Source of the DNA: Gemmatimonadota bacterium
GTDB taxonomy: Bacteria > Gemmatimonadota > Gemmatimonadetes > Longimicrobiales > Gaopeijiaceae
DNA length: 64,000 nucleotides
Direction: 5' to 3'
NCBI GenBank assembly: GCA_029879725.1
Contig: JAOUPR010000001.1
Location: forward strand, 3,324 to 67,323
Positions 1 through 64,000 of this stretch are shown here, piece by piece. Under the pieces are notes generated by a model, which saw nothing but the letters and a program-made list of their open reading frames with translations, was not told where the DNA came from and ran no database searches. The position numbers and the translations under genes were made by a program. How positions within the stretch are numbered: position 1 is the stretch's first letter; the number at the start of each line of letters is the position of its first letter.

Positions 1-626
1 CCTCCGGCGGCGGGGAAAGCCACCAGGGGAAGCGTCACCAGGCACCCCAGCATGAGGACGCCCTGGAGGAAGTCGGAGTACGCCACCGCCTTGAAGCCGC
101 CCACGGTGGTATAGAAGAGAACGATGCCCAGCCCGATCCAGACACCGGCGGTGTACCCCGTCCCCAGGAAGGCGTCGAAAGCCTTCCCCGACGCGGTGAA
201 CTGGGCGGCCGCGTACGCGACGACCATGCTCAGCACGATCACGGCCGATACCATGCGGAAGAGATTGTGCGTGTCGCGAAAGCGGGCGGTGAGATAGTCC
301 GGCACCGTGATGGCGTCGTAGCGGTCGGTGTACTCCTTGAAGGGGCGCGCCACGAAGACCCACGCCGCGGCCACGCCCAGCACCTCCCCCATGATGACCC
401 AGAAGGCGTGGACGCCGATGGCGTACCCCATTCCGGTGAGCCCGAGCAGGAGCCACGCGCTCTCCCCCGTGGCGTTGGAGGAGAAGGCGATTACCCAGGC
501 GGGGAGGCGCTTGCCCGCCACGAAGTACCCTTTCAGGTCGTGGGACTCACGCCCCCCCCAGACGCCGATGGCCAGGAGGATGGCCAGGTAGCCCACGAGG
601 ACCGAGACGATGACCGGCGACGTCAT
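1..626 (-). CDS. Sodium:solute symporter family transporter (PutP/PanF-like), N-terminal part; gene continues beyond window start
   Basis: Minus-strand reading frame from ATG at ~626 to window edge; translation MTSPVIVSVLVGYLAILLAIGVWGG...KGYFVAGKRLPAWVIAFSSNATGESAWLLLGLTGMGY is the conserved SSF N-terminus; strongly GC3-biased codons. Confidence 0.8.
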   Translation of the reverse strand, partial: MTSPVIVSVLVGYLAILLAIGVWGGRESHDLKGYFVAGKRLPAWVIAFSSNATGESAWLLLGLTGMGYAIGVHAFWVIMGEVLGVAAAWVFVARPFKEYTDRYDAITVPDYLTARFRDTHNLFRMVSAVIVLSMVVAYAAAQFTASGKAFDAFLGTGYTAGVWIGLGIVLFYTTVGGFKAVAYSDFLQGVLMLGCLVTLPLVAFPAAG

Positions 627-752
627 GCGTCGCCTCCACCGGCGCTTCCACGGTCGCTCCTGCGCGCGAGGAAGAACCACACCTCCAGCACCAGCCCGAA
701 TCCGATGGCACAGGCGAGGAGAATCCATCCGTCCATGGGCAGTCCCGTCATG
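623..752 (-). CDS. Small membrane protein (DUF997/YhdT-like companion of SSF symporters)
   Basis: 42-aa ORF MTGLPMDGWILLACAIGFGLVLEVWFFLARRSDRGSAGGGDA with one TM helix; its TGA overlaps the symporter ATG (ATGA), the typical arrangement for the small subunit encoded upstream of PanF/PutP-type symporters; supplied ORF 623..1033 trimmed to internal Met. Confidence 0.45.
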
Positions 753-1008
753 CTCCGTCTCCCTGGATATGTATCGACGCGCCCCACTGTTGGGTGGATG
801 TCAAGATGGGGCCACACCGTCCAACCCGCGAGCATCCGCGCGGGGTGAACTGTTCGGTCGACCCATGGGCCAGCCCGGATGTACCGCTTTCGCACGCTTG
901 CATGATGGGGTGCCATGACTCTATAGTCGGCTCCACTTGTCGAGTTTGCGGAATATGTTGCGCGAACTCGTACGACCAGGCATTCGCTGAACGCACCCGA
1001 CCACTCCC

Positions 1009-3780
1009 ATGACCGATCGCGACACTCCTGCATCCGATCGTGCCTTCGCCAGGACGCGGAGCCGCTGGATGATCGCGATGGTGGCCGTAGCCAGCGCCGT
1101 GACGGGATCCTGGGTGTACACGCGAGTCAGTATCGGTCAGGATGCGCGGGAAGACGTACGCGTCACACTCTCCGCCGTCCTGAACGCGGTTCAGGGAGCT
1201 CTCCACGCATCGTTTCGATCTCATCGCTCCCAGGCCATCGGTTGGGCGACCTTCCCGGCGGTGGTTGAGGCCACACGAGAGCTCCTGGACACCTCCAGAT
1301 CGCCGGAGGAGCTCTCCACCCACCCGGCCCAGACGTCGCTCCGCGATCTCCTCCTTCCCACCCTGGAGGCCACGGGATACCAGGGGTACTTCCTCGTCGA
1401 CGTCGACGGTGTGAACCTCGCCTCGAGCCGGGACGCCAACATCGGGGTCACCACGCTCCTGCGGAGCCGACCCGGATTTCTGGAGAAGGTCTGGTCGGGC
1501 CAGACCGCCGTGAGCATGCCGCAGCCGTCCGACGTCCCGCTTCCGGGCCCGGACGGGGTGCTCCGCTCAGGATATCCCACCCTCTTCGTGGGCGCGCCGG
1601 TGAGGAGTGAGTCGGGTGAAATCGTGGCCGCCTTCGCGTTTCGTCTCGACTTCGATCGTGACTTCGACGATCTCCTGAGGCGGGGCGACGTAGGCCGATC
1701 CGGAGAGACGTACGCCGTGGACGGGGAAGGCCGACTCCTCGGCGCCAGCAGGTTCGAAACCGCCCTCCGTGCGACTCCGTTCTTCGACGATGATCCCCAT
1801 ACACCCCTCGAGATCTACGTACGGAATCCAGGGGTCGAGTTCATGCGCACCCAGGACACCACGGCGGTGAACCTCGGGGAGGCGCAACCCACCCTGGCGG
1901 CGGCCGCCCTCATGAAGAAGGAGGACGGCGAAGACATGACCGGATACCCCAACTACCGGGGCATTCCGGTGGTGGGTTCGTGGAAATGGGACAGCGACCT
2001 CGGAATGGGCCTCACCGTGGAGCAGGACGTCGCGGAGGCATACCGGTCACTCCGCTCCCACAGGATGTGGGTGGACGTGCTCAACGGCATGGTTCTCCTC
2101 CTGGTGTTCGCCACCGGACGCGTCTACCTGGCCAACGCGCGCAGGACCCACGAAATCAGTCAGGAGATGGAGTGGGGCATGTCGGAGGGCGCTCGGGACC
2201 TGGAGCACACCCGGTCGCGCATGGCGACCACGACCCGGGAACTCGAACGCTTCTTCGATCTCTCCATCGACATGGTCTGCATCGCCAGTACCGACGGCTT
2301 CTTCACTCGCGTCAACCCCGCCTTCATCCGCGTCCTCGGCCACGCGGAAGCGGACCTGATGGCACGACCGTTTCTGGACTTCGTACACCCCGACGACGCC
2401 ACGGCGACGCTCCAGGAGGTGGAGAAGCTCGCGGGTGGGGAACCCACCATCTCCTTCTCCAACCGATACCGGTGCGCCGACGGAGCCTGGAAATGGCTCG
2501 AGTGGACCGCGGCCTCCACGCCCGAGGGACTCATCTACGCCATCGCGCGGGACGAGACGGAGCGCCGAGAAACCGAGGCGGTCCTGGCCAACCAGGCCCG
2601 AGAACTCCGGCAGGCTCAGAAGATGGAGGCCGTGGGAAGATTGGCCGGAGGCGTGGCCCACGACTTCAACAATCTCCTTACCGCCATCATCGGGTTCGGC
2701 GAACAGGTGCTGTTCCTCTCGAGTCCCGGTGAGAAGGTCCACCGCCACACGACGCAGATCCTCCGGGCGGCGGGACGGGCGGCGGACCTGACACGGCAAC
2801 TTCTGGCCTTTTCCCGGCTCCAGGTCGTTCGACCCAAGGTCGTGGACGTGAACGAGGTGGTGCACGACGTCACGAAGATGCTGGGCAGGATCATCGGAGA
2901 CGATGTGGGGCTGGAGGTGTCGTCGAACGAGCACCTATGGCCGACCTACATCGACGTGGGCGCCCTCGAGCAGATCGTGGTGAACCTGGCGGTCAATGCC
3001 CGCGACGCGATGGTCGGAGGAGGCGTCATCACCATCAGCACGGACAACGTACGTCTGGACGGATCACGAGACGCCGACACCGGCCGGGAGCTGCCCGACG
3101 GCGACTACGTTCTCCTGTCGGTACGAGATACCGGGACGGGAATGTCCGAAGAGGTCCAGCGGCAGATCTTCGACCCGTTCTTCACCACCAAGGAAGAGGG
3201 GAAGGGCACGGGTCTGGGTCTGTCGACCTGTTTCGGCCTGGTGAAGCAGGCCTCCGGATCCATCGATGTCCGGAGTGAGGAGGGCGTGGGCTCCACCTTC
3301 TCGGTCTACCTTCCCCGTACGAGTCGCGCCGGGACGAGGGATGAGGACAAGGTGCCCGAGAATGCCGTGGCGGGAGGGAGTGAGACGATTCTGGTGGTCG
3401 ACGACGACGTACAGGTCCGCGCCGTCGTGTGCGCCATTCTCGAGACCCACGGATACAGGGTGCTGGAGGCCGCCGGCGGGAGTGAAGCCATCCGCATCAG
3501 TTCGGAGGTCGCCGACGACATCCATCTCCTCCTGACCGACGTGGTCATGAACGGCATCAACGGTGGGAAACTGGCCGAGACGTTGGCCCCTTCCCGCCCG
3601 GAGATGCGGCTGATGTTCATGTCGGGCCATGCCGAAGACGCCATGGTTCACACGGGCGTCATGACCGGCCGCGCGCTCCTCGTGAAGAAGCCGTTCCAGT
3701 CACTGGAGCTGGCGCGTACTGTGCGCGCCTGCCTCGACGGCTCCCGCTATACGGCGCAGGCGTTCTCCCGGGGGAGCTGA
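1009..3780 (+). CDS. Hybrid sensor histidine kinase (TM - periplasmic sensor - TM - PAS - HisKA - HATPase_c - C-terminal REC)
   Basis: 923-aa ORF; two hydrophobic segments flank a ~300-aa periplasmic region; PAS-like block; H-box GVAHDFNNLLTAIIG; G-box DTGTGM / GKGTGLGL; C-terminal receiver ILVVDDDVQVRAVV...LLLTDVVMNGINGGKLAE...LVKKPF. Confidence 0.85.
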   Translation: MTDRDTPASDRAFARTRSRWMIAMVAVASAVTGSWVYTRVSIGQDAREDVRVTLSAVLNAVQGALHASFRSHRSQAIGWATFPAVVEATRELLDTSRSPEELSTHPAQTSLRDLLLPTLEATGYQGYFLVDVDGVNLASSRDANIGVTTLLRSRPGFLEKVWSGQTAVSMPQPSDVPLPGPDGVLRSGYPTLFVGAPVRSESGEIVAAFAFRLDFDRDFDDLLRRGDVGRSGETYAVDGEGRLLGASRFETALRATPFFDDDPHTPLEIYVRNPGVEFMRTQDTTAVNLGEAQPTLAAAALMKKEDGEDMTGYPNYRGIPVVGSWKWDSDLGMGLTVEQDVAEAYRSLRSHRMWVDVLNGMVLLLVFATGRVYLANARRTHEISQEMEWGMSEGARDLEHTRSRMATTTRELERFFDLSIDMVCIASTDGFFTRVNPAFIRVLGHAEADLMARPFLDFVHPDDATATLQEVEKLAGGEPTISFSNRYRCADGAWKWLEWTAASTPEGLIYAIARDETERRETEAVLANQARELRQAQKMEAVGRLAGGVAHDFNNLLTAIIGFGEQVLFLSSPGEKVHRHTTQILRAAGRAADLTRQLLAFSRLQVVRPKVVDVNEVVHDVTKMLGRIIGDDVGLEVSSNEHLWPTYIDVGALEQIVVNLAVNARDAMVGGGVITISTDNVRLDGSRDADTGRELPDGDYVLLSVRDTGTGMSEEVQRQIFDPFFTTKEEGKGTGLGLSTCFGLVKQASGSIDVRSEEGVGSTFSVYLPRTSRAGTRDEDKVPENAVAGGSETILVVDDDVQVRAVVCAILETHGYRVLEAAGGSEAIRISSEVADDIHLLLTDVVMNGINGGKLAETLAPSRPEMRLMFMSGHAEDAMVHTGVMTGRALLVKKPFQSLELARTVRACLDGSRYTAQAFSRGS

Positions 3781-3789
3781 CGCGATTCG

Positions 3790-3807
3790 CTCTCCCCACG
3801 AGGAGAG
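3790..3807. terminator. Candidate bidirectional terminator hairpin between convergent genes
   Basis: ctctcc-ccacga-ggagag stem-loop (6-bp GC-rich stem, 6-nt loop) in the 42-nt gap between the hybrid kinase stop (3780) and the aminotransferase stop (3823); no U-tract. Confidence 0.3.
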
Positions 3808-3822
3808 CCCACGCGACCGCGC

Positions 3823-5136
3823 CTACCTCTCCACCCGACCGCAAGCCCGCTCGAGCTTCTCCAGGCCCTCGGCGATCTCGTCCTCGGTGACCAGGAGGGA
3901 CGGTCCCACCCGCACCACGTGCCCCTTCATCCCGCCCTGCCCGAGAAGGAGACCCTCGTCGCGGGTGGCCTCCAGGAGCGCGTTGGTGCGCGCCGCGTCG
4001 GGCTCCTTGGACTCGGGGTCGGCCACGATCTCCATGGCCTGCATGAGCCCCATCCCGCGGACCTCGCCGATCCACGGATACCGGGCCTGGAGGGCTTCCA
4101 TCCCCTCCCGGAGTTGGCGTCCCCGGACGCCGGCGTTCCCCGGCGCGTCCTCCTCCTTCATGACGTCCAGCGTCGCCGACATGGCCGCCATGGAGATGGG
4201 ATTCCCCCCGAAGGTGGAGATGGTCTTTCCCGTCCACGACCTGGCGATGGCGTCGGTGGTGATGGTGGCGCCCACGGGGAATCCCCCGGCGATCCCCTTG
4301 GCCATGACCATGATGTCGGGCTCCACGCCCCAGTGTTCGATCCCGAACCAGCGGTCTCCCGTGCGCCCGAAGCCGGCCTGTACCTCGTCGATGATGAGGA
4401 GCCCCCCGTACTTGCGGATGATCTCCGACACGCGCTGGAAATATCCGGGAGGCGGCACCACGTAGCCGCCCACGCCCTGGATGGTCTCGGCGATGAAGGC
4501 CGCCGGCTGCCCGTTGGTGGTGGTGAGGATCACCTCCTCCAGGTCACGGGCGAACTTCTCCGTGCACGAGTCGTCGCAGGGCTGCTTGAACGGGCAGCGG
4601 TACGGGTAGGGGGAGATGGCGTGATGCACCCCGGCCATGCGGGTGGCGATGGGGCGCCAGGCGGCGTGGGCCGTGACGGTGCTGGCCATGAAGGAGCGGC
4701 CGTGGTACGCCAGGCGCAGCGCCACGATCTCGCTGCGGCCCGTGTGGACGCACGCCATCTGGAGCGCCGTCTCGATGGCCTCCGTCCCCGAGTTGGTGAA
4801 GAAGGTGCGCTTCAGATTCCCCGGCGCGATGGCGGCCAGCCGCTTCGCCGCCTCCACCTGGGCCTCGGTGGCGTACAGGGTGGAGACGTGCCCCAACCGC
4901 CCCATCTGCTCGGTCACGGCTTCGGCGATGCGCGGGTGACAGTGCCCGATGGAGGTGGTGAGGATCCCGCTGAAGAGGTCCAGGTACTCCTTCCCGTCGG
5001 CGTCGCGCACGCGCACACCCTCGCCTTCGGCCAGCGCCAGCGGCTTCCCGTAGAGGTGGAGCATGGCGGGGAGGAGGTACTCCTCCTGCCCCCGGAGGAT
5101 CTCGGCGCTGGACGCGCCCGTGGATACGCTGCTCAT
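3823..5136 (-). CDS. Class III (omega) aminotransferase, beta-alanine/3-aminoisobutyrate--pyruvate or GABA transaminase-like
   Basis: ORF 3823..5355 trimmed to Met at 5136 (MSSVSTGASSAEILRGQEEYLLPAM...); PLP fold-type I class III hallmarks: GNLKRTFFTNSGTEAIE, LIIDEVQAGFGRTG, lysine in MVMAKGIAGG; starts 5 nt after the upstream mmsA stop. Confidence 0.85.
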   Translation of the reverse strand: MSSVSTGASSAEILRGQEEYLLPAMLHLYGKPLALAEGEGVRVRDADGKEYLDLFSGILTTSIGHCHPRIAEAVTEQMGRLGHVSTLYATEAQVEAAKRLAAIAPGNLKRTFFTNSGTEAIETALQMACVHTGRSEIVALRLAYHGRSFMASTVTAHAAWRPIATRMAGVHHAISPYPYRCPFKQPCDDSCTEKFARDLEEVILTTTNGQPAAFIAETIQGVGGYVVPPPGYFQRVSEIIRKYGGLLIIDEVQAGFGRTGDRWFGIEHWGVEPDIMVMAKGIAGGFPVGATITTDAIARSWTGKTISTFGGNPISMAAMSATLDVMKEEDAPGNAGVRGRQLREGMEALQARYPWIGEVRGMGLMQAMEIVADPESKEPDAARTNALLEATRDEGLLLGQGGMKGHVVRVGPSLLVTEDEIAEGLEKLERACGRVER

Positions 5137-5141
5137 GGACG

Positions 5142-6590
5142 TCACCACCTGGAAATGACCACCCGCTGGTCCGTGAAGAAGGAGATGGCGTCCCGGCCCT
5201 GCGCCTTGAGATCGCCGTAGAAGGAAGCCCTCGATCCACCGAAGGGAAAGAACGCCATGGGCGCGGCCACCCCGATGTTCACCCCGATCATGCTGATCCC
5301 CGCCTTGTAGCGGAACTCGCGCGCGGCCTTCCCGCTGGTCGTGAAGATGGAGCACGCGTTCCCATATCGCGTGGTGTGCATCTGCTCGATGGCGTCGTCC
5401 AGCGTCTTCACCCGGCTCAGCCCCGCCACGGGCCCGAAGACCTCCTCCGTACCCAGGGGGGTGTCCATGCGTACCTCGTCGAAGACGGTGGGGCCGATCC
5501 AGTGTCCGCCGGGCATGGTGTCCACCACGTCGTATCGTCCGTCCAGGGCGAGTCTTCCCCCACTCCCGGCGGCCTCGTCGATGAAGGTCTTGACCCGGTC
5601 CCGGTGGGTCGACGAGATCACCGGGCCCATGTCCGTGTCCGGGTCCAGCCCGTCTCCCATGCGCAGGCTCGACGCTCCGTCCAGGATCCGTTCCCGGAGC
5701 GGCTTGTACGCCTCACCCACGCCCACGAGGATGCTCCCCGCGAGGCAGCGCTGCCCGGTGGAGCCGAACACCGAAGCCATGCAGGCATCCGCGGTGTAGT
5801 CCATGTCGGCGTCAGGCATGACGATGAGGTGGTTCTTTGCTCCTCCCAGGGCCTGCACACGCTTTCCCGCCGTGGCCGCCCGCTGGTACACGACCTTCGC
5901 CACGTGGCTCGAGCCCACGAAGGACACGCCCACGATGTCGGGGTGGTCGCAGACGGCCTCCACCGCCTCCTGCCCTCCATGGACCACGTTGAGCACGCCC
6001 GCCGGCAAGCCCACCCGGTCGGCCAGGTCCACGATCTTCTGGTGCGTGAGAGGGTCCTGCTCGCTGGGCTTGAGCACCACCGTGTTCCCCGCGGCCACCG
6101 CGTAGGGCCAGAACCAGAGCGGAATCATCACCGGGAAGTTGTACGGCGTGATGATCCCGAACACGCCCAGGGGCTGTCGGTACGACGCGCAGTCGATCCC
6201 GGGGGCGATGTCCTCCGCCGTGTCGCCCATCATCAGGGTGGGCATTCCGCACGCGTGCTCCACGTTCTCGATCCCGCGCTGCACTTCTCCCCGCGTCTCG
6301 GCGAGGATCTTCCCGTGCTCACGCGAGAGCGAACGCGCCAGCTCCTCCTTGTGCTCCTCCAGGCGCATCTTCAGGCGCATGAGGACGCGCACCCGCTCCA
6401 CGGCCGGGGTCTCCCGCCACGCGGGAAAGGCCTTCCGGGCCGCTTTCACGGCGGCGTCCACGTCGGCACGGGTGGAAAGCGGCGTGCGCCCGATCTCCTC
6501 TCCCGTGGCCGAATTGGTGATCCCTATCGCGTCCTTTCCCGACGACGGGGTCCAGACACCACCGATGTAGTTGTGAACGGTATCGCTCAT
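5142..6590 (-). CDS. mmsA: CoA-acylating methylmalonate/malonate-semialdehyde dehydrogenase
   Basis: ORF 5142..6977 trimmed to MSDTVHNYIGGVWTPSSG (typical MmsA N-terminus; the upstream extension is Arg/Pro-rich junk); ALDH-superfamily motifs, catalytic Cys in FGSTGQRCLAGS; 483 aa. Confidence 0.85.
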   Translation of the reverse strand: MSDTVHNYIGGVWTPSSGKDAIGITNSATGEEIGRTPLSTRADVDAAVKAARKAFPAWRETPAVERVRVLMRLKMRLEEHKEELARSLSREHGKILAETRGEVQRGIENVEHACGMPTLMMGDTAEDIAPGIDCASYRQPLGVFGIITPYNFPVMIPLWFWPYAVAAGNTVVLKPSEQDPLTHQKIVDLADRVGLPAGVLNVVHGGQEAVEAVCDHPDIVGVSFVGSSHVAKVVYQRAATAGKRVQALGGAKNHLIVMPDADMDYTADACMASVFGSTGQRCLAGSILVGVGEAYKPLRERILDGASSLRMGDGLDPDTDMGPVISSTHRDRVKTFIDEAAGSGGRLALDGRYDVVDTMPGGHWIGPTVFDEVRMDTPLGTEEVFGPVAGLSRVKTLDDAIEQMHTTRYGNACSIFTTSGKAAREFRYKAGISMIGVNIGVAAPMAFFPFGGSRASFYGDLKAQGRDAISFFTDQRVVISRW

Positions 6591-6978
6591 GGGCCTTCCC
6601 GGGGGGAGGAGTCGATCGTGCCGAATGGGGCTCAACCTTCGCCTCCGGCGGCGGGACGGCAAGGGGAAGGCGCGAGAGAGGCCGAACATCGCGTGCCGGG
6701 CCGCGCGCGGACTACCCCGGACTCGCCCGATCCTGCTATTTTTTCTTCCTACCCACTGATGTCGGAGCCGTGGCGACGCCCGTCGCCGGCCCCGCCTACC
6801 GCGCGACGCTTCCCGCGCCCGCGGTGCCGCGAGGGTCACGAAGAGTGGAGCCGCCTGCCTCGTTCCGAGGAAGGAAGAGGGACGCCTCAGTGTCCTGCCC
6901 CACCGCCTGTACCAGTTGTCCCCCTTACCGGACCACCGAAGTCGTTTCCAACGGTCCAATCCACACGAGGAGGACACG

Positions 6979-7431
6979 ATGACCGAGCAACAGATCCTGG
7001 ATGTCGTCCGTGATCAACTGGACGCGTTCAACAACGACCAGTGGGCTCGCTGGCGCGAGTTGCACACCCCGAACGCCGAATACGACGAGGTGGGCACCGG
7101 ACGGCGCCTCACCGGGCACGACGAGATCCTCGAGGTGCTGAAGTCGTGGAAGACGGCGTTCCCGGACCTGAAGGGCACCGTCGACCACATCTTCGCCTCC
7201 GAGAACGTGGGCGTGGTCGAGGTGAGCTGGAAAGGCACCCACAAGGGGACGCTGACGCTACCCGTGGGCACGGTTCCTCCCACCAACACCCGGCACACGA
7301 TCCGGGGCGTCATGGTGTGCGAGGTCTCCAGAAACAAGATCACCAAGGCTCGCCATTACTTCGACGCCCTGGAGCTCATGTCGAAGCTGGGCGCGATACC
7401 GGAGATGAAGGCCCGGAAAGCCAAAGCGTGA
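6979..7431 (+). CDS. SnoaL-like / NTF2-fold protein (ester cyclase / ketosteroid isomerase-like)
   Basis: 150-aa ORF from ATG 6979 with GAGGAGGA RBS 4-11 nt upstream; NTF2-like small-enzyme architecture; the supplied ORF began at an upstream TTG. Confidence 0.7.
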   Translation: MTEQQILDVVRDQLDAFNNDQWARWRELHTPNAEYDEVGTGRRLTGHDEILEVLKSWKTAFPDLKGTVDHIFASENVGVVEVSWKGTHKGTLTLPVGTVPPTNTRHTIRGVMVCEVSRNKITKARHYFDALELMSKLGAIPEMKARKAKA

Positions 7432-7571
7432 TCCTCTGGTGATGTGCCACGCGAGGTCTCCGGATCGGGCGCTTCCGCGTCGGTGGGCGGTGCGTCCGGC
7501 CCGGTCCGGAGACCGGCGGCGGTCCCATGGGGTATCGACACATCGTATGCTTTCCAACCGGGAGGGCACGT

Positions 7572-8999
7572 ATGCCCGAGGCACACGACTCCGCTGAACC
7601 CATTCGGTCGGACGACCTCATCGACCTCCTCTCGAGGAAGGTGATCGGACAGCCCTCCGCCATCGAGGTCATCATCCCCTCGATCCAGCTCCACCGGTCG
7701 GGGCTCGCGCCGGAGAGCCGGCCCGTGGGGGTGTTCCTCCTCCTCGGCCCGACCGGAACGGGGAAGACCCGCACGGTGGAGGCGCTGGCGGAGGTCCTCC
7801 ACGGAAGCTCGCACAAGGTACTCCGCATCGACTGCGGCGAATTCCAGAGCGACCACGAGATCGCCAAGCTCATCGGCGCCCCTCCGGGCTACATCGGCCA
7901 CGGCGACTCCAAGCCCAGGCTCACCCAGGGGCACCTGGCGGAGGTGAAGAGCCCCGACTGCGACCTCTCCCTCGTACTCTTCGACGAGATCGAGAAGGCG
8001 GCCCCGGCCATGACGCAGCTCCTCCTGGGCATTCTCGATCGCGCCACCCTCCGCCTGGGAGACGGAACCGAGGTGGACTTCGCTCAGACGCTCATCTTCC
8101 TCACCAGCAATCTCGGGGCCCGGGGGATGATGGACGCGATCAAGCCCAGCATGGGGTTCACGCCGGCCGGATCCAGGACACCGGGTGAACTGAGCACCCA
8201 GCTCGACCAGATCGCCATCCAGGCCGTCCGGAAACACTTTTCACCCGAGTTCGTGAACCGCATCGACCATGTGGTCACGTACCGTCCCCTCGACGCCGAG
8301 TCGGTGGCGGCGATCCTGGACCAGCACATCTTCGAGCTCGAACGGCACGTCCACACTCGTCTGGGAGCGCGATCCTTCGATCTCGACGTGTCGGCCGGAG
8401 CCCGCGCCTTCCTCATCGAGCGGGGGACGAGCCCCGAGTACGGCGCCCGTGAACTCCGCAGGATGGTCCACCGGCACCTCACCCAGCCCCTGGCCGCCCT
8501 GGTCGCCGACGACGCGGTGCACCCGGGCGCGGTGGTCCACGTCGACGTGGCGGAGAGCGGCGATGCCCTGTCGCTGAGACCGGAGGGCGGGGCGGCCCGC
8601 CCGGAGCGGAGGATCGAGAAGGTCCTGGTGGTCGACGACAACGAAGCCATCCTCCGGTGGACGGAGAGGGCGCTACGGAGCCACCGGTACGAAGCGGTGA
8701 CCGCGTCGTCGGTACGGGATGCCGGAAGGGCCATGGCGTCCACCCGGCCCGACGCCGCCGTTCTCGACTACGTGCTCCCGGACGGAGACGGGGTGGCCCT
8801 GGCCATGGAGATCCTGGGCGACCACCCCGACATGGTCGTGGTGCTCATGAGCGGGATGGAGCTGGACGAGGAAGACGAACTCGTGTGCCGGCACCTGGAC
8901 ATCCCCATCCTGACGAAACCGTTCCTGGTGGACGAGTTGGTGGTGCTCCTGGAGTCGCGGGAGGCCGCGGTGCCCCGAGCGCGGTGGCGCACCGCGTGA
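7572..8999 (+). CDS. ClpB/ClpA D2-type AAA+ ATPase (AAA_2 + D2-small domain) fused to a C-terminal response-regulator receiver domain
   Basis: ORF 7527..8999 trimmed to ATG 7572 (GGGAGGG RBS). Walker A FLLLGPTGTGKT, Walker B LVLFDEIEKA, sensor-1 IFLTSN and the ClpB C-terminal small domain (SPEFVNRIDHVVTYRPL...YGARELRRMV). Then a complete REC: VLVVDDNEAI, acceptor Asp in AAVLDYVLPDGDG, VVLMSG, ILTKPF. Confidence 0.8.
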   Translation: MPEAHDSAEPIRSDDLIDLLSRKVIGQPSAIEVIIPSIQLHRSGLAPESRPVGVFLLLGPTGTGKTRTVEALAEVLHGSSHKVLRIDCGEFQSDHEIAKLIGAPPGYIGHGDSKPRLTQGHLAEVKSPDCDLSLVLFDEIEKAAPAMTQLLLGILDRATLRLGDGTEVDFAQTLIFLTSNLGARGMMDAIKPSMGFTPAGSRTPGELSTQLDQIAIQAVRKHFSPEFVNRIDHVVTYRPLDAESVAAILDQHIFELERHVHTRLGARSFDLDVSAGARAFLIERGTSPEYGARELRRMVHRHLTQPLAALVADDAVHPGAVVHVDVAESGDALSLRPEGGAARPERRIEKVLVVDDNEAILRWTERALRSHRYEAVTASSVRDAGRAMASTRPDAAVLDYVLPDGDGVALAMEILGDHPDMVVVLMSGMELDEEDELVCRHLDIPILTKPFLVDELVVLLESREAAVPRARWRTA

Positions 9000-9010
9000 C
9001 GCCGCGAGCC

Positions 9011-11230
9011 CTACATCCGCATCAGGTAGGTGATCTTCATGACCGCGCCGCGGTCCCGGACGTTCCACAGGCGCGTGTCGTCCCCCCGGCCTTCGGTGAA
9101 CACCAGGTAGAGATCGCTCCCCGGCCTGTGGATGAAATTGAGACGCAGGTTCGTGGAGACGGTTCCGTCCAGGCGGTTGTACTGGGCCAGCAGGTTCGTG
9201 GTGAGCCGGGTGGAGAAGGAGTAGGATAAGCGCATGGACGCGATGTCCGCCGAAAGGGATCCGGAGGGCACGTCCACGGCGTTCCACGTATACCCCAGAG
9301 CGAGGGCGACCTGGGGAGACGGAGCCACGTTGAGCGTCCCGCCCACGCTCCCGAGCGTGCCGCCGTAGTAGTTGCTGAACATCCCCATGGACTCCACGTA
9401 CACCCACCGGCTGCGCGCGGTGGAGGCGATCCACCCGATGTGGTCGTTGCGGTACCGGCCGGGATCCACCCACAGGGAATCCAGGAGGTCGACGCCCTCG
9501 TCGATGTCCACCTCCGCCGCGTTCAGGAAGAAGGCGATCTCGTCTCCGCTCTCCCATACGGGGTTGAATCCCGGACCCGCCTGCCAATCCTCCATGCGCC
9601 CGTCCATGGCGGTGACGACGCGGCCACCGAACCACATGTCGATGCGCCGGAGTCCCAGTGCGGTGGGACGCCAACGTCGCCGTCCGTACAGATCGGACCA
9701 GCGCACACCATCGCGCGTGATGAACCCCGCGGCCGCCCGGGCGCTGTCGCTGACCACGAGGTGGCTGGCGATGACCCCCCACCGTTCGCCCTGATAGTTC
9801 ACCCCGGCGCGGTAGGCATGACCGGTCGCCTCCGATCCCGAGGCGAAGGTCGAGGCGGCGAAACCATCCACCACCCACGCCCCTCCCAGGACGAACTGAC
9901 CATCCACCCCGGCGGCCGTGCTCCAGGCCCCCCCGCCCCGGCGATCGGTCACCATGGCCCCGACGTAGTTGCTCTCCCCCACGTCGCGCTTGATCCGGGC
10001 CGCGGAGAAGTTCTCCCTGGGAAGCCCGTAGGCGGAGTCGGTGACGATATCGAGGAACCCCACGGTCTGTGAGCCCACCCTCCCCGTGAGGCGCGTGCCC
10101 GCCAGGATGGGAACCTCGCCTTCGTCTTCGTCGATCCCGATGCGACGGCTGAAGAGCATGAGGAAGGGCGGCGGCTCGTAGGCGTTCCCGGGCACACCGA
10201 ATTCGAACACCCCGGAGTTCTCGAGAAAGAAGTCCCGCTTTTCCGGAACGAAGAGGTCGAACCGGGTCAGGTTGACCTGCTCGTCGTCCACCTCGACCTG
10301 TGCGAAATCCGTGTTCACGGTCACGTCGAGCACGAGGCCGGGACGCAACTCGGTCTTCAGGTCCAGGCCCACCTCCCGCGTCCCCTCAGCCACGAGAACG
10401 CCCGCGTCGTTGGCTTCCTGCCGGCGCCCGCCGAGAAGGAAGGGCTTGGCTTCCAGGTTCAAGCCGGCCCGGGGGAGGTCGGCCAGCCCGGTCAGGTGGC
10501 CGGCCCGGCTGACCCGCTCGAATCCCTCTCCCTCCCGCCCCCAGGACCGCCAGAGGGTTTCTTCGTTCTTCCTCCGGATCACGCGAAACACGTTGATCCC
10601 CCAGGGCTGGTCGAGGGCGCCGTCCGGGTAGCGCAGGGTACGCCAGGGGATGGCCATCTCCGCGCTCCACCCCTGCGGGTGGCGGGTTCCGGCCACCTCC
10701 CAGACGCCGCGCCAGTCCAGGTTCACCTCGCTCCCCTCGTCGGTGAGGAGCGCCTCGAACTCGGCCCCGTTGGGATTGGTGGCGAAGACGACCGCGTTGC
10801 GGTGGTCGTGGAAGGGGTCGAGGAGTACGGCGACGGCGTCGTCCCCCGCGAACTGGAGCTTCCCGGAGAAGCCCTCCACCTGCAGGAGCTTGTCACGCTG
10901 GAGGATCCGCGCCACGACCCGGTCCGGATCGGAATCGTAGGCCATGATCCCGATGTAGAGGGCGTCGTCGTCGTAGACGATGCGCACCTCCGTCCTTTCC
11001 GTGGCGGGCCCACCCTCCTGCGGCTCCCTTTGGCGGAAATCGCCCATCACGGAGGCCCGGCTCCACGCGTCTTCCGAGAGCAGGCCGTCCACCCGGATCA
11101 CGTTGCCGTCCTGGGGGGGAAGGTGATACGCCCGCACCGAGTCGCCGGTGACCTGCGCGCCCGACACCCCCGGCATCATGGAGCAGAGCAGGGCGGCGAC
11201 CAGGAACGGTCCACGATGCGACCTCCTCAT
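9011..11230 (-). CDS. DUF5916-family secreted protein (CBM9-like N-domain plus large beta-rich C-domain; outer-membrane associated)
   Basis: ORF 9011..11269 trimmed to MRRSHRGPFLVAALLCSMMPGVSGAQ (signal peptide); 739 aa; composition and C-terminal ...VMKITYLMRM resemble the DUF5916 hydrolase-like family of Bacteroidota/Gemmatimonadota. Confidence 0.65.
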   Translation of the reverse strand: MRRSHRGPFLVAALLCSMMPGVSGAQVTGDSVRAYHLPPQDGNVIRVDGLLSEDAWSRASVMGDFRQREPQEGGPATERTEVRIVYDDDALYIGIMAYDSDPDRVVARILQRDKLLQVEGFSGKLQFAGDDAVAVLLDPFHDHRNAVVFATNPNGAEFEALLTDEGSEVNLDWRGVWEVAGTRHPQGWSAEMAIPWRTLRYPDGALDQPWGINVFRVIRRKNEETLWRSWGREGEGFERVSRAGHLTGLADLPRAGLNLEAKPFLLGGRRQEANDAGVLVAEGTREVGLDLKTELRPGLVLDVTVNTDFAQVEVDDEQVNLTRFDLFVPEKRDFFLENSGVFEFGVPGNAYEPPPFLMLFSRRIGIDEDEGEVPILAGTRLTGRVGSQTVGFLDIVTDSAYGLPRENFSAARIKRDVGESNYVGAMVTDRRGGGAWSTAAGVDGQFVLGGAWVVDGFAASTFASGSEATGHAYRAGVNYQGERWGVIASHLVVSDSARAAAGFITRDGVRWSDLYGRRRWRPTALGLRRIDMWFGGRVVTAMDGRMEDWQAGPGFNPVWESGDEIAFFLNAAEVDIDEGVDLLDSLWVDPGRYRNDHIGWIASTARSRWVYVESMGMFSNYYGGTLGSVGGTLNVAPSPQVALALGYTWNAVDVPSGSLSADIASMRLSYSFSTRLTTNLLAQYNRLDGTVSTNLRLNFIHRPGSDLYLVFTEGRGDDTRLWNVRDRGAVMKITYLMRM

Positions 11231-11269
11231 GGCATCGGCCCGACGACCCACCATCGCTTCGTCCTCCAC

Positions 11270-11734
11270 CTACTCGTCCAGTGACACCGGGTCTCCCACC
11301 CGCACCTCGCCGTCGTCGAGCACCACCCCGTAGACGCCGCCCCGCCAGTGGGGATCCAGGGCCGCGGTGAGGCCGGGGCACTGCTCGTCCATCCGTTCGC
11401 AGGGGCGCGTCTCACCCTCGATGCGGATCCGCACGGGCCCCATGCGCAGGATCCGACCACGGGTGCCCTCCAGCCGTATCCCGCTCACCATGACGTTGGC
11501 TCTCCGCATCACGGGCCGGGCGTCGGGCAGTGTCTTCCCCACCTCGTCGAACGTCTCCTTCTCGATGACGGTGACCTGCCGTCTCCCCCGCTGGTCGGCG
11601 CTCCCCACGATCCCCTTCTCGGCCACGCACTCCACCGACGACGCCGAATCCATGGGACCCCGGTGCGCCCGCTTCACCCACATCTCCTCTACCACGGCCA
11701 TCCGTCCTCCACCCGGTTGAATGTGCCCCACCAT
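11270..11734 (-). CDS. MOSC domain-containing protein (YiiM-like)
   Basis: ORF 11270..11857 trimmed to MVGHIQPGGGR... (GGAGG RBS 10 nt upstream; alternative start MAVVEE at 11701); MOSC core with conserved Cys (ETRPCERMDEQCPG); stop lies 40 nt upstream of the DUF5916 start. Confidence 0.7.
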   Translation of the reverse strand: MVGHIQPGGGRMAVVEEMWVKRAHRGPMDSASSVECVAEKGIVGSADQRGRRQVTVIEKETFDEVGKTLPDARPVMRRANVMVSGIRLEGTRGRILRMGPVRIRIEGETRPCERMDEQCPGLTAALDPHWRGGVYGVVLDDGEVRVGDPVSLDE

Positions 11735-11810
11735 TGATACGGCACCTCCCCCGCCGCAAGGAAAATCACGAGGCTTGCCTGGCTGCCCGTCCGGATGAAC
11801 CTTCCGCCCC

Positions 11811-12278
11811 ATGAAGGAGTCGCTTGTCGAAGCGTGGAGGACCAACCACCGGATCAACCTTCTCCTCCTGGAGAAGATCTCCGGCGAAGGGTTGGCGTGT
11901 ACCCTGTCGAAGCGGGGTGGCCGGGACGTGGCGCGTCAGTTCGCGCACATGCACGACGTCCGCCTCCACCACATGGAGAAGCGAGCCCCCGATCTCGCCC
12001 CGGGGTTGGTGAAGTTCGCCTCCAAGGACCCGCCGGAGCGGGAAGCCCTGGTGGCCGCCCACGAAGCGTCGACCGCGGCCGTCGAGACGTTCCTGGTGGA
12101 CGTACTCGAAGGCGCGCCCCGCCGCCGGGGCTTCCGGAAGGGGATCTTCACCACGCTCGCGTATTTCATCGCACACGAGAGCCACCATCGCGGCAGCATC
12201 CTCCTGACGCTGAAGGAATGCGGTCACAAGGTGGACAACACCATCGCCTACGCGATCTGGGACTGGGACCGGAGATGA
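11811..12278 (+). CDS. DinB/YfiT-like (DinB_2) metal-dependent four-helix-bundle protein
   Basis: 155-aa ORF; conserved His pattern (QFAHMHDVRLHH...IAHESHHRGSI) typical of the DinB superfamily. Confidence 0.7.
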   Translation: MKESLVEAWRTNHRINLLLLEKISGEGLACTLSKRGGRDVARQFAHMHDVRLHHMEKRAPDLAPGLVKFASKDPPEREALVAAHEASTAAVETFLVDVLEGAPRRRGFRKGIFTTLAYFIAHESHHRGSILLTLKECGHKVDNTIAYAIWDWDRR

Positions 12279-12351
12279 ACCACCCACGCACGCTGGCGCC
12301 CGTCGTTCTCGTCGTCGCGTCCACGGCCACGCCCACCTGGAGGAGTCCCCC

Positions 12352-12783
12352 GTGAACAAGGTCACGCCCATCATGACCGTCGCGGAGATCGAGCCCTGTC
12401 TCCCCTTCTGGACCGACGCTCTGGGCTTCGAGATCACCGCCACCGTCCCCCACGAGGGGCGGATCGGCTTCGCCATGCTCCAGCGCGGCAACGTGGAGCT
12501 CATGTACCAGTCGAGCGCCAGCGTCGAGGCCGATCTGGGCCCCTCCGGCGCCGCCAGTGGATTTCCGGGGCTGGTCGACGAGCTGGGGGGCAGCACGACC
12601 ACGCTGTTCGTGGAGGTGGACGCGCTGGATCCCATCATCGATGCGATGGTGGGAAGCGGAGCCGTCGTGGTCGTTCCCCGCCGGCAGACGTTCTACGGGA
12701 TGGACGAGATCTTCGTGAAGGCCCCGTGCGGAACGCTGGTGGGGTTCGCGGCGCGCGTGGAGGAGGGTGTCGGCGAAGGGTGA
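12352..12783 (+). CDS. VOC (glyoxalase/bleomycin-resistance) family protein
   Basis: 143-aa ORF from GTG 12352 (GGAGGAG RBS 6 nt upstream); paired beta-alpha-beta-beta-beta VOC modules (MTVAEIEPCLPFWTDALGFEI...). Confidence 0.75.
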   Translation: MNKVTPIMTVAEIEPCLPFWTDALGFEITATVPHEGRIGFAMLQRGNVELMYQSSASVEADLGPSGAASGFPGLVDELGGSTTTLFVEVDALDPIIDAMVGSGAVVVVPRRQTFYGMDEIFVKAPCGTLVGFAARVEEGVGEG

Positions 12784-12794
12784 GCCACCCCCCG

Positions 12795-13586
12795 TCAGCA
12801 ACCGACGCAGTACGCAGGGTCCCACGTGCACACGACCCTGCGATCGAACCTCAGGTATACGCTCCCCAACCGCATCCGATCGCCCTCCGCGAGACCCACC
12901 CCGACCCCGCACCGTTGGTCGGCGCGCATCCGTGCGTGACCCAGGACCACCCGCCACCCCTCATGCCTGAGGTACTCGTACGCATACACCTCCAGCGGCT
13001 CCCGGACCTCGACTCCCGCGGGCAAGGCGACGCCCAGTTCCTCCAGGGACTGCGCATAGCGCCCTCGCTCCACCATGAAGGTGTCCTGGGCCGCCACGAG
13101 CCGTGCCATCGCCACGCGCGTGGCCCGAGCCCCTTCGAGGTCGGGCATCCGGCGGGCCGGCTCCGCGTCCCACGTGCATACCACCGTGTCCGGAATCTCC
13201 ACCACGAACCCTCCGGGAAGCGTGGCCGACTCCTGACGTCCGCCGAATACTGCGCATCGCTGATCGACGCCCAACTCCAGAAGGTACCCGCTGGCCACCC
13301 ACGAATCGACGGATGCCGCCACTTCCACCACGACGCCTTGCTCGTGTGAGTCGGCGATCCCCAGCACCGACGGCTCGTAGGCGTACGCGCCCGACACGCG
13401 GAAACGGTGGTCTTCCTCCCGCGCTACTCGTTCCATGATCTGCCGGAGTTCCCGCCGTGGACTCGTCTCGGAGGGAATGTTCCGATCGCAACAGGACACG
13501 GCGATGGAAGACACCAACCCGACGTACAGGAGACTCCGTCCCGCGGTTCCGCTGGCCACTGCGCGACTCCGGGCAACGTGTGACAT
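12795..13586 (-). CDS. Hypothetical lipoprotein with an internal duplicated VVCTWD motif
   Basis: 263-aa ORF; hydrophobic N-terminus ending SIAVSCC (lipobox-like); motif VVCTWD occurs twice; noticeably more A/T-ending codons than neighbouring genes; no recognisable family. Confidence 0.4.
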   Translation of the reverse strand: MSHVARSRAVASGTAGRSLLYVGLVSSIAVSCCDRNIPSETSPRRELRQIMERVAREEDHRFRVSGAYAYEPSVLGIADSHEQGVVVEVAASVDSWVASGYLLELGVDQRCAVFGGRQESATLPGGFVVEIPDTVVCTWDAEPARRMPDLEGARATRVAMARLVAAQDTFMVERGRYAQSLEELGVALPAGVEVREPLEVYAYEYLRHEGWRVVLGHARMRADQRCGVGVGLAEGDRMRLGSVYLRFDRRVVCTWDPAYCVGC

Positions 13587-13729
13587 GGATGGTCCCGACC
13601 GACTCCCCGCGCGTCGGGGACTGCGGTTAGAGTACGATCAGCGTCCATGCTCCGGCAAACACGGAGTGGGTTCGCGTCCCGCGATCCTCTACCTCCACGG
13701 GCACCACCTCCATAGGTTGTCCCTCCACC

Positions 13730-14317
13730 ATGCATGATCCATCGATCCCCCCGTCCGAAATCCGGACCGCCCGTCTCCTTCTCCGGTGCTGGAGCCCCGA
13801 GGACGCGCCCCGCTTCAAGGCGGCGTTGGACGCCAGCCTGGCGGAAGTGGCGCGCTGGATACCGTGGGCCAGAAAGGAACCCTCTCCGCTCGCGGACATC
13901 GTGGCGCGTCTCGAAGGGTTCCGGGCGGACTTCCACGGGGGGCGCAACGCCCTCTACGCCATGACGGACCCGGCCGGCGACGACGTCCTGGGGGGAATCG
14001 GGTTGTACCGGCGGGTGGGGCCCGGACGCATCGAGATCGGCTACTGGGTCCGCACGGACCAGGCCGGGAAGGGGCTCGCCACCGAGGCCGCCACGGCCCT
14101 GACCCGCGTCGCCTTCACCCTGGAGGGGATCGACGCGGTGGAGATCCGGTGCGACGTCGCCAACGAGCCCAGCAACGCCATCCCCCGGAAGCTGGCGTAC
14201 CGGCACGCCCGCACCATCGAGGAAGACCCCGACCCCGACGCTGATGGGAGGGTCCGCCGAACGGTGATATGGGAGCTGACCCGGGAGGAGTTCGAGACGT
14301 GGCCGGCGGACGGATGA
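13730..14317 (+). CDS. GNAT family N-acetyltransferase (RimJ/RimL-like)
   Basis: 195-aa ORF; acetyl-CoA binding region VRTDQAGKGLATEAATALTRVAF and typical GNAT fold order. Confidence 0.8.
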   Translation: MHDPSIPPSEIRTARLLLRCWSPEDAPRFKAALDASLAEVARWIPWARKEPSPLADIVARLEGFRADFHGGRNALYAMTDPAGDDVLGGIGLYRRVGPGRIEIGYWVRTDQAGKGLATEAATALTRVAFTLEGIDAVEIRCDVANEPSNAIPRKLAYRHARTIEEDPDPDADGRVRRTVIWELTREEFETWPADG

Positions 14318-14450
14318 GCCACGGTTCGATACGGTGCCCTTCGCCGCGGTGAGCCGGGAGCGTACCGTGCCGTCCTTGCCCGGGTCCGGCCGTCCGCCTA
14401 CCCTCACCCGGAACGTCACCCACCTCTCCTCCGTGAGCCAGGAGGCTTCC

Positions 14451-15551
14451 ATGACCCCGCGACCCTCCCCCTTCGCCCTCCTCACCGTGCTCGCGCTCTG
14501 CGCCCCGGCGCCGTCCGCCGAATCCCAGGAGATGGGCTTCGAGGAGTACGACCCGCCCTCGACGCTGAAGGTGCCGGAGACCCTGGTCACTTCGGCCCGG
14601 TTCCCCTTCGTGGACATCCACAACCACCTCCGGGGAGATCTCACGCCGGATCGGGTGGATGCCATCGTGGCGGAGATGGATGCGCTGAACATGGCGGTGT
14701 TCGTCAACCTCTCCGGCGGTACGGGCGCACGCCTGCGGACCACCGTGGAGGCGCTCAAGGGCCGCCACCCCGACCGCTTCGTCGTGTTCGCGAACCCCTC
14801 CTTCGAGGACATCGACGACCCCGGCTATCCGCAGCGGGCCGCGGACCGCCTGGAGGAGGACTTCCGCAATGGCGCCCAGGGGCTGAAGATCTTCAAGAAT
14901 CTGGGGATGTCGGTGTTCGACGCAGCGGGCAACCGCGTTCCGGTGGACGATCCCCGCCTCGACCCCATGTGGGCCAAGGCCGGAGAGTTGGGGATTCCCG
15001 TCCTCATCCACACCGCCGATCCGGCTCCGTTCTGGGAGCCCCACGACGCGGAAAACGAGCGGTGGCTGGAGCTCAAGCAGTTTCCCGGCCGCAAGCGCGA
15101 CGGTGAGCCCACCTGGGAGCAGCTCATCGACGAACAGACCAACGTCTTCCGCAAACATCCGGAAACGACGTTCATCGCCGCCCACTTCATGTGGATGGCG
15201 AACGACCTGGAGCGCCTGGGGCGGGTGCTCGACGAACTCCCGAACGTGTACACCGAGCTGGGGGCCATCATCTACGAGCCCGGCCGCCAACCGCGCTTCG
15301 CGGCACGCTTCTTCGAGCGGTACCAGGACCGCATCCTCATGGGGAAGGACGTGTGGGAGCCCAGCGAATACTCGGTGTACTTCCGCGTTCTGGAGACCGA
15401 CGACGAGTACTTCGACTACTACAGGCGGCGCCACGCCTTCTGGAAGATGTACGGACTGGACCTTCCCGACGACATCCTGCGGAAGGTCTACTACGAGAAC
15501 GCCCGCCGGATCGTGCCGGGGCTCGATCCCGCCGTCTTCCCGGGGAATTGA
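14451..15551 (+). CDS. Secreted amidohydrolase-2 family metal-dependent (TIM-barrel) hydrolase
   Basis: ORF 14334..15551 trimmed to ATG 14451 (GGAGG RBS 5 nt upstream) giving signal peptide MTPRPSPFALLTVLALCAPAPSA; HxH metal motif FVDIHNHL, later LIHTAD and AAHFMW consistent with amidohydrolase_2. Confidence 0.8.
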   Translation: MTPRPSPFALLTVLALCAPAPSAESQEMGFEEYDPPSTLKVPETLVTSARFPFVDIHNHLRGDLTPDRVDAIVAEMDALNMAVFVNLSGGTGARLRTTVEALKGRHPDRFVVFANPSFEDIDDPGYPQRAADRLEEDFRNGAQGLKIFKNLGMSVFDAAGNRVPVDDPRLDPMWAKAGELGIPVLIHTADPAPFWEPHDAENERWLELKQFPGRKRDGEPTWEQLIDEQTNVFRKHPETTFIAAHFMWMANDLERLGRVLDELPNVYTELGAIIYEPGRQPRFAARFFERYQDRILMGKDVWEPSEYSVYFRVLETDDEYFDYYRRRHAFWKMYGLDLPDDILRKVYYENARRIVPGLDPAVFPGN

Positions 15552-15600
15552 GCGGGTGACCGGCCCGGAGGCCGGTCGGCTCCATCACTCCGTCCGGAGA

Positions 15601-15744
15601 TCAGTTCTCCCTGAGGGTCCGCCGTAGCCCCGTGCGTACCACGAGGATCAGGGCCAGCATGGAGAGGGGAAGCGCGGCGACGAGGATGAGTCCGGGGCCC
15701 ACGTGACCCCAGAGTGCGCCCATGAGGGCAATGGCCTGAGACAT
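15601..15744 (-). CDS. Possible small single-TM membrane protein (47 aa)
   Basis: MSQAIALMGALWGHVGPGLILVAALPLSMLALILVVRTGLRRTLREN; weak RBS; sits in an otherwise unexplained 270-nt gap. Confidence 0.2.
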   Translation of the reverse strand: MSQAIALMGALWGHVGPGLILVAALPLSMLALILVVRTGLRRTLREN

Positions 15745-15821
15745 GATGCGTTCCTGCTATCTATGTAGAAACCGGAGAAACTCCGGGTGAACGTCCTGCG
15801 GGTGAATCCCGCACAACGACA

Positions 15822-17477
15822 TTATCGGATCGATGGGTCGAAAACAGTAGGGGGATCTCCCCTGTCGACGCCGGATCCCTTCCCCGACGCGATGTCGTCC
15901 GCCCGGTGGGCCGCCCGGGGAGCGAAGGACAGCGCGAGTTCGCGGAAGAATTCGGCCTTCCCCCGGTCGCCGCGGTCGCGCGCTGCCCGGCTCAGGACGC
16001 GGAGGACGTCGGCGTCGAAGGGGAGTTCCTCCCCGTTGCCGTACCTCTCCCAGGCATGACTCCGGGCCACCGCCAGGGTGGCCTCGGCGAACACGTTGTC
16101 CGGGGCGATGGCGATGGCCCTGTCGAGCGATCGGATCGCCGGTCCCAGGTCTCCCCGGCGGAGGAGTTCCTCACCCAGTTTGTGGTGGGCCTTGGTGGAC
16201 CGGGGAGCCCAGCGAGCGGCCCAGCGGAAGAGGGAGACGTCGTCGGACCAGGCGGACGAGTACCGGGCGGTCTGGAGCGCGAGGCCCGCCCCCACCACCA
16301 GTGCCGTCGCCGCCGCCACGCCCCGTCGCCGCGCCCACAGACCATGGCCCGCGAGCCCCGCGGTGAGAGAGAGTGCCACGCTCGGCAGATACAGGAGTCG
16401 TTCGCCGAAAATGGTACCCACCGCGACCACCAGGTTGGACGCGGGAAAGAGGGTGACCGCGTACCAACCCGCGAGAAGGAGAGGAAGGCTCACCCGCCTC
16501 CCGCTCCGCGCCACCACCCAGGCCACGGATCCCAGGATCAGGAGAGCGCCGACGAACCGGACGTCGGCCATGGAGCCGACCACGGGGAAGGCGTCGAAGG
16601 AATAGTCCGGCGACAGCCGCCACGGAACCGCCAACAGGCCGATCCCGTGGCCCACCACCGCCACGGCCGTCCCCACCCGCGCCCACGGGGACGCCGCCAC
16701 CAGGGGGTTGTCCAGGTAGGAGGTGCCCGGGATACCGAAACCGCCCGTCACGTGGAAGCGGGCTACGAGGAGGAGGAGGAGGACCGCAGCGTAGGCGGCG
16801 TACATGGCCCGTCCAGGCCGCCTCCCACCCCCCACCGACCCGTGGAGGTACAGGTCCTGGAGCGCCACCAGGGCGGGAGCCACCACGCCGACCTCCTTGG
16901 ACAGGGCCGCTCCTGCGAAGCACAGGGGCGCCAAGACCCACCCACGGCCCATGCGATCCAGCGCCCGGGCGTGGGCCAGCACCATCCCCAGGAGGAACAC
17001 GGCCGCCAGGAGATCCCTCCTGCCGAAGACGGCCGCCACCACCTCCACGTGCACCGGGTGCACGGCGAAGATCATGGCCCCCACCCCCGCCGCCACCACG
17101 GGGAGCCGCCACAGCCGTCCGACCTGGAACACCAGGATGGAGACGAAGGCATGAAGCCCCACGTTCGCGAGGTGGTAGCTCCAGGGCTCCAACCCGGAGA
17201 CGGCGTGGTTGACCAGGTAGCTCGAGATCGTGACGGGACGATAGAGGAACGTCTCCATCCCGCTCCCCTCCCACGCGGTGCTCGTGAAGATCGACGGGAG
17301 GGACCGCCACGACCGGATGAAGACGTTCCGCACGACTTCCATCTGATCGTCGTATACCCACCCGAAGGTGACGGTGCGGAGATACGTCAGCGCCGCCGTC
17401 GCTCCGACGGCTACCCGCCAGAGTCGGGGATCCTCCGGACGGGAGGGCGGGCGGTCATGGGGATCCGGACCGGGCAT
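15822..17477 (-). CDS. Polytopic membrane protein of the GT39/PMT-like (DUF1736) type with C-terminal TPR repeats
   Basis: ORF 15822..17774 trimmed to Met at 17477 (MPGPDPHDRPPSRPEDPRLWRVAVGATAALTYL); ~10 predicted TM helices followed by soluble TPR-like C-terminus (HHKLGEELLRRGDLGPAIRSLDRAIAIAPDN). Confidence 0.6.
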   Translation of the reverse strand: MPGPDPHDRPPSRPEDPRLWRVAVGATAALTYLRTVTFGWVYDDQMEVVRNVFIRSWRSLPSIFTSTAWEGSGMETFLYRPVTISSYLVNHAVSGLEPWSYHLANVGLHAFVSILVFQVGRLWRLPVVAAGVGAMIFAVHPVHVEVVAAVFGRRDLLAAVFLLGMVLAHARALDRMGRGWVLAPLCFAGAALSKEVGVVAPALVALQDLYLHGSVGGGRRPGRAMYAAYAAVLLLLLVARFHVTGGFGIPGTSYLDNPLVAASPWARVGTAVAVVGHGIGLLAVPWRLSPDYSFDAFPVVGSMADVRFVGALLILGSVAWVVARSGRRVSLPLLLAGWYAVTLFPASNLVVAVGTIFGERLLYLPSVALSLTAGLAGHGLWARRRGVAAATALVVGAGLALQTARYSSAWSDDVSLFRWAARWAPRSTKAHHKLGEELLRRGDLGPAIRSLDRAIAIAPDNVFAEATLAVARSHAWERYGNGEELPFDADVLRVLSRAARDRGDRGKAEFFRELALSFAPRAAHRADDIASGKGSGVDRGDPPTVFDPSIR

Positions 17478-17508
17478 GTCCCGCGTGCGCCGGGGATGCG
17501 CCCCGGGC

Positions 17509-18015
17509 TCAGTTCTCCGCGGTGGTGAAGGGATGCGGACCCCGGGGCTCCTCGCAACCCGGCCACGATTCGTGCTCCATGGCGATTCTCCACCTGCCGT
17601 CTTCTCCGCGGAGAACGAGCCGGGTCCAGAAGAGTGCGCCCGCCTCGCTGGACGCTCCCCTCTGGGTAACCACGGCCGCGTCGGGTCCGGCGACCTGGAC
17701 GCCGACGATCTCCTGCTCGAACACGACTTCGGGATGCGCCGCGTAGAAGGGAGCGACCGTGCCGGCGAAGGCACTCCCTCCCAGGATGAACTCGGTGCAT
17801 CCGAGGTAGGTGAAGTCCTCGGTCCTACCGTAGAACGCCAGGACTTCCTCCGCGTCGTGCGCGTTCATCGCCCGGGTCAGGTCCTGCATCACGCCGGTGA
17901 CCTCCGCGACGATGGCGTCCCGACCTTCCCGGGACGGGTATGCCCCCGGCGAGTCGCATCCGGCGACGGTCAATGCAGCCAGAGTGAGGGCGAAGATGGA
18001 GCGCGAGGCAGACAT
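17509..18015 (-). CDS. Lipoprotein with SnoaL-like/DUF4440 (NTF2-fold) domain
   Basis: ORF 17509..18531 trimmed to MSASRSIFALTLAALTVAGCDSP (lipobox VAGC); 168 aa; NTF2-like core. Confidence 0.55.
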   Translation of the reverse strand: MSASRSIFALTLAALTVAGCDSPGAYPSREGRDAIVAEVTGVMQDLTRAMNAHDAEEVLAFYGRTEDFTYLGCTEFILGGSAFAGTVAPFYAAHPEVVFEQEIVGVQVAGPDAAVVTQRGASSEAGALFWTRLVLRGEDGRWRIAMEHESWPGCEEPRGPHPFTTAEN

Positions 18016-18140
18016 ACGGTTCGGTCCGGTGTCGAAGGAGCGGATCCGGCACCGCGAGCACCCGCCCGAACCCGTTCCGGACAGGTGCCCCGGGCCGAGA
18101 GGCCACGATCCCGGAGGATCGTGACCCATGGACCCCCGGT

Positions 18141-19232
18141 TCAGTGCGTCCTCATGACCTCGAGGGTATTGGTGAGCACGGCCATGGCGTAGGCCGGATT
18201 GTGGATCCCGTGACTCAGATCCTCCTCGAACATCTGCCAGTTGGCGAACCCGGCCACCACGTCCGCCGGCCACGTGCCGGGAACGGCGTAGTGATCGACA
18301 CCCTGGATCCCGATGCGTTGGAGCTCCGTGGAGATGTCCGCGAGGAGTGTCGTGACCAACGTCTGCACGGTGTTGTGGTCGAAGGTCGTCAGGGGAACCG
18401 TGGTATGGCATCCGGTGCCGTTGCACCCCGCCACGTTCTCCTCCACCGCACCGTGATAGAGGTACGACATCTTCCACGTATGTCCGCCGGCCTGGCTGCC
18501 GAAAGCCTGGGCCATGTGACAGGTGCCGCACACCTCTGGGTTGCTGTCCGGGTCACCATGGACGGTAGGGCCACCGGCGATGACCCGCGATCCCGTGAAC
18601 TCGAACGCGCCCACTCCACCCACGACCTGGGCCTGCGGGCCGTGGTGGAAACCGTACCGGGACGAGGTGAGCGTAACGTCGGCACCCCCCAACTCGGGTA
18701 CGGGGCTGAGCACCCTGCCCTGATGGCACTGAGCGCACAGATTCCCCACGTCCGCCCCGTAGTCCACCGTCCCATGACCGGCGTTCCACAACTCCACGGG
18801 AGCCGTGGTGGTCAGGGCGAAGTCGGCGTCGGTGTAGGTCGTGTGGATCTGATGGCACGTCCGGCAATTGATGGGTGCGGGGTCAACGACGTTGGCGGCC
18901 GTGACCATCGCGCCCGTGGCGATCCGCTCGATGAAGCCCTGGTGGGTGTGACAGGGCGCGCAACTCGTGGTCGACCGCTCGAAATTCCCACCGAGCCTGT
19001 GCTTCGACTCGCCATACTGCACCTGCTTGGCGTACAGCGTCACGTCTTCGGTGTGGCACTGGGTGCAGTTCTCGTTGGCATCCTGTCCGGCCGGACCGGT
19101 CGGTCCGGCGGGGCCCTGGAGTCCCTGGGTGCCTTGTGGCCCGGCGGGCCCCGTCGGCCCCTCCGGGCCTTCGCATCCGGCACCGATGACGAGGGCCCCG
19201 ATGAACAGGAAGGCCCAACTGCGTCGTAACAT
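18141..19232 (-). CDS. Hexa-heme c-type cytochrome lipoprotein with N-terminal collagen-like (Gly-X-Y)10 tether
   Basis: 363 aa; signal peptide ending IGAGC; immediately followed by EGPEGPTGPAGPQGTQGLQGPAGPTGPAGQD (10 consecutive G-X-Y); heme motifs CTQCH, CAPCH, CRTCH, CAQCH, CGTCH plus a CX4CH (CNGTGCH); AGGGAGGG RBS 3 nt before the ATG. Confidence 0.8.
   Translation of the reverse strand: MLRRSWAFLFIGALVIGAGCEGPEGPTGPAGPQGTQGLQGPAGPTGPAGQDANENCTQCHTEDVTLYAKQVQYGESKHRLGGNFERSTTSCAPCHTHQGFIERIATGAMVTAANVVDPAPINCRTCHQIHTTYTDADFALTTTAPVELWNAGHGTVDYGADVGNLCAQCHQGRVLSPVPELGGADVTLTSSRYGFHHGPQAQVVGGVGAFEFTGSRVIAGGPTVHGDPDSNPEVCGTCHMAQAFGSQAGGHTWKMSYLYHGAVEENVAGCNGTGCHTTVPLTTFDHNTVQTLVTTLLADISTELQRIGIQGVDHYAVPGTWPADVVAGFANWQMFEEDLSHGIHNPAYAMAVLTNTLEVMRTH
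19080..19169 (-). repeat. Coding repeat: 10 uninterrupted Gly-X-Y triplets (collagen-like) inside the hexa-heme cytochrome gene
   Basis: Residues 22-51 of the 18141..19232 product; at DNA level an imperfect GGn-CCn 9-nt periodicity. Confidence 0.7.
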
Positions 19233-19490
19233 GTTTCCCTCCCTTGAAGAGTAGATGCTACTCGATCAGTGAGGAGGGTCTCGGCCCGGAATCCGGTAAT
19301 GGCAGGGAGGACAGGGGGAGTATACCGGCCGTCATGGCCGCGGCATGCACCTAATGGTACATTAATGGACGGGAGCGCGCTACCCCGATCTACGTAGTGT
19401 TACGGACCCTTCCCGAGGCACGGGATCCGTGGGATTACCCATCGGCGCACCTACTCCCATTCCCACCAGACCCTCCAGGTCGAAAAGCCC

Positions 19491-20168
19491 ATGAAATCGG
19501 CGATCTTGGCGTGCTCGATGGTCCTCGGGCTCCTCGTCGTACCGGTCCGCGCGTCCGCCCAGGACAGCTCCTCGATCTCCCTTTCGCCCCGCATCGCGCT
19601 CTTCGCCCCGGACTCGTACTTCTACGAGGACTTCGTCAACTTCGCGGGGGATGGACCCGTGGAGTGGTCCCACGGCGCCCTGGGCCGGATGGGAGCGTTC
19701 GGCGTCTCCGGTGAATGGCGCGTGGCACACGGGATCCGGATCCGGGGAGAGATCCTCCGTTCCTTCGACGGGTGGTTGCGGGTAGCCCACTCGGTGGTGA
19801 CCCCCAGGGTGCTGTTCGAGCCACCCCGGGTGGTGACCACGTGGCTGGACGCGCCCGCCACCCTGACGCTCACGAGCCTCCAGGTGGTGCTCCCCACGGA
19901 GCTACGGTGGGAATGGCTGCGGCCGTACGTCTCCGGCGGCGTGGGTGGAAAGCGCTACGCGTTCGGAGACCCCCTCACGCCCAACGAGGCGGGCGCGACC
20001 CTCCCTTCGCCTGGGTTCACGTGGGGCGGAGACCTGGGAGCAGGCGTCGAATTGACGCTCCTGGGGATCACGGCGGACCTGCAGGTCCGCGACGCCATCA
20101 CGCGCTACTGGGGAAAGACCCAGCACGACCTGGTGTACACGGGCGGCCTCTGGTTCAACGTCCGGTGA
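19491..20168 (+). CDS. Predicted outer-membrane beta-barrel protein (small, ~8-10 strands)
   Basis: 225-aa ORF; signal peptide MKSAILACSMVLGLLVVPVRASAQ; alternating hydrophobic pattern; C-terminus GGLWFNVR. Confidence 0.55.
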   Translation: MKSAILACSMVLGLLVVPVRASAQDSSSISLSPRIALFAPDSYFYEDFVNFAGDGPVEWSHGALGRMGAFGVSGEWRVAHGIRIRGEILRSFDGWLRVAHSVVTPRVLFEPPRVVTTWLDAPATLTLTSLQVVLPTELRWEWLRPYVSGGVGGKRYAFGDPLTPNEAGATLPSPGFTWGGDLGAGVELTLLGITADLQVRDAITRYWGKTQHDLVYTGGLWFNVR

Positions 20169-20180
20169 GGTGAGGGGGAT

Positions 20181-21194
20181 CTACCACACCCGGGTCACGC
20201 CGACCTGGAGTTGAAAGTCCAGGGACGGGCCGCGAGGCGGCACGTCCTCCTGGAGTGATGCCTCCCATCGCCACCCGTTACCCGCCCGACCCACCACGCC
20301 CACCACCAGGTCGGTCACGGCATGGTCCATGTCCGGATCGCCGAGCGGGCGGGTGAGCGGTGGGGAAGCCACGAACTGGATCACCCCACTCGCCCCCGGG
20401 CCGAGCGGCCGCTCCAGGGCCACGGCCAGAAGCCAACCCCACCCCCGGAGCACATCGCGCAACTCGGGAAGCGTCCGCACGGAGAACCCCTCCACCACAC
20501 CGTGCCCATGCCACCCTCTCCACTCCCTACGCGCCATGGCCGCGACGGCCACGTCGGCGCGCTCCGTCCCGAACGGATCGTCCACCATCGGGATCCGTGC
20601 GCTGACCCGGAATGACAAGACCCTCTGGCGGGAGACGTCCCGGAACACCCGCCACTTCCCGAACAGGCGCACCTCCGTGAGCGCCCACTCCCTCCTCGGC
20701 ACGGCCAACCGGAGCCTCCCCCGTGCATCGACGAACGTGACCTGGTGCTCACCATACGGGTATCGCTCGCGGAAGTGGTTCCCGAGTCCGAACGCGTTGT
20801 GGAAGCCCACGATGACCGGATCGAGGATCCCTCCGCCGGTGTTCTCCCACGCGGCCCGCACCCCGATCTCCACGCCCTTCCCCAGGCCGGCCCGGACGGT
20901 GGCGGACGCGATCAGCCGCTCCAGGTCCAGGACGACCTGGTGGGTGGCCGAGGAGTCGCGCTCGAAGATGTTGGCGTACGCGAACCAGAGGCTCGCCGAG
21001 ACGCCTGCGCCGGGGAGTACCTCCGCCGACTCCGTGACCCCCGTGTAACCGAGCCGCTGGAGGGGAGCACCCTCCTCGAAGGTGAGCGGACCCAGGGGGG
21101 TTCCCTGCCCCGCGGCGGGAGATTCCATGGGGGCGAACCCGACCGCCAGGGACGCCGCCCAGGCGACCGGCGGCGGCACCGCCGCGCGGGGCAC
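20181..21194 (-). CDS. Predicted outer-membrane beta-barrel (porin-like) protein, last gene of the cytochrome operon
   Basis: ORF 20181..21989 trimmed to a GTG 3 nt after the upstream cytochrome stop (VPRAAVPPPVAWAASLAVGFAP signal-like N-terminus); alternating amphipathic strands, Gly/aromatic-rich, C-terminal QLQVGVTRVW (terminal aromatic residue typical of OMPs). Confidence 0.6.
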   Translation of the reverse strand: MPRAAVPPPVAWAASLAVGFAPMESPAAGQGTPLGPLTFEEGAPLQRLGYTGVTESAEVLPGAGVSASLWFAYANIFERDSSATHQVVLDLERLIASATVRAGLGKGVEIGVRAAWENTGGGILDPVIVGFHNAFGLGNHFRERYPYGEHQVTFVDARGRLRLAVPRREWALTEVRLFGKWRVFRDVSRQRVLSFRVSARIPMVDDPFGTERADVAVAAMARREWRGWHGHGVVEGFSVRTLPELRDVLRGWGWLLAVALERPLGPGASGVIQFVASPPLTRPLGDPDMDHAVTDLVVGVVGRAGNGWRWEASLQEDVPPRGPSLDFQLQVGVTRVW

Positions 21195-21196
21195 GC

Positions 21197-22624
21197 CTAC
21201 CGTCCCACCACCGAACGGTGGAACGCGTCGTCCATCTCCTCCGACATGAACCGGGCCTCCAGCCTGTAGTGGCAATAGGAGCAGAAGCCGGGGCGGGGCG
21301 GGAGCCCGAAGTCCGGACGTGGCGGCACCGGGACCCCCGCCGCGGAGTAGGCGGCCGCCACTTCTTCGATACTCTGGTCGAGCATCTGGTGGGTGAGGAT
21401 GAGATTGTGGTAGGCGCCGCCCCTGTCCAGCAACCCCAACCGACGGCGGACATCCACCACGACCCCTTCCAGGGCCGAAGCCGGAAGGCGGACGTCCGCC
21501 GCCCCCAGGTACGCTTCCACCAGCGAGATCCGCTCGGCGATCCCCTCCTCCCACCACCGCAGCACGGTGTCGTATTCCCGGCCATGGCACCCCGTGCACG
21601 CGGATCCACTGCCCCGGGTCGCCACCCCGCCCCGGCCGGGCCTCTCGGCCGGCACATGGCACGAGCGGCAGGTCAGACCCTGGGTGAACTTGTGCGAGGG
21701 TGCCGAGAGCGGCATCCCATCCACCAGCCCCAGGAAGAGCCTTTGCGGCTCGGCATGCGTGTCGCGGTGGCACGCGATGCACGTCGCCGGATCGCGAAGG
21801 CCATACCCCAGCTCCACGTCGTGGGCGTGGTCGTGGCAGTCGGTGCAGCGAAGGTCCACGGCGGAGCTCATCGCCTGGATCCGGTGGGTGTCCGCCTCGT
21901 GGCACGTGCCGCACGACACCCCGGTGTGATCCGGATGAAGATCCTCGCCCAGCCCTGCCGCCGTGACGGCGCCGGCATTCGCGTGGCACCGGTCACACCG
22001 CTCCGCCGAAACCTCCCGGCTGGGACGCGACACGTCGAAATGGCACCGTACACATCCGCCCGACACCCAGGGGAGCCCCTGGTGCGGCACCGCGACTCCC
22101 TGACTCGTGGCCCCCTCGAACTCCAGATCCTGATGGCACACGCGGCACTCTTCCCCTCGAACTCCCGCCAGCTCCGACTCGTGGCACAACCCGCACGTCT
22201 CGGCTCCGGCCGTCAGGAGCCCGCCACCCTCCTCGTGGCGATGGCACCCCGCACACTCCACCGCGACCTGAGCCGAGTCACCGTGGGTCACGTGGTGGAA
22301 CTCCACCGTGACCATGGTCAGGCTCGAGCGCGGGGAGCGCCGGTGGCAGTCCCCGGAGACGCACGTCTCGCCCGGGACGGAGCCCCGAGCCCGGTCGGCG
22401 GTCTCGCCCCGATGGCACTCCGAGCAAGAGAGCTCCGCGTGCCCCGCGCCTGCTTCCATCGCGATCCCCGGACCCGACCGGACCTCCGCATCCGCCGGAT
22501 CGGCCTCCCGCGACACCGTGGGGTCGCAGGCCAGAGCCATCAGGGTCGCCGCGGACAGAACGGCGAGCCCACACCTTCGTGAATCGGCCCGGAAGGGCCG
22601 GATCAGCAGAACGTCACTGCCCAT
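21197..22624 (-). CDS. Multi-heme c-type cytochrome (12 CXXCH + 1 CX4CH)
   Basis: ORF 21197..23185 trimmed to Met at 22624 (MGSDVLLIRPFRADSRRCGLAVLSAATLMALACD; signal/lipobox-like); motifs CSECH, CVSGDCH, CAGCH, CGLCH, CRVCH, CVRCH, CDRCH, CGTCH, CTDCH, CIACH, CRSCH, CTGCH, CSYCH; start overlaps upstream cytochrome b gene by 22 nt. Confidence 0.8.
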   Translation of the reverse strand: MGSDVLLIRPFRADSRRCGLAVLSAATLMALACDPTVSREADPADAEVRSGPGIAMEAGAGHAELSCSECHRGETADRARGSVPGETCVSGDCHRRSPRSSLTMVTVEFHHVTHGDSAQVAVECAGCHRHEEGGGLLTAGAETCGLCHESELAGVRGEECRVCHQDLEFEGATSQGVAVPHQGLPWVSGGCVRCHFDVSRPSREVSAERCDRCHANAGAVTAAGLGEDLHPDHTGVSCGTCHEADTHRIQAMSSAVDLRCTDCHDHAHDVELGYGLRDPATCIACHRDTHAEPQRLFLGLVDGMPLSAPSHKFTQGLTCRSCHVPAERPGRGGVATRGSGSACTGCHGREYDTVLRWWEEGIAERISLVEAYLGAADVRLPASALEGVVVDVRRRLGLLDRGGAYHNLILTHQMLDQSIEEVAAAYSAAGVPVPPRPDFGLPPRPGFCSYCHYRLEARFMSEEMDDAFHRSVVGR

Positions 22625-23496
22625 AGGATCATTCCGATGAGGGCGATGCCCACGGCGAGAGCGGTGAATCCGAGGATCGCGGCCACCGTGGTGGCCCACC
22701 GTGACGGCGGCGGGGCGGGCGTGTCGGGGACCTCGTCCAGGGAAGGCGTCCGGTGGAGATTCTCCTTCACGCTCTCCATGACCTCCGGGTGCTCCTCCTC
22801 CATGTACTCGAGTGTGGCCCGCCCGGTGAAGATCACGGTGTCCAGCGGGAACTTCTCCGGCCTCAGGTGCACGTTGAAGAAGTGGACCGTGAAGATGAAT
22901 CCCGCTGCCAGCAGAGCCTCGTCGGCGTGGATGACCGTGGCCACGTTGAACGCCCACCCGGGGAGGAAGGCAGCGAAGAACTCGGGAAACCAGAGGACCA
23001 GCCCGGACCCTCCGATGATGGCCACTCCCCAGAACACGGCGAGGTAGTCGAACTTCTCCATGTAGGACCACCTCCGGAACGCCGGCTTCGGTCCGAAGCC
23101 GAGGAACCACCTGATCTGGTTCCAGAAGTCCACCACGTCCCTGGGCTGCGGCACCATGGAGTCGGGGCCCCAGAAGAGGCTCCACCGATCAGGACTGCGC
23201 ACGAACAACACGGCGACGTACCCGACGTGTGCCCCGAAGTAGAGGAAGGTCACGACGGCACCCACCCTGTGGAGGAAGCCGGCGCTTTCCACTCCTCCCA
23301 ACAGGGCCATGAGGGGCCCGGACCAGAAGGCACACGAGAACCTCAAGGGGAGGCCGGTGATCACCAGGAGGAAGAACGACACGATCACGGCCGCGTGGGT
23401 CCACCGGTGGAAGCGGTTGAAGCGCCACACGAAGGGGCCCCTCCCTCGGGCCGCGGCGTCGAGTGACACCGGGTCCCGCACCCTGCTCCCGTTCAT
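22603..23496 (-). CDS. Di-heme cytochrome b membrane subunit (FdnI/HydC/PhsC-like prokaryotic cytochrome b561)
   Basis: ORF 22603..23814 trimmed to MNGSRVRDP at 23496 (GAGGGAGGA RBS); N-terminal RFNRFHRWTHAAVIVSFFLL motif, 4-5 TM helices with conserved His (FLHRVGAV, TVIHADEALLAAGFIFTVHFFNVH); ATGA overlap with upstream cytochrome c stop. Confidence 0.75.
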   Translation of the reverse strand: MNGSRVRDPVSLDAAARGRGPFVWRFNRFHRWTHAAVIVSFFLLVITGLPLRFSCAFWSGPLMALLGGVESAGFLHRVGAVVTFLYFGAHVGYVAVLFVRSPDRWSLFWGPDSMVPQPRDVVDFWNQIRWFLGFGPKPAFRRWSYMEKFDYLAVFWGVAIIGGSGLVLWFPEFFAAFLPGWAFNVATVIHADEALLAAGFIFTVHFFNVHLRPEKFPLDTVIFTGRATLEYMEEEHPEVMESVKENLHRTPSLDEVPDTPAPPPSRWATTVAAILGFTALAVGIALIGMILWAVTFC

Positions 23497-24695
23497 GATC
23501 GATCCTCCCTCGTCCCGGTTCCCGCGCGCATGAGCCGTACTCCGTCGAGGGTGACCCGGAACAGCCAGAGTGCCGTGTGGAGGCCGAACACCGTGAACAC
23601 ACCCACGAGGAGCGCGGTCATGAAACGGTACGACCAGTAGACGTGGGGGTACCGCTCCCGGTCGGCGTGATCGGCATGTGGCTGGAATCCGGCGAAGTTC
23701 ACCGCGGCGCCGGGATGGCACGCGCGGCACGTCTTGAGAAGGTTCTCCTCGGACACGGACGAACGCGGATCTTCGGTGGCGTGGATCGAGTGTGCCGTGT
23801 GGCAGGCCTGGCACGTCGCCGCGCGACCGGACCCCAGCGTCGATGCCTGACCGTGATACGAGTCGGCGAAGCTCTCCCCGTATTCCTCATGGCACCCGGA
23901 GCACGCCGCCACCACGGACCGGCCGAAGACCGCGCCGTCCCCGGATACCGCCGGCATCCCGTGGGCTCCGTGACACGCGGTGCACCCCGGAGGGGCTGCG
24001 GGAGGGTGCCCCAGGTCGAATTCATCCAGTGACGTGCCCCCGTCGGGAGGCCCGGAAGTCTCGTTCACGGCCTCGCGGTGGGCGTCCCGCTCCCACTCCG
24101 CGGCCACCTGGTCATGGCACGTCCCGCACGTGGCGTGCTGGTTCAGAGGATGTACGCCCGCCTCGGGATCCCCGGGGGACCGGGTACCGTGGGCTTCGTG
24201 GCAGGCGGTACACGCCACAGAGTCCGCGTGCGGGTCCGACGCCGGCATGCGCGGCTCGAAGTGGCACGATACGCACGCGCCGTTCATCTCCCGGAGGCCC
24301 GGCGTCTCGCCGAGACCCGCGGAGGAGGCCACATCGTGAACCCCGTGGCACGACGCACACTCCGCCGCGGCGTCCACGGCGTGCACGCCTCCGCTCCACT
24401 CCGTGGCCGGGTCCGGGTGGCACTCGGCGCACGACGCCGTGGCGGCCGTCCCCGGGTGCGGGTAACGGCGATACCCCGAATGGCAGTCGGCACACCCTCG
24501 TTCGTCGTGAGCCGTGCCCCGCTGACCGACGGACGGAACCAGGAGCGCCGAGGCTTCTTCGAGCGTCTCGGTGTGCTGACGAAGGAACTCCAGCTCGGCG
24601 TGACACAGGTCGCACCGTCCCCCGGCCTGCTGAGCGTCCACGGAGGCGGCTCCGGCCAGACCCGCCATGCACACGACCACGTCCACGATTCTCAT
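23493..24695 (-). CDS. Undeca-heme c-type cytochrome with signal peptide and C-terminal transmembrane anchor
   Basis: 400 aa; signal MRIVDVVVCMAGLAGAASVDAQQ; eleven CXXCH (CDLCH, CADCH, CAECH, CASCH, CVSCH, CTACH, CGTCH, CTACH, CSGCH, CQACH, CRACH); C-terminal hydrophobic helix FMTALLVGVFTVFGLHTALWLF; ATG overlaps upstream regulator stop (ATGA). Confidence 0.8.
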   Translation of the reverse strand: MRIVDVVVCMAGLAGAASVDAQQAGGRCDLCHAELEFLRQHTETLEEASALLVPSVGQRGTAHDERGCADCHSGYRRYPHPGTAATASCAECHPDPATEWSGGVHAVDAAAECASCHGVHDVASSAGLGETPGLREMNGACVSCHFEPRMPASDPHADSVACTACHEAHGTRSPGDPEAGVHPLNQHATCGTCHDQVAAEWERDAHREAVNETSGPPDGGTSLDEFDLGHPPAAPPGCTACHGAHGMPAVSGDGAVFGRSVVAACSGCHEEYGESFADSYHGQASTLGSGRAATCQACHTAHSIHATEDPRSSVSEENLLKTCRACHPGAAVNFAGFQPHADHADRERYPHVYWSYRFMTALLVGVFTVFGLHTALWLFRVTLDGVRLMRAGTGTREDRS

Positions 24696-26047
24696 GCATC
24701 CACTCCGAACTTCCGTAAACGGTTCCGGATCTGATGGCGGCTCAGTCCGAGAAGCCGGCCCGCCTCGGAGCGATTTCCTTCGGCCATCTCCAACGCCTCC
24801 CCCAGGAGCCGCCGCTCCAACTGGGCGAGGTCCAGCCCGGCGGGTGTCAGGGCCGGCACGGCACGTCCCGCCGATCCCTCGGCCTTCGCCCTCAGCTCGG
24901 CCGGAAGGGCTCCGGCGTGCACGGTCCGGTCGTCGGTCAGGAGGACGGCGCGCTCCACGACGTTGCAGAGCTCCCTCACGTTCCCCGGCCAGCCGTATCC
25001 CTCGATCAGTTCCATGGCCTCCGCGTCGACCTCCCGGATCTCCTTCCCGAACTCCGCCGCGAAGCGCACCACGAAGGCCCGCACGAGGAGCGGGATGTCC
25101 GATCTTCGATGACGCAGGGGAGGCAACTCGATGGGGAGCACACGGAGCCGGTAGAAGAGGTCCTCCCGGAAACGGCCCGCCTCCACCTCGTCCTCGAGAA
25201 TCCGGTTCGTGGCGGCTATGACGCGCACGTCCACCTTGCGGTCCTCGATGCCGCCCACCCTGCGGAACACGTGATCTTCCAGGAACCGGAGGAGCTTTCC
25301 CTGAACGGCGGGAGACAGCTCCGCGATCTCGTCCAGGAAGAGCGTGCCGCCATCCGCGACCTCCACGAGCCCACGCTTGAGGGTGCGAGCGTCCGTGAAC
25401 GCCCCCTTCTCGTGACCGAACAGCTCGGACTCCATGAGAGACTCGGGAAGGGCCGAGCAGGTGACCGTCACGAAGGGGCGGTGGGCACGCGCGCCGAGCC
25501 GGTGGATGAGGCGGGCCACCACCCCCTTTCCCGTTCCGGTCTCACCCAGGAGGAGAACGGTGGCCGTATCCGCGGCGGCCACGCGCTCCGCCAGGTCGAG
25601 GACCTCCCGCATGGCGGGACCGGACCCGATCACGTCGCCCCGGATCCCGGCCTCCTTCCTCAGGGCGCGGATCTCCCGGCGCATACGGGTACGCTCCAGC
25701 GCGCGGTCCAGCGTGGCCTCCAGTCGATCGAGAGAGAAAGGCTTCTCCAGGTAGTCCTCCGCCCCGTGCTTCAGCGCCTCCACCGCCGACTGCACGGTGG
25801 CGTGCGCCGTGATCATGATGCAGGGGACGTCGTTGGGCGGTCCCAGCTCCTCGAGTATCTCGGTGCCCTCCCCATCCGGAAGCCGGATGTCCAGGAGAGC
25901 CGCGTCGGGTGGAGTCCGGTCGATGATGGCACGGGCTCCGGCCACCGTGGTCGCTTCGGAGACCACGTACCCCCGGCGAGTGAGCCGCTCCCTGACCACG
26001 GTGCGGATGAGGGAGTCGTCGTCGAGAACGAGGACGCGGTTCGCCAT
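24692..26047 (-). CDS. Sigma-54-dependent response regulator (NtrC/Fis family: REC - AAA+ sigma54-activator - HTH)
   Basis: ORF 24692..26053 trimmed to ATG 26047 (GGAGGGG RBS). REC with LVLDDD / LLDIRLPDGEG. Sigma54-interaction domain with Walker A GETGTGKG and GAFTGA-type loop (EKGAFTDA), ESELFGHEKGAF. C-terminal Fis-type HTH RLLGLSRHQIRNRLRKFG. Confidence 0.9.
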   Translation of the reverse strand: MANRVLVLDDDSLIRTVVRERLTRRGYVVSEATTVAGARAIIDRTPPDAALLDIRLPDGEGTEILEELGPPNDVPCIMITAHATVQSAVEALKHGAEDYLEKPFSLDRLEATLDRALERTRMRREIRALRKEAGIRGDVIGSGPAMREVLDLAERVAAADTATVLLLGETGTGKGVVARLIHRLGARAHRPFVTVTCSALPESLMESELFGHEKGAFTDARTLKRGLVEVADGGTLFLDEIAELSPAVQGKLLRFLEDHVFRRVGGIEDRKVDVRVIAATNRILEDEVEAGRFREDLFYRLRVLPIELPPLRHRRSDIPLLVRAFVVRFAAEFGKEIREVDAEAMELIEGYGWPGNVRELCNVVERAVLLTDDRTVHAGALPAELRAKAEGSAGRAVPALTPAGLDLAQLERRLLGEALEMAEGNRSEAGRLLGLSRHQIRNRLRKFGVDA

Positions 26048-26049
26048 GA

Positions 26050-27492
26050 TCACCCCTCCGGCGTGTGGGCGACGGCACGCCCGGGAAGGACCACCCGCAC
26101 GCGCGTCCCCCGCCCCGGACTGCTCTCGATCACCATGGCGCCCGCGTGAGCGGATACGATCCGCGCCACCAGGGGAAGGCCGAGCCCGGTTCCCGTGGGC
26201 TTCGTGGAATAGAAGGGTTTGAGCGCCCGCTCCGTCGCGGCCGGATCGAGGCCCGCCCCGGTGTCCGCGATGGACACCTCGACCCCGCCCCCTTCCGCGG
26301 GCGTCACCCCGATGGTGATCTCCCCGCCACGGGGCATGGCCTCCACGGCGTTGGTGAGCAAGTTGAGGAACGCCTGGCGGAGACGGTGGCGATCACCGGG
26401 TACCTCGGCTTCAGGGAGCATGTACAGGCGATGGATCCCGACCCGCTCCATCCCGGGGAATCCCACCAGCCCCGCCAGAGCATCGTCCAGCGTCTCGGCC
26501 AGATTCACGCTGTCTTCGTTCATGACCAGGGGCTTGGCGAGACCGAACAGGTCCTGCATGGTCTCCTCCAGGCGGCGCAGTTGCAGATGGACCGCGTCGA
26601 GGACTTCGCGCCCCTGTTCGGTGATGTCGTATTCCTGGTCGAGCACCGACACCGCGGTCTGGATGGACGCCAGCGGGCGCTTGAATTCGTGGGCCATCTC
26701 CGCGGCCAGCTCTCCCACCTGGGCGAGTCCTTCCCGGGCCTCCATCTGGCGGCTCTGCTCCCGGGCCTCCGCCGCCATCTCCTCGCCCCGCTCGACGATG
26801 TCCCGCACCGAGTCCTCCAGGTCGGACAGGTCTCCCGGGCGGGAAGCCGGTGCGCCGTGCCCGGGCCCACTGTGGAGGAGAACCTCCACACGGTGGAGCG
26901 GAGCCACGACCTCCCTCTCGAGCATGGTGGCGACGACGCTGCCCATGGCCAGGAGGGACACCGCCACCAACGCCATCCCCAGGTACATCCCCTTCCGTAT
27001 TCCCTCGCGGGCGGGCGCCGCGAACATCACCACTTCGAGCACGGCGGCGGCGGGAAGGGACAAGGGGAAGTATGCGCGGGCCGAGTTCCGGTCATCGGAC
27101 ATGGACACGGTGCCCGAGCGGGGGAGTTCGGCCGCCTCGGGGATCCAGCGTGACCCGGCGGACATCCCCTCTTCCGAGCGGTGAGCGGAGAGGATCACGC
27201 GACCGTCGGGTCCGTAGACGCGGGCCTCCAGAGGAGAGCCGCCGACCTGGAGCCGCGTCAGCGCGTGACGTGCCGGCTCGGGGCGCCCCAGGCGAAGCGC
27301 GGACTCTATGGCGGCCTGGGTGGACACGCCGGCGAGGAGCGCCTGCTCCCGGACCGTCGCCAACGCCTGCTCCTCCCAGTAGCGGAAGGAAAAGAAGGTG
27401 GAGAGACCGAGGGCACCCAGTCCGGCACCCGTCAGGGTCAGGACGACCTTGGTGCGGAGGGGGAGGGACCGTATGACCGCCAACCAGAGCAT
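26050..27492 (-). CDS. Sensor histidine kinase (2 TM, ~150-aa periplasmic sensor, HisKA, HATPase_c), cognate to the downstream NtrC-type regulator
   Basis: 480 aa; TM1 VVLTLTGAGLGALGLSTFF, TM2 GMYLGMALVAVSLLAMGSVVA; H-box AHEFKRPLASIQ; N-box NLLTNAVEA; G-boxes DTGAGL / GTGLGLPL; stop TGA 2 nt before regulator ATG. Confidence 0.85.
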   Translation of the reverse strand: MLWLAVIRSLPLRTKVVLTLTGAGLGALGLSTFFSFRYWEEQALATVREQALLAGVSTQAAIESALRLGRPEPARHALTRLQVGGSPLEARVYGPDGRVILSAHRSEEGMSAGSRWIPEAAELPRSGTVSMSDDRNSARAYFPLSLPAAAVLEVVMFAAPAREGIRKGMYLGMALVAVSLLAMGSVVATMLEREVVAPLHRVEVLLHSGPGHGAPASRPGDLSDLEDSVRDIVERGEEMAAEAREQSRQMEAREGLAQVGELAAEMAHEFKRPLASIQTAVSVLDQEYDITEQGREVLDAVHLQLRRLEETMQDLFGLAKPLVMNEDSVNLAETLDDALAGLVGFPGMERVGIHRLYMLPEAEVPGDRHRLRQAFLNLLTNAVEAMPRGGEITIGVTPAEGGGVEVSIADTGAGLDPAATERALKPFYSTKPTGTGLGLPLVARIVSAHAGAMVIESSPGRGTRVRVVLPGRAVAHTPEG

Positions 27493-27497
27493 GGCTA

Positions 27498-27610
27498 GCC
27501 GCTTCCGAAGCGGCGTCTCGGCAGGAGGAGGGGAGGGCCCCGTTCGCGTTACAGGTACCCTTCGCGGGAGGCCCCGTTCCTGGCGTATCGGCGCGAATCC
27601 AGGAACGGGG
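27498..27610. promoter_or_regulatory. Two dyad-symmetric elements in the leader of the kinase/regulator/cytochrome operon
   Basis: (i) 17-nt perfect palindrome GCCGCTTC-C-GAAGCGGC at ~27498-27514, 6 nt upstream of the kinase ATG; (ii) 12-bp perfect inverted repeat CCCCGTTCCTGG-N15-CCAGGAACGGGG at ~27572-27610. Candidate regulator-binding sites and/or terminator of the upstream membrane-protein gene. Confidence 0.35.
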
Positions 27611-27631
27611 CGACGCGGCTCGACCGGCGGC

Positions 27632-28798
27632 TCATGTGATCAGGAGAAGGGCGAGAAGCGCGGTGGCGTCCGCGGCCAGGGCGGCTCCGAACCCCTTCTT
27701 CCAGAAGAGGACTCCGAAGGCCACCGCCGGGACGGCGACACCCGCCAGGAGGAAGGCCACCGTACCCGTCCAATCCGGGAACCCGACGGCCAGGGCGCCG
27801 GGGGTGTAGAGCGCCACCTGCGACGCCGTCGCCACCAGTACCGCCACCACCGCCGCCTCTCCACCCTGCACCCGATGCCACCGCAGGAAGAGCCAGGCCA
27901 CGCCCGTCACCAGGACCAGGCGGAGGAGCACCTCGTCCACCAGTGCCTGGGCGACCTCCACCACCACGGCGCCGGCGCCGGGATGGCTCACGCCCGGCCC
28001 CACGAACGGGACCGCCATGAGCGCCACGACCAGACCGGTGACCGCCCCCACCACCACGTCACCCCCTTTCCATCCCGGGCGCACCAGCCCCACGCCCACC
28101 CCGGGGAATGGAAGCCGGTCCAGTAGCCGGAGCGCGAGCGTGACCGACGGCCCGACGACCCACACCGCCAGGATCGCCGCCAGGAGGATCGCCGCCGTCT
28201 CGGAGATCCGTAGACGGACCCCCCAGATCTCCGGCCGGTCGGCCAGGAAGATCAGGCTCAATGCCACCACCGTGCCCGCCACGAGCGCCGTGCCCACCCG
28301 GCGCTCCGGCCACCTCGCGAAGGCGTTCCCCACGGCCTTCCACGTGTGGACCGCGGCCACGCCCATCACCAGCACGGCCGCCATCCACCCCGCCGTCACG
28401 CCCACCAGCGGACCGGGCCTACCCAGATAGCTCGCGGGGACCGTCATGGCCACCCAGACCGCGATGAGCCACGCGACCGCCAGCGCGGGAATCGTATAGA
28501 GCATCGCCCGTCCCATGTCGGGCACGGCGGAGCGGAGGGAGAGCCCTTCGGGCCGTCCCAGGAGTCCCAGGACGATCCCGTGCACGCCACCGGCGAACGC
28601 CCCGATCAGGAACAGAGTGGTCGCGTCCAGGAAGAGGGCATGTGCGCTCAGGCGGCCCATCAGGGTCATCGCGGCCAGGAATACGCCCCCGAGCGCGATC
28701 CCGCCGGCCATGGATCCGAGGACGGCGACCCGCCCGTGGAGTCCGATACCCCGGAGAAGAATGCGGGGCTCTCGATGTTGGGTTTTCGGCGCGTTCAT
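27632..28798 (-). CDS. Polytopic integral membrane protein of unknown function (~10 TM), encoded directly upstream of the kinase-regulator-cytochrome operon
   Basis: ORF 27632..28849 trimmed to MNAPKTQHREPRI at 28798 (GGGAGGG RBS); Gly/Ala/Val/Leu-rich with 10+ hydrophobic segments; no family recognised. Confidence 0.55.
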   Translation of the reverse strand: MNAPKTQHREPRILLRGIGLHGRVAVLGSMAGGIALGGVFLAAMTLMGRLSAHALFLDATTLFLIGAFAGGVHGIVLGLLGRPEGLSLRSAVPDMGRAMLYTIPALAVAWLIAVWVAMTVPASYLGRPGPLVGVTAGWMAAVLVMGVAAVHTWKAVGNAFARWPERRVGTALVAGTVVALSLIFLADRPEIWGVRLRISETAAILLAAILAVWVVGPSVTLALRLLDRLPFPGVGVGLVRPGWKGGDVVVGAVTGLVVALMAVPFVGPGVSHPGAGAVVVEVAQALVDEVLLRLVLVTGVAWLFLRWHRVQGGEAAVVAVLVATASQVALYTPGALAVGFPDWTGTVAFLLAGVAVPAVAFGVLFWKKGFGAALAADATALLALLLIT

Positions 28799-28845
28799 GG
28801 TTCCCTCCCGTAGGGGTTCGGCCTGCGTGTTCGACCGACCAAGGA

Positions 28846-28860
28846 TCAACGAACGTGCCC
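28846..28860 (-). promoter_or_regulatory. Weak sigma-54-type (-24/-12) promoter candidate upstream of the membrane-protein gene
   Basis: Minus-strand GGGCACG-ttcg-TTGA (consensus TGGCACG-N4-TTGC; -24 GG and spacing match, -12 GC replaced by GA), ~47 nt upstream of the ATG at 28798. Confidence 0.2.
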
Positions 28861-29087
28861 ATTCCCCGCACCGTGCTCCAACTCGTTGATATCGTGTCGC
28901 TTACGGGACGCTCACGGACGGGGCGGGCGATCCGGGGGGGGGCGCCGGGCGCGCGTTTTCACGCACCTTCGCGCGCGGAATCGCCCGCCCTCGTGCACCC
29001 CGGGGCGTCGGACACGCACTCCTCCCGCACGAAGATCTTGAGATTTGAAGCGTAGCGATTAATCATTCACCACCGCGTCTCCTCCAG

Positions 29088-29120
29088 AGCGGCCGCCTGC
29101 GTCCATGCCTCACCGGGACG
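29088..29120 (+). repeat. Perfect 11-bp inverted repeat (stem-loop) in the intergenic region upstream of the SET-domain gene
   Basis: CGCCTGCGTCC-atgcctcaccg-GGACGCAGGCG; lies in a locally AT-richer island (~29031-29070: gaagatcttgagatttgaagcgtagcgattaatcattc) that may contain the SET-gene promoter. Confidence 0.3.
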
Positions 29121-29159
29121 CAGGCGTCGTTCGTATCACAGTTGGAGGGTCCCACTCCG

Positions 29160-29579
29160 TTGAGGGGAGCAGGGACCCGAGGCGAGAACCACGGCGTGCT
29201 TCGCGTGCCAACCTACGTAGCCCCCAGCTCCATCCAGGGAGTGGGACTGTTCGCTGCCGTCGACATCCCCGCAGGAACCACCATCTGGGAGTTCACTCCC
29301 GACGTCGACTGGCGGATCCCCTTGAAGGACATGCAACTCTTTCCCGAACCGTATCGCACGTGGCTTCTCCGCTATGTGTATCTGGACGAGTCGGGAGCGT
29401 ACGTGTTGTGTGGAGACAACGGGAAGTACATGAATCACTCTTTCGACCCCAACTGTGACGACGTGGAGGGCCCGTACACCGTGGCCCGCACGAACATCCG
29501 GGCGGGCGAAGAGTTGACGTGCGACTACCGTTTGTTCGACCTGGATTCCAAGAACAACGGGCTCCACGGCTACCTGTAG
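29160..29579 (+). CDS. SET domain-containing protein (putative protein-lysine N-methyltransferase)
   Basis: ORF 29142..29579; the 29142 codon itself is TTG, and the likely start is an in-frame TTG at 29160 (GGAGGG 9 nt upstream) or GTG at 29196. SET signatures GVGLFA...GTTIW near N-terminus and NHSFDPNC...EELTCDY C-terminal motif. Markedly more A/T-ending codons than neighbouring genes. Confidence 0.7.
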   Translation: MRGAGTRGENHGVLRVPTYVAPSSIQGVGLFAAVDIPAGTTIWEFTPDVDWRIPLKDMQLFPEPYRTWLLRYVYLDESGAYVLCGDNGKYMNHSFDPNCDDVEGPYTVARTNIRAGEELTCDYRLFDLDSKNNGLHGYL

Positions 29580-30571
29580 CCGGAGCCGGGGACGGGGTGG
29601 CGAGTCACCCCGTCCCCGACTCGACCCGTCTCGGGATTCAGGGCCTCGTACACTTCACGGGATATGGCGGCGATGAGACGCTCCGCCTCGTTGTCGTACG
29701 TCCAGGTCTGGTCTTCGTTCTCCTTCGTCATGACGCAGATGACGAAGTCCCGTGACGGGCCGTACACCACCCCACAGTCGTTCCGGGCCCGGTCCAGCGA
29801 TCCGGTCTTGTGCGCCACCGCCACCTCGGGCGGAAGCTCGCGCGGAATCCCCTCCCGGTAGAACTGCCGGGTCATGATGCCCAGCATCTTCTCGGACGCC
29901 TCCGCGTCCACCAGCTCCCCCCGGTAGAGCATGGTCAGGAGGGCGGCGATCTCCACCGGCGTCGTCACGCCGAGACCGAACGCCCGCGACGCCTCGGGAT
30001 CGAAGCTCTCCCCCGCGTTCGCATTGACGGGAAGGAAGATCCGGGTGTGCTCCAGACCGAGGGACCGCATGCGCTCGGTCACCTGCCTCGGGCGGAGCTT
30101 CTCCAGGAGAAGGTTCGTCGCCGTGTTGTCGCTGAGGGTGACCATCAGGAACACGGCGTCCCAGATGGTGAGCTCCCTGGGCGTGGAAAGGAACTGCAAC
30201 ACCCCCGAGCCGCCGGTCTGATCCAGTGCGAGGAGCGTCAGCGGGTCGTTCAGGGAGAGCGAGCCCTCGCGAACGCGGGCGAACGCATCCACCATCACGC
30301 CCAGCTTCACCAGGCTGGCCGATGGGAACTCTTCGTCGCCCATGATGCTGAAGGAGTCTCCGTTCACCGGATCCACCACGGCCAGTCCGACGACGCCGTG
30401 ATGTTGCGCGATGAGTCCGGAGATCCGGGACCGGATGGACTCGAGGAATTGTGAGGGAGGGCCGTGGGCCGAGGCCTGCAGTGGAACGGCCGCCCCGAGA
30501 AGAATCCATGAGGCAAGGACCGTATGAAGGGAGGAGGGTCGACGACGCGACGCGCTCGTGAAGAATCGCAT
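29570..30571 (-). CDS. Class A beta-lactamase-family serine hydrolase, secreted
   Basis: ORF 29570..30637 trimmed to MRFFTSASRRRPSSLHTVLASWILLGAAVPLQASA (signal peptide); active-site motifs SASLVK (S-x-x-K), SDN (LSDNTATN), KTG (AHKTGS); 3' end overlaps the SET gene 3' end by 10 nt (convergent). Confidence 0.75.
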   Translation of the reverse strand: MRFFTSASRRRPSSLHTVLASWILLGAAVPLQASAHGPPSQFLESIRSRISGLIAQHHGVVGLAVVDPVNGDSFSIMGDEEFPSASLVKLGVMVDAFARVREGSLSLNDPLTLLALDQTGGSGVLQFLSTPRELTIWDAVFLMVTLSDNTATNLLLEKLRPRQVTERMRSLGLEHTRIFLPVNANAGESFDPEASRAFGLGVTTPVEIAALLTMLYRGELVDAEASEKMLGIMTRQFYREGIPRELPPEVAVAHKTGSLDRARNDCGVVYGPSRDFVICVMTKENEDQTWTYDNEAERLIAAISREVYEALNPETGRVGDGVTRHPVPGSGYR

Positions 30572-30715
30572 AGGTGTCTCCGAACCAGCGTGGGATCGGC
30601 CGGGATGACGCGTGCCGATGCAGGATGAGACATCCATGGGGCGGGTTTTGTTGCACCAGACCCGTTAACTTCGAGAAGGCTCCGGCGGAAACTTCTTCCA
30701 CCAACGGAGGTCCCC

Positions 30716-31327
30716 TTGCTGTCCATCTACGTCTTCAGCCTCGTGCTCGGAGGAGGATTGCTCCTCCTGTCCCTCTTCGGCGACGCCGTGGGCGACGGTC
30801 TCGACGGCGACCTCGGGGTGGACATCGACCTCGACGCGGACCTCGACGTGGATCTCGACACCGACGTCGACACCGGGCCGGGGCTCGCGCCGAAGCTCTT
30901 TTCCCTCCGCATGTTCACGTACATGCTCTTCGGTTTCGGAGCCGTGGGCGAGGTGCTCTCCTGGGTGGGATTCGATCCGGCGGGCATCACCACCATCGGC
31001 CTGTCCGCCATGGGAGCGGTCGCCGCGGGAGTGATGGTCCAGACCGTGTTCCGCTACCTGGACGCCACGGACTCGGGAGCGCACCCCGGAGAGGGCAGCC
31101 TGGTGGGCCTGGCGGGTCGCGTCACCATCCCCATCACCGCCGCTTCACCCGGGAGCATCGTGGTTCACCGGGGAGACCGGCGACTCACCCTGCGCGCGCT
31201 CCCGTACGAAGGAGAGAGCGACCCGGGGGGATGGCACTCCGTGGTCATCGTGGAGATGGATCGCGGCGTGGCGCGCGTAACACCCATCAAGGACGAGTAC
31301 TCCGTCGAGAACGACTCGACGTACTGA
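30716..31327 (+). CDS. NfeD-like membrane protein (OB-fold C-domain), partner of flotillin
   Basis: 203 aa; N-terminal TM, acidic DxDxD low-complexity linker, two further TM helices, C-terminal beta-rich domain (GRVTIPITAASPGSIVVHRGDRRLTLRALPYEG). Confidence 0.75.
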   Translation: MLSIYVFSLVLGGGLLLLSLFGDAVGDGLDGDLGVDIDLDADLDVDLDTDVDTGPGLAPKLFSLRMFTYMLFGFGAVGEVLSWVGFDPAGITTIGLSAMGAVAAGVMVQTVFRYLDATDSGAHPGEGSLVGLAGRVTIPITAASPGSIVVHRGDRRLTLRALPYEGESDPGGWHSVVIVEMDRGVARVTPIKDEYSVENDSTY

Positions 31328-31349
31328 CCGCACAGAAAGAGAGGATCCG

Positions 31350-32651
31350 ATGCAGGGACTCCCCGAATACCTCGTAGGACCGGCCACCCTGGCCCTGGTG
31401 GTCATCGCCGTGCTGATCGTTCTGGTGATGACCGTCAAGGCGCTCATCGTGATCGTCCCCCCCAACCGGGCCTCGGTCATCACCGGACGCACGCGTACGC
31501 TGAGTGACGGCCAGCGCGTGGGATACCGTTCCGTGATCGGCGGACGCACGCTCCGGATTCCCGTGGTGGAATCCGTCCAGTTCATGAATCTGGAGACCTT
31601 CGCCATCGAGATCTCGGTGCACAATGCGTTCTCCAAGGGGAACATCCCCCTCAACGTGGAGGCCATCGCCAACGTGAAGCTGGCCTCCGATCCGGAGACG
31701 GTGTTCAACAACGCGGTCGAGCGTCTCCTGGGGAAGACCGAAGGGGAGATCCAGCAGCTCGCCAAGGACACGCTGATGGGAAACCTCCGCGGCGTCCTGG
31801 CCACGCTGACGCCGGAAGAGGTGAACGAAGACCGCCTCGGCTTCGCCAAGGCCCTGGCGGAAGACGCCGGAGAGGACCTGGCGGCCCTCGGCTTCCATCT
31901 GGACGTGCTCAAGATCCAGAACGTGAGCGACGAACGGGGATACCTCGAGGCCATCGGACGCAAGAAGGCCGCCGAGGCCGTCCGTGAGGCCGAAATCGCG
32001 GAGGCCAACGCGGAAGCGGATACCCGGGAAGCTCAAGCGGACGCCCGGCAGCGGGCGGAGATCCGGGAAGCCGGGGCGAACATCAAGATCGCCGAGGCCA
32101 ACAACCAGCTCCGGGTGCGCCAGGCCGAACTCGACCAGGAAGCCGAGATCGCCGAGAAGACGGCCAAGGTTCGCGCCGAAGAAGCCAAAGTTGAGGCCGA
32201 GCGCGCCCTCGAGGCCAAGCGTGTCCAGCGCGAGACCGAACGCCTACGCGCCGACGTCATCGAGCCGGCCAACGCGGATCGCGACGCGGCCCTCGCCCGG
32301 GCCGAGGGAGACGCCGCCCCCATCCTGGAACGAGGCAAGGCCCAGGTGGAGGTCCTCCGGCGCCTGTACGAGCAGGTGCAGACGGGGGGAGATCAGGCCT
32401 TCGCCGTCTTCCTGGCCGAGAAGCTCCCCGATCTCCTGGAGATCGCGGTGGGCGCCATCGAAGGGGTCGACATCGACCGCGTGGTGGTCATGGACGGGGG
32501 AGACGGGAACGGCGTGAGCAACGCGGTGAACCAGAAGGTGAAAGGCGCCTTCGGCACCATGGAAGGGCTGGCGTCCGCCCTGGGTTTGGACATCCAGGAG
32601 GTCCTGGCCAACGCCGTGGCGCGCATCCCCGCGAAGGCCACGACCGAATAG
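31350..32651 (+). CDS. Flotillin-like SPFH/band-7 protein (FloT/YqiK type)
   Basis: 433 aa; N-terminal membrane hairpin, SPFH domain (RTLRIPVVESVQFMNLETFAIEISVHNAFSKGNIPLNVEAIANVKL), long Ala/Glu-rich coiled-coil flotillin repeats (EAEIAEANAEADTREAQADARQRAEI...). Confidence 0.85.
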   Translation: MQGLPEYLVGPATLALVVIAVLIVLVMTVKALIVIVPPNRASVITGRTRTLSDGQRVGYRSVIGGRTLRIPVVESVQFMNLETFAIEISVHNAFSKGNIPLNVEAIANVKLASDPETVFNNAVERLLGKTEGEIQQLAKDTLMGNLRGVLATLTPEEVNEDRLGFAKALAEDAGEDLAALGFHLDVLKIQNVSDERGYLEAIGRKKAAEAVREAEIAEANAEADTREAQADARQRAEIREAGANIKIAEANNQLRVRQAELDQEAEIAEKTAKVRAEEAKVEAERALEAKRVQRETERLRADVIEPANADRDAALARAEGDAAPILERGKAQVEVLRRLYEQVQTGGDQAFAVFLAEKLPDLLEIAVGAIEGVDIDRVVVMDGGDGNGVSNAVNQKVKGAFGTMEGLASALGLDIQEVLANAVARIPAKATTE

Positions 32652-32678
32652 TGCACCGGCGGGCGATCCCGGGAGGGC

Positions 32679-33029
32679 TCAAGCCTCCCGGGATCGCCTC
32701 GTCCTGGGGTCGTCGCCGCCCCGGACGATCTGTTCGATCTGCCCGAGCATGGTGGCGGTTCCCGCCTTGCTGGCCCCGAAGAGGCCGTCCTCGGTGTGAT
32801 CCAGCCCCTCCACCACCGAATGGAGGTTGAGCCACAGGTCGAGGCGCTCACTCATCCGCAGGACGGAGTAGAAGAAGCGCGGGCGCTTGCCCCTCCCCAT
32901 GAAGAAGTCCACCACCACCGCGACGATGGAGAGGTTGAACACCAGGACGTCCTTGAGGCCATCGAGGACGAGCTTGAACTGGAAGATGGTGAAATCCCGA
33001 AAGGTGACTCCACGGGTTGCGACGGTCAT
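32679..33029 (-). CDS. Hypothetical small membrane protein (116 aa)
   Basis: ORF 32679..33071 trimmed to MTVATRGVTFRDF (GAGGGAG RBS); one hydrophobic helix LVFNLSIVAVVVDFFM; convergent with flotillin gene. Confidence 0.45.
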   Translation of the reverse strand: MTVATRGVTFRDFTIFQFKLVLDGLKDVLVFNLSIVAVVVDFFMGRGKRPRFFYSVLRMSERLDLWLNLHSVVEGLDHTEDGLFGASKAGTATMLGQIEQIVRGGDDPRTRRSREA

Positions 33030-33095
33030 GGTACTCCCTCTGCGTCGGGCTCGGTGCTTGACAGGGAGCACTACGGAGCCCGACGCACGGGAGAT

Positions 33096-34508
33096 TCAGG
33101 ACAGGAGAAAGTCCAGCACGTCGTCGGCGGAATAGGTGTCGCGATCTCCCAGGAACCTTCCCAGGTTCTTCAGTTCGTCGCCGCTGGTGAGCAACGGCAA
33201 CTCGCGGGCACCGTCTTCGCGTACCTGGCCCAGCCCGATGTTGGCGAGGAGGGCGTTGCAGAGACACTTCCGTCCCACCGTCTCCGCGATGTCGCCACCC
33301 TTCTTCACGAAGGTGCCCACGGGCTCCGACGCACATCTGTAGTCGAGGCGCCCATCCTCCCTGCGGTAGACCGAACGGAGGTAACCGAGATCACAGACCC
33401 TGGTGCGGGACTCGTACACACCGGGCTGGGAAATCGTCCCCGCGAGCTCGACGGCCTTGAAGGGGAATCCGGTGGGAGACGCCCTCCCATCGGTGAGCAC
33501 GTCGACACCCCCGTTCCTGACCTGGGACACCACGTCGTGCTTGAGGTCCGTGAGAACCCCCGACTCCTCGGTGAACGCGAAGAGCGTACCGACCTGGATC
33601 CCCGCGGCCCCGGCGGCCCGGGCTACCTGGAGACCCTCGGGACTTCCCACCCCTCCGGCGAGCCAGAACGGGAGGCCGATCTCGGCGATCTTGGCCAGAT
33701 CCACCACGTCGCGATCCCCGTAGACGGGCTCGCCACGCTCGTTGATCTCACCACCGCCCCGAGGGGGAGCATTGTGCCCCCCTGCCGTGGGCCCCTCGAT
33801 GATGAACCCGTCGATCCGCCCCGTGGACTTGCGCGCCAACATCGTGGCGAGGGAGTTGGAGGCGACGATGGGAAGGAAGGCTGGACGCGTCAGGTCGATG
33901 GGGATGGCGTCGCCCCACATCTTCATCGGGTCGAAGGTCAGCACCTCGTCGTCGGCACCCGTCCCACTCTGCATCTCCAGCCGCACGGTGGCCGGTTCGT
34001 GCAGCGCCATCAGATCCAACGCTCCGGGAATCTCCTTGGGGATCCCGGCGCCCATGAGCACGTAGGTCACGCCCGCGAGCATGGCTCCGTAGAGCGAAGG
34101 AAGGTTGGGGATCTGGATCTTGGTGAGGAGATTGATCCCCACATCGCCGTCATGCCCTTCTTTGGCCAGGAACACCTCGGCGAAGTTCGCCAGCACGATG
34201 AGGTGGTCCTGCCACGGCTTCATGACCCGCCGATGGAGTGGGAGGTTGGGATACGGCTCCCCGTCCGCCCTCCCCCCGGCCTTGAAGAAGCGGTCGAGGA
34301 TGTCCTCGGCGATCTTCGGGATGGGGAACGCCTCCAGCGCCCGGCGGTAGTGGCCGCCGGGGTCGCCGTCGGCGAGTGTACGTAGGAGGATGGCGTCCAT
34401 CGCCGTCCCTGAGACCACACCGAGGTGACCGCGTCGGGAAACGGCGCGAGCCAGAACCCAGTTGGACACACCAGCGCCCATCCCTCCCTGGATGATGACC
34501 GGGGGCAT
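33096..34508 (-). CDS. Nitronate monooxygenase / 2-nitropropane dioxygenase family FMN-dependent oxidoreductase
   Basis: ORF 33096..34625 trimmed to MPPVIIQGGMGAGVSNWVLARAVS (canonical NMO N-terminus); TIM-barrel FMN motifs (GIQVGTLFA, LAGGVGSPEG). Confidence 0.8.
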   Translation of the reverse strand: MPPVIIQGGMGAGVSNWVLARAVSRRGHLGVVSGTAMDAILLRTLADGDPGGHYRRALEAFPIPKIAEDILDRFFKAGGRADGEPYPNLPLHRRVMKPWQDHLIVLANFAEVFLAKEGHDGDVGINLLTKIQIPNLPSLYGAMLAGVTYVLMGAGIPKEIPGALDLMALHEPATVRLEMQSGTGADDEVLTFDPMKMWGDAIPIDLTRPAFLPIVASNSLATMLARKSTGRIDGFIIEGPTAGGHNAPPRGGGEINERGEPVYGDRDVVDLAKIAEIGLPFWLAGGVGSPEGLQVARAAGAAGIQVGTLFAFTEESGVLTDLKHDVVSQVRNGGVDVLTDGRASPTGFPFKAVELAGTISQPGVYESRTRVCDLGYLRSVYRREDGRLDYRCASEPVGTFVKKGGDIAETVGRKCLCNALLANIGLGQVREDGARELPLLTSGDELKNLGRFLGDRDTYSADDVLDFLLS

Positions 34509-34817
34509 AGCGAAAATCCCTTTCGACTGGTGAAGAAACCCGTATTTGTCCTGGAGAAGACCGGAACGTACTCCCACCCCGTCATTCCAGCAACGACGGC
34601 ACGCTCTCTCACCAAGATAGCCCAATCAGGGGCTGCACGGGACGCCGACGGGCGGCGACGGCGACGCTCCGCGAGGCCGTGATGGTCCCGATAACCCTCC
34701 GAGGATCTCTCGTGCGAGCCATGCACGCAGCCGTCGAGGTTCCCTGAAATCGAGGGAGGTCCGGCCGTGGGATACCGGCCGGACCTCCCTTCATGGGTCA
34801 TCCAGTTGTCGTGCCCG

Positions 34818-36407
34818 TCACATCCTCGGGCTCTCGCCGGACGCCCGGGTCGCGGGCTGACATACGGGCCACTCGGTGGGCTGACCATTCCGGGCCGGAG
34901 GAAGGACCGAGCGCTGTTCCCGGCTCACCCGCTCCGGGTCCTCGGAGGCCAGGTAGACCAGACTCGCCACCAACACGGCGTTGTTCTTCAGGTCGTCGAA
35001 CACGAGCTTGTCGAAGGTGTCGCGGTGGGTATGCCACGTGTGTGTTCCGTAGTCCCAGCTCAGCGCGCCCAGGCCGAAGCCCGGGGCCGGGGCACAGACG
35101 AACGACGCGTGATCCGTCCCCCCCGAGGAAGGCGTGCCCGGGAACTGGAGGTCGATGTATCGCGTCACCTCCGACGGCACCCTGGAGAGCCACCGGCCCA
35201 GGTGCGCTCCGGCGTCCACGAGCCCGGACGCCGACATGCTCACCACCCGCCCCGTCCCGTTGTCCTGGTTGAACAGGGCCTGGAGCCCGGCCACCACTTC
35301 GGGATGGTCCTCCACGAAGGCCCGGGATCCGTTGAGCCCCTGTTCCTCCCCGCTCCAGAGCCCGATCAGGATGGTACGCTTCGGGTTCGGGTAGACCTCC
35401 CGGAGGATCCGGGCCGCCTCCATCATCAGAACCGACCCGGTCCCGTTGTCCGTCGCGCCCGATCCCCCCTCCCACGAGTCGAAGTGGGCGGAGAGCATCA
35501 CGTACTCGTCGGGGAGCTCGGACCCCGGAATGCTCGCCAGGACGTTGAACACCGGAACCTCACCGAGGAACTCGGCTTCCGCCGTGAGTCGGAGACGTGG
35601 GCTCTGCCCGTTGGCCGCAAGGCGATACACCAGGCCGTAGTCCTCGCATGACAGCTCGAATGTGGGGATTTCCCGGGTGTACGAATTGAACACACGGGTG
35701 GTCCCGTACGACCCCGGCCAGAGGGACGTGACGATGCCCAGGGCTCCCGCTCGCTCGAGGGCCCGATGGACGTCCCGGCGCCTCGGATCCTCCGATCCGG
35801 TGGCGGCGAGGCTGGCGTTCCAGGCGTCGCGCGCGGTGGTGCGGGCCTGATCCATGCGCTCGAAGGATCCTTCCTGGGCGAACTCCTTCCACTGTTCGTC
35901 CGTGCGGCACGACATCTCGGGGAAGGACACCATCACGAACCGTCCCTGCACGTAGGGGAGAAACGCCGCGAAGTCCCCCGGCCTCCCGATGGGAGGAAGC
36001 GCGACGACCTCTCCCTCCACGGGCTCACCCCCCGTGCCCGGGCTCCACGCCAGGATGCGTCCCTCCAGGGAGCGGACCCGGGGGGCCACCAGGTCCACAT
36101 GGCTCACGCCACGGTCCCACCCGAGCCAGGTGCCGTACTCCTCCGTGCGGGCGTCGTAGCCCCAACCACCCAGCTTTCCCACCGCCCACGCCTGGGCGCG
36201 CTCCATCCCCGGCGACGCCGTGAGGCGCGGACCGATGGAGTCCAGCAGGGCCTGGGCCAACATGGGGATCTGGGACCGGTACATGGCCTGCCGCCAGATC
36301 TCGGTGAGCACCGGATCGTCGGTGGCCAGCGTCTGGGCACGGAGTTCCGGCGCCCCGGTGGACAGCACGGCGGCCAGGGCGGCCGCGAGGATCGTCGTGC
36401 GCATCAT
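34818..36407 (-). CDS. M28 family aminopeptidase with PA domain, secreted
   Basis: ORF 34818..36785 trimmed to MMRTTILAAALAAVLSTGAPELRAQ at 36407 (GGGAGGGA RBS); zinc-ligand regions HFDSWEGGSGATDNGTGS, GEEQGLNGS, TDHASF. Confidence 0.8.
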   Translation of the reverse strand: MMRTTILAAALAAVLSTGAPELRAQTLATDDPVLTEIWRQAMYRSQIPMLAQALLDSIGPRLTASPGMERAQAWAVGKLGGWGYDARTEEYGTWLGWDRGVSHVDLVAPRVRSLEGRILAWSPGTGGEPVEGEVVALPPIGRPGDFAAFLPYVQGRFVMVSFPEMSCRTDEQWKEFAQEGSFERMDQARTTARDAWNASLAATGSEDPRRRDVHRALERAGALGIVTSLWPGSYGTTRVFNSYTREIPTFELSCEDYGLVYRLAANGQSPRLRLTAEAEFLGEVPVFNVLASIPGSELPDEYVMLSAHFDSWEGGSGATDNGTGSVLMMEAARILREVYPNPKRTILIGLWSGEEQGLNGSRAFVEDHPEVVAGLQALFNQDNGTGRVVSMSASGLVDAGAHLGRWLSRVPSEVTRYIDLQFPGTPSSGGTDHASFVCAPAPGFGLGALSWDYGTHTWHTHRDTFDKLVFDDLKNNAVLVASLVYLASEDPERVSREQRSVLPPARNGQPTEWPVCQPATRASGESPRM

Positions 36408-36868
36408 TTCATCCCTCCCATCTTCTTGATTCGATCGAACTCCTGCTTCGTGACCTTCTGAACGGAAAGACGTCCGTACCGGATCAACTCCATGTCGGCC
36501 AGCGCGTGTTCGGCTTTCACGTCGGGAAGACCCACCGGACGGGGCAGGTGGGCCAGGTACTCCACGTCCACCATGTACCAGCGGGGCTCGTCCTGGTCGG
36601 ACTTGGCGTCGAAATACTTGTGCCTCGGGTCGAACGCGAAATGGTCCGGATACGCCTCCCTGCACACCCGGGCGATGCCCGCGACACCGGGTGGTTTGGC
36701 GTTGCTGTGATAGAAGAGCACTTCGTCGCCCACCCGCATGGACTTCATGTTGTTGCGGGCTCCGTAGTTCCGAACGCCTTCCCACGACGTGGACCCGTCC
36801 CGCTCCAGGTCGTCGATGGAGTAGACGTCCGGCTCGGACTTCATGAGCCAGTATTGCTTCTCGGGCAT
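36404..36868 (-). CDS. EVE domain (PUA-like) protein
   Basis: 154 aa, YWLMKSEP...SIDDL...W.GVRNYGARN signature of EVE/ASCH-like PUA fold; stop overlaps the M28 peptidase start (ATGA). Confidence 0.8.
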   Translation of the reverse strand: MPEKQYWLMKSEPDVYSIDDLERDGSTSWEGVRNYGARNNMKSMRVGDEVLFYHSNAKPPGVAGIARVCREAYPDHFAFDPRHKYFDAKSDQDEPRWYMVDVEYLAHLPRPVGLPDVKAEHALADMELIRYGRLSVQKVTKQEFDRIKKMGGMK

Positions 36869-37051
36869 GGATACTCCGGATGCGTTGGGGTCGCTTCGGC
36901 GCCTGGGGGATTATGGGGACGGACCGCGCGGGAGGCGACCCGCCGGAGTCGTGACGCGGCTCCCTGGACGCTGGATCCCCCGGGGAAGACGGAGCGGCGC
37001 CGGACGAAGACCGCCCGGCGCCGCATTTCCATCATCCGTCCCGGCGCAGCC

Positions 37052-39682
37052 TCAGAAGGCGAAGTTCAGCTTCATGAAGTAGAACGCGCCGGAGAAGCCC
37101 ATCTGCACCGAGTCCCACAATCCACCCGTTTCGGTCTCGGTGTCCTGTTGCGTGGGGTACACGTCGAACAGGTTCGCCCCCCCGAGGGTGACGCTGACGT
37201 TGCTGGACATCTTGTACGTCAGGCTGGCGTCGGTGGTGACCTTCGCGTCGTACACGTCCTCCGTGTCCAGCCAGTCGATGAGGGTGACCTCGCCGAAGCG
37301 AACGAAATGGAGGCGCGTGTCCACGCGTTCCGTGAGGTAGTCCAACGTCAACCCGAACTTGCTGTCGGGCGCCGACGCGAGGAGGAAGTACTGCTCACGG
37401 GTACCGAAGTAGATGTCCTCCTTTCCACGGAGCTTGGTGTTGGTGTTCACCGCGCCCAGCTCCATGTCGTTGAAGTTCCCCGCCAACGACGTACGGAGGA
37501 TCCCGTTCCCCAGAGGCGTCTGGTGCGTGAGCACCACGTCGAGCCCCTTGGTGCGGGTGTCGAGGGCGTTGGTGAAGAACTGTGCCGCTCCGACCTGGAG
37601 AGCCTGGAGATCCGCGCCGATGTCGGGATCGGTGTCCTCGAAGGCACCGGTGAGCACGATGCGGTCATCGATGTCCACCACGTAGCCGTCCACCGTGGCG
37701 GTGAAGTCACCGGCCCGGGCCGTGAATCCAAACGCCAGGTTGGTGGCCTTCTCTTCGGTGAGGGCCGGAATCCCCAGCGCCCGGGTGATGGGGCTGTTGT
37801 TGGACGCGATGATCTTGTCCACCGGCTGACCGCCCACGAAGTCCGTGAAGGTCGTGTTGAAGTAGACCTGGGGTAGCGAGGGCGCCCGGAATCCGGTGCT
37901 GGCCGAGCCCCGCAGGGCGAACTGGTCGGTCACCTGAACGCGGCCCGCCAGCTTGGCCGTGGTGGTGCTCCCGAAGTCGCTGTAGTCCTCGTAGCGCACG
38001 GCGGCGCCGAGGGTCGCCTTGGGTGAGACGTCCACCTCCACGTCGGCGTAGAGCCCGAGGTTGGTACGGGTCTCGTCCAGCTCGTTGGCGGGCTGGAATC
38101 CGGGGAAGCCCTGTGAGCCGCCGGGCCGACCGAGAACGTCCACCGTCACGATCTCTCCACCGATGAGCCGCTCCTCCAGCCCGTAGTTCCGGTACGAGCC
38201 CTCGTCGCCGGCGAAGATCCGGTAGTTGTCCATGCGGTACTCGGCGCCGAACGCTGCGTTGAGCCCCTGGGCGACGTCGTCGAAGAAGCGGGTGAAGTTC
38301 ACCCCCGTGGTATTCTGCGACAGCGAGAATCCGCCGGCGTCGAAGCGCGTCGGTGACTGCTCGAGGAGCGACGCGTTGAGCGTGCCGTCCACCCGGTAGT
38401 GGAAACGGTTCGCTCCGTAGGTGTTGTTGAAGTCCACGTCCCACTCGCCCACCCGGGAGCGCACGCCCACGGAGAGGGAGTGGTCCGTGATGTCGGAGAG
38501 GATGTGGGGATCGAAGCCGTTGGGATAGATGGCCGGAACGTTCCGGTCCGAATCGGCGTCGCGACTCCAGGCGAAGGCATCGGTGTGCCGGAAGTTGGAG
38601 CCACCGAAGGCATAGAATACCGCGTCGTCCGAGATGCGGATCCGCGAGTTCACGAAGGTGGCGAAGTTGTCCGCGGCGGCATCCCCGAACTCCCGGCGAT
38701 AGATGTCCCACGTGGCCGGGTCCGCGGGGCGGTTGGTGCGCTCCTTGGAGAGATACTCGGCCGTGATGTTCACGAACCCTTCGTCTCCGACGGTGAAGCC
38801 GTAGTTGGATCCGAAGCTCAACTCCTGCCCGTCCCACGAGTCGGTGCGGAGCACGTCGTAGTCGGTGGACGGCTTGGCGTCGTGGACCCCGTTGGAGAGC
38901 GACCCGGAGAGTTCACCCGTGGTGGACCTGAGCACGATGTTCACCACACCGGCGATGGCGTCGGACCCGTACTGGGCACTGGCTCCGTCGCGGAGGATCT
39001 CGATGCGCTCGATGGCCGACACCGGGATCGCGTTGAGATCCGTGCCCGTGTTCCCCCGTCCCCGGGATCCGAAGATGTTGATGAGCGACGACTGGTGCCG
39101 CCGCTTGCCGTTGATGAGCACCAACGTCTGGTCCGGACCGAGCCCGCGAAGCGTGGCCGGGTCGACGTGGTCACTTCCGTCCGCCCCGGACTGCCGGTTG
39201 GCGTTGAAGGAGGGCGCCACGTACTGGAGGATCTGGTTCAGGTCGAGCTGCCCGGCGGAGGTGGTGACCTCCTTCACGTCGATGACGTCGACGGCGACGG
39301 GCGTCTCGACGTTGGTACGATTCACCCGGCGCGTACCCACCACTTCGATCCCTTGAAGCGCGATCCCCGGCTGGAGCACCACGGCGAGGGTCGAACCCTG
39401 GACGGCAACCTCCCGGGTCTGATATCCGAACTGGGAGAACACGAGCGTGGCGCCCTGCGCAGACACGCGGATCTCGAAGGATCCGTCGGCCATGGTGAGC
39501 GTTCCTCCCACGCTTCCCTTCTCCTGCACACGGACCCCCGAGATCGGTTGACCCGAGGGATCCTTGACCTCTCCCGACACGCGTACCGCCTGCGCGGACA
39601 CCGGAGCCTGGACGGCTGCGGCCAGCAGGCCGAGTGCCAACGCGATCGTCACCCGGCGTGTGCGAACAAACGCTCTCTTCAT
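37052..39682 (-). CDS. TonB-dependent outer-membrane receptor with N-terminal carboxypeptidase-regulatory-like domain (SusC-like architecture)
   Basis: 876 aa; signal peptide; CarbopepD_reg-like block VRVSGEVKDPSGQPISGVRV...; TonB-box/plug (VVGTRR...ETPVAVDVID); 22-strand barrel ending with terminal Phe (FMKLNFAF). Confidence 0.9.
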   Translation of the reverse strand: MKRAFVRTRRVTIALALGLLAAAVQAPVSAQAVRVSGEVKDPSGQPISGVRVQEKGSVGGTLTMADGSFEIRVSAQGATLVFSQFGYQTREVAVQGSTLAVVLQPGIALQGIEVVGTRRVNRTNVETPVAVDVIDVKEVTTSAGQLDLNQILQYVAPSFNANRQSGADGSDHVDPATLRGLGPDQTLVLINGKRRHQSSLINIFGSRGRGNTGTDLNAIPVSAIERIEILRDGASAQYGSDAIAGVVNIVLRSTTGELSGSLSNGVHDAKPSTDYDVLRTDSWDGQELSFGSNYGFTVGDEGFVNITAEYLSKERTNRPADPATWDIYRREFGDAAADNFATFVNSRIRISDDAVFYAFGGSNFRHTDAFAWSRDADSDRNVPAIYPNGFDPHILSDITDHSLSVGVRSRVGEWDVDFNNTYGANRFHYRVDGTLNASLLEQSPTRFDAGGFSLSQNTTGVNFTRFFDDVAQGLNAAFGAEYRMDNYRIFAGDEGSYRNYGLEERLIGGEIVTVDVLGRPGGSQGFPGFQPANELDETRTNLGLYADVEVDVSPKATLGAAVRYEDYSDFGSTTTAKLAGRVQVTDQFALRGSASTGFRAPSLPQVYFNTTFTDFVGGQPVDKIIASNNSPITRALGIPALTEEKATNLAFGFTARAGDFTATVDGYVVDIDDRIVLTGAFEDTDPDIGADLQALQVGAAQFFTNALDTRTKGLDVVLTHQTPLGNGILRTSLAGNFNDMELGAVNTNTKLRGKEDIYFGTREQYFLLASAPDSKFGLTLDYLTERVDTRLHFVRFGEVTLIDWLDTEDVYDAKVTTDASLTYKMSSNVSVTLGGANLFDVYPTQQDTETETGGLWDSVQMGFSGAFYFMKLNFAF

Positions 39683-39793
39683 GCGTCCTCCATCGTGAAT
39701 TCCACCCGCCCCGAATCGAGCTCGGCCGGGAAAAGCGTTACACGATGTACACGAGCGTTCTCGTATGCAAGATGATTGTGCAGCGGGATCCGT

Positions 39794-41206
39794 TCACGCC
39801 GTGGTGCGCCGTATTCCGACCTCGATGTAGCGCCACTTTCCCTGACGGAACCGGAGCACGCTGAGGACGCAGCGGGTGAAGTGCCCGATGACGATGGCGA
39901 GCCAGATGTCCACGGGCTGCAGGCCACGCATCGACTGGATCACCGCGCACATCCCCAGGGGGATGATCACCTGTGAGATCACCGAGATGAAGAACGGGCT
40001 CTTGGTGTCGCCCGTGCCCTGGAGGCCTCCCGTGTACGTCAGCGCGACGGTGATGAAGAGGCCGGAGACGCTCAGGTAGGCCAGGAGTTCCACGCCGAGG
40101 TCGACCACCACCGGATCGTCCATCCCGAAGACCCCCAGGAGCGTCCTCGGCACGAGGAGGAAGAGGGCGCCGACGATAGCCGCCAGCCCCAGCCCGTACC
40201 CCGCCGCCACGTGAACACCGTGGATGGTCCGATCGGGACGCTTGGCTCCCAGGTTCTGCCCCGCCACCGCGGCGGTGGCGCCCATGATCCCCACCGACGA
40301 CCAGGTGATGAAGGAGAAGAGCTGCACGTAGCTCACCGAATAGGCGGCCTGGGCCGCCGCGCTCTGCTCAAGCGACCCGATGAAGCGCAGGAGGAACACT
40401 CCCCCCAGGTTCATGGCCACCCCCTGGAATCCGGTGGGAAGACCGAAGCGGAAGAGGGCGCGAATGACCTCCATGTCGGGGCGCAGGCTCATCCCCCGGT
40501 GGAACGCCACGGCGAGGCGGCCGCGGAAGAGGAGCACGATGGCGGTGGCGCTCACGATCCCACCCGACAGCACCGTCCCCATGGCGGCGCCCGCCGTCCC
40601 GAAAGCGGGGATCGGCCCCAAGCCACGGATCAGGATGACGTTGAGAACGATGTTCAGGACCGTGAGGGCGATCCCCAGCCGCAGGGGGGTCTTGGCGTCA
40701 CCGGCGGAACGCAGCGCCCCTCCCAGCATGTAGAAGAGGAGATTTCCCAGGCTGAACACGAACATGATCTTCAGGTAGGGAAGCGCCTCCGCCTGAACCT
40801 CCGGGACGGCGTTGACCAGGTCCAGGAGCGCGGGGGTGAGGAAGAACCCCACCGGAGCCATGACCCCCACGGCCATGGCCATCGCCGTGAGGAAGGCCTG
40901 GTATACCGTGCGGTTCACGTTGTCCGGCTCGTTGGCGCCCGCGAAGCGTGCCACCAACACCCCCATCCCCGTGAAGAGCGAGGTGATGAACACCACCACC
41001 ACCAGGAAGATCTGCCAGGAGATCCCGATGGCCGCGTTCCCCGTGTACCCCACGTAGTGCCCCACCATGGCGTGGTCCACCACTCCCTGCATCCCCCCGA
41101 TGATGTTCTGGAGCATGGTGGGCCAGGCGAGCATCCACACGGCCCTCGGAATGGGTCCCTCCACGATGGAGCGGTCGAGGGGGCGGCCCTTGGGAGGGTT
41201 CGACAT
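39794..41206 (-). CDS. MATE family multidrug/oligosaccharidyl-lipid efflux transporter
   Basis: ORF 39794..41248 (TTG) trimmed to ATG 41206 (MSNPPKGRP...); 12 TM helices, typical MATE NorM-like N-terminus AVWMLAWPTMLQNIIGGMQGVVD. Confidence 0.85.
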   Translation of the reverse strand: MSNPPKGRPLDRSIVEGPIPRAVWMLAWPTMLQNIIGGMQGVVDHAMVGHYVGYTGNAAIGISWQIFLVVVVFITSLFTGMGVLVARFAGANEPDNVNRTVYQAFLTAMAMAVGVMAPVGFFLTPALLDLVNAVPEVQAEALPYLKIMFVFSLGNLLFYMLGGALRSAGDAKTPLRLGIALTVLNIVLNVILIRGLGPIPAFGTAGAAMGTVLSGGIVSATAIVLLFRGRLAVAFHRGMSLRPDMEVIRALFRFGLPTGFQGVAMNLGGVFLLRFIGSLEQSAAAQAAYSVSYVQLFSFITWSSVGIMGATAAVAGQNLGAKRPDRTIHGVHVAAGYGLGLAAIVGALFLLVPRTLLGVFGMDDPVVVDLGVELLAYLSVSGLFITVALTYTGGLQGTGDTKSPFFISVISQVIIPLGMCAVIQSMRGLQPVDIWLAIVIGHFTRCVLSVLRFRQGKWRYIEVGIRRTTA

Positions 41207-41377
41207 GGGCGGGGATGCCTGGAGGGAGTGGGTGGAAGCGCGGCTCAACGCTAAGGCCGAACGACGCCGGACGAAATGGGTGGCATGAATCCCCCGAGAT
41301 CCGACGACGTGTGACCGAGGTCCATGAAGGTGTCATATTGATCGGATCCAACGTCCACCATCGACCCGTATCCAGTC

Positions 41378-41995
41378 ATGAGCCATCCGGTGACCCAGCG
41401 CGTCCTCCCGATCGTCCTCCTCCTCGCACTCGCGGCGGCACCCGCCGCGCGTCGCGCCCAGGCCCAGGCGACGGGCACGCCCACCTTCTTCGCCCCGACG
41501 AGGGGCTTCGGCAGCACCGAGGCCGGCGTGTCGGTGAGCGGCGGGGGATCCTCCGACGTCATCGGGGTGGAGGCGCGCTACGGATTCTCGCTCAACCGGT
41601 CGGACGTGGCTCTACGGGGCGGGTACGTGGACGGGGGATCCGCCGGGTCGGGAAGCTTCGTGGCCGGCGTGGAAGTCCGGCTCCCGGTGATCGGGCACGA
41701 CCGCGACTTTCCCCTGGACGGCGCCTTCATCTTCGGCGTGGGCCACCACTTCGCCGACGGGGGCGGCGAGACGCTCGTCCCGCTGGGTCTGACCCTGGGC
41801 AGACGGATCCGCGTGGACGACGACGCGCTCCAGATCACGCCGTACGTCCAGCCCACGGTGGTCTTCCAGAGTGACGCGGTCTTCGGGTTCGGACTCGGCC
41901 TCGATGTCCACATCCAGGGGATCCCCGAAATCCGGCTCAACTGGGCCGAAGGTGACCTGGACGGATTCTCCGCCAGTCTCTTCTGGGGGCGCTGA
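41378..41995 (+). CDS. Small predicted outer-membrane beta-barrel protein
   Basis: 205 aa; signal peptide MSHPVTQRVLPIVLLLALAAAPAARRAQAQA; Gly-rich alternating strands; C-terminal FSASLFWGR. Confidence 0.55.
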   Translation: MSHPVTQRVLPIVLLLALAAAPAARRAQAQATGTPTFFAPTRGFGSTEAGVSVSGGGSSDVIGVEARYGFSLNRSDVALRGGYVDGGSAGSGSFVAGVEVRLPVIGHDRDFPLDGAFIFGVGHHFADGGGETLVPLGLTLGRRIRVDDDALQITPYVQPTVVFQSDAVFGFGLGLDVHIQGIPEIRLNWAEGDLDGFSASLFWGR

Positions 41996-42028
41996 CGCGC
42001 GTCGCCCGCGTCGGAGGGAGCGGGCCGG

Positions 42029-43396
42029 TCACCAGACCAGGTGGAAGCGGGTCTGCCGCCGGTACACCCAGTGGCGGTCGCCGTTCTCGTCCAGATAGGC
42101 CTCTTCCTCCTGGCGGCAGCTCGCCGTCTTCCCGTTCCACTCGGGAACGGGCACCGTCGCCTGGAGCTCGATGGAGAACCAGGTGGAGGGGCGGATCTTC
42201 GCGTCTCCACGGCCGGGCACGCCCTCCTGCCGATCCCATAGCCCGATGAGGGGCCCGGCCCCGTGGCCATGGTCACCGATGGGGTGGGAGTAGAGCGAGC
42301 CCGTGATTCCCTCCTGCTCCATGCGGGCCAGGGCGGCGTGGAGCGCCTCGTTCCCCGTGCGCCCGGGGTGCATCTCCTCCAGTTGGATGTCCTGCATGCG
42401 ATTGGAGGCGGACAGACACGCCTTCAGCCCCGCCGGCACGTCGGTCTCGCCTTCGCGGAGGACGTATCCGTTGTGCTGGGTGTCGGTCTTGAGGCGCATC
42501 CCGATGACGCCGAAATCGGTCCAGAGGAGGTCGCCGCGCTGGATGACCACGGGCCCGCTCTCGGGCACCTCTCCCGCGCGCTGGGCGGACACCGAAGGCT
42601 GGAACCAGGTCCCGTACCCCAGATCGTTCACCCGCTGGCGGAGCCACCACACCACGTCCTCGGTGGTGGTCACCCCGGGGGTGATGACCGAGTTGGAGAA
42701 CGCCTCGGCGATGATGGCGTGGACGGTCTCCTCGATCTTCCGGTAGCGGGGCATCATCTCCGGAACGCGCACGGCGACGTAATCGGTGGCCAACTGCGGC
42801 ACGCGCTTCACGCGGGCCAGGTACAGCGGGCCCAGGGCCTCTTCGAGGGCCTCCCGCTCGCCGGCCCCCAACCCGTCCGCGAAGGCCCAGGTGTCGTCGA
42901 TGTTCAGTACGATGCTCCCCGGATCACGATCGGCCACGATCTCGTGGAGGAGCCGCCACTGCTCGTCGCCCCACAACTCGGCATCCTCACCGGTGGGGGT
43001 GGGGTGGGGCGAGCGGTAGATCTGGAAGAGTCCGCCCTGGGAAGTGCCTCCGAGGGCGAGACGCTCCACCGACCCGTCGTCCCCCCGGGTGAACACGTAG
43101 ATGGAGCGCCGGCGGGCGGCGAAGGTCGTGGGCGAGATCATGGACCAGAACACGGGGTCCTCGCCGTACTCGCGCATGGAGAGGATCCACATGTCGGCGT
43201 CGTATTCGGCCATGAGCGCCGGAAGCACCCGGGTCAGCCGCGCCTCCACCCACCCCTGCATCTCCTCGGCCTGTCGGCGGACGGTGGGGAGGGGGTGATG
43301 GCGCGCCGGTGTCGCTTCCGGGACGTGGGCCGGAGCCTGGCCGGCGAGGGGAGCGGCGGCAAGGACGAGGGCGAGGACGACCGGGATGGGCTTCAT
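42029..43396 (-). CDS. M24 family metallopeptidase (Xaa-Pro aminopeptidase-like), secreted
   Basis: ORF 42029..43801 trimmed to MKPIPVVLALVLAAAPLAGQAPA at 43396; pita-bread fold metal ligands (HPIGDHGHGAGP..., DFGVIGMRLKTDTQHNGYVL, ELQATVPVPEW). Confidence 0.8.
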   Translation of the reverse strand: MKPIPVVLALVLAAAPLAGQAPAHVPEATPARHHPLPTVRRQAEEMQGWVEARLTRVLPALMAEYDADMWILSMREYGEDPVFWSMISPTTFAARRRSIYVFTRGDDGSVERLALGGTSQGGLFQIYRSPHPTPTGEDAELWGDEQWRLLHEIVADRDPGSIVLNIDDTWAFADGLGAGEREALEEALGPLYLARVKRVPQLATDYVAVRVPEMMPRYRKIEETVHAIIAEAFSNSVITPGVTTTEDVVWWLRQRVNDLGYGTWFQPSVSAQRAGEVPESGPVVIQRGDLLWTDFGVIGMRLKTDTQHNGYVLREGETDVPAGLKACLSASNRMQDIQLEEMHPGRTGNEALHAALARMEQEGITGSLYSHPIGDHGHGAGPLIGLWDRQEGVPGRGDAKIRPSTWFSIELQATVPVPEWNGKTASCRQEEEAYLDENGDRHWVYRRQTRFHLVW

Positions 43397-43558
43397 GGGA
43401 GCGACCGTACGGGGATGTGAGCGAAGGACTCCGTGGGCACCGGGTGCGGTGCTTCGAAAGTCTCCCGGCCAACGTACGGGGCTTCCCCCGGCTCGCCAAG
43501 ACGCGCACCTCGATCCGGGAGCGCGCCCCGCCGCACATGGACGCCTCCGAACTTTCTC

Positions 43559-43607
43559 TTGACAGGCGACGGTGGTCTGTAGCAGTGTATTGGTAGACTG
43601 ATACACT
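43559..43607. promoter_or_regulatory. Divergent promoter region with -35-like TTGACA and a 7-bp-arm palindrome
   Basis: TTGACA at ~43559 and AGTGTAT-tggtagactg-ATACACT at ~43584-43607, in an unusually AT-rich stretch between divergent M24 peptidase and lipoprotein genes. Confidence 0.25.
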
Positions 43608-43629
43608 TGGAAGGACGGGACACTTTCAC

Positions 43630-44844
43630 ATGACCAGACCATCGAAGACCACCCTGGCGTCCACGCGGCCGCGTTTGGTTGCCGGCGTCCTCGCGCTGGG
43701 GACGATCCTGGCGGGGAGCGTCGTGGCCGGGTGCTCCGGTTCCGGCCCCCGAAACACGGCCGCCGCCACCGAGCTGCCCGTTCTCGCCCTCCCGGAGACA
43801 CCCACCCTGGCGATGGGCACCGTGGAGGGGGACCCGGACTACATGTTCGGGAACATCGTCTCGGTGCTCCGCCTCCCCGACGGATCGGTGGCGGTGGCGG
43901 ACGAGGACGCCACGGCGATCTCCATCTACGATGCCGGGGGTCGATTCGCCCATCGCTTCGGGGGCAGGGGCGAGGGGCCGGGAGAACTCAAGATGCTGGG
44001 GCGCATCTATTCCCACGGGTCCGACTCCATCCTCGCCCTGGACGTGTGGAACAGGGCCGTTTCGGTGTTCGCGGTGTCCGGAGACTTCGGGCGACGGGTG
44101 GACGCGCTCCACCTCTCCGGCGACTCCACCTTCGCCCTGGACGTCTGGCTGCACGGGCGGTACTGGGTCGATGGCGGCATCGAGCCCGCGGTCCGGAATC
44201 GCGTTCGGCGGGCGCTGGCCCGTCTGGGGCAGCCCACGTCTCCGGGGCACCGCTTCGTCCGCGTCGCCCGGACGGGAGAGCTGTGGATCCGCGAGCCCTC
44301 CGTGTCCGACGAAGGGACACGGCGGTGGACCATCGTGGACACGGCGGGGGCACCGCGCGCGCTCGTGGATCTCCCCGTCCGATTCGAGCCCCAGGACATC
44401 CGCGGGAACGAGATCCTGGGACGCCGACTGGGGGAGAGCGACGTGGGGTTCGTGCACGAATATTCGTTACGGGATACGGGAGAGAGGTACCCATCCCCGG
44501 AATGGATGAGCGCCGCGCCGGTTACCATGGCCACCGAGCCCCCTCCGGACGAGACGGAATTCCTGGCCCGGATCCGCTCGGCCATCAAGTCCATGGCCGT
44601 CTCCCAGGAGATCCACTACTCCACCCACTCCACCTACACTCCCCTGGTGGACTCCCTGTCCTGGGAGCCTCCCGAGGGGATCGAGGTGGCGTTCGTGGAA
44701 GCCCATTCACGCGGGTGGACCGGCGTCTTCTCCCACCCCGCCGTGGACAGGATCTGCGGCCTCGGGTATGGGTCCTCCACGCCCCCGGGGTGGATTCCGG
44801 GGATGGTGATCTGCGCGCCCCCACTCCCCCCGAAGGAGGGCTGA
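43630..44844 (+). CDS. Hypothetical lipoprotein
   Basis: 404 aa; lipobox VVAGCSGSG; beta-rich; no confident family assignment. Confidence 0.6.
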   Translation: MTRPSKTTLASTRPRLVAGVLALGTILAGSVVAGCSGSGPRNTAAATELPVLALPETPTLAMGTVEGDPDYMFGNIVSVLRLPDGSVAVADEDATAISIYDAGGRFAHRFGGRGEGPGELKMLGRIYSHGSDSILALDVWNRAVSVFAVSGDFGRRVDALHLSGDSTFALDVWLHGRYWVDGGIEPAVRNRVRRALARLGQPTSPGHRFVRVARTGELWIREPSVSDEGTRRWTIVDTAGAPRALVDLPVRFEPQDIRGNEILGRRLGESDVGFVHEYSLRDTGERYPSPEWMSAAPVTMATEPPPDETEFLARIRSAIKSMAVSQEIHYSTHSTYTPLVDSLSWEPPEGIEVAFVEAHSRGWTGVFSHPAVDRICGLGYGSSTPPGWIPGMVICAPPLPPKEG

Positions 44845-44845
44845 T

Positions 44846-45229
44846 ATGTTCTCATCCATCGACCCCCGCAGTCCGGTACCGCTCTACGAGCAGATCGCCG
44901 CGCGTATCCGGGTCGCGGTGGCCGCGGGGGAGTTCCTCCCCGGCGACACGCTCCCCTCGGTACGCGCGCTGGCCCAGAGCCTCCGCGTGAATCCCGCCAC
45001 CGTGGTGCAGGCGTACCGCGACCTGGCCACCGACGGATTCGTGGAGACACGGCATGGCCAGGGCACCTTCATCCAGGAAGTCTCGGGCTCCAAGCGGGAC
45101 CAGGAGCGCTCGCTGCAGGCCACCGAGCTGGTGCGCAGGCTCCTGCAGGACGCCGCCCGCCGGGGCATCACGGTAGACGACCTCTCACGCGCCTTCGCCA
45201 CCGAAACCGGAGCGCAAGTCCATGAGTAA
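44846..45229 (+). CDS. GntR family transcriptional regulator (YtrA subfamily, short C-terminus)
   Basis: 127 aa; winged-HTH VPLYEQIAARIRVAVAAGEFLPGDTLPSVRALAQSLRVNPATVVQAYRDLATDGFVETRHGQGTF. Confidence 0.8.
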   Translation: MFSSIDPRSPVPLYEQIAARIRVAVAAGEFLPGDTLPSVRALAQSLRVNPATVVQAYRDLATDGFVETRHGQGTFIQEVSGSKRDQERSLQATELVRRLLQDAARRGITVDDLSRAFATETGAQVHE

Positions 45230-46133
45230 CGCCATCGAACTGAAGAACCTCTGCTGGAAGGCGGGAAAGTCGTTCGCCCTGCAGGACGTATCCCTGGTCG
45301 TTCCCTCCGGCTGCATCTACGGGTTCCTGGGTCCCAATGGATCCGGGAAGACCACCACCATCCGCATGTTCATGGGGATGATGAAGCCCGACAGCGGGAG
45401 CATCCGCGTGCTCGACCGCTCGGTACCGGAGGGAATGACGGAGATCCTGGCCCGCGTGGGATACGTGCCGGAACGCCCCCACGTCTATCCGGCCCTCACC
45501 GTGTCCGAGCAGATCCGCTGGCATCGGTCCTTCTTCTCCCGTTGGGACGACGCCTGGGCGGCGGAGTTGATGGGCCGTCTGCACGTGGACCCCGACATGA
45601 AGATCTCCCGCCTCTCCAAGGGGCAGACCGGCAAGCTCCTCATCCTGCTCGCGCTGGCTCAACGCCCCGAGCTCCTGGTTCTCGACGAGCCCACCGACGG
45701 CCTGGACCCGGTGGTGCGGCGGGACGTTCTCACCGCCACCCTGGACTACGTGTCGGAGACCGGGGCGACCGTGTTCATCTCCAGCCATCTGGTCCACGAG
45801 CTCGAGCGCATCTGCGACTGGGTGGGCGTCATGGACCACGGGCACCTGGTGGCGCAACTCCCCATGAACGACTTCAAGAACGGGATCAAGCGGCTCCGGG
45901 TCACGGGCGCCCCGGCCGAGACCGCCGACGCTCCCTTCCACCTCCTCAGCCGCGCCCGTGACAACGGGACAGGGTCCACGGAGACGTGGATCGTCCGCGA
46001 CTGGGAGGACACCATGCGATCCTATTTCGCCGGCGTGGGCGCCGAGCTTCGCGACGTCGTCGACCTGGACCTGGAGGACGGGTTCGTCGAGCTCCTCCGG
46101 TCCTCGAGACCGGCTTCGGCCAGGGAGGAGTGA
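45222..46133 (+). CDS. ABC transporter ATP-binding protein
   Basis: Walker A GPNGSGKTT, ABC signature LSKGQTGKL, Walker B LLVLDEPTDGLD, H-loop; start overlaps GntR gene by 8 nt. Confidence 0.9.
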   Translation: MSNAIELKNLCWKAGKSFALQDVSLVVPSGCIYGFLGPNGSGKTTTIRMFMGMMKPDSGSIRVLDRSVPEGMTEILARVGYVPERPHVYPALTVSEQIRWHRSFFSRWDDAWAAELMGRLHVDPDMKISRLSKGQTGKLLILLALAQRPELLVLDEPTDGLDPVVRRDVLTATLDYVSETGATVFISSHLVHELERICDWVGVMDHGHLVAQLPMNDFKNGIKRLRVTGAPAETADAPFHLLSRARDNGTGSTETWIVRDWEDTMRSYFAGVGAELRDVVDLDLEDGFVELLRSSRPASAREE

Positions 46134-46136
46134 ACC

Positions 46137-46826
46137 ATGTTCCGATCCGTTCTGTACGTGCACTGGAAGCAGGTCCACCTGGGACTCATCCCCTTGATGG
46201 TTGCGGCATTCTCTCTTCCGCTCCTGTCCGTGCAGGGGTTGGGAGGGAACGGTGGAGTGACTTCGTTCAACGACACGTCCCTGGCCATCATCCAGGGTCT
46301 GCAGGTGTGGCTCCCCTTCTTCTCGGCCCTGGCGGCCGCGTCGGGCGTGGTGATCGCCCTCAGTTCCTGGAACTGGGACCACCAACTGAACCACGTCTAC
46401 GCGCTCAGCCTTCCCGTTCCGCGCTGGCGGTACGCGCTGATGAAGATGGGAGCGGGCGCCGTGCTGACCCTCTTCCCCGCGGTGGCGCTCTGGGTCGGCG
46501 CCCACCTCGCCGCGGCGTCCATCGTCCTTCCCGAAGGCCTCCACGCGTATCCGAACGCGCTGGCCATCCGCTTCCTCGCCACCATCCTCCTGACGTACGC
46601 CATCCTCTTCGCCATGGCGGCGGGGACCGTGCGCACGACGATGTGGGTGACGGGAACCGGCATCCTCACCCTGTTCATCCTGGGACTCATCGGGAACGAT
46701 CTCCTCGCGGGCCAGTTCGAGGTCTTGCGTGGCACCCACATCCTGGAGTGGGCCTTGGCGAAGCTCGACTGGGTTCCCGGACCTCTGGAGATCTTCCTGG
46801 GGAACTGGAGGCTCATCGATGTCTAG
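46137..46826 (+). CDS. ABC-2-type membrane permease-like protein (6 TM)
   Basis: 229-aa hydrophobic ORF 4 nt after the ATPase stop; typical YtrA-operon partner. Confidence 0.6.
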   Translation: MFRSVLYVHWKQVHLGLIPLMVAAFSLPLLSVQGLGGNGGVTSFNDTSLAIIQGLQVWLPFFSALAAASGVVIALSSWNWDHQLNHVYALSLPVPRWRYALMKMGAGAVLTLFPAVALWVGAHLAAASIVLPEGLHAYPNALAIRFLATILLTYAILFAMAAGTVRTTMWVTGTGILTLFILGLIGNDLLAGQFEVLRGTHILEWALAKLDWVPGPLEIFLGNWRLIDV

Positions 46827-47961
46827 GCTCGTGTGTGCCCTCTTGGCCGGGGCGATTCTCCTCGCCGCGCCCGGGGCCGGCGCCGGGCAGTCCCCGGGCG
46901 TGCCCGACCGGGACTCGTTGATCCGTAGGCTGGATTCCCTCACGGTGACGCTGGCCGCCGCCCGGGAGGCGGCCGACCAGGCACGTGCGCGGCGGCTCCG
47001 GGAAGAAGCCGAGGCCCGCCACGCCGTCACGGACACCGTGTTCGTGGGACCATTGCGGATCATCACGCCATCCGGGCAGGGAGAAACGGCAAGGGAGATC
47101 TTCGAGGAGGCGTGGCGGGACTACGACGCCCTGATCGCGGAGAGTCCCGCCCTGGACTCCACCTGGTTCGTGTTCCAGTGGCCCGCGGCATCCGACCCCG
47201 TCTTCGTCCCGGCCGGCGAGAAGGTGCGTGACCTTTCGTACCGGATCGTGACCACGCCCGGAAGGGTCAAGGAGACCGTGCGCACCAACATCGGCGCGGT
47301 ACTGGCCACCGACCTGGCGGGCACCACCCTGGCGGAGTGGTTCAACCAGCCGGTGGTCCTTCCGCGGAAGCTCGACATGGTCTACCGCACCCTGGCCACA
47401 TCGGCGACGTCTTCGGTGCGGTCGTGCGCGGCGGGTACTCTGGTCGCGTGCCGGTCGATCCTCGGACTCGGGCTGGACGACGACCCCTCCGACGAGTGGT
47501 ACACGGCGGAAGAGCGTCAGGAGTTCGTGACGGACTACGTGGAGAGGATGTCGGAAGCCGGGCGGATCCAGGCGGTGGAGCCGGACGTCCTCTCCTGCGC
47601 CACCGGGGGCGACACCGATGCGTGTGATCGCGTCGTCCACGGGTGGACGGGACCGCGAATCCGTCCGCCCCTGCGCCGTGCCGCCGACAGCCGCAACCTC
47701 CTCTTGTGGATCGCGCTGGAGCGCGGTGGACGCGAGGCGTGGGCGCGCCTCCGCGCGTCGGCCGGGATGACGCCCGAGGAGGCACTCGCTTTCGCCTCCG
47801 GCGCCGAGGACCGGGCGCTGCTCTCCGAGTGGCACGCACGCATCACCGCCGCGCGCCCCGACGCGCAGGCCGGACTCCCCCGGTCTTTGGCCGTGGTCTT
47901 GGGGTGGGCCCTGGCGATGGTCTTCTTCACAGCGAGGAGCACGAGATGGCGACTGGGATGA
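46819..47961 (+). CDS. Hypothetical exported protein with N-terminal signal peptide and C-terminal TM anchor
   Basis: ORF 46729..47961 trimmed to MSRLVCALLAGAILLAAPGAGAGQS at 46819 (overlaps permease stop); C-terminal LAVVLGWALAMVFF. Confidence 0.5.
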   Translation: MSRLVCALLAGAILLAAPGAGAGQSPGVPDRDSLIRRLDSLTVTLAAAREAADQARARRLREEAEARHAVTDTVFVGPLRIITPSGQGETAREIFEEAWRDYDALIAESPALDSTWFVFQWPAASDPVFVPAGEKVRDLSYRIVTTPGRVKETVRTNIGAVLATDLAGTTLAEWFNQPVVLPRKLDMVYRTLATSATSSVRSCAAGTLVACRSILGLGLDDDPSDEWYTAEERQEFVTDYVERMSEAGRIQAVEPDVLSCATGGDTDACDRVVHGWTGPRIRPPLRRAADSRNLLLWIALERGGREAWARLRASAGMTPEEALAFASGAEDRALLSEWHARITAARPDAQAGLPRSLAVVLGWALAMVFFTARSTRWRLG

Positions 47962-49139
47962 AGTGGTGGCTCGGCGTCACCCTCACGGGGATGGCGCTCA
48001 CCGGGTATGCGCTCCTCCCGCCGGACGGGCCGGCGCCTCCGCGACCGGACCGGACCACCCCGGAAGAGGCCGAGGCGTCCCGCATCCTGCGCGAGACGCA
48101 GGAGATCAGCGCCGTGCTGCAACGCCTCCGCTGGATGGACTCCATCCCGTCCATGGTGGTCGAGCGGAGCGCGCACCCCGGCGGCTTCTTCGTGACCGCC
48201 CCGGAATGGGCGGAACCAGAAGACGTCGAAACCATCCGGAACGAGGTCGCGGAAGAGATGGCTCGCCTCCCCCGACTCGATCCGTCCATGACGGTGGCTC
48301 TCGTGGTCCAGGACCGGGCACACGGGACGGCGCCGGGAATGGTGCCGACGCCCGGTTCCCGGGTCGAAGTCTACGCAGGGTTCCTCCACGACCGGGCGTA
48401 TTGCGTGGTGCTCGCGCTCGTGACGCGAGGCCCCCCGTCCAGCAGCATCCTCCCGAGGTGGACGCGTGGCAACATCGAACGGAACGGCGGACGCGTCGGG
48501 ATGCTGGACGCATGCCGCGTCTACGCTGCCTTCGGCCCTCCCGGAGAACACGTGGACACCTGGCTCCGAACGGGGGGCGTGGCCTACGCGACCCTTCCCT
48601 CCGACCACTCCGACCGCGGGCCGGACGCTTTCGGGGTCAGGACCTTCAACCAGGGCATCATGGGGATCCGCTTCGGGTGGGCGAATACCATCACGCCGGA
48701 CGGGGTGCGCTGCGCCGCCGGTGACGTGGACGGGTGCCGGGACGTGTTCCTCCGTCCGTCGAGAACGGACCAGGCCGCCCCGCTTCCGTGGACCCGCCGT
48801 GTCGCACCCCGTGTCTCCGCGCTGAAAGCCCTGAACGGAGGCACCCGAACCACCCTGGGAAGCGCGAGCCGATTCCTCCTCGCCGACCTCCAGGACGAGT
48901 TCGGACCCGACCGCTTCCGGCGCTTCTGGACCTCCGACCTCCCGGTGGAGGAAGCCTTCGCCGAGGCATTCGGCCTCGAAGTGGGGCGATGGACGGCCTC
49001 CTGGGTCCGCGAGAACGCGGGCCAGATCCGGGCCACGCCGCGCCTCCCCCTGCGTGCCACGGCGAGCCTCTTTCTCGTGCTCGCGCTCACCGGCGCCGTG
49101 GCGAGCACGTTCGCGGAGCGGCGGAGCGTCTCGGGATAG
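47946..49139 (+). CDS. Hypothetical exported protein with N-terminal signal/anchor and C-terminal TM helix
   Basis: ORF 47643..49139 trimmed to MATGMKWWLGVTLTGMALTGYALL at 47946 (16-nt overlap with upstream gene); C-terminal LFLVLALTGAVAS. Confidence 0.5.
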   Translation: MATGMKWWLGVTLTGMALTGYALLPPDGPAPPRPDRTTPEEAEASRILRETQEISAVLQRLRWMDSIPSMVVERSAHPGGFFVTAPEWAEPEDVETIRNEVAEEMARLPRLDPSMTVALVVQDRAHGTAPGMVPTPGSRVEVYAGFLHDRAYCVVLALVTRGPPSSSILPRWTRGNIERNGGRVGMLDACRVYAAFGPPGEHVDTWLRTGGVAYATLPSDHSDRGPDAFGVRTFNQGIMGIRFGWANTITPDGVRCAAGDVDGCRDVFLRPSRTDQAAPLPWTRRVAPRVSALKALNGGTRTTLGSASRFLLADLQDEFGPDRFRRFWTSDLPVEEAFAEAFGLEVGRWTASWVRENAGQIRATPRLPLRATASLFLVLALTGAVASTFAERRSVSG

Positions 49140-49225
49140 TCGCACCACGGTCCCGGTGAAGTCTGGAGGGGCCGCGCCGGGTCGTGGGGCCCCGGCGCTC
49201 TTCGGAGTGCCGGGGCCGCTCTCCT

Positions 49226-50458
49226 TCAGGCCACGACCATCCGCACGACCCCCGCCCCCGCCCCGAGGGCGACGATCCAGAGCGCGGGGATCTTCCGGGC
49301 GGTGAGGAGCCAGAGCGCCACCAGGGCCAGCACACCCGTGGGGACGTCCCGCACCCCCGCCGTGACCAGCGACACCCCCACCCCCACGACCGCGCCCGCC
49401 ACCACGGCCACCACGCCCTTCAGCGCACGGCGCACGGCCTCCACGCGGCGGAGGCGCTCCATGCGCGGCGCCACCCAGAGGACCGAGACGAATGCGGGAA
49501 GATAGATCCCGACGGTCCCCAGGAGCGCTCCGGGAACCCCGCCGGCCGCGTACCCCACGAAGGCCGAAAGAGTGGAGATGGGCCCCGGAACCGCCTGGGT
49601 CAGCGCGACGCCGTCCAGGAACTGCCCCGCCGTGAGCCACCCGAACTCCCCCACGGCGTACGGTTCGAGGAGCGCCACCAGGACGTAGCCGCCGCCGAAC
49701 AGCACGCTCCCGATCCAGAGGTGCGTCCAGAACACCCCCGCCAGCGTCCCCATGGAGCCGCCGAGGATCGCCATGGGGGGAAGTAGCGCCCATGACGACA
49801 GACGCGTGCCCCCACCCCCGGACTCCGTTCGCTCGCTCGCGGGCCCCACCCCACCGGCCCGGTCGTCCCGGTCACCCACCTTCCGCCCGAGCCACCACGT
49901 CACGGCCCCTCCCGCCACCATGGCGACGATGACCGCCTGCCCCGAGAGCAGGCTCAGCACGGCGCCCGCCGCCGCGAGAACCGCCTGGATCGGCGTGGTC
50001 ACCCCGGCCTTCCCGATCTTCCACCCCGCCGCGAGGACGATGGCGACGATGACGGGCTGGAGTCCCCAGAAGAGGGTGGCCACCTGCGGGAGGGTGCCGA
50101 ACTCGAAATAGAGAGCGGACAGTACCGTCACCATGATCCAGGTCGGGACCAGGAAGGTCAGCCCGGCGGCCATCGCACCGATCCACCCGCGCTGGGTGTA
50201 CCCGATGTGGATCACCACCTCGCTGGAATTCGGACCCGGGAGGAGATTGGTGACGGCCACGAGTTCGAGAAAGCGCTCGCGGGTCAACCATCGCTTCCGC
50301 TCCACCACCTCGTCGAGCATGAGGGCGAGATGGGCGTTGGGGCCCCCGAACGCCGTGAGGGAGATCTTGAGAAAGGTACCGACCAGCTCCGCGAGCGAAG
50401 GGGCCCGCCCCCCCTCGTCGGGAAGACGGGCCCCTCCGTTCATCGCTTCATCCATCAC
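49226..50458 (-). CDS. chrA: Chromate transporter (ChrA, fused two-domain CHR family)
   Basis: 410 aa; CHR signature FLKISLTAFGGPNAHLALMLDEVVERKRWLTRERFLELVAVTNLLPGPNSS in the first half and a repeated homologous half. Confidence 0.85.
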   Translation of the reverse strand: MMDEAMNGGARLPDEGGRAPSLAELVGTFLKISLTAFGGPNAHLALMLDEVVERKRWLTRERFLELVAVTNLLPGPNSSEVVIHIGYTQRGWIGAMAAGLTFLVPTWIMVTVLSALYFEFGTLPQVATLFWGLQPVIVAIVLAAGWKIGKAGVTTPIQAVLAAAGAVLSLLSGQAVIVAMVAGGAVTWWLGRKVGDRDDRAGGVGPASERTESGGGGTRLSSWALLPPMAILGGSMGTLAGVFWTHLWIGSVLFGGGYVLVALLEPYAVGEFGWLTAGQFLDGVALTQAVPGPISTLSAFVGYAAGGVPGALLGTVGIYLPAFVSVLWVAPRMERLRRVEAVRRALKGVVAVVAGAVVGVGVSLVTAGVRDVPTGVLALVALWLLTARKIPALWIVALGAGAGVVRMVVA

Positions 50459-50464
50459 CGGACG

Positions 50465-52084
50465 TCAGCGCGGACCGGCCGCCCAGATCTCTTCGGCCAC
50501 CTGATCGGCGAACTGATTGAAGTTCTCCTTGAACATCTCAGCGAGTTGCCCGGCGGCGGCATCGTACGCCTCGCCGCTGGCCCAGGTATCGCGCGGGTGG
50601 AGGACCTCCGAGGGAACTCCCGGCACGGACGTGGGCACGTTCAGCCCGAACACCGCGTCGGTGAGGGTCTCCACGCGGTCCAGCTCGCCCGAGAGCGCCG
50701 CCCGCACCATGGCCCGCGTGTGGCTCAACTTCATTCGGGTCCCCACCCCATAGCCGCCTCCGGACCATCCCGTGTTCACCAGCCAGACCTTGGCTCCGTG
50801 TTCGCGGAGCTTCTCGCCGAGCATCTCGGCGTAGACCCCGGGATGCCGGGGAAGGAAGGGCGCTCCGAAGCACGCGCTGAAGGTCGCCTTGGGTTCCGTC
50901 ACGCCACGCTCGGTCCCCGCCACCTTGGCCGTGTACCCGGAAAGGAAGTGGTACATGGCCTGCTCGGGGGTGAGCCTCGAGATGGGAGGGAGCACGCCGA
51001 AGGCGTCGGCGGTGAGGAACACCACGTTCTTCGGATGTCCGCCCCGGCTGGGGAGCACCGCGTTGGGGATGTAGTGGATGGGATACGACGCCCGCGTGTT
51101 CTCGGTGACGGACCCGTCGTCGAAGTCGATCTCGCGGGTGTCCTCGTCGAGGACCACGTTCTCCAGGATCGTCCCGAACATCTGGGTCGCGCGATAGATC
51201 TCCGGCTCTCCCTCCGGCGAGAGGCGGATGGTCTTGGCGTAGCACCCCCCCTCGAAATTGAACACGCCCCGGTCGCTCCACCCGTGCTCGTCGTCGCCGA
51301 TGAGCCCGCGTTCGGCGTCGGCCGACAGCGTGGTCTTGCCCGTTCCCGAAAGACCGAAGAAGAGCGCCACGTCACCCGCCTCGCCGATGTTGGCGGAGCA
51401 GTGCATGGGAAAGACCGCCTGATCGGGAAGGCGGTGGTTCAACACCGAGAAGATGGACTTCTTGATCTCCCCGGCATACCGCGTACCGGCGACCACCACC
51501 TCTCGCGTGGCGAAACTGACCACGATGGCCGTGTCCGTCCGCGTCCCGTGCACGGCGGGGTCCGCCTTGAAGTGCGGGGCGTGGATCACGGTGAAGTCCG
51601 GCACCATGTCCCGCGACTCCTCGGCGGAAGGGCGCAGGAACATGTTGTACGCGAAAAGGGAGTACCAGGGACGCTCACTCACGACACGGACGTTGATCCC
51701 GTACTCGTCGTCGGCCCCGGCCCGGGCGTCGCGCACGAAGAGATCCTGTTCGTTCAGGTACTCCACCACGTCCGCGCGGAGCTTTTCGAAGTGTTCCGTC
51801 GAAATGGGGACGTTCACCTTCCCCCAGTTCACCGAGCCGTCCGACACGCCGTCCCGGACCACGTAACGATCATTGGGAGATCGCCCCGTGTGGGGAGCCG
51901 TGTTCGCCGCGATGGCGCCCATGTGGACCAGGCGGCCATCACCGCGAGCGAGGGACTCTTCGTAGAGACGGGCGGGAGAAAGATTCCAGTAGACGTTCTT
52001 CCGGGGATCCAGGCCGTGGTTCTCCAACCCGTACGATCCCTCACCGGACGCGGCCATGGGCTGCTCCGTGGTCTGGGTGGTCAT
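50465..52084 (-). CDS. pckA: Phosphoenolpyruvate carboxykinase (ATP)
   Basis: ORF 50465..52090 (TTG) trimmed to ATG 52084 (MTTQTTEQP; AGAGGA RBS); kinase-1a GLSGTGKTTLS, PCK-specific motifs YAGEIKKSIF, FNFEGGCYAK. Confidence 0.9.
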   Translation of the reverse strand: MTTQTTEQPMAASGEGSYGLENHGLDPRKNVYWNLSPARLYEESLARGDGRLVHMGAIAANTAPHTGRSPNDRYVVRDGVSDGSVNWGKVNVPISTEHFEKLRADVVEYLNEQDLFVRDARAGADDEYGINVRVVSERPWYSLFAYNMFLRPSAEESRDMVPDFTVIHAPHFKADPAVHGTRTDTAIVVSFATREVVVAGTRYAGEIKKSIFSVLNHRLPDQAVFPMHCSANIGEAGDVALFFGLSGTGKTTLSADAERGLIGDDEHGWSDRGVFNFEGGCYAKTIRLSPEGEPEIYRATQMFGTILENVVLDEDTREIDFDDGSVTENTRASYPIHYIPNAVLPSRGGHPKNVVFLTADAFGVLPPISRLTPEQAMYHFLSGYTAKVAGTERGVTEPKATFSACFGAPFLPRHPGVYAEMLGEKLREHGAKVWLVNTGWSGGGYGVGTRMKLSHTRAMVRAALSGELDRVETLTDAVFGLNVPTSVPGVPSEVLHPRDTWASGEAYDAAAGQLAEMFKENFNQFADQVAEEIWAAGPR

Positions 52085-52206
52085 GCGCAAATTCCTCTAT
52101 CATCGAAGCCGGCTCCGCCCTGGCCCAACCCCCCACCGTCTCCCGCGCGGACCCGCTGACTCGATCGGTCATGGTGGCCCGTCCACGCTCCTCGTGAACG
52201 GGAGTG

Positions 52207-54474
52207 CTAAATCTGCTCAGAACGCGCCTGCCAGTCCACCGACGCGATGGTGGTGAGGTTCAAGACGTCCTGGACGGAACAACCACGCTGGAGGATGTGC
52301 ACCGGCTTGGCCGTTCCGAGAAGCACCGGTCCGATGACGTCGGCTCCACCCAGGCGATCGAGAAGCTTGTACGCGGCATTCGCCGCCGAGAGCCGCGAGA
52401 ACACCAGGACGTTGGCCGGCTGGGTGAGGTGGCTGAACGGGTAGATGGCCTTGAGCTTGACCGCGTCCACCGCCGTGTCGGCTTGCATCTCCCCGTCGAT
52501 CTCCAGGTCCGGCTCCGCCGCCCGCACGATCTTCACCGCTTCGGCGAGCCGGCTGGACTCCTCGTGCGGCGCCGATCCGAAGTTCGAGAAGTTCACCATG
52601 GCGATGCGCGGCTCCATCCCCATCTCCCTCACGAATCCCGCGGTCTGCATGGCGATGTCCGCGAGGGTCTCCGCATCGGGCTCGATGTTCACCGTGGTGT
52701 CCGCGAAGAAGAGCAGGTCCCGATTGGGAAGGGCCAGCATGTACAACCCCGACACCCGCTTGACCCCCTCCGACACGCCGATGACCTCCAGGGTGGGTCG
52801 CAGGATCTCGCCGTAGTTGGCTTCGATTCCCGCCACCAACGCGTCGGCTTCACCCGCTTCCAGCATGGACGCGCCGAAGTAGATGGGCTTGTAGAGATTC
52901 CATCGCGCCCCGGCCATGGTGAGCCCCTTGCGCCCCCTCTTCCGGAAGAGCTCGTCGGCGTATGCATACCGTTGGTCCTCCAGCTCGGCGGCGTACACGA
53001 CCTCCACTCCGGAGAGGTCCACCCCGAGGGCCTTGGCCTTCTCCATGACGCGAGGAGGACGCCCGAGCAGAATGGGCCGGGCCACCCCCTCCTCCAGCAT
53101 CTGGGCGGCGGCGCGGATGATGGAGTCGTTGTGCCCCTCCGGGAACACGACCCGGGCGGGACGCCGACGTGCCCGGTTGGTCAGGCTGCGCATGACTTCG
53201 CGGCCCGGCCCCAGGCTCGCGCGGAGACGATCCCGATACTCGTCCAGGTCCACTTCCATGCGTGCCACGCCGGACTCCATGGCCGCCTGCGCCACGGCCG
53301 GCGCCACGTAGAAGAGGACGCGATCGTCGAAGGGCTTGGGGATGAGATAGTTCCGACCGAAGGCGAATTCGCTCCCGTCGTAGGCGCCACGAACGGTGTC
53401 GGGCACCTCTTCCCGGGCCAGGTCCGCCAGCGCGTTCGTGGCGGCGAGCATCATCTCCTCGTTGATCCCCGTGGCGCGCACGTCCAGCGCTCCCCGGAAG
53501 ATGAAGGGGAAGCCCAGGACGTTGTTCACCTGGTTGGGATAGTCGGAACGGCCCGTGGCCATGATGGCGTCGTCGCGAACCTCGGCCACCTCTTCGGGAA
53601 GAATCTCCGGGTCGGGGTTGGCCAGCGCGAAGATGATGGGATCCTTCGCCATGGAGGCGACCATGTCCTTGGTCATGATCCCCTTCACGGACAGCCCCAC
53701 GAACACGTCCGCGCCCACCAGCGCGTCTTCCAGCGTCCGCGCGTCCGTCTTCACGGCATAGGGCTCCTTGTACTCGTTCATCCCCTCGGTGCGCCCTTCA
53801 TGGATCACACCCTTGGAGTCGCAGATGAGGATGTTCTCCCTGGGGACGCCGAGGCGGCAGAAGTGGGCCGCGGTGGAGAGCGCCGACGCTCCGGCACCGC
53901 TGAACACGACCGTCACATCGTCGATCTTCTTGCCGATGATCTCCAGGGCGTTGATCAGCCCCGCCGCCGCGATGATGGCCGTGCCGTGCTGGTCGTCATG
54001 GAACACCGGGATGTCCATGGACTCCTTGAGGCGCCGCTCGATGACGAAGCACTCCGGAGCGCCGATGTCCTCCAGGTTGATTCCGCCCACGGTGGGCTCG
54101 AGCATCTCACAGAAGCGGATGACCTCCTCCGGGTCCTCCGAGTCCACCTCGATGTCGAAGACGTCGATTCCGGCGAACCGCTTGAACAGGACCCCCTTGC
54201 CCTCCATGACGGGCTTCGAGGCCAGAGGCCCGATGTTGCCCAGCCCGAGCACCGCCGTACCGTTGGAGACGACGGCGACCAGGTTCCCACGCGCCGTGTA
54301 CTTGAACACGTCCAGCGGATTCTTGTGGATCTCGAGGCAGGGCTCGGCGACTCCGGGAGAGTACGCCAGCGAGAGGTCCCGCTGCGTGGCCACGGATTTG
54401 GTGGGAACGACTTCGATCTTCCCCGGGCGACCCTGCATGTGGTACTCGAGGGCCTCTTTTCGGCGATCCGCCAT
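52207..54474 (-). CDS. maeB: NADP-dependent malic enzyme (malic enzyme domain fused to phosphotransacetylase-like domain)
   Basis: 755 aa; N-terminal malic-enzyme region ([23 protein letters not shown]), C-terminal PTA-like domain ([16 protein letters not shown]). Confidence 0.9.
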
Positions 54475-54608
54475 GATCTATGCTCGGCTGATGAGTTGTC
54501 TGTGGGAGTCTGAATCGTAGAGACGTCCCGAAGGAGGTGTCAAACCCGCACTGGGTAAATCGCCCCGATGCGGGCTACATTCATCCGCTATATCACGATG
54601 ACGCCACC

Positions 54609-56462
54609 GTGGAGGACCTCATCGGCACTCACTCCGACCGGCGTTGGTGGGCCCCGTGCGACCGGGCCTGCATCGCCACGCTCGCCATCCTGGCCCTGGC
54701 CACCTCCCCTGGAGGGATATCGGGCCAGGAGCCTTCCGCCCGATCCTGTCCTGCCGAGGAACGGATTGCCGCCATCCGTATTGAAAATCACGACATCTTC
54801 GGTCCGGAGGAAGTCGCCGGGGGCGGAGCGGCCCGTTGGGCGTATCGATTGGCCAACACCCTCCACGTGCGGACACGCGAAAGCTTCATCCGGGGTGAGC
54901 TGCTCTTTTCGGAGGGAGACTGCCTGGATCCGCTCCTTCTCGAAGAGACGGGGCGCATCCTGCGGGAGTACCGCTTCATCGGACAGGCCGAGGTGACCGT
55001 CGAAACCGACGCCGCGGGCGCGAAGACCGTGGTGGTGCGTACCCAGGACCGTTGGACCACCCAGGTGAACCTGGGCGTGTCCGTGGACGCCGGCTTCCAG
55101 CTCGAACGCTTCGACGTCATCGAGCGGAACTTCCTGGGGCGGGGGATCCTGGCCGGCTTCTTCATGAAGCGCCGTAACGAACAGCGCGACGCCGGCGGAC
55201 GACTCGAGCTCCCCCGGCTCTTCGGGACCCGCACCGACGCGCGCTTCTCGGGGGGACGCACCCGTGTCGGACACTTCGCGGAAGAGTCGGTGGCCTACCC
55301 CTTCGTGGGGGAAGTGGGCCGATTCGCCGCCCGTCAGAGCTACTACCGCCGAGACGAGCCCTTCCAGTACTCCGCCGCGGACGCCGGGGGGTTCAGCCAC
55401 GTCCTCCTCCCATTCCTGGACGAGAGGTTCGAGGCCTCGGCGGCCCGGCGGTTCGGCGCGCCCGGGCGATACACTCTGCTGGGATTCGGAGTGTCGCGGG
55501 AGCGCGTGTCGTTCTCCCGCTACCCCACCGAAGTCGAGGGCGTGGTGGATGGCGCCTTCGGGCAGACCGTGGGAGTGCCGGATTCGGTGTCGGGGGCGCT
55601 GGCCGGGCAACTCCGCACGACGTCCGCCACTCGCGTGAACCTCCTCCTCGGCATGCGGCGGATCCGGTGGTTGAGGGTCGAGGGACTGGACAACCTGGCC
55701 GGAGACCAGGACGTCCGGCTGGGAACGGAGCTCGGCCTCACGGTGGGGAAGAGCGCGGGGATCCTCCCCGCGGACGGGGTCACCCCGGATGCCGACGTGT
55801 ACACCCGCGCCCGAGGGTTCTTCGGAGCGAATCCGGGCCACTCGTACGTCTTCCTCGACCTCGCCGGCGAAGGCCGACGCGTGCTTTCCGCCCAGGGCAT
55901 CGATCCGGGGTGGCACGACGTGACGGCGGAAGCCGACGCCTACGCGTACCTGCGGTGGAAGGACGGACCGGGCCAGACCATCCTGCTCCGCGCCTCCGCC
56001 GCCGGAGGGTGGACCATGGCAGCCCCGTTTCAACTCACCCTCGGTGGTCGGAACGGGGTACGCGGCTTCCGCGAGGAGGAGTTTCCCGGCGCGGCACGGG
56101 TCATCCTCACGGCCGAGGACCGCATCCTCCTTCCCTGGCCCTCCACCCGTTCCGTCGCGCTGGGGCTGACGCTGTTCGCCGACGCGGGACGGATGTGGGC
56201 GGGGGATGTACCTTTCGGTGCCGACTCGGGATGGGTGGGAAGCGCGGGATTCGGTCTCCGGATGGGACTCCCCGCCGGAAGCCGGGCCTCCGCCCGCTTC
56301 GATCTGGCCTATCCGCTGGGACCGGCGGCCAATGGGGGCCCGGTCTTCCGGGTGACCATGAGGGAACTCCTGGGCGTGGAGCCCGGTGTGAAGGACCTTC
56401 AGATGGAGCGGAGCCGTCGCATGCAGGTGGGACCTGACTTCTTCACGCAGGAAGGGCGATAG
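54609..56462 (+). CDS. Omp85-superfamily (BamA/TamA- or FhaC-like) outer-membrane protein with POTRA-like N-domain; start uncertain
   Basis: ORF 54537..56462 (its GTG overlaps the AAGGAGG box, so an in-frame GTG at 54609 preceding the signal-like RRWWAPCDRACIATLAILALA is preferred); POTRA-like block IENHDIFGPEEV...LLFSEGDCLDPLLLEETGRILREYRFIGQAEVTVE; Gly-rich beta-barrel C-domain. Confidence 0.5.
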   Translation: MEDLIGTHSDRRWWAPCDRACIATLAILALATSPGGISGQEPSARSCPAEERIAAIRIENHDIFGPEEVAGGGAARWAYRLANTLHVRTRESFIRGELLFSEGDCLDPLLLEETGRILREYRFIGQAEVTVETDAAGAKTVVVRTQDRWTTQVNLGVSVDAGFQLERFDVIERNFLGRGILAGFFMKRRNEQRDAGGRLELPRLFGTRTDARFSGGRTRVGHFAEESVAYPFVGEVGRFAARQSYYRRDEPFQYSAADAGGFSHVLLPFLDERFEASAARRFGAPGRYTLLGFGVSRERVSFSRYPTEVEGVVDGAFGQTVGVPDSVSGALAGQLRTTSATRVNLLLGMRRIRWLRVEGLDNLAGDQDVRLGTELGLTVGKSAGILPADGVTPDADVYTRARGFFGANPGHSYVFLDLAGEGRRVLSAQGIDPGWHDVTAEADAYAYLRWKDGPGQTILLRASAAGGWTMAAPFQLTLGGRNGVRGFREEEFPGAARVILTAEDRILLPWPSTRSVALGLTLFADAGRMWAGDVPFGADSGWVGSAGFGLRMGLPAGSRASARFDLAYPLGPAANGGPVFRVTMRELLGVEPGVKDLQMERSRRMQVGPDFFTQEGR

Positions 56463-56478
56463 GGGGCGGCCGAACGGA

Positions 56479-57411
56479 ATGGAGAACTCCCTGACCGACC
56501 GGGATCGGGCGATCCGGCGCGTACTCTGGATCGTCTTCTACATGAACGTGGCCATCCTGGCCGTGAAGATCTTCGTGTGGATGTTCTCCCATGCGCTCTC
56601 CGTGGCGGCCGAGGCCACCCATTCATCCCTCGATGCCGTCAACAACATCTTCGCCCTGACGGTGGCCCGCATGGCCGCGGAAGGGCCCGACGCCGACCAC
56701 CCGTACGGACATCACAAGTTCGAGACGTTGGGAGCTCTGGCCTTGGCCGGAATCCTGTCGGTGACGGTGTACGAGCTGGCCCGATCGGCCGTGCTCCGGC
56801 TCGTTTCCGGGCCGACGGGGGCACTCAACGCCTCACCGGCCATGGTGGCGCTCCTGGCCTTCTCCGCGGTGGCGGGGACCGCCGTGAGCCAGTGGGAGGC
56901 CCGGGAGGCCCACCGCTACCGCGCGGACCTCCTCTTCGCCGACGCTGCCCACACCCGCTCCGACGTCTACGCCACCCTGGCCGTCCTCGCGGGCCTCATC
57001 GCCGTGGGGGCGGGCTATCCCATCGTGGACCCTCTGGTCACCCTGGTCGTGGCCGTGATCATCGCGCGCACCGGATGGCACATCATCAGAGGGACCATCC
57101 CCGTCCTGGTGGACGAGCGTGCCGTGCATCCCGCCACCATCCAGGCCGCGACCCGGGAGGTGGACGGCGTGGAGGCGTGCTACCACATCCGGTCGCGGGG
57201 GCGGCCGGGAGAGATCTTCGCAGAGATCACCATCGCGGTGGATCCGAGCCTCGACGTCATCGCATCCCACGCCATCGCCGATGAAGTGGAGGCCCGGGTG
57301 GGCGCAGCCATCGAGGCACGGGAGGTGGTGGTTCACGTGGAGCCTTCGGGGCCCGTGGACGGAACCGGCGACCCGTCCCATCGGGATGAGACGAAGGAGG
57401 CCGGGGCGTGA
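56479..57411 (+). CDS. Cation diffusion facilitator (CDF) family divalent-metal efflux transporter
   Basis: 310 aa; 6 TM with HSSLDAVNN (TM2) and HTRSDVYAT (TM5) metal-site motifs, C-terminal cytoplasmic domain. Confidence 0.85.
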   Translation: MENSLTDRDRAIRRVLWIVFYMNVAILAVKIFVWMFSHALSVAAEATHSSLDAVNNIFALTVARMAAEGPDADHPYGHHKFETLGALALAGILSVTVYELARSAVLRLVSGPTGALNASPAMVALLAFSAVAGTAVSQWEAREAHRYRADLLFADAAHTRSDVYATLAVLAGLIAVGAGYPIVDPLVTLVVAVIIARTGWHIIRGTIPVLVDERAVHPATIQAATREVDGVEACYHIRSRGRPGEIFAEITIAVDPSLDVIASHAIADEVEARVGAAIEAREVVVHVEPSGPVDGTGDPSHRDETKEAGA

Positions 57412-58700
57412 TACCCGACCCCAGGAGCCGACTGGATCCGCCCCGCCGGGTCGTGATCACCGGGTTGGGGCCCATCACGCCGGCAGGGGTGGGCGTGGAC
57501 GGACTGTGGGAAGGTCTTCGCCGCCTGGAGTCGCCGGTCCGGGAGGTCACCCGCTTCGACGTCTCGGACTTCCGGACCCGCATCGCCGCGGAGCTCACGG
57601 ACTTCGATCCCCAGGACTTCCTCGACGCCAAGCAGATCCGCCGACTGGACCTCTTCGCCCAACTCACCCTGGCCTCGACCCGGATGGCGTTGCGTGACGC
57701 GGGGATCGAGCCGGACGCGGTGGATCCGGCGCGGACCGCGGTCCAGATGGGCTCCGCCATCGGCGGGCTGGCCCATGCCCAACAACAGCTCATCAACTTC
57801 GTCCACGAGGGGCTCCGCGCCGTGGATCCGCGCGTGTCGACCACGGTCTTCGCCGGCGCGGCCAGTTGCCACACCGCCATCGAATTCGGGTTCACCGGCC
57901 CCAACTCCACCAACGCCATGAGCTGCGCCTCGGGCGCCATGGCGGTAGGCGACGCCTTCCGGCTGATTCGCGACGGCGTCTCGGACGTGGCGGTGGCGGG
58001 AGGGGTGGAGGCGCCGCTCGGCCCCCTTTCCTTCGGAGCCTTCGTGGTCATCCGGGCCATGAGTCAGCGCAACGACGACCCGGGGAGCGCGTGCCGGCCC
58101 TTCGACAAGGACCGGGACGGGTTCGTCATGGGCGAAGGAGCGTGCATCATGGTGCTCGAGGCGGAGGAGCACGCCCGGGCGAGGGGAGCCCGGGTCTACG
58201 CCGAGGTGAAGGGGTACGGAGTGACCAACGACGCCTACCACATGGCCGCGCCCCGGCCCGACGGATCGCAGGCAGCGGAGGCCATGCGGCAGGCCATCTC
58301 GTCGGCCGGGATCCAGCCCGCCGACGTGGATCACGTGAATGCCCACGCGTCGTCCACGCCCCTCAACGACTCCACCGAGAGCCTGGCCATCCGCGGGGTC
58401 CTGGGTGATCATGCCGACTCCGTGACCGTGACCGGGACCAAGCCGTATTACGGACACGCTCTGGGAGCGTCCGGCGCCATCGAGTTGGCCATCGTGTGCC
58501 TGAGCATCCAGCGCGGGTGGATACCGCCCACCCTGAACCTCCACGCGGCGGGCGAAGGGTGTGACCTCCCGTATGTGACGGGCCCCGGCGCGCAGCAGGA
58601 GGTGGGCATCGCCCTTTCCAACTCCTTCGGGTTCGGAGGAATCAATGCGGCCCTCGTACTGGCCGCGCCCCGTGATCCTGGCAGGGAGACCGCCTCGTGA
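57408..58700 (+). CDS. Beta-ketoacyl-[ACP] synthase II family (FabF-like KAS)
   Basis: 430 aa; active-site Cys in NAMSCASGA, His in VNAHASSTPLND and KPYYGHALGASGA; GTG start overlaps the CDF stop (GTGA). No acpP/fabG neighbour, so housekeeping fabF symbol not assigned. Confidence 0.85.
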   Translation: MIPDPRSRLDPPRRVVITGLGPITPAGVGVDGLWEGLRRLESPVREVTRFDVSDFRTRIAAELTDFDPQDFLDAKQIRRLDLFAQLTLASTRMALRDAGIEPDAVDPARTAVQMGSAIGGLAHAQQQLINFVHEGLRAVDPRVSTTVFAGAASCHTAIEFGFTGPNSTNAMSCASGAMAVGDAFRLIRDGVSDVAVAGGVEAPLGPLSFGAFVVIRAMSQRNDDPGSACRPFDKDRDGFVMGEGACIMVLEAEEHARARGARVYAEVKGYGVTNDAYHMAAPRPDGSQAAEAMRQAISSAGIQPADVDHVNAHASSTPLNDSTESLAIRGVLGDHADSVTVTGTKPYYGHALGASGAIELAIVCLSIQRGWIPPTLNLHAAGEGCDLPYVTGPGAQQEVGIALSNSFGFGGINAALVLAAPRDPGRETAS

Positions 58701-59716
58701 CGCTGACCGAGCTTTCACCGCACCTCGTGATCCTCCTCCCCCTCGCCCTGGCCGCGGGAGTGGACCTGTACCTCACCCTGTTCATGCTGTGCGCCGCCGC
58801 CATCACGGGGTGGTGGACGACCCCTTTGGCAGGCTCGCTGGGCGACCTGAATTCCACCGCGATCCTCGCCGTGGTCGGGCTCTTCTACCTCTTGGAGTTC
58901 GCCGCCGAGCGCACACCGGGGCGAGCCCTCTTCTGGAACGGATTCCACGCACTGATCCGACCGGTGGCCGGAGCGCTCATCGCCCTTCTGGTGCTGGACC
59001 ACGACCCGGTGGGGGTCCAGATCGTGGGCGCGGTCCTCACCGGCGCCGCCACCTCGCTGGCGCACGCGGTCCGAAGCGGTCGGATGGTGCTGCGCTGGCT
59101 TCTCGAGATCGCCACACCCCGTCGCGACCTCATGGCCCTGCTGGAAGACGTCTCCACGGTGGGGCTGCTCACCCTCGCGCTGGACCTGCCGCTCTGGTCC
59201 CTGGGAGCATCGATCTCGATCACGCTCATCGCCCTGGTGCGGGCCCGGGAGCGGATCAAGGCGTTCGCTTTCGGAGTTCGACTGGGGCACGCCCGCATCT
59301 GGCAGCAATTCACCAGGTCCCGTTGGATGGATCCCGAGGAACTCCCCGGCTGGGTCCTGCACACACTCGAGCCGGACGCGCCCTTCACGGGCGGAGGGCT
59401 TCGCGGCGCCCCCGCGGCGGCCTGGCGGCTTCCCGGGGTGCCTCGGCTGGTCATCGGCTGGGTGGTGGTCCGCGGCGACACCACGGTGTTCGTGTTCCGG
59501 GCCGGCAGGAAGATCCGTATGCTCGAGCTCGGGTCGCTTCAGGAAGTGGGCGCCCAGCAGATGGACTTCTACCGTCAGGTCACCCTGGAAGTACCAGGCC
59601 AGGACGGACGTGCGGAGTTCTTCTTCGGTCTGGGCGGACCGGGGGTGGAGAGCCTGCGGGCGGTGTTTCTCGGCCACGGCGCGAAGGTGAGCGGGACTAC
59701 TTCCGCCCCTTTGTAG
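58697..59716 (+). CDS. DUF4126-family membrane protein with C-terminal soluble extension
   Basis: 339 aa; GTG start overlaps the KAS stop (GTGA); N-terminal ~200 aa has 5-6 TM helices; C-terminal ~130 aa soluble. Confidence 0.6.
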   Translation: MTLTELSPHLVILLPLALAAGVDLYLTLFMLCAAAITGWWTTPLAGSLGDLNSTAILAVVGLFYLLEFAAERTPGRALFWNGFHALIRPVAGALIALLVLDHDPVGVQIVGAVLTGAATSLAHAVRSGRMVLRWLLEIATPRRDLMALLEDVSTVGLLTLALDLPLWSLGASISITLIALVRARERIKAFAFGVRLGHARIWQQFTRSRWMDPEELPGWVLHTLEPDAPFTGGGLRGAPAAAWRLPGVPRLVIGWVVVRGDTTVFVFRAGRKIRMLELGSLQEVGAQQMDFYRQVTLEVPGQDGRAEFFFGLGGPGVESLRAVFLGHGAKVSGTTSAPL

Positions 59717-59765
59717 GACGAAACCCTTTGACCGAGGAAACACCCTTTTATAGCTTGGGAATCGT

Positions 59766-59799
59766 CCTGCCGCCGATATCCATCGGCAGGTTTTTTTTT
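59766..59799 (+). terminator. Rho-independent terminator
   Basis: CCTGCCG-ccgatatccat-CGGCAGG hairpin followed directly by T9 (ggcaggtttttttttcgc), 50 nt after the DUF4126 gene stop. Confidence 0.6.
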
Positions 59800-59877
59800 C
59801 GCTCCGGATTCCGGGGCGGGAAAAGCGGGTCGGGATGTGGTCGGCAAGAACCCCAAGCCGAGGAATGACCGAAACGG

Positions 59878-60738
59878 ATGTTCTCAACCTCGCGCGGCCT
59901 CGATTCCTTCGATCAGTATCTGCAGGACGTGGAGAAGTATCCACTGATCCAGGATCCACAGGAAGAAAGGGAGTTGGCTCGACGGGCCCGGCAGGGTGAC
60001 AAGGAAGCTGCCGAGCGCCTGGTCACCGCCAACCTCCGCTTCGTCATCTCCTACGTGAAGAAGTACCAGGGTCGTGGGCTGGGACTCGCGGAACTGGTCT
60101 GTATCGGGAACGAAGGGCTGCTGAAGGCGGTCAAGAAGTTCGATCCCGACAAGGGCGTGAAGTTCATCTCGTACGCCGTATGGTGGATTCGCCAAACGGT
60201 GCTGCAGGCTCTGGCCGAGCAGACGAGATCCGTCCGGATTCCGCTCAACCAGAACTCGAACCTGGCCCGGCTGGCTCGTACCGATACGATGCTCACCCAG
60301 TCGCTGGGGAGATCCCCTACCGACCAGGAGATCGCGGACGAGATGGGTGAGCCCGTGGACACGGTGAGGGCGCTCCGCAGAGTGGCGGCCGCGGAACTGA
60401 GCCTCGACGCCCCCATCGATCGCGGGGATCGCGACAGCGCGTCCTTCGGGGAGCGGTTCGCCGGCGTGGACTCCTCCGACATCGAAGAGGATGTGGAATT
60501 CGCGGCCCGTCGTGAGTTCCTCGAAGGAATGTTCGAGGAGTATCTCACCGAACGGGAGCGCAAGATCCTCTACCTGTACTACGGACTCGACGACGGTGAG
60601 GAGCGGACCCTGGAGGAGATCGGATCGCTTCTCGGAGTGACCCGGGAACGCATCCGCCAGATCCGGAACCGTGCATTCGAGAAGCTCCGTGAGAGCCCTC
60701 ACGGTGACTCTCTCTCCGGTTTCTGGAACGCGAACTGA
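59878..60738 (+). CDS. rpoD: Primary-type RNA polymerase sigma-70 factor, short Bacteroidetes-like form lacking region 1.1
   Basis: 286 aa; near-identical block order to Bacteroidetes SigA: LDKYLQ..., ANLRFV.S..K.YQ..GL.L.DL...GN.GL.KA..KFD...G.KFISYAVWWIRQ..LQALAEQ.R.VR.P, region 4 LEEIG...G.TRERIRQI...A..KLR. Confidence 0.8.
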   Translation: MFSTSRGLDSFDQYLQDVEKYPLIQDPQEERELARRARQGDKEAAERLVTANLRFVISYVKKYQGRGLGLAELVCIGNEGLLKAVKKFDPDKGVKFISYAVWWIRQTVLQALAEQTRSVRIPLNQNSNLARLARTDTMLTQSLGRSPTDQEIADEMGEPVDTVRALRRVAAAELSLDAPIDRGDRDSASFGERFAGVDSSDIEEDVEFAARREFLEGMFEEYLTERERKILYLYYGLDDGEERTLEEIGSLLGVTRERIRQIRNRAFEKLRESPHGDSLSGFWNAN

Positions 60739-60766
60739 CGCTTCCCCGACGACGCGGCGGTTCGGG

Positions 60767-62803
60767 ATGATGCGCAAAGACCCTGTCCATCCGGGCAGGG
60801 TCTTTGCATGGGTGACGGTCCTCTCCGCACTGCTCGCCCCCGCGGCGGCGGCACAGGAGGTGAACTCTTCGGCGGCCCTGGACCTGGTACGGCGAGGCCG
60901 CGACCTGCGACGATCTTCGGTACAGGACTCCACCTTCGGCCGGTACAGCGCCCGGGCCACGGGAAACGTCTACTTCCTCCTCGACCGACCCGACACCGAC
61001 GAGCGGACGCTGGTCAAGGCGGACCAGGTGGCGCTGGACATCTACTGGCGCGCTCCGAACCGGACCCACCAGCGCATCGTCGGGCTCCGGGACCGCAAGA
61101 CGCTTCCCACCAACATCCACTACCACCTGGATCACCTCACCGTGGTCCAGGACGACTTCGGGGACCGCATCCGCCTGGGCGACGGCGACGAGGTATCCTC
61201 CGTTCCGCATCCCCTCGCGCCTGGCGCGGAATCGGTCTACGACTACACCCTCACGGATTCCCTCACCGTGGGATACGGCTCGTCGGGCGAGATCGTGCGG
61301 GTGTACGAGATCGAGGTCCGGCCCCGTGAGATGGATCAGCCGGGATTCCTGGGCTCCATCTACCTGGACCGGGCGTCCGCCGCCGTGGTACGCATGCGGT
61401 TCACCTTCACACCGGCATCGTACATGGACCGGCGCCTCGACTACATCCGGATCTCCCTGGACAACTCCCTCTGGATGGGGCGCCACTGGTTGCCGTACCG
61501 CCAGGAAGTGGAGATCCGGCGGGAGATCCCCGCGCTGGACTTCGTGGCGGGGAGCGTGATCCAGGGCCATTACGAGATCCGAGGCTACGACTTCGACACT
61601 CCGGCGCCGGACCGTTTCTTCCTGGGCCCCGCCGTGTCCATGGCACCCCAACACGAGCGGGATGCCTTCGCGTTCTCCGAAGAGCTCCTGGCGGGGGTGG
61701 AAGGAGGGGGACTCTCCACCCCGGAGGCGCTGGTGGAGGTGCGAGCCCGGCTTTCCGACGTGGCGCGTCGTCGCTACCTGAGCGGGCTGAACCCTCACCG
61801 CCTGTACTTCGAGCGTGCCTCGGAGGTGATCCGGTATGACAGGGCCGAAGGTCTCCATCTGGGAGGCGGTGTACGCTTCCAACCGGCTCCAACCCTGGTG
61901 GCCCGCCTGACCGGCGGGTACGCCTTCGGGGCCGGAGATCCATCGGGGAGGGTGTCCCTCGTCCACGCGGGCGCCACCGGCCCCCAGGCGACCCTGACGG
62001 CGTCGTGGAACCGGATGCGGGACATGGGCCCCCACCCGGGCGCATCTCCCTCGGTGAACACGCTGTCGTCCGTCCTGCTGAGACAGGATTTTCTCGACCC
62101 GTACTTCGTCCGGGGGCTGGAGCTGTCCCTGGCGGGGTCGGGGCGAGCACGCTCGCCCCGCCTGACCGTCCGATGGGAACAACACGCCTCGGCCCGGACG
62201 TGGATGGCCGATCCCGGTTCCTTCAGGCCCCTCGCGCCCGTGGACGAGGGACGCCTCACCGCGCTGGACGGCCGGCTCCCCGTGCACCTCCCCGGAGGGG
62301 GGAAGGGTGACCTGTCGGCCACCCTGGGGCGCATGGAGGGGCGTGCCACCTTCAGGACGGCGGAGGCCCGGGCGTCCTGGGCACACGCCTCCCTGGAGGG
62401 GGGATGGTCCCTTCGCGGGGACGTTTCCGGCGGGATCGCCGGTGGGGGGGTGCCCGCTCAGGCGCTCTTCCTCCTGGGCGGACGAAACACTCTCCCGGGG
62501 CACCCCTACCGCGGAAGCGTGGGGGACGCCTACTGGCTGGTCCGGGGCGAAGCCGGGATCCCCGTGGCGGGCCCGTGGGTCGGGCTACGCACCTTCGCGG
62601 CGCTCGGGCGCACGCACCTGCGTGCCCATGAGCCCCCGGCCGGGTGGACGTCCGTTCCCGCACGAGGCGTGTCCGCCTCGGTGGGCGGCGGAGTCGCGCT
62701 GGGGTGGGACGTCCTCCGCATGGATGTGGCCCGCGGCCTGGGGGCAGGAGGGGGGTGGGAGGCACGCTTCACCGTGAATCCGCGCTTCCATCCCTGGCTC
62801 TGA
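60767..62803 (+). CDS. Hypothetical large exported protein (678 aa)
   Basis: ORF 60671..62803 trimmed to MMRKDPVHPGRVFAWVTVLSALLAPAAAAQ; beta-rich, Gly-rich C-terminal half suggests an outer-membrane/secreted protein; a 652-aa antisense ORF on the minus strand is Arg/Pro/Gly-rich and is rejected. Confidence 0.5.
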   Translation: MMRKDPVHPGRVFAWVTVLSALLAPAAAAQEVNSSAALDLVRRGRDLRRSSVQDSTFGRYSARATGNVYFLLDRPDTDERTLVKADQVALDIYWRAPNRTHQRIVGLRDRKTLPTNIHYHLDHLTVVQDDFGDRIRLGDGDEVSSVPHPLAPGAESVYDYTLTDSLTVGYGSSGEIVRVYEIEVRPREMDQPGFLGSIYLDRASAAVVRMRFTFTPASYMDRRLDYIRISLDNSLWMGRHWLPYRQEVEIRREIPALDFVAGSVIQGHYEIRGYDFDTPAPDRFFLGPAVSMAPQHERDAFAFSEELLAGVEGGGLSTPEALVEVRARLSDVARRRYLSGLNPHRLYFERASEVIRYDRAEGLHLGGGVRFQPAPTLVARLTGGYAFGAGDPSGRVSLVHAGATGPQATLTASWNRMRDMGPHPGASPSVNTLSSVLLRQDFLDPYFVRGLELSLAGSGRARSPRLTVRWEQHASARTWMADPGSFRPLAPVDEGRLTALDGRLPVHLPGGGKGDLSATLGRMEGRATFRTAEARASWAHASLEGGWSLRGDVSGGIAGGGVPAQALFLLGGRNTLPGHPYRGSVGDAYWLVRGEAGIPVAGPWVGLRTFAALGRTHLRAHEPPAGWTSVPARGVSASVGGGVALGWDVLRMDVARGLGAGGGWEARFTVNPRFHPWL

Positions 62804-62872
62804 CCCTTAGGAGACCCATCCCCCGGTCGAGGGGGCGGCCCGAGACGATGCCCGGGCCACCCCGGATCCGGC

Positions 62873-63229
62873 TCAGGCGGCTTCCTCCTCGACGATGCGG
62901 CCACCCGCCGTGAGGAGCACCAACTCACGGACGTGCACGTCGGCGGTGGGGATCACGACCCCGTCCCGCTCGTACGAATCGTACTCCAGCCTCCCCTCGA
63001 CGTAGACGCGGTCGCCGGTGCGCACGTAGTCCTCCACGAACTGGGCCAGCTTGCTCCACAGGGTGAGGCGGTGCCAGTCGGTGCGCTCCTCCCCCTCTCC
63101 GGCGGGGCCCGTGCGGCGGTTCGTGGCCAGGGAGAGGTGCGCCACCTTCGTGCCGTTCTGCGTCTGCTGGATGTCGGGGTCGCGGCCGACGTTCCCCACC
63201 AGGATGATCTTGTTCACCGACCGACTCAT
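62873..63229 (-). CDS. ssb: Single-stranded DNA-binding protein (short form)
   Basis: ORF 62873..63307 trimmed to MSRSVNKIILVGNVGRDPDIQQTQNGTKVAHLSLATN...TDWHRLTLW (GAGGAGAA RBS); OB-fold SSB signature; lacks canonical acidic DDIPF tail (ends EEEAA). Confidence 0.85.
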   Translation of the reverse strand: MSRSVNKIILVGNVGRDPDIQQTQNGTKVAHLSLATNRRTGPAGEGEERTDWHRLTLWSKLAQFVEDYVRTGDRVYVEGRLEYDSYERDGVVIPTADVHVRELVLLTAGGRIVEEEAA

Positions 63230-63346
63230 GGGTTCTCCTCCTGTGATGTTCGCCCTCCACCACCCCCAGCGGGCGCGGTGGACTATCGCTGACATCACCA
63301 GGATCACCCGGCGGCCGGGATCCCTACATGGCCGGGTGGGACGGGT

Positions 63347-64000
63347 TCATCCCTTGCACTCGTACCAGTTGGGTCCGACGCCCCAATCGGCCACCAGGGG
63401 CACCTTCAGTTCCACGGCCGACTCCATGCGAGACACGACCACCTCGCGCACGGCCTCCACGACCTCCACGGCAACCTCCAGAAGGAGTTCGTCGTGGACC
63501 TGAAGGAGGATCGCCGCGTCCATGCCCCCCTCGTCCAGAGCCGTCTGGACATCGATCATGGCCCGCTTCATGAGGTCGGCCGCGGTACCCTGGATCGGAG
63601 TGTTCTGGGCAATCCTCTCACCGAACTGCCGCACGTTCCAGTTGCTGGCACGCAGTTCGGGGACGAAGCGGCGGCGCCCCATGAGGGTCTCCACGTACCC
63701 GGCCTCGTGCGCCAACGCCACCTGATCGTCCAGGAACCTCCTCACGCCCGCGAAGCGCTCGAAGTACGTATCGATGAAGCTCTTCGCTTCCTCCCGGGTG
63801 ATTCCGAGCTGCCTCGCCAGGGAGAACGCACCCTGTCCATACAGGGTCGCGAAGTTCACCGTCTTGGCCTGGCCCCGCATCTGCGGCGTGACCTCGTCCA
63901 CGGGTACGTCGAAGATCACGGCGGCGGTCTGCCTGTGGACGTCCACTCCACGCGTGAACGCGTCCACGAACGCAGGGTCACCGGAGAAGTGGGCGAGGAC
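63347..64000 (-). CDS. polA: DNA polymerase I, C-terminal (polymerase-domain) end; gene continues beyond window end
   Basis: Translation ...DVHRQTAAVIFDVPVDEVTPQMRGQAKTVNFATLYGQGAFSLARQLGITREEAKSFIDTYF...LLQVHDELLLEV... = Pol I motifs B and C (HDE), ending at the stop at 63347. Confidence 0.9.
   Translation of the reverse strand, partial: VLAHFSGDPAFVDAFTRGVDVHRQTAAVIFDVPVDEVTPQMRGQAKTVNFATLYGQGAFSLARQLGITREEAKSFIDTYFERFAGVRRFLDDQVALAHEAGYVETLMGRRRFVPELRASNWNVRQFGERIAQNTPIQGTAADLMKRAMIDVQTALDEGGMDAAILLQVHDELLLEVAVEVVEAVREVVVSRMESAVELKVPLVADWGVGPNWYECKG

What the first reader, a model, noticed from the sequence alone, without database searches (positions are those of the whole stretch)
7572..8999. 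Stand-alone ClpB-D2-type AAA+ ATPase fused to a C-terminal receiver domain
The ORF encodes only the second (D2) nucleotide-binding module of ClpB/ClpA. Walker A/B, sensor-1, the arginine-finger region and the C-terminal small domain are present. The N-domain, D1 and middle domain are absent. A complete REC domain with an intact acidic pocket, acceptor Asp, T/S and K residues is then appended at the C-terminus. A phosphorylation-controlled, ClpB-like ATPase module of this kind is not a described regulator class to my knowledge. It could act as a phospho-regulated unfoldase/adaptor or a ClpP-independent remodeller. The window contains orphan kinases (the hybrid HK at 1009-3780) that could feed it.
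Basis: partly seen in the sequence, partly recalled or inferred. Interest (0 to 1): 0.6.

Follow-up and report, generated by a model that had tools for sequence, protein, structure and literature searches.

The report
Receiver-controlled single-ring Clp unfoldase
This gene encodes a one-ring Clp-type protein-unfolding motor fused to a two-component receiver domain, and it keeps the short loop that other Clp motors use to dock onto the ClpP protease, so it may be a protease motor switched directly by phosphorylation, a regulator type I found no description of in the papers I could search.

Summary
Window 7572-8999 (+) encodes a 475-aa protein with AAA_2 (50-233), ClpB_D2-small (240-324) and Response_reg (351-459). 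It aligns only to the D2 part of ClpB/ClpA. It is not a frameshift artefact: hundreds of colinear ~480-aa orthologues (53-67% identity) occur in Gemmatimonadota and Acidobacteriota. All catalytic and phospho-acceptor residues are invariant in a 23-sequence alignment.

A ClpP-docking-type loop is present. M194-G195-F196 aligns with the LGF of M. tuberculosis ClpC1 and the IGL region of E. coli ClpA, and ClpB has a gap there. Gly-Phe is invariant in 196 of 196 sequences inside an otherwise variable loop. By the published marker the module is ClpC/ClpA-like, not ClpB-like.

The module belongs to a large clade of stand-alone D2-only ATPases, some on phage contigs. The REC fusion looks like one chromosomal offshoot.

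No kinase, ClpP or other partner gene is conserved nearby. The link to the hybrid kinase at 1009-3780 is unsupported.

Best reading: a phosphorylation-gated single-ring unfoldase that probably feeds ClpP. ClpP docking and the role of the receiver are inferred, not shown. It is a new variant of known kinds, and I found no paper describing it.

The parts
7560..7566 (+). Shine-Dalgarno-like GGGAGGG, 5 nt before the ATG at 7572
   Evidence: Read directly from the sequence
7572..8999 (+). CDS, 475 aa plus stop codon: D2-only Clp AAA+ module fused to a C-terminal receiver
7572..7607 (+). Short variable N-terminal tail (residues 1-12); no N-domain or other substrate/adaptor-binding domain
   Evidence: Variable in sequence and length in alignment A1; pLDDT below 50 for residues 1-9
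7719..8270 (+). AAA+ large (nucleotide-binding) domain, Pfam AAA_2, residues 50-233
   Evidence: the model matches ClpB NBD2 and ClpC D2 structures, Foldseek E about 1e-29
7746..7769 (+). Walker A, GPTGTGKT (residues 59-66)
   Evidence: Invariant in A1; coordinates checked
7887..7898 (+). Pore-1 loop GYIG (residues 106-109, Y107 invariant), followed by a clade-specific insertion of about 7 aa (GHGDSKPRLTQ)
7971..7988 (+). Walker B, LVLFDE (D138-E139 invariant)
8103..8111 (+). Sensor-1, TSN (N180 invariant)
8133..8183 (+). Flexible loop DAIKPSMGFTPAGSRTP (residues 188-204) carrying the hydrophobic-Gly-Phe tripeptide M194-G195-F196 (nt 8151-8159); candidate ClpP-docking loop
   Evidence: Aligns with 'kpvgLGFskgg' of M. 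tuberculosis ClpC1, and T. thermophilus ClpB has a gap there. E. coli ClpA IGL lies in the same segment and E. coli ClpB lacks the motif. G and F are invariant, position 194 is always L/F/M/I/V, and the flanks carry 2-3.4 bits of entropy in 196 sequences. pLDDT is below 50 for residues 193-199
8256..8267 (+). Arg-finger motif NRID (R230)
   Evidence: N229 invariant; R230 conserved in 22 of the 23 sequences in A1
8289..8543 (+). D2-small (lid) domain, residues 240-324, with sensor-2 G291-A292-R293 (nt 8442-8450)
8544..8621 (+). Terminal beta-strands and a short variable linker (residues 325-350) joining the lid domain to REC
8622..8948 (+). Receiver (REC) domain, residues 351-459: acidic pocket D355-D356, acceptor D399 (nt 8766-8768), S427, K449
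   Evidence: Pfam Response_reg E 2e-13; all five residues invariant; pLDDT about 85-95

Best explanation
The gene encodes an orphan response regulator whose output domain is a single-ring Clp/Hsp100 D2-type AAA+ unfoldase. I propose that it assembles into a hexamer and threads substrates through the GYIG pore loops using ATP. It would dock onto the cell's ClpP peptidase through six flexible hydrophobic-Gly-Phe loops on the lower face of the ring, acting as an alternative ClpP partner alongside ClpX/ClpA/ClpC. Phosphorylation of D399 in the C-terminal receiver, by a kinase encoded elsewhere, would switch the motor on or off. By analogy with REC-AAA+ enhancer-binding proteins, the most likely route is control of ring assembly or ATPase competence. 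Shown here: the domain architecture, intact and conserved catalytic, pore-loop and phospho-acceptor residues, the conserved tripeptide at the ClpP-loop position, and a wide, apparently vertical chromosomal distribution in two phyla. Inferred: hexamer formation, ClpP docking, the direction and mechanism of REC control, and the substrates.
For: The architecture and its restriction to D2 come. Motif conservation: Walker A/B, pore-loop Tyr, sensor-1, sensor-2 and the REC D-D-D-S-K residues are invariant across 23 diverse orthologues, and the Arg finger R230 is conserved in 22 of 23. The MGF tripeptide aligns with ClpC1 LGF, and ClpB has a gap of about 12 residues there. E. coli ClpA IGL lies in the same segment, and ClpX IGF lies at a comparable distance before the PEFxxR motif (sequence printed). 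Hydrophobic-Gly-Phe is present in 198 of 198 family sequences scanned. In 196 sequences, Gly and Phe have zero entropy inside a loop whose other positions carry 2-3.4 bits, which points to selection on the motif itself. The loop is predicted to be disordered, as the 'flexible peptidase-binding loops' are described in PMC7707817. PMC10149685 states that LGF-loop presence or absence is a sequence marker separating ClpP-partner ClpC from ClpB. The fold matches D2 of ClpC in ClpC-ClpP complexes as well as it matches ClpB NBD2. Chromosomal contexts look like ordinary cellular genes, and gene order is conserved within lineages. Precedents: REC domains regulate AAA+ activity in bEBPs (PMC7175178), and RssB, an atypical response-regulator-family adaptor, controls ClpXP delivery of sigma-S (PMC7226468).
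Against: No clpP gene lies in the 64-kb window or in the flanks of about 130 related loci, and the 80 viral loci also lack one. There is therefore no genomic link to ClpP, although clpA and clpC are usually unlinked from clpP as well (my own knowledge). Docking is inferred from a three-residue motif plus its position; no complex could be modelled. Sequence scores do not place the module closer to ClpC/ClpA than to ClpB: the ClpB HMM gives 232 bits against 211 for ClpA, and PDB ClpB gives 195 against 182 for ClpC1. No cognate kinase is conserved nearby. The REC sits at the C-terminus, unlike in bEBPs, so the assembly-control analogy is loose. Whether an isolated D2 ring hexamerises is unknown.
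Confidence: 0.45

Rival explanations
1. It is a ClpP-independent, phosphorylation-controlled remodeller or disaggregase: a single D2-type ring that unfolds or disassembles target proteins without degrading them, as human CLPB/Skd3 does with its single D2-type ring. On this reading the conserved Gly-Phe loop serves another contact, such as inter-subunit packing, REC docking or an unknown partner.
For: The best HMM and PDB sequence scores are to ClpB D2. A single D2-type ring acting as a stand-alone disaggregase has a precedent in human CLPB (PMC9934407). No ClpP linkage was found. ClpI subtypes show that Clp unfoldase lineages can exist with or without ClpP coupling (PMC10149685).
Against: The tripeptide sits exactly where ClpC1 LGF and ClpA IGL sit, in an insertion that ClpB lacks. 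It is invariant in 196 sequences within a hypervariable, disordered loop. ClpB's M-domain, through which it works with DnaK (my own knowledge), is absent.
Confidence: 0.3
2. The receiver does not work as a kinase-driven switch. Instead it acts as a built-in adaptor or substrate-docking module, or as a small-molecule or nucleotide-responsive switch independent of histidine kinases. It would recruit specific clients or partners to the motor, like a covalently attached RssB- or CpdR-type adaptor.
For: No histidine kinase is conserved next to the gene in any lineage examined. RssB, an atypical response-regulator-family protein, acts as a ClpXP adaptor (PMC7226468), and CpdR is a ClpXP adaptor for CtrA degradation (PMC8119881). 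Kinase-independent receiver domains have been proposed in conflict systems (PMC8195603). The protein has no N-domain for substrate or adaptor binding.
Against: All five residues needed for phosphotransfer chemistry (D355, D356, D399, S427, K449) are invariant across two phyla. That is expected for a true phospho-acceptor and is often relaxed in pseudo-receivers (my own knowledge). Orphan response regulators fed by distant kinases are common (my own knowledge). This reading also overlaps with the best explanation, since phosphorylation could gate adaptor function.
Confidence: 0.12
3. It is a domesticated phage or conflict-system module: an immunity or abortive-infection type effector whose AAA+ ring is triggered by signalling.
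For: The closest non-REC relatives include stand-alone D2-only ATPases on phage-like contigs, and some of these carry inteins. One REC-bearing relative has an N-terminal TIR domain and lies near an nSTAND1-WD40 giant gene.
Against: PADLOC gives only weak, generic AAA-region hits (67 bits or less, partial). The gene sits among ordinary cellular genes (cspA-infA-wecB, ribonucleotide reductase, SufE, metabolic enzymes). Gene order is conserved across about 30 loci in one lineage, with no neighbouring effector or mobile-element genes. G+C content matches the surrounding sequence. None of the best 80 viral-contig matches carries the REC.
Confidence: 0.08

Closest known systems
D2 ring of ClpC / ClpC1 and ClpA (class-I Clp/Hsp100 partners of ClpP)
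   Same: Same D2 fold. It has the GYVG-type pore loop, Walker A/B, sensor-1, sensor-2, Arg finger and D2-small lid. A hydrophobic-Gly-Phe tripeptide sits in a flexible loop between sensor-1 and the Arg-finger helix, aligned to ClpC1 LGF and ClpA IGL.
   Different: It has one ring instead of two, and no N-domain, D1 or M-domain. It carries a clade-specific insertion of about 7 aa after the pore loop, DCGEFQ in place of DMSEY/F, and a 4-aa insertion in the lid. It also has a C-terminal REC domain. ClpP binding is untested.
ClpB / Hsp104 NBD2, and human CLPB (Skd3) as a single-ring D2-type disaggregase
   Same: These give the highest HMM and PDB sequence scores. Skd3 shows that a lone D2-type ring can be a working machine (PMC9934407).
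   Different: ClpB has no LGF-type loop (PMC10149685). The M-domain is absent here, as is the ankyrin domain of Skd3. Neither ClpB nor Skd3 carries a receiver.
ClpX (single-ring ClpP partner)
   Same: One AAA+ ring, an IGF loop upstream of a PEFxxR motif, and a D2-small-type lid. Its substrate delivery is controlled by the adaptors RssB and CpdR (PMC7226468, PMC8119881; that CpdR is a single-domain response regulator is my own knowledge).
   Different: It is only a distant sequence relative: the NCBIfam ClpX model scores 34 bits on residues 193-316. ClpX has a zinc-binding N-domain and is regulated in trans. Here the receiver is fused in cis.
NtrC-family enhancer-binding proteins (REC + AAA+)
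   Same: A response-regulator receiver is covalently linked to a ring-forming AAA+ ATPase, and phosphorylation activates the ATPase (PMC7175178). The window itself encodes a classical one at 24695-26392.
   Different: It belongs to a different AAA+ clade. The Sigma54_activat match is only 24.8 bits over a partial stretch. There is no HTH_8 domain. REC is C-terminal rather than N-terminal. The likely target is a protein substrate or peptidase, not sigma-54 RNA polymerase.
Stand-alone D2-only Clp-like ATPases (unnamed clade, about 320-400 aa; some on phage contigs)
   Same: These are the closest relatives of the AAA+ module, at 40-52% identity. They share the signatures DCGEFQ and GY(L/I)GH(R/G)ExxP, the hydrophobic-Gly-aromatic loop and the lid insertion. 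In a rough neighbour-joining tree the REC-fused proteins nest inside this radiation.
   Different: They have no receiver. Four of five contexts inspected, plus 8 IMG/VR contigs, are viral, whereas the REC-fused form is chromosomal.
ClpI (Actinomycetota)
   Same: It is a Clp unfoldase class defined recently by bioinformatics, roughly equidistant from ClpB and ClpC. Its predicted role was assigned from the presence or absence of the LGF loop (PMC10149685), which is the same logic used here.
   Different: ClpI is a two-ring enzyme with an N-terminal domain and an M-domain. It is restricted to Actinomycetota and has no receiver.

Membership tests
Clp/Hsp100 class-I D2 AAA+ module | AAA_2 large domain plus D2-small lid, with Walker A, Walker B, sensor-1, Arg finger and sensor-2 (GAR) | tested here: met
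   Pfam AAA_2 124 bits and ClpB_D2-small 55 bits, both above their cut-offs. All motifs are present and conserved. The fold matches ClpB NBD2 and ClpC D2.
Clp/Hsp100 class-I D2 AAA+ module | Substrate-threading pore-1 loop with an aromatic-hydrophobic pair (GYVG type) | tested here: met
   GAPPGYIGH; Y107 is invariant.
ClpB (disaggregase, equivalog TIGR03346) | Full-length two-ring protein with N-domain, D1 and a long coiled-coil M-domain | tested here: not met
   Only model positions 561-848 of 853 are matched. The score is 232 bits against a cut-off of 1232.
ClpB (disaggregase, equivalog TIGR03346) | Absence of an LGF/IGF-type ClpP loop | tested here: not met
   MGF is present within an insertion of about 12 aa that T. 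thermophilus and E. coli ClpB lack. The criterion is taken from PMC10149685.
ClpP-partner unfoldases (ClpA, ClpC, ClpE, ClpX) | [LIVMF]-G-[FL] tripeptide in a flexible loop on the ClpP-facing side, between sensor-1 and the Arg-finger helix | tested here: met
   M194-G195-F196 aligns to ClpC1 LGF and lies in the ClpA IGL segment. G and F are invariant in 196 of 196 sequences. The loop is predicted to be disordered.
ClpP-partner unfoldases (ClpA, ClpC, ClpE, ClpX) | Physical docking to ClpP and ATP-dependent substrate delivery | not testable with these tools
   No multimer modelling or biochemistry was available. No clpP gene was found in the window or in related loci.
ClpA / ClpC proper | Two AAA+ rings plus an adaptor-binding N-domain | tested here: not met
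   The ClpA model matches only positions 450-733 of 734. The score is 211 bits against a cut-off of 993.
Two-component response regulator (phospho-accepting REC) | Receiver fold with acidic pocket (DD), acceptor Asp, conserved Thr/Ser and Lys | tested here: met
   Response_reg scores 50.8 bits against a cut-off of 30.2. D355, D356, D399, S427 and K449 are invariant. The (beta-alpha)5 pattern has pLDDT of about 85-95.
Two-component response regulator (phospho-accepting REC) | A cognate histidine kinase or phosphorelay partner | tested here: inconclusive
   No kinase is conserved next to orthologues. Kinases do exist in the window at 1009-3780 and 26053-27639. The protein looks like an orphan response regulator.
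NtrC-type bacterial enhancer-binding protein | Sigma54_activat AAA+ domain (GAFTGA loop) and usually a C-terminal HTH_8 | tested here: not met
   Sigma54_activat gives only 24.8 bits over a partial stretch that overlaps the much stronger AAA_2 hit, and there is no HTH_8. The true bEBP in the window scores 218 bits.
Known anti-phage defence systems (PADLOC) | A full-length match to a defence-system protein model, with system partner genes nearby | tested here: not met
   Only partial AAA-region hits were found (PDC-M37B 67 bits, DolB 45 bits). No partner genes lie in the neighbourhood.

The most novel reading that the evidence does not exclude
Gemmatimonadota and Acidobacteriota possess a dedicated, previously unrecognised ClpP partner: a minimal one-ring unfoldase whose activity is gated in cis by two-component phosphorylation. 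A sensor kinase could then switch on degradation of a specific set of proteins directly, without transcription or separate adaptors. The motor would descend from a widespread clade of phage-associated single-ring Clp ATPases that may exploit host ClpP.
Probability: 0.4. Interest if true: 0.75.

Novelty: new variant of a known kind. Interest (0 to 1): 0.6.

Why it matters
Signal-controlled proteolysis in bacteria is known to work through separate adaptor proteins. Examples are RssB and CpdR, which act on ClpXP.

A receiver fused directly to a Clp unfoldase would be the most direct wiring yet between a two-component pathway and a protein-destruction or remodelling machine. It also links REC domains and Clp ATPases in a single polypeptide.

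The protein is small, has one ring and carries no accessory domains. That makes it a tractable model for two questions: how a regulatory domain gates an AAA+ ring, and what the minimal ClpP partner looks like.

The family is common in two abundant but poorly studied soil phyla. Its relatives on phage contigs hint that viruses may bring their own single-ring motors to the host ClpP.

If ClpP docking fails, the protein would still be a phosphorylation-controlled stand-alone unfoldase, and I found no description of that either.

Tried and rejected
- **Frameshift or merged-gene artefact: rejected.** Hundreds of colinear full-length orthologues exist.
- **Alternative start at 7527: disfavoured.** It has no Shine-Dalgarno sequence, and orthologue N-termini fit the 7572 start.
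- **NtrC-type enhancer-binding protein: rejected**.
- **Known defence system: rejected.** PADLOC gives only weak, partial AAA-region hits.
- **Conserved operon partner: none found.**
  - Seven REC-fused contexts from four lineages were inspected, plus the TIR variant.
  - All-against-all clustering of flanking ORFs over 67 loci found only lineage-specific gene orders. These are cspA-infA-wecB upstream in the group at about 53-57% identity, and SnoaL upstream in one Gemmatimonadales lineage.
- **ClpP nearby: none.** tblastn with E. coli ClpP against the window and all loci found nothing.
- **Hybrid kinase 1009-3780 as partner: no support.** It is not syntenic with any orthologue.
- **Placement relative to ClpB and ClpC by score: inconclusive**. 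The neighbour-joining tree is crude. It has only E. coli ClpA and ClpB as named outgroups and no ClpC.
- **GenBank phage collection.** It holds only generic Clp matches at 40% identity or less, many from unannotated or contaminated records. The jumbo-phage hit is a two-ring, ClpA-like protein of 736 aa.
- **IMG/VR.** Most viral relatives are two-ring proteins bearing IGF; only 8 of 77 are stand-alone.
- **Genome-contig scan.** The single-protein query returned only 3 true loci, all from metagenome-assembled genomes, so no cultured host was identified. Source names are generic: 'AAA family ATPase' and 'CheY-like chemotaxis protein/ClpA'.
- **Promoter/terminator and Rfam scans of 6500-9500: nothing**.
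- **afdb50 fold library: unavailable**.
- **Literature.** Six searches found no description of an AAA_2 + D2-small + REC protein. The library is incomplete, so an earlier mention in a response-regulator census cannot be excluded.
Full report
**What is there**

The window carries an ORF at 7527..8999 on the + strand. The ATG at 7572 is preceded by GGGAGGG at 7560-7566, 5 nt upstream. Starting there gives a 475-aa product whose N-terminus matches the length of its orthologues.

Pfam finds three domains above their curated cut-offs:
- AAA_2, residues 50-233, E 6e-36
- ClpB_D2-small, residues 240-324, E 9e-15
- Response_reg, residues 351-459, E 2e-13

NCBIfam aligns residues 18-329 to positions 561-848 of the 853-position ClpB model and to 450-733 of the 734-position ClpA model. 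The scores are far below the equivalog cut-offs. Only the second AAA+ module is therefore present. There is no N-domain, D1 or M-domain.

An AlphaFold2 model has mean pLDDT 83.5. Its AAA+ part matches ClpB NBD2 crystal structures and the D2 of ClpC/ClpC1 in ClpP complexes about equally well, with Foldseek E about 1e-29.

**Is it real and conserved?**

Yes. A search of 5.8 billion proteins returned more than 100 listed homologues of 450-500 aa. They have 57-67% identity and 94-100% coverage, and all carry the same three Pfam domains. Where sources give a name, it is 'AAA family ATPase' from Gemmatimonadota or Longimicrobiales metagenome-assembled genomes, or 'CheY-like/ClpA'. A 100%-identical partial copy comes from a Gemmatimonadota genome bin, which identifies the phylum of the window.

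A second group, 53% identical, has 240 cluster members including an Acidobacteriota genome bin. Eighty further full-length loci at 51-60% identity were recovered from metagenomes.

The alignment is colinear through the linker, so a frameshift fusion is excluded. In that 23-sequence alignment the following are invariant:
- Walker A G59-T66
- pore-loop Y107
- Walker B D138-E139
- sensor-1 N180
- sensor-2 G291-A292-R293
- REC residues D355, D356, D399, S427, K449

The Arg finger R230 is conserved in 22 of the 23 sequences. G+C content matches the surroundings. The neighbouring genes are ordinary chromosomal genes.

**The key correction**

It is present.

Between sensor-1 (TSN, 178-180) and the Arg-finger motif (NRID, 229-232) the protein has the loop DAIKPSMGFTPAGSRTP. 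phmmer against PDB sequences aligns 'ikp.sMGFtpag' with 'skpvgLGFskgg' of M. tuberculosis ClpC1. T. thermophilus ClpB shows a gap of about 12 residues there. In a MAFFT alignment with the E. coli proteins, the IGL of ClpA falls in the same segment and ClpB has no such tripeptide. In ClpX, IGF lies at a comparable distance before PEFIGR (sequence printed).

Across the family the motif is LGF, MGF, IGF, VGF or FGF in 198 of 198 sequences scanned. In 196 non-identical sequences the Gly and Phe have zero entropy. The preceding residue is always L, F, M, I or V. Most other loop positions carry 2-3.4 bits of entropy.

The model predicts residues 193-199 to be disordered. [quoted passage not shown] The ClpI study states that ClpB lacks LGF loops and that their presence or absence is a useful sequence marker separating ClpC from ClpB (PMC10149685). 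By that marker this module is ClpC/ClpA-like, not ClpB-like, even though overall scores to ClpB and ClpC are nearly equal.

**Where the module comes from**

An exhaustive HMMER search of 1.84 billion cluster representatives was run. Apart from REC-bearing orthologues, the best hits are not classical ClpB, ClpA or ClpC. They are a diverse set of stand-alone D2-only proteins of about 320-400 aa, 40-52% identical to the query.

These share family-specific signatures with the query:
- DCGEFQ instead of DMSEY/F
- an insertion of about 7 aa after the pore loop (GY(L/I)GH(R/G)ExxP)
- a 4-aa lid insertion
- in most cases a hydrophobic-Gly-Phe/Leu/Tyr loop

In a crude neighbour-joining tree the REC-bearing proteins form one group nested at the tip of this radiation. 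E. coli ClpA, E. coli ClpB and the proteins longer than 900 aa fall outside it. That tree has no ClpC, so it cannot say whether the clade sits closer to ClpC or to ClpB.

Four of five stand-alone contexts inspected are phage-like contigs: many small unidirectional ORFans, a primase-helicase, a DEAD-box helicase, a P22-like protein and DUF932. The fifth is bacterial.

In IMG/VR, 8 viral contigs carry such stand-alone proteins with the same signatures. None of the best 80 viral matches includes the REC.

Rare variants exist. One has an N-terminal TIR domain plus REC, and several carry inteins in the AAA domain.

**Genomic context**

In the window the gene follows a SnoaL-like gene by 140 bp. It converges on a DUF5916 gene 12 nt downstream.

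The SnoaL neighbour recurs only in the 67%-identical Gemmatimonadales lineage. Other contexts are:
- another Gemmatimonadota-type lineage: ribonucleotide reductase and SufE
- another Gemmatimonadota-type lineage: metallo-beta-lactamase-fold and luciferase-like genes
- the group at about 53-57% identity, which includes the Acidobacteriota-type cluster: cspA-infA-wecB upstream and Methyltransf_33 and Ysc84 downstream, with the upstream genes each recurring in about 17-30 of 67 loci

No gene is conserved across lineages. No histidine kinase is adjacent in the REC-fused loci examined. No clpP occurs in the window or in about 130 loci.

The hybrid kinase at 1009-3780 is real, with dCache-PAS-HisKA-HATPase-REC domains. 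It is separated from the gene by two opposite-strand metabolic genes plus SnoaL, and it is never syntenic with an orthologue. The protein is therefore an orphan response regulator. The conserved within-lineage gene order among ordinary cellular genes argues for a core cellular role rather than a mobile or defence role. PADLOC gives only weak generic AAA hits.

**Most likely mechanism**

Shown here:
- an intact ATP-binding and hydrolysis site, and a threading pore loop
- a phosphorylatable receiver
- a ClpP-loop-type tripeptide under strong selection

Inferred:
- The protein forms a hexameric ring, threads substrates, and docks on the housekeeping ClpP through the MGF loops. It would thus act as an alternative minimal ClpP partner.
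- Phosphorylation of D399 by a distant kinase gates the motor. The most plausible route is control of ring assembly or ATPase competence, as receiver domains do for the AAA+ ring of NtrC-type activators (PMC7175178).
- A C-terminal attachment to the lid should place the receivers on the ring periphery, compatible with ClpP docking. This rests on my own knowledge of ClpX and ClpA C-terminal fusions and was not tested here.

I put about 0.75 on 'active, REC-regulated unfoldase', about 0.5 on ClpP coupling, and 0.45 on the combined statement.

**Rivals**

- A ClpP-independent remodeller, like the single-ring human CLPB (PMC9934407): 0.3.
- The REC as a built-in adaptor or kinase-independent switch, following RssB/CpdR-style logic (PMC7226468, PMC8119881, PMC8195603): 0.12.
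- A domesticated phage or conflict module: 0.08.

**Comparison with what is known, and novelty**

The protein works like a ClpX- or ClpC-D2-type motor. It is built like a response regulator with an AAA+ output. It is not a member of ClpB, ClpA, ClpC, ClpX or the bEBPs by their defining features (see the membership table).

Six full-text searches found no paper describing this architecture. Databases carry it only under generic automatic names.

I rate it a new variant of known kinds. It is interesting because it would wire two-component signalling directly into an unfoldase or protease. It is also a small, tractable system found in two abundant soil phyla.

**Limits**

ClpP docking, hexamer formation, the sign of the regulation, the kinase and the substrates are all unproven. 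The literature library is incomplete. No cultured carrier was identified.

Noticed in passing
Loci L048 (6001-7068), L054 (5619-6644), L055 (7498-8535), L139 (5181-6215); IMG/VR loci L141-L146, L148, L170: There is a large, apparently unnamed clade of stand-alone, single-ring D2-only Clp-like ATPases of about 320-415 aa. They carry the signatures DCGEFQ and GYLGHRETxP and a hydrophobic-Gly-Phe/Tyr loop. Some sit on phage-like or IMG/VR viral contigs among replication or early genes, with no ClpP within about 6-8 kb. They may be phage-encoded partners for host ClpP.
   Followed up: partly
Proteins P0133, P0149, P0168, P0177 (relatives): Several members of the stand-alone clade carry inteins (Hint plus LAGLIDADG homing endonuclease) inserted in the AAA+ domain.
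   Followed up: no
L137 7575-9407 (protein P0126, contig CAKYSG010000222.1): This is a 610-aa variant with an N-terminal TIR_2 domain ahead of the same AAA_2 + D2-small + REC core. It lies a few kb from a giant DUF4062-nSTAND1-WD40 gene, a conflict-system-like setting unlike the housekeeping contexts of the main family.
   Followed up: partly
L045 8209-11449 and about 30 metagenome loci among L056-L135: In the group at about 53-57% identity, which includes the Acidobacteriota-type cluster, the gene follows a conserved same-strand run of cold-shock protein (CSD), IF-1 (infA) and UDP-GlcNAc 2-epimerase (wecB). It is followed by a convergent Methyltransf_33 gene and then Ysc84. This may hint at a stress or translation link, or may just be lineage synteny.
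   Followed up: partly
L138 253-4879 (protein P0170): One bacterial stand-alone D2-only relative is flanked by a GAF-PAS-HATPase protein upstream and a VWA-domain protein downstream. The arrangement is reminiscent of MoxR-VWA pairs and of kinase-linked regulation in trans.
   Followed up: no
window 6976-7431 (+): A SnoaL-like (polyketide-cyclase fold) gene lies 140 bp upstream on the same strand and may be co-transcribed. The same arrangement occurs in the 67%-identical Gemmatimonadales orthologue locus (L037 9314-9760) but in no other lineage.
   Followed up: yes
window 24695-27639 (-): This is a classical HisKA-HATPase kinase plus an NtrC-type REC-Sigma54_activat-HTH_8 regulator pair. It serves as an in-window contrast to the Clp-type REC-AAA+ protein. 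It also shows that the genome has further kinases besides the hybrid kinase at 1009-3780.
   Followed up: no
window 1009-3780 (+): This is a hybrid sensor kinase with dCache_1, PAS, HisKA, HATPase_c and a C-terminal REC. As a hybrid kinase it would need an Hpt relay to reach any terminal response regulator. I did not look for an Hpt protein.
   Followed up: partly
IMG/VR loci L147, L149-L220 (for example L153, L161): Most viral-contig relatives (69 of 77) are two-ring, ClpA/ClpC-like proteins of about 750 aa with an IGF loop. No ClpP homologue lies within 6 kb on either side. Phage-encoded ClpP-type unfoldases therefore seem common in uncultured viruses.
   Followed up: no
window 18144-19265 (-) and 22606-23886 (-): A putative multihaem cytochrome (weak Cytochrome_C7 and MtrC-like hits) and a cytochrome b561-like membrane protein. 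Both hits are below the curated cut-offs.
   Followed up: no

Follow-up and report, generated by a model that had tools for sequence, protein, structure and literature searches.

The cytochrome gene described here lies on the reverse strand of the window (the whole stretch of 64,000 nt that was analysed), with two genes downstream of it and a small barrel gene on the opposite strand. The features of the locus are as follows.

18141..19232, reverse strand: hexahaem lipoprotein cytochrome gene, 363 aa (open reading frame and exact protein match)
19173..19232, reverse strand: signal peptide, aa 1-19, and lipobox Cys20 with its codon at 19175..19173 (sequence and lipobox rule)
19080..19169, reverse strand: collagen-like stalk of ten uninterrupted Gly-X-Y triplets, aa 22-51 (sequence, weak Pfam Collagen match and profile match)
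18144..19079, reverse strand: six-haem domain, aa 52-363, NrfA/OcwA-type fold by prediction
19053..19067, reverse strand: haem site 1, C56TQCH60, four residues past the stalk (kept in at least 98% of representatives)
18948..18962, reverse strand: haem site 2, C91APCH95 (sequence and conservation)
18852..18866, reverse strand: haem site 3, C123RTCH127 (sequence and conservation)
18723..18737, reverse strand: haem site 4, C166AQCH170 (sequence, conservation and NrfA alignment)
18516..18530, reverse strand: haem site 5, C235GTCH239 (sequence and conservation)
18405..18425, reverse strand: haem site 6, C270NGTGCH276, of the CX4CH type (sequence and conservation)
19236..19243, reverse strand: Shine-Dalgarno sequence AGGGAGGG, four bases 5' of the ATG (sequence)
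19249..19263, reverse strand: leader palindrome GAGTAG-cat-CTACTC (sequence; unconserved)
19491..20168, forward strand: small outer-membrane beta-barrel, 225 aa, OmpW/OprG/Ail-like (open reading frame, AF2 model and neighbourhoods)
17509..18015, reverse strand: SnoaL_3/DUF4440 (NTF2-like) lipoprotein, 168 aa, downstream
15822..17477, reverse strand: TMTC-like (DUF1736) membrane protein with TPR repeats, 551 aa, downstream and on the same strand as the cytochrome

The 363-aa protein is identical to NCBI MDH5588635.1 / MDH5757953.1, which is named 'collagen-like protein' and comes from a Gemmatimonadota MAG, and its gene is called identically on three independent contigs. The precursor runs from the signal peptide through Cys20, Glu21, ten Gly-X-Y triplets and four further residues to the six-haem domain. 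The earlier note on this DNA had proposed a lipobox lipoprotein with a multihaem domain of five CXXCH and one CX4CH sites, and we find the reading frame, coordinates, signal peptide and lipobox as it described them, with the six motifs beginning at C56, C91, C123, C166, C235 and C270. The signal peptide (MLRRSW-AFLFIGALVIGAG-C20) combines a positively charged n-region with a hydrophobic h-region, and its lipobox Cys falls inside the expected range of about 15-35 residues. The N-terminus, MLRRSWAFLFIGALVIGAG followed by C, also agrees with a PROSITE-style lipobox rule, as do those of 121/147 family representatives and 91/120 of the best homologues, many of the remainder being N-truncated fragments. 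With Cys20 kept in 98% of 129 representatives, the precursor is by these signatures a bacterial lipoprotein and a predicted substrate of signal peptidase II.

The stalk (aa 22-51, nt 19169..19080) reads GPE GPT GPA GPQ GTQ GLQ GPA GPT GPA GQD, with Pro at the X position in 7/10 triplets. It had previously been written as (Gly-Pro-X)10; the ten unbroken triplets after Cys20-Glu21 stand, but the correct formula is (Gly-X-Y)10. The periodicity of the linker exceeds chance, with ten consecutive triplets arising in 0/200,000 shuffles of the 31-residue linker. The match to Pfam Collagen (PF01391) scores 19.7 bits, under the cut-off of 27.2, for a segment half the length of the 60-position model, and PF01391 is present in the precomputed annotation of some longer homologues. 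Profile comparison matches the stalk to collagen peptides and BclA. An assembly artefact or a chance low-complexity run is ruled out by the independent contigs, the conservation among homologues and the shuffles. No other collagen-like open reading frame was found elsewhere in the window, and those in related loci are limited to antisense frames of the stalk region and a dihaem protein at locus L063.

At the DNA level, the stalk is weakly repetitive with no clean tandem repeat: its TRF scores are 32-36, where 50 is the customary threshold, Gly is encoded by all four of its codons, and A/T-ending codons make up 54% of the Gly codons in the stalk versus 29% of those in the globular region encoded by the same genes (chi-square p = 2e-29). 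These scores and the diversified Gly codons rule out a slippage-prone DNA repeat. The diversified synonymous codons show that the periodicity is kept at the protein level, so that selection targets the protein periodicity rather than a recent DNA repeat. The idea that the repeat DNA is a site of length variation is not supported, the underlying DNA being synonymously diversified and not slippage-prone, although the number of triplets does differ between lineages (2-16).

The family comprises 504 clusters at 50% identity (E <= 1e-30), with members in Gemmatimonadota, Bacteroidota, Ignavibacteria, Kapaibacteria and Chlorobiota. Far from being universally absent among homologues, the GXY region is almost always present. 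Among full-length close homologues, 101/101 have C-E-(GXY)7-14 with no register break, the gap from the end of the run to the first haem Cys is exactly four residues in 96/101, and Gly occurs at X or Y only 5 times in 2106. Pro occupies X in 68% of family triplets. In a diverse set of full-length representatives, 2-16 triplets are found in 123/133, including 27/133 with merely 2-5, while a short acidic or Ser/Thr linker replaces the stalk in 10/133; in some lineages, therefore, the stalk is dispensable or very short. The X/Y composition is wholly different between phyla (GPA/GPQ/GPT versus GKD/GVD/GTN). In tandem paralogues, whose heads are 62-79% identical, the numbers of triplets are mostly equal (13/13/13, 11/11, 11/11, 8/8 and 8/8). 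We also observe the same type of collagen-like tether in an unrelated family of class-I dihaem cytochromes; in roughly 60% of its members, that place is taken by a plain short linker, of the C-K-K-D-E type or similar. The architecture is apparently undescribed and common to hundreds of uncultured Gemmatimonadota, Bacteroidota and relatives. A literature search for collagen-like segments with multihaem or other cytochromes, extracellular electron transfer, Gemmatimonadota or Ignavibacteria returned nothing relevant, nor did one for DUF5777, and a paper on multihaem evolution mentions no hexahaem, collagen or lipoprotein form (PMC9250108).

The six-haem domain makes up 86% of the protein. Conservation across 129 representatives is 93-100% for its six haem motifs and for six other His, and all six motifs end in His both here and in those representatives, with no CXXCK; site 6, which is CX4CH here, is CXXCH in over half of the 101 full-length close homologues. 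The domain scores 26.8 bits against Pfam Cytochrome_C7, over the cut-off of 24.8, and three long C-terminal helices are predicted (aa 286-307, 323-338 and 346-362). On motif content, we assign the head as a multihaem c-type cytochrome, and modelling predicts an NrfA/OcwA fold, with a haem core and three long C-terminal helices. A profile match to E. coli NrfA (4wjy) pairs query residues 124-347 with chain residues 134-371. By sequence order, we infer that haem site 2 is the candidate counterpart of the catalytic haem of NrfA (haem 1), its ligand being His and not Lys, and haem site 4 aligns with the CAQCH motif of Shewanella NrfA (haem 3 in our own numbering).

The gene has its own ribosome-binding site, as had been proposed, with AGGGAGGG at 19243..19236, and GGAG-type Shine-Dalgarno sites are found in most related leaders. 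The leader palindrome is likewise present (19263..19249) but is unconserved and not above background, hairpins of at least 6 bp occurring in 6/31 related leaders versus 15% of random 70-nt windows. Its non-conservation and background frequency rule it out as a regulatory element, and it is probably not a functional part. Rfam gave no match within 17400..20300, and searches for a sigma-70-like promoter and an intrinsic terminator found none. There is no sigma-54 consensus near the cytochrome gene, and the total over the whole window is below chance. A sigma-54-type response regulator is encoded upstream of the neighbouring operon.

When the best 80 of 478 genome loci were inspected, the neighbours of the cytochrome gene were found to vary between phyla. 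In Gemmatimonadota, the SnoaL_3/DUF4440 lipoprotein is the most frequently conserved neighbour. At 1-5 kb from the cytochrome gene, this window encodes a cytochrome b and two multihaem proteins, of 11 and 13 haem motifs. The earlier note had taken this adjacent conduit operon as a working partner, a pairing that is not conserved, with the 13-haem-motif lipoprotein recurring in 1/82 related loci and DUF3187 in 2/82. At locus L072, the cytochrome is the first gene of an operon that also encodes a small haem lipoprotein, a monohaem cytochrome c and a multihaem protein, together with a DUF5777 barrel, cytochrome b561, NrfD, a 4Fe-4S protein and a NapC-like protein. At L009 and L011, the lipoprotein of a porin-cytochrome-like operon is a paralogue with 9 haem motifs, and L018 and L024 repeat this cluster pattern.

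The collagen-like segment spans the whole distance from the lipid-bearing Cys to the first haem; judged from this position it must act as a tether, in agreement with the tethering role first suggested for it. Beyond this, we give about even chances to a model in which a triple-helical stalk carries three hexahaem heads that work in a respiratory chain of the envelope, either as a tethered carrier or as a terminal reductase. Processing by signal peptidase II would leave a lipidated Cys20, one Glu, 30 Gly-X-Y residues, four residues and a head of ~310 residues. The Gly-X-Y segments of three chains would then assemble into a collagen triple helix whose 30 residues, at 0.286 nm each, make a rigid stalk about 8.6 nm long, or roughly 9 nm, with three lipid anchors in the membrane and three hexahaem heads holding 18 haems. 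Because haem 1 starts four residues past the stalk, its three copies would cluster at the threefold axis and could exchange electrons. Since the stalk is without a redox centre, diffusing or protruding partners would have to feed the head. Both small c-type cytochromes and quinol-oxidising modules (a cytochrome b with a multihaem protein, or NrfCD-type) are candidate donors, with genes beside Bacteroidota family members and, in a looser arrangement, in this window. The head would pass electrons on, either as a tethered carrier or as a broad-specificity terminal reductase. The stalk sequences resemble those of bacterial collagens known to form triple helices, which speaks for a trimer. Against it, no hydroxyproline system is in evidence, and an isolated 30-residue collagen helix without hydroxyproline would be marginally stable and would need a trimeric head. 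The variation of neighbours by phylum also speaks against a single conserved partner.

It is possible, although we consider it somewhat unlikely, that the head is an enzyme of the NrfA superfamily, a reductase or oxidase whose substrate is soluble, for instance nitrite, hydroxylamine, NO or a sulfur oxyanion. Small soluble cytochromes c would then feed it and the stalk would merely retain it at the membrane, an arrangement compatible with either a triple-helical or a monomeric stalk. What tells against a pure carrier is that relatives include enzymes and that H225 (93% conserved) aligns, in a weak alignment (E 4e-4), with the His of the 'GIHG' motif in Shewanella NrfA, which we take to be the active-site His. 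The CAQCH motif and a C-terminal 'H-N-P' motif also align with NrfA, and if H225 is not a haem ligand, five distal His are left for six haems. OcwA, the best structural match, has two haems with open coordination and reduces nitrite and hydroxylamine (PMC6703420). Crp/Fnr-type regulators moreover adjoin 9/32 non-Gemmatimonadota loci. The CXXCK motif is nevertheless absent, and in the same weak alignment (E 4e-4) Q171-x-R173 occupies the place of the 'EYY' that follows CAQCH in NrfA and that presumably contains its active-site Tyr. The cytochrome protein reached no enzyme family in Pfam or NCBIfam, six conserved extra His per six haems are equally expected of a carrier with all haems bis-His ligated, and the presence of the 9-haem-motif paralogue in a porin-cytochrome-type operon points to electron transfer.

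A different objection, which we judge unlikely, concerns the stalk itself: the Gly-X-Y segment could be a monomeric, extended PPII-like or flexible spacer, with no triple helix and no obligate trimer. Many lipoproteins have a disordered tether, of which this would then be an exceptionally regular form. The 27/133 representatives with 2-5 triplets and the 10/133 with short acidic or Ser/Thr linkers favour this explanation over a trimer, as do the plain short linkers in the same place in roughly 60% of the dihaem family and the single-chain AF2 model, in which the structure of the segment is not confident (pLDDT below 50 across residues 1-60). Nor are the solved relatives of the fold trimers; NrfA is a dimer, and OcwA is a monomer/dimer mixture in solution (PMC6703420). 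However, a flexible or PPII linker needs no Gly at every third position, whereas the 101 homologues show 0 register breaks and hardly any Gly at X or Y. The periodicity also persists across phyla despite unrelated X/Y composition, and the codon diversification indicates that it is maintained at the protein level.

The 225-aa barrel bears on a third possibility, that it forms with the cytochrome a trans-outer-membrane porin-cytochrome pair together with the adjacent multihaem operon, which we regard as very unlikely. Its gene had been called convergent with the cytochrome gene; the opposite is the case, the two being divergent across a 258-bp spacer. The AF2 model of the protein (pLDDT 89) matches 8-stranded OmpW/OprG/Ail/OmpX/OmpA-TM proteins, and the barrel family is specific to Gemmatimonadota. 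Of about 45 Gemmatimonadota loci, 20-26 have the barrel gene close to the cytochrome gene, mostly immediately upstream and in divergent orientation. DUF5777, a different barrel family, lies within four genes in 11/32 loci of other phyla, and this window also has multihaem and cytochrome b genes close by. The proposal of a partner porin is therefore right about a barrel that is a frequent neighbour, but this barrel is too small: MtrB-type sheaths need about 26 strands, and a protein of the small 8-strand class cannot sheathe the cytochrome as MtrB does. Where porin-cytochrome systems have an adjacent barrel of about 20-26 strands, the neighbour here has 225 aa and 8-stranded matches. In hhalign comparisons with DUF5777 and DUF1207, it gave probabilities of at most 1.4%, with no detectable homology. 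The rarity of DUF3187 and of the 13-haem-motif gene in related loci also counts against such a pair, as does a collagen stalk that, being free of cofactors, cannot conduct electrons through a membrane. Finally, that the protein is primarily a collagen-like adhesin with a secondary haem domain, as its annotated name and weak NCBIfam matches to the adhesins Lcl, SclA and SclB might suggest, is highly improbable, given that those matches reach 18-21 bits, where the cut-offs are 325-500, and extend over the triplets only, that the conserved six-haem domain dominates the protein and that the gene context is respiratory.

Returning to the model of a triple-helical stalk with hexahaem heads, one could extend it to triple-helical stalks as a general modular tether for lipoprotein c-type cytochromes of the FCB group, a tentative proposal that we think rather doubtful. 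Collagen-like stalks do carry at least two unrelated cytochrome folds, the NrfA-like hexahaem and the class-I dihaem, and the number of triplets (2-16, or about 2-14 nm) would set the distance of the head from the membrane. In Bacteroidota, the N-terminal pattern C-x-K-(D/E)-G coincides in part with C-X-K-(D/E)2, a known signal for surface export, and because of this overlap the Bacteroidota members may be cell-surface 'redox lollipops' for extracellular electron exchange. O-glycosylation is found in BclA and in worm cuticle collagen; by analogy, the co-encoded TMTC-like protein of Gemmatimonadota might O-glycosylate the Thr-rich stalk and so stabilise the helix without hydroxyproline.

To our knowledge, only in a few Proteobacteria is it understood in detail how electrons cross the cell envelope, 20-30 nm wide, and travel further; the solutions there are soluble shuttles, porin-sheathed cytochromes and cytochrome filaments. 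If the proposed architecture is correct, a rigid, cofactor-free rod that keeps a cluster of haem heads at a genetically fixed distance from a membrane would solve the problem in a structurally different way, and would be a new use of bacterial collagen, hitherto known mainly from adhesins and spore surfaces. The phyla that carry it are abundant in soils, sediments and wastewater and are mostly uncultured, and the design may show how bacteria keep redox proteins at a fixed distance from the membrane. Because its members are automatically annotated as 'collagen-like protein', name-based surveys of multihaem cytochromes could miss the family.

When compared with known systems, the hexahaem protein resembles MtrC/OmcA of Shewanella and OmcB of Geobacter in being a lipid-anchored multihaem c-type cytochrome of the envelope. 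These have a staggered cross rather than the NrfA-like fold predicted here and lack a collagen-like stalk, and the hexahaem protein lacks their large porin partner; its match to Pfam MtrC/MtrF domains II/IV scores 24.9 bits, under the cut-off of 30, and no MtrC-family structure is among its fold matches. OcwA of Thermincola potens (PDB 6i5b), a nine-haem terminal reductase of the cell surface (PMC6703420), is likewise an electron-transfer protein of the cell envelope; its haem domain is globular, with an NrfA-type haem arrangement, and a bundle of three helices follows at the C-terminus. The two share 15-19% identity, with nine haems in OcwA versus six here. OcwA comes from a Gram-positive organism and is without a lipid anchor or collagen-like segment, and its location in a Gram-positive cell wall contrasts with the diderm MAG and lipobox of the protein described here.

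With the pentahaem NrfA and octahaem nitrite reductases (PDB 6v0a, 1qdb, 3ubr, 8rv0 and 2ot4), the hexahaem protein shares CAQCH, the 'GIHG'-aligned His, a 'DHK' His and C-terminal helices with an H-x-P motif, although it reached none of the NrfA family models of Pfam and NCBIfam. Unlike NrfA, it has no Lys-ligated CXXCK haem, has Q-x-R in place of 'EYY', and possesses one extra N-terminal haem, a lipid anchor and a collagen-like stalk.

The stalk finds its closest counterparts in BclA of the Bacillus exosporium and Scl1/Scl2 of Streptococcus, which also have uninterrupted Gly-X-Y without hydroxyproline, a collagen-like rod beside a globular head (a 'lollipop') and a number of triplets that differs between lineages. 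Their compositions are rich in GPT (BclA-like) or, in Scl2, in GKD. The rods of BclA and Scl are much longer, with tens of triplets, and these proteins are attached through LPXTG or to the exosporium rather than by an N-terminal lipid, and have adhesin or TNF-like heads rather than cytochromes; their triple helix is proven, whereas that of the hexahaem protein is proposed. A functional analogy to the stalk, though a non-homologous one, is offered by Braun's lipoprotein Lpp of E. coli, which is an alpha-helical coiled coil rather than collagen-like and has no cofactor domain, and which forms a homotrimeric, rod-shaped lipoprotein of about 8 nm that sets a distance within the envelope.

The stalked cytochrome lies at the following position in the window:

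18141..19232, minus strand: stalked cytochrome gene, 363 codons (ORF call)

The gene is called identically on three independent metagenome contigs, and its product has residue-for-residue matches at NCBI (MDH5588635.1 and MDH5757953.1) under the title "MAG: collagen-like protein [Gemmatimonadota bacterium]", a name that hides the cytochrome. From anchor to head, the protein consists of a lipid anchor, one residue, (GXY)10, four residues and a six-haem head of NrfA fold. The precursor N-terminus, MLRRSWAFLFIGALVIGAG-C20, conforms to the PROSITE-style lipobox rule, and Cys20 is followed by Glu21 and ten unbroken triplets (GPE GPT GPA GPQ GTQ GLQ GPA GPT GPA GQD). Four residues, ANEN, separate these from the first haem site, C56TQCH; the other sites are C91APCH, C123RTCH, C166AQCH, C235GTCH and C270NGTGCH. 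The earlier note gave the correct positions for both the Shine-Dalgarno sequence AGGGAGGG and the palindrome GAGTAG-cat-CTACTC. Its description of the stalk as (Gly-Pro-X)10 is correct as to ten unbroken Gly-X-Y triplets, but only 7 of the 10 have Pro at X, and the supposed repeat DNA is barely repetitive (TRF scores of 32-36), with all four Gly codons (GGC, GGG, GGA and GGT) in use. At the sixth haem site (window 18405-18425, minus strand), this protein has CX4CH but over half of the full-length close homologues have CXXCH in the aligned position, and haem-binding-site spacing at this site thus varies within the family.

The glycine register is far from accidental, as ten consecutive G-X-Y triplets never arose when the 31-residue linker was shuffled 200,000 times. 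A search of 5.8 billion proteins yielded more than 1,300 relatives. Among the best 120, all 101 full-length proteins carry Cys-Glu-(GXY)7-14, with a gap of exactly four residues to the first haem Cys in 96 of them, and the remaining 19, which show no triplets, are fragments that lack the N-terminus. The stalks of these close relatives have Pro at X in 68% of triplets and Ala, Thr, Gln or Asp at Y, with Gly at an X or Y position in 5/2,106. When 1.84 billion cluster representatives were searched exhaustively with a profile, 504 clusters reached E <= 1e-30; 2-16 triplets stand directly behind the lipobox Cys in 123/133 full-length representatives, and a short acidic or Ser/Thr linker replaces them in the other 10. 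The absence of the repeat from homologues, which the earlier note had named as a refutation, is thus not what we observe. Scanning a single genome for each species, we find at least 478 loci, hosted by Gemmatimonadota, Bacteroidota (Saprospiraceae, Bacteroidales, Lentimicrobiaceae, Chitinophagales and Marinilabiliales), Ignavibacteria, Kapaibacteria and Chlorobiota. Members outside Gemmatimonadota have triplets of another kind (GKD, GVD, GTN, GID), with the Gly register intact. In 49 high-GC Gemmatimonadota genes (L001 and L007-L064 among the fetched loci), A/T-ending Gly codons make up 54% in the stalk versus 29% in the globular part (chi-square p = 2e-29), which indicates that it is the protein in which periodicity is preserved, with the underlying DNA held free of repeats; the pattern resembles selection that either disfavours repetitive DNA or favours balanced tRNA use. 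Together, these data show that the layout is conserved and that selection acts on the Gly register.

A search of the retrieved loci for further proteins that combine a lipobox with triplets revealed a 322-aa class-I dihaem cytochrome c lipoprotein (L063:1770-2738, plus strand) with C-T-K-E-(GXY)10 and a fold unrelated to the hexahaem head. Its family (P0388-P0507) is hosted by Bacteroidota, Chlorobiota and Kapabacteria; 48 of the 120 best members have a lipobox and then C-x-K-E-(GXY)4-15, and most others have a plain linker. With triplets in both the hexahaem and the dihaem family, the tether appears to be modular and shared by at least two FCB-group cytochrome families. As to location signals, Glu at +2 is invariant in the Gemmatimonadota form of the stalked cytochrome, and we know of no lipoprotein sorting rules for Gemmatimonadota. 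The Bacteroidota-type form begins C-x-K-(D/E)-G in 25/121 representatives, which overlaps with C-X-K-(D/E)2-X, a signal for surface export established by experiment, but offers one acidic residue rather than the two needed in Capnocytophaga (PMC5080379). The full Bacteroidota signal, as a C-x-K-(D/E)2 linker, is present in 18 of the 83 dihaem members passing the lipobox rule.

Neither Pfam nor NCBIfam has a dedicated model for the stalked cytochrome, and the generic Cytochrome_C7 is the only one above its cut-off. An AlphaFold2 single-chain model built from 63 homologues (mean pLDDT 80, with residues 1-60 at low confidence) has three long C-terminal helices, and Foldseek matches the head to OcwA, the Thermincola surface cytochrome (E 5e-4). 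The family profile matches the Shewanella NrfA sequence weakly (E 4e-4), placing CAQCH over the NrfA CAQCH motif, H225 over the 'GIHG' His, H251 over the 'DHK' His and 'GIHNP' over 'AAHAP'. CXXCK is absent among the head's haem motifs, and Q-x-R stands where NrfA has 'EYY' behind CAQCH; the 'GIHG' His and 'EYY' are presumably active-site residues of NrfA. A set of 129 diverse representatives shows conservation of all six haem motifs and of six further His (78, 130, 196, 251 and 344 at 98-100%; 225 at 93%). This count is as compatible with six bis-His haems as with five of them plus one open haem whose pocket contains a His, and it therefore does not tell a carrier from an enzyme. That the head is a true enzyme, with H225 at one presumed active-site position and Q-x-R in place of another, is possible but on the doubtful side, and this question is separate from that of the stalk.

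To our knowledge, a strict Gly-X-Y register is required for nothing other than triple-helix packing, and we therefore take the stalk to be a three-chain collagen triple helix. The Gly-X-Y segments of three chains would wind into a rod of ~8.6 nm for (GXY)10 at 0.286 nm per residue (about 2-14 nm across the family), with the three lipid anchors and the three heads (18 haems) at opposite ends. Since haem 1 is four residues from the rod, its three copies should sit near the axis and each other; since the rod has no cofactor, electrons would have to come from diffusing or protruding partners, candidate donors being the small cytochromes c and the quinol-oxidising modules whose genes lie in the neighbourhood. 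Stable triple helices without Hyp beside globular heads are known from GPT-rich BclA-type and GKD-rich Scl2-type bacterial collagens, and the family profile matches BclA. Drawn from sequence and analogy, this trimeric-stalk carrier or reductase earns from us about as much credence as doubt. Against the trimer stand the absence of the rod in a tenth of representatives, the mere 2-5 triplets in a fifth, and the need of a 30-residue Hyp-free helix for a trimerising head when solved relatives are dimers or monomer/dimer mixtures. A monomeric spacer would suit these points but leaves the strict register without a known requirement, and we judge it unlikely.

Two or three stalked cytochrome paralogues stand in tandem at L022:6491-10951 and at L023, L034, L054, L074 and L081, with a SnoaL-like gene between copies in the L022 and L023 arrays. 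Their heads are 62-79% identical and their triplet numbers mostly equal (13/13/13, 11/11, 11/11, 8/8 and 8/8; unequal in 11/8 and 9/8). Equal numbers would fit heterotrimers; hetero- or homotrimers would require matching numbers, though recent duplication could also account for the pattern. Overall, the proposed mechanism is plausible, and the observation itself is solid and widespread.

Genes of the window in the direction of the stalked cytochrome gene
1, within 20181-27492, minus strand: sensor kinase
2, same operon: sigma-54-type response regulator
3, same operon: 11-haem-motif protein with C-terminal membrane helix
4, same operon: cytochrome b
5, same operon: 13-haem-motif lipoprotein
6, same operon: DUF3187 protein
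7, 19491..20168, opposite (plus) strand: 225-aa gene
8, 18141..19232, minus strand: stalked cytochrome
9: SnoaL_3 lipoprotein
10, 15822-17477, minus strand: TMTC-like/TPR membrane protein

Gene ends within the operon of genes 1-6 overlap by a few bases, and no sigma-54 consensus promoter was found near it. By tblastn across 82 related loci, the SnoaL-like gene recurs in 35, the 225-aa gene in 26, the TMTC-like gene in 16, DUF3187 in 2 and the 13-haem-motif protein in 1. Clustering of crude ORF calls up to four genes away gave, for 45 Gemmatimonadota loci, SnoaL_3 (25), the 225-aa barrel (20), DUF1207 (15), TMTC (14) and a GerE-type regulator (13), and for 32 other loci, monohaem cytochrome c (13), a DUF5777 barrel (11), a small haem lipoprotein, a Crp/Fnr regulator and multihaem/cytochrome b modules (9 each), NrfC/NrfD-like pairs (5) and ccsB (5; ccsA 4). 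Across phyla, no one partner is conserved. At L072 (15-9547, plus strand), the stalked cytochrome is the first gene of a co-directional operon continuing with a small haem lipoprotein, DUF5777, monohaem cytochrome c, a multihaem protein, cytochrome b561, a 4Fe-4S protein, NrfD, an unknown membrane protein and a NapC-like protein. The small haem lipoprotein gene lies directly 5' of the DUF5777 beta-barrel gene in this Bacteroidota operon, as also at L060, L082 and L083, a pairing that recalls the fused cytochrome-porins of Cyc2 type; we found no literature on DUF5777. At L009 and L011, the stalked cytochrome gene adjoins a porin-cytochrome-like operon encoding an 11-haem-motif protein fused to a C-terminal membrane domain, a 14-haem-motif periplasmic protein, a 486-aa protein without a Pfam match that is taken to be a barrel, and, closing the operon, a 9-haem-motif lipoprotein; L018 and L024 repeat this pattern and L004 has a similar gene set. 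The closing lipoprotein is a ~520-aa paralogue (L009:6948-8501 and L011:5293-6861, both minus strand) with the same C-terminal G-x-HNP and no triplets. The theme that these neighbourhoods share is that of an envelope respiratory chain. The TMTC-like (DUF1736) TPR gene of the window lies on the same strand, 3' of the stalked cytochrome and SnoaL-like lipoprotein genes. Thr occupies 14% of stalk Y positions. This neighbour and Thr at Y raise the idea that the stalk may be O-glycosylated.

The 225-aa gene, described in the earlier note as convergent, is divergent from the stalked cytochrome gene across a 258 bp spacer. Its family comprises 127 proteins, with every named source in Gemmatimonadota or Longimicrobiales. 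The all-beta model (pLDDT 89) matches OmpW, OprG, Ail, OmpX, NspA and the OmpA transmembrane domain, which identifies a small outer-membrane barrel; hhalign detected no relation to DUF5777 or DUF1207. The proposed partner porin is therefore retained as a barrel but is unable to enclose a cytochrome; it could dock with or accompany the stalked cytochrome.

When compared to known systems, the head is predicted from the model to work and fold like the NrfA/OcwA group. It differs from NrfA in lacking the defining CXXCK and from OcwA in haem count, and it falls below the model threshold for MtrC/OmcA. Our literature search turned up no publication on a cytochrome that bears a collagen-like segment. 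The stalk itself, which is below the Pfam collagen threshold because it is short, qualifies by its structural features as a bacterial collagen-like repeat.

What the first reader, a model, noticed from the sequence alone, without database searches (positions are those of the whole stretch)
20181..28798. Self-contained two-component/sigma54-regulated multi-heme cytochrome + cytochrome b + porin operon (candidate porin-cytochrome electron conduit)
Six minus-strand genes are chained by ATGA or TGA-N2-ATG junctions, and two have overlapping or 3-nt-spaced starts. In order: a sensor kinase with a periplasmic domain, a sigma54-dependent NtrC-type regulator, an 11-heme cytochrome c with a C-terminal TM anchor, a di-heme FdnI/HydC-like cytochrome b, a 12 CXXCH + 1 CX4CH cytochrome, and a beta-barrel ending in an aromatic residue. 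That adds up to a quinol-oxidising inner-membrane module, a large periplasmic heme wire and a porin. The parts resemble a mix of Geobacter Cbc (cytochrome b + multi-heme c) and Pcc (porin-cytochrome) systems. Here the dedicated kinase and sigma54 activator are translationally coupled to their presumptive structural targets, which is unusual. The lineage (apparently Gemmatimonadota/FCB-like) is one where extracellular electron transfer is essentially uncharacterised. A polytopic membrane protein of unknown function (27632-28798) sits immediately upstream and may be the first gene of the unit.
Basis: partly seen in the sequence, partly recalled or inferred. Interest (0 to 1): 0.85.

Follow-up and report, generated by a model that had tools for sequence, protein, structure and literature searches.

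The report
Split CbcL-type cytochrome cluster, no porin conduit
A Gemmatimonadota gene cluster encodes an inner-membrane cytochrome b/c quinol oxidoreductase of the Geobacter CbcL type, a 13-heme lipoprotein and its own regulators, but the "porin" behind it is a small, unrelated 12-stranded barrel, so this is not a porin-cytochrome conduit.

Summary
The sequence observation holds: the gene chain, the heme counts (11; 12+1), the cytochrome b and the beta-barrel are all present at the stated coordinates.

- **D+E are a split CbcL/MtoC/MtrH-type bc-cytochrome.** The two are fused into one ORF in Desulfuromonadales, Elusimicrobia and some Gemmatimonadota. Five transmembrane histidines are invariant.
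- **F is a conserved 13-heme lipoprotein.**
- **The conserved unit is A-B-C-D-E-F.** It is complete in 18 Gemmatimonadota genomes.
- **G (DUF3187) does not belong to that unit.** It follows F in 0 of 26 related loci, and 0 of 62 G-homologue loci have a multiheme gene upstream. The F|G junction is a synteny breakpoint. The G model is a 12-stranded FapF/COG4313-like barrel, too narrow to sheathe a cytochrome.
- **Relatives carry a different candidate conduit.** Many have a 17-heme / 486-aa barrel-like / 16-heme trio beside A-F. The window lacks it.
- **The only conserved sigma54-type promoter precedes gene A, not the cytochromes.** It comes with a tandem palindromic enhancer. A combines a novel 6-TM domain with a CPBP-like domain.
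- **Sigma54 control of a bc-cytochrome operon is not new.** Geobacter cbcBA/BccR is a precedent.

Verdict: a new variant of a known kind, of moderate interest.

The parts
28951..28986 (-). Tandem palindromic sites (GCGTGAAAACGCGC and GGGCGATTCCGCGC, centres about 22 bp apart). They are the putative enhancer (UAS) for the NtrC-type activator C.
   Evidence: One search finds them in the window. Searches find two GCGCG-N4-6-CGCGC palindromes 22-25 bp apart at -175 to -216 before A in most related loci. Within the 20-kb loci the strict motif is almost exclusive to this region.
28846..28860 (-). Sigma54-type -24/-12-like element GGGCACGTTCGTTGA, 48-62 nt upstream of the ATG of A.
   Evidence: A positionally conserved TGG(C/T)(A/C)C-N5-TTG(T/A/C)A occurs at -62 to -93 in 17 of 20 loci (score >=9/11), against 45 of 2000 random 60-nt windows. 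The -12 dinucleotide is GT/GA, not the canonical GC.
27632..28798 (-). Gene A: 388-aa polytopic membrane protein. Its N-terminal 6-TM domain of about 230 aa has no known family. Its C-terminal domain of about 140 aa has a CPBP/Abi-like fold.
27571..27611 (-). GC-rich hairpin (13-bp stem, 15-nt loop) just after the stop codon of A. It may be a terminator or attenuator.
   Evidence: An equivalent GC-rich hairpin follows A in the related loci read. The window copy has no U-tract and is not called by the terminator scan.
26050..27492 (-). Gene B: sensor histidine kinase (TM 16-34, periplasmic region about 35-172, TM 173-191, HisKA, HATPase_c).
24692..26047 (-). Gene C: NtrC-family sigma54-dependent response regulator (REC, AAA+ with a GAFTDA loop, HTH_8).
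23493..24695 (-). Gene D: 11-heme c-type cytochrome subunit with a signal peptide and a C-terminal TM helix carrying the invariant His373. It equals the N-terminal half plus TM1 of CbcL-type proteins.
22603..23496 (-). Gene E: 5-TM di-heme cytochrome b subunit (invariant H34, H76, H190, H205). It equals TM2-6 of CbcL-type proteins.
21197..22624 (-). Gene F: 13-heme (12 CXXCH + CX4CH) lipoprotein cytochrome.
   Evidence: The lipobox is conserved in about 35 homologues. The CX4CH is a CXXCH in some of them.
20181..21194 (-). Gene G: DUF3187 outer-membrane barrel of 12-14 strands. It is probably co-transcribed here but is not a conserved member of the unit.
19491..20168 (+). Gene I: 225-aa secreted protein of no known family, convergent with G. 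G and I recur together as a pair.
   Evidence: (L117, L125).
18141..19232 (-). Gene H: hexaheme (5 CXXCH + CX4CH) lipoprotein with a 10-triplet collagen-like linker after the lipobox. It belongs to the G-I-H-SnoaL-TMTC block.

Best explanation
The region joins two independent conserved blocks.

**Block 1 (A-B-C-D-E-F, 21197-28798)** is a Gemmatimonadota-wide cluster for a CbcL-type inner-membrane bc-cytochrome.
- E (5 TM helices, two b hemes) and D (11 c hemes in the periplasm, anchored by a TM helix that supplies a conserved His) together form the six-TM, multiheme architecture of CbcL/MtoC/MtrH. Here that architecture is split at the cytoplasmic linker.
- By analogy with CbcL, the complex exchanges electrons between the menaquinone pool and periplasmic hemes. 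F, a 13-heme lipoprotein, is the next carrier.
- The kinase B and the sigma54 activator C are translationally chained to D-E-F.
- The predicted target of C is a -24/-12-type promoter with a tandem palindromic enhancer in front of A. A is a two-domain membrane protein that also partners multiheme cytochromes elsewhere. Read-through of the hairpin after A could carry transcription on into B-F.

**Block 2 (G-I-H-SnoaL-TMTC)** starts exactly at G. G is a small general-purpose DUF3187 barrel that landed behind F only in this lineage. It cannot act as a cytochrome sheath.

**Shown:** homology, architecture, synteny, motif conservation and the fold of G.

**Inferred:** quinol oxidation, the direction of electron flow, the location of F, binding of C to the palindromes, and the role of A.
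For: - **D+E homology.** D aligns colinearly with residues 66-371, and E (49% identity) with residues 389-655, of a single 663-aa, 9-heme, 6-TM ORF of Pelovirga terrestris.
- **Fused and split forms.** D and E are one ORF in 16 loci, including 5 Gemmatimonadota, and are split in 38.
- **Heme ligands.** D-H373 and E-H34/H76/H190/H205 are invariant in 47-48 homologues.
- **Match to the published family.** The CbcL architecture and family definition are in PMC6295460. The function of CbcL is in bioRxiv 2021.04.15.440034 and PMC12307469.
- **Gene order.** A-B-C-D-E-F is complete in 18 Gemmatimonadota loci and truncated only by contig ends in others. B-F overlap or abut in relatives too.
- **F.** The lipobox and 13 heme sites are conserved.
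- **Promoter and enhancer.** They precede A in the window and in 17 of 20 loci.
- **A different candidate conduit in relatives.** A 17-heme / 486-aa barrel-like / 16-heme MtrC-like trio lies next to A-F in relatives. In L041 it is contiguous with them.
Against: - There are no expression, biochemical or localisation data.
- E scores just below the Pfam threshold for PF01292 (27.1 against 30.1 bits).
- Identity to G. sulfurreducens CbcL itself was not measured. The comparison was only with a CbcL-like Desulfuromonadales protein.
- The -12 element is GT or GA rather than the canonical GC.
- No promoter was found for B-F.
- The hairpin after A has no U-tract, so the transcription units are uncertain.
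- G is separated from F by only 2 nt with no terminator, so in this organism it is probably co-expressed and could have acquired a related role.
- Only 64 kb of the genome was visible, so a conduit encoded elsewhere cannot be excluded or confirmed.
Confidence: 0.7

Rival explanations
1. G is the outer-membrane porin of a porin-cytochrome conduit: F (or D) inserts into G and passes electrons across the outer membrane.
For: - G directly follows F (TAG-N2-GTG) with no terminator.
- G is a genuine outer-membrane barrel.
- An outer-surface-type hexaheme lipoprotein (H) lies nearby.
Against: - G's nearest folds are 12-stranded barrels. MtrB ranks 47th with rmsd 7.4 A. From established knowledge, known sheaths have about 20-26 strands.
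- F-G linkage is absent in 26 F-containing and 62 G-containing loci.
- The F|G junction is a synteny breakpoint.
- DUF3187 genes sit in housekeeping and molybdo-enzyme contexts.
- Relatives use a different 486-aa barrel-like protein flanked by 16- and 17-heme cytochromes.
Confidence: 0.06
2. The same D-E-F hardware runs in reverse, as proposed for the MtoC relatives of CbcL. Electrons taken up from extracellular or periplasmic donors (Fe(II), Mn(II), reduced humics) pass through F and D to E, which reduces quinone.
For: - The CbcL/MtoC/MtrH family includes members from Fe(II) oxidisers, and no sequence feature separates quinol oxidases from quinone reductases.
- Gemmatimonadota MAGs have been reported with Cyc2-like iron oxidase homologues.
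- One related locus comes from a MAG labelled 'Mn-Gemmatimonadetes' (L025).
Against: - No Cyc2, MtoA or MtoB homologue is in the window.
- The closest fused relatives found are from metal-reducing Desulfuromonadales.
- Direction cannot be read from sequence.
Confidence: 0.17
3. D-E-F is a periplasmic respiratory or detoxifying reductase for a soluble substrate (for example nitrite, hydroxylamine, sulfite, or selenite/tellurite), with F as the catalytic subunit. On this reading it is not an electron-export chain.
For: - F has a long helical C-terminal region and one atypical CX4CH site.
- There are very weak NCBIfam hits to ExtN/ExtO of a selenite/tellurite operon (E about 0.003).
Against: - There is no CXXCK and no genuine CX15CH. 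The CX4CH is an ordinary CXXCH in several homologues.
- Only generic multiheme Pfam families are hit, and nothing in the PDB matches by sequence.
- The cluster is adjacent to Pcc-like cytochrome/barrel trios in relatives.
Confidence: 0.07

Closest known systems
CbcL (G. sulfurreducens GSU0274) and the CbcL/MtoC/MtrH family of inner-membrane bc-cytochromes
   Same: - A periplasmic multiheme c domain followed by six TM helices of HydC/FdnI-like di-heme cytochrome b with conserved His ligands.
- The E part is 47-53% identical to CbcL-like proteins of Desulfuromonadales.
- The family was already recorded in Gemmatimonadetes and Elusimicrobia.
   Different: - It is split into two genes at the linker after TM1 in the window and in 38 loci.
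- It has 11 hemes rather than 9.
- It is always followed by a 13-heme lipoprotein.
- It is chained to its own kinase and sigma54 regulator, whereas Geobacter cbcL is constitutive.
- Identity to GSU0274 itself was not measured.
CbcBA with BccR (G. sulfurreducens GSU0593-0598)
   Same: - A separate cytochrome b subunit and a multiheme c subunit anchored by a C-terminal TM helix that may donate a b-heme His.
- The operon starts with hypothetical membrane or unknown proteins behind a sigma54 promoter.
- It contains an RpoN-dependent response regulator and needs a sigma54 activator.
   Different: - CbcB has 4 TM helices and, according to that paper, shares no sequence homology with the b domain of CbcL, which is the family E belongs to.
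- CbcA has 7 hemes.
- BccR is transcribed divergently, and no sensor kinase is chained to the cytochromes.
Porin-cytochrome complexes: Geobacter OmaB-OmbB-OmcB (Pcc) and Shewanella MtrCAB
   Same: - The region carries multiheme cytochromes, a lipoprotein cytochrome and an outer-membrane barrel gene close together.
- Relatives carry a trio (17-heme / 486-aa barrel-like / 16-heme MtrC-like) that does resemble Pcc.
   Different: - The window's barrel G has only 12-14 strands.
- G has no MtrB/PioB or OmbB similarity.
- G is not syntenic with the cytochromes elsewhere.
FapF and COG4313 (Pput2725) 12-stranded outer-membrane channels
   Different: - Sequence identity is only 11-13%.
- There is no amyloid (fap) or aromatic-degradation gene context.
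- The substrate of DUF3187 proteins is unknown.
Abi/CPBP-domain membrane proteins SpdC (LyrA) and Abx1, and Rce1
   Same: - The C-terminal domain of A has its best fold matches to SpdC and Rce1 and keeps the Glu/Arg of the EExxxR motif.
- SpdC and Abx1 modulate histidine kinases (PMC5854430 and PMC3578759).
   Different: - The His motifs are not conserved, and Pfam PF02517 is not hit.
- A occurs directly before D-E-F without any kinase in L035 and L041, and its N-domain occurs alone beside cytochromes. Its role may therefore concern the cytochromes rather than the kinase.

Membership tests
CbcL/MtoC/MtrH inner-membrane bc-cytochromes (as defined in PMC6295460) | N-terminal periplasmic domain with multiple CXXCH motifs (3-23 in the family) | tested here: met
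   D has 11 CXXCH after a signal peptide. It aligns colinearly with the c-domain of the Pelovirga fused protein.
CbcL/MtoC/MtrH inner-membrane bc-cytochromes (as defined in PMC6295460) | Six transmembrane helices of HydC/FdnI-like cytochrome b with conserved His ligands | tested here: met
   There is 1 TM helix in D and 5 in E. D-H373 and E-H34, H76, H190 and H205 are invariant. The PF01292 and FdnI matches are weak.
CbcL/MtoC/MtrH inner-membrane bc-cytochromes (as defined in PMC6295460) | c and b domains on one polypeptide | tested here: not met
   The window has two genes with an ATGA overlap. Fused versions exist in 16 related loci, including Gemmatimonadota.
CbcL/MtoC/MtrH inner-membrane bc-cytochromes (as defined in PMC6295460) | Sequence homology to G. 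sulfurreducens CbcL, and a demonstrated menaquinol oxidase role | not testable with these tools
Only a CbcL-like Desulfuromonadales protein could be compared (49% identity in the b part). Activity needs experiment.
Porin-cytochrome conduits (MtrCAB / Pcc) | Outer-membrane barrel large enough to enclose a multiheme cytochrome (about 20-26 strands; MtrB/PioB or OmbB type) | tested here: not met
   [not shown]
Porin-cytochrome conduits (MtrCAB / Pcc) | Conserved linkage of barrel, periplasmic cytochrome and lipoprotein cytochrome genes | tested here: not met
   G follows F in 0 of 26 loci. None of 62 G loci has an upstream multiheme ORF.
Porin-cytochrome conduits (MtrCAB / Pcc) | MtrA/DmsE-type decaheme periplasmic partner | tested here: not met
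   D scores 46 bits against a cut-off of 192 for TIGR03508, and F has no hit.
NtrC-family sigma54 enhancer-binding two-component system | Receiver domain, AAA+ sigma54-interaction domain with a GAFTGA-type loop, HTH_8, and a cognate HisKA/HATPase kinase | tested here: met
   C hits Response_reg, Sigma54_activat (E 3.9e-65), AAA_lid_14 and HTH_8, and carries the sequence EKGAFTDA. B hits HisKA and HATPase_c.
NtrC-family sigma54 enhancer-binding two-component system | Target promoter with -24 GG / -12 GC elements and upstream activator sites | tested here: inconclusive
   A conserved GG-N10-(T)G element and tandem palindromes 100-130 bp upstream precede A. The -12 element is GT or GA rather than GC. 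None is conserved before B or D.
DUF3187 (PF11383) outer-membrane barrels | Full-length match to the Pfam model above its gathering score | tested here: met
   G scores 48.8 bits against a cut-off of 24, covering profile positions 19-317 of 320. All 51 homologues carry PF11383.
CPBP/Abi (Rce1-like, PF02517) intramembrane proteases | Motifs EExxxR, FxxxH and HxxxN/D, and a Pfam match | tested here: not met
   [not shown]

The most novel reading that the evidence does not exclude
A-(B-C)-D-E-F may be the inner-membrane half of a complete, Gemmatimonadota-specific extracellular electron transfer pathway. The other half would be the 17-heme / 486-aa barrel / 16-heme trio that abuts the cluster in many relatives. 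The expression switch would be a sigma54 enhancer-binding regulator acting on gene A. A is an undescribed two-domain membrane protein (a new 6-TM domain plus a CPBP-like domain) that is a dedicated partner or assembly factor of multiheme cytochromes, including outside this cluster.
Probability: 0.3. Interest if true: 0.65.

Novelty: new variant of a known kind. Interest (0 to 1): 0.4.

Why it matters
Gemmatimonadota are abundant in soils and sediments, but nothing is known experimentally about how they respire metals or minerals.

- **A defined target.** The analysis identifies a widely conserved module: a CbcL-type quinol oxidoreductase, a 13-heme lipoprotein and its regulators. In relatives there is also a candidate outer-membrane conduit.
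- **A testable regulatory site.** The module comes with a precise predicted regulatory site.
- **Evolutionary flexibility.** CbcL-type proteins can be split or fused within a single phylum.
- **Annotation warning.** A barrel gene next to multiheme cytochromes should not be annotated as a porin-cytochrome conduit without checking barrel size and synteny.

Tried and rejected
- **Canonical sigma54 consensus.** TGGCAC-N5-TTGC with up to 2 mismatches is not enriched in the window (31 matches against 44 expected). No such site is conserved upstream of D or B in 50 loci. The looser family-specific motif is likewise not enriched window-wide.
- **Sequence search of the PDB.** D gave only NrfB at E 0.0015. 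E and F gave nothing. H gave only collagen peptides.
- **Rfam.** Nothing at gathering threshold in 17000-30000.
- **Terminator and promoter scan.** Nothing meaningful between the genes.
- **CX15CH (MccA-type).** Rejected as an overlap of two ordinary motifs. There is no CXXCK.
- **Pfam on the A family.** No hits.
- **Literature search for DUF3187.** Only a mention that it resembles other barrels.
- **Literature search for Gemmatimonadota extracellular electron transfer.** It found surveys only, with no description of this cluster.
- **A as a pure kinase modulator.** Weakened by L035 and L041, which have A-D-E-F without a two-component system, and by a stand-alone N-domain beside cytochromes.
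- **Horizontal-transfer signal.** The GC3 of A-I is uniform at 0.82-0.90.
- **Context of stand-alone N-domain homologues.** One of the two lookups hit a contig too short to be informative.

Full report
**1. Observation**

| Gene | Coordinates | Description |
|---|---|---|
| A | 27632-28798 | 388 aa, polytopic |
| B | 26050-27492 | sensor kinase |
| C | 24692-26047 | NtrC-type regulator |
| D | 23493-24695 | 11 CXXCH, C-terminal TM helix |
| E | 22603-23496 | cytochrome b |
| F | 21197-22624 | 12 CXXCH + 1 CX4CH |
| G | 20181-21194 | ends ...TRVW |

The junctions are TGA-N2-ATG (B/C), ATGA (C/D), ATGA (D/E), a 22-nt overlap (E/F) and TAG-N2-GTG (F/G). A is 139 nt upstream of B. Gene calls on two metagenome contigs that carry the identical locus give the same boundaries.

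Pfam and NCBIfam confirm the kinase and the sigma54 activator, which has the loop sequence GAFTDA. D and F hit only generic multiheme families. E scores just below threshold for Ni_hydr_CYTB. G is DUF3187 (E 7.5e-13).

There is no CXXCK. The one CX15CH match is the chance overlap of two neighbouring CXXCH motifs. Sources name the organism a Gemmatimonadota MAG.

**2. What D and E are**

E has thousands of relatives, and the nearest are 60-76% identical, in Gemmatimonadota. A scan of one genome per species returned 50 loci.

In Pelovirga terrestris (Desulfuromonadales) the match lies in a single 663-aa ORF with nine CXXCH motifs followed by six TM helices.
- D aligns colinearly with residues 66-371 of that ORF, including its C-terminal TM helix.
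- E aligns with residues 389-655 at 49% identity.

This is the published architecture of Geobacter CbcL: nine hemes plus a six-TM HydC/FdnI-like di-heme b domain (PMC6295460; bioRxiv 2021.04.15.440034).

A frame check shows D and E fused in 16 loci: all Desulfuromonadales and Elusimicrobia hits, and five Gemmatimonadota. They are split in 38. The window's stop/start overlap falls in the cytoplasmic linker of the fused forms.

D contributes one TM helix and E five. His373 of D and His34, 76, 190 and 205 of E are invariant in 47-48 homologues. That is enough for two b hemes, with one ligand possibly coming from D's helix, as proposed for Cbc complexes.

D+E is therefore a split member of the CbcL/MtoC/MtrH family. 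A 2018 survey had already recorded that family in Gemmatimonadetes and Elusimicrobia.

**3. The conserved unit**

tblastn of the window's proteins against the 50 loci gives the order A-B-C-D-E-F in 18 Gemmatimonadota loci. Further loci are cut only by contig ends. In gene calls for relatives, B through F overlap or abut just as in the window.

About 35 F homologues start with a lipoprotein signal (MGR..LL..A[GA]C). They carry 12 CXXCH + CX4CH or 13 CXXCH, so F is a 13-heme lipoprotein.

A is the conserved first gene. Two loci (L035, L041) have A-D-E-F without the two-component system.

**4. G is not part of that unit**

- None of 26 loci with at least 1.2 kb of sequence downstream of F has a G, I or H homologue there.
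- A G-centred scan of metagenomes gave 62 loci. None has a multiheme ORF upstream, and only one has a multiheme ORF anywhere in the locus.
- DUF3187 genes occur in several other contexts. Some sit alone among housekeeping genes, including in MAG M8-58_Bin_425, which carries A-F on another contig. Some sit beside molybdo-hydroxylase/cytochrome b and multicopper-oxidase genes.
- In GCA_039587465 the arrangement is TPR-G-I-H-H'-SnoaL-TMTC, with no A-F.
- The window shares G-I-H-SnoaL-TMTC with that genome. The similarity stops exactly at the F|G junction, so two blocks were juxtaposed in this lineage.

From established knowledge, cytochrome sheaths such as MtrB have 26 strands.

**5. What relatives have instead**

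In many Gemmatimonadota loci A-F lies next to a further gene set:
- a 17-heme protein;
- a 486-aa secreted, barrel-like protein ending ...LRYEF and a short tail;
- a 16-heme protein with an above-threshold MtrC/MtrF domain hit;
- two small lipoproteins;
- an 8-heme lipoprotein.

In L041 these genes are contiguous with A-D-E-F. This is a better candidate for an outer-membrane conduit, and it supports an electron-export role for the family.

The window has no homologue of that trio. D, F and H are its only CXXCH-rich ORFs. H is 24% identical to the 8-heme lipoprotein.

**6. Regulation**

The canonical sigma54 consensus is not enriched in the window and is not found before D.

Aligning the regions upstream of A shows two conserved features.
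- A positionally conserved TGG(C/T)(A/C)C-N5-TTG(T/A/C)A lies at -62 to -93. It scores at least 9/11 in 17 of 20 loci, against 45 of 2000 random windows.
- Two GCGCG-N4-6-CGCGC palindromes, 22-25 bp apart, lie 100-130 bp further upstream.

The window has the promoter-like element at 28846-28860 and the palindromes at 28951-28986. Within the 20-kb loci the strict palindrome is almost confined to this region and, in some, to the A-B spacer.

A GC-rich hairpin follows A in the related loci read. No conserved -24/-12 element precedes B.

The inference is that C activates a sigma54 promoter in front of A. B-F expression would then depend on read-through or on an unidentified promoter.

Two caveats apply. 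The -12 dinucleotide is non-canonical, and nothing here is experimental. The Geobacter cbcBA operon offers a close precedent: a sigma54 promoter before hypothetical genes, an RpoN-dependent regulator inside the operon, and dependence on BccR. The coupling is therefore not unusual.

**7. Gene A**

The A family has 165 word-indexed relatives, all without Pfam domains. The few that carry a source name are Gemmatimonadota/Longimicrobiales.

A profile search of 1.8 billion representatives shows that the N-terminal domain of about 230 residues also exists as stand-alone proteins. One of them lies directly upstream of multiheme cytochrome genes.

Abi proteins are known to modulate histidine kinases. 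However, the kinase-free A-D-E-F loci and the stand-alone N-domains point at least as strongly to a role with the cytochromes themselves. The function remains open.

**8. Mechanism and verdict**

The most likely reading (confidence 0.7) has four elements.
- E/D form a CbcL-type complex that links the menaquinone pool to periplasmic hemes.
- F is the next carrier.
- B/C and the sigma54 promoter at A set expression.
- G is a bystander barrel acquired by rearrangement.

The direction of electron flow cannot be read from sequence. Outward flow is favoured by the Pcc-like neighbours in relatives and by the affinity to Desulfuromonadales.

The finding is a new variant of a known kind. It is useful as an entry point to Gemmatimonadota electron transfer, but it is not the novel porin-cytochrome conduit proposed. 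Interest: 0.4.

Noticed in passing
window 18141-19232 (minus strand); also L003:12069-13157 and L003:13453-14577: H is a hexaheme lipoprotein. Its lipobox Cys is followed directly by 10 Gly-X-Y triplets (CEGPEGPTGPAGPQGTQGLQGPAGPTGPAGQ), which hit the Pfam Collagen model and PDB collagen peptides. Two paralogues in a relative keep this linker. A collagen-like stalk on a multiheme cytochrome is not something I know to be described.
   Followed up: partly
window 15822-21194; L003:10001-17112: G-I-H-SnoaL-TMTC/TPR is a conserved block (42-61% identity) that occurs without the cytochrome bc cluster. The convergent G-I pair also recurs on two short metagenome contigs (L117, L125). What links a 12-stranded barrel, a 225-aa secreted protein and the collagen-stalk cytochrome is unexplained.
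   Followed up: partly
L058:12285-19376; L041:1267-7544; L014:464-4287; L043:14599-20864: Many Gemmatimonadota carry a Pcc-like set next to the A-F cluster: an 8-heme lipoprotein, a 17-heme protein, a 486-aa barrel-like protein, a 16-heme MtrC-like protein, a 123-aa lipoprotein and a monoheme cbb3-type lipoprotein. In L041 it is contiguous with A-D-E-F.
   Followed up: partly
L027:6844-14207: One Gemmatimonadales MAG has three tandem copies of the D-E pair (at least one of them fused) between the two-component system and F.
   Followed up: no
L128:1210-5206: A stand-alone 235-aa homologue of the N-terminal 6-TM domain of A sits directly upstream of a 473-aa multiheme cytochrome and two further genes. 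The domain may therefore be a general partner of multiheme cytochromes.
   Followed up: partly
L005:9241-14206; L006:5001-10996; L063:2824-9996: Pairs of DUF3187 barrel genes flank or follow a xanthine-dehydrogenase-family molybdoenzyme operon that ends in a cytochrome b. In two loci an Rrf2 regulator and a multicopper oxidase lie between the barrels.
   Followed up: no
A-B spacers of L019, L021, L023, L032, L034, L010, L012: The palindrome predicted to be the enhancer before A also occurs 43-120 nt before the kinase gene B in several relatives, which suggests autoregulation. The window's shorter A-B spacer lacks a clear copy.
   Followed up: partly
window 27493-27530 (minus strand): A second small hairpin (GCCGCTTC GGAAGCGGC) lies immediately upstream of the ATG of B, where a ribosome-binding site would be expected.
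   Followed up: no
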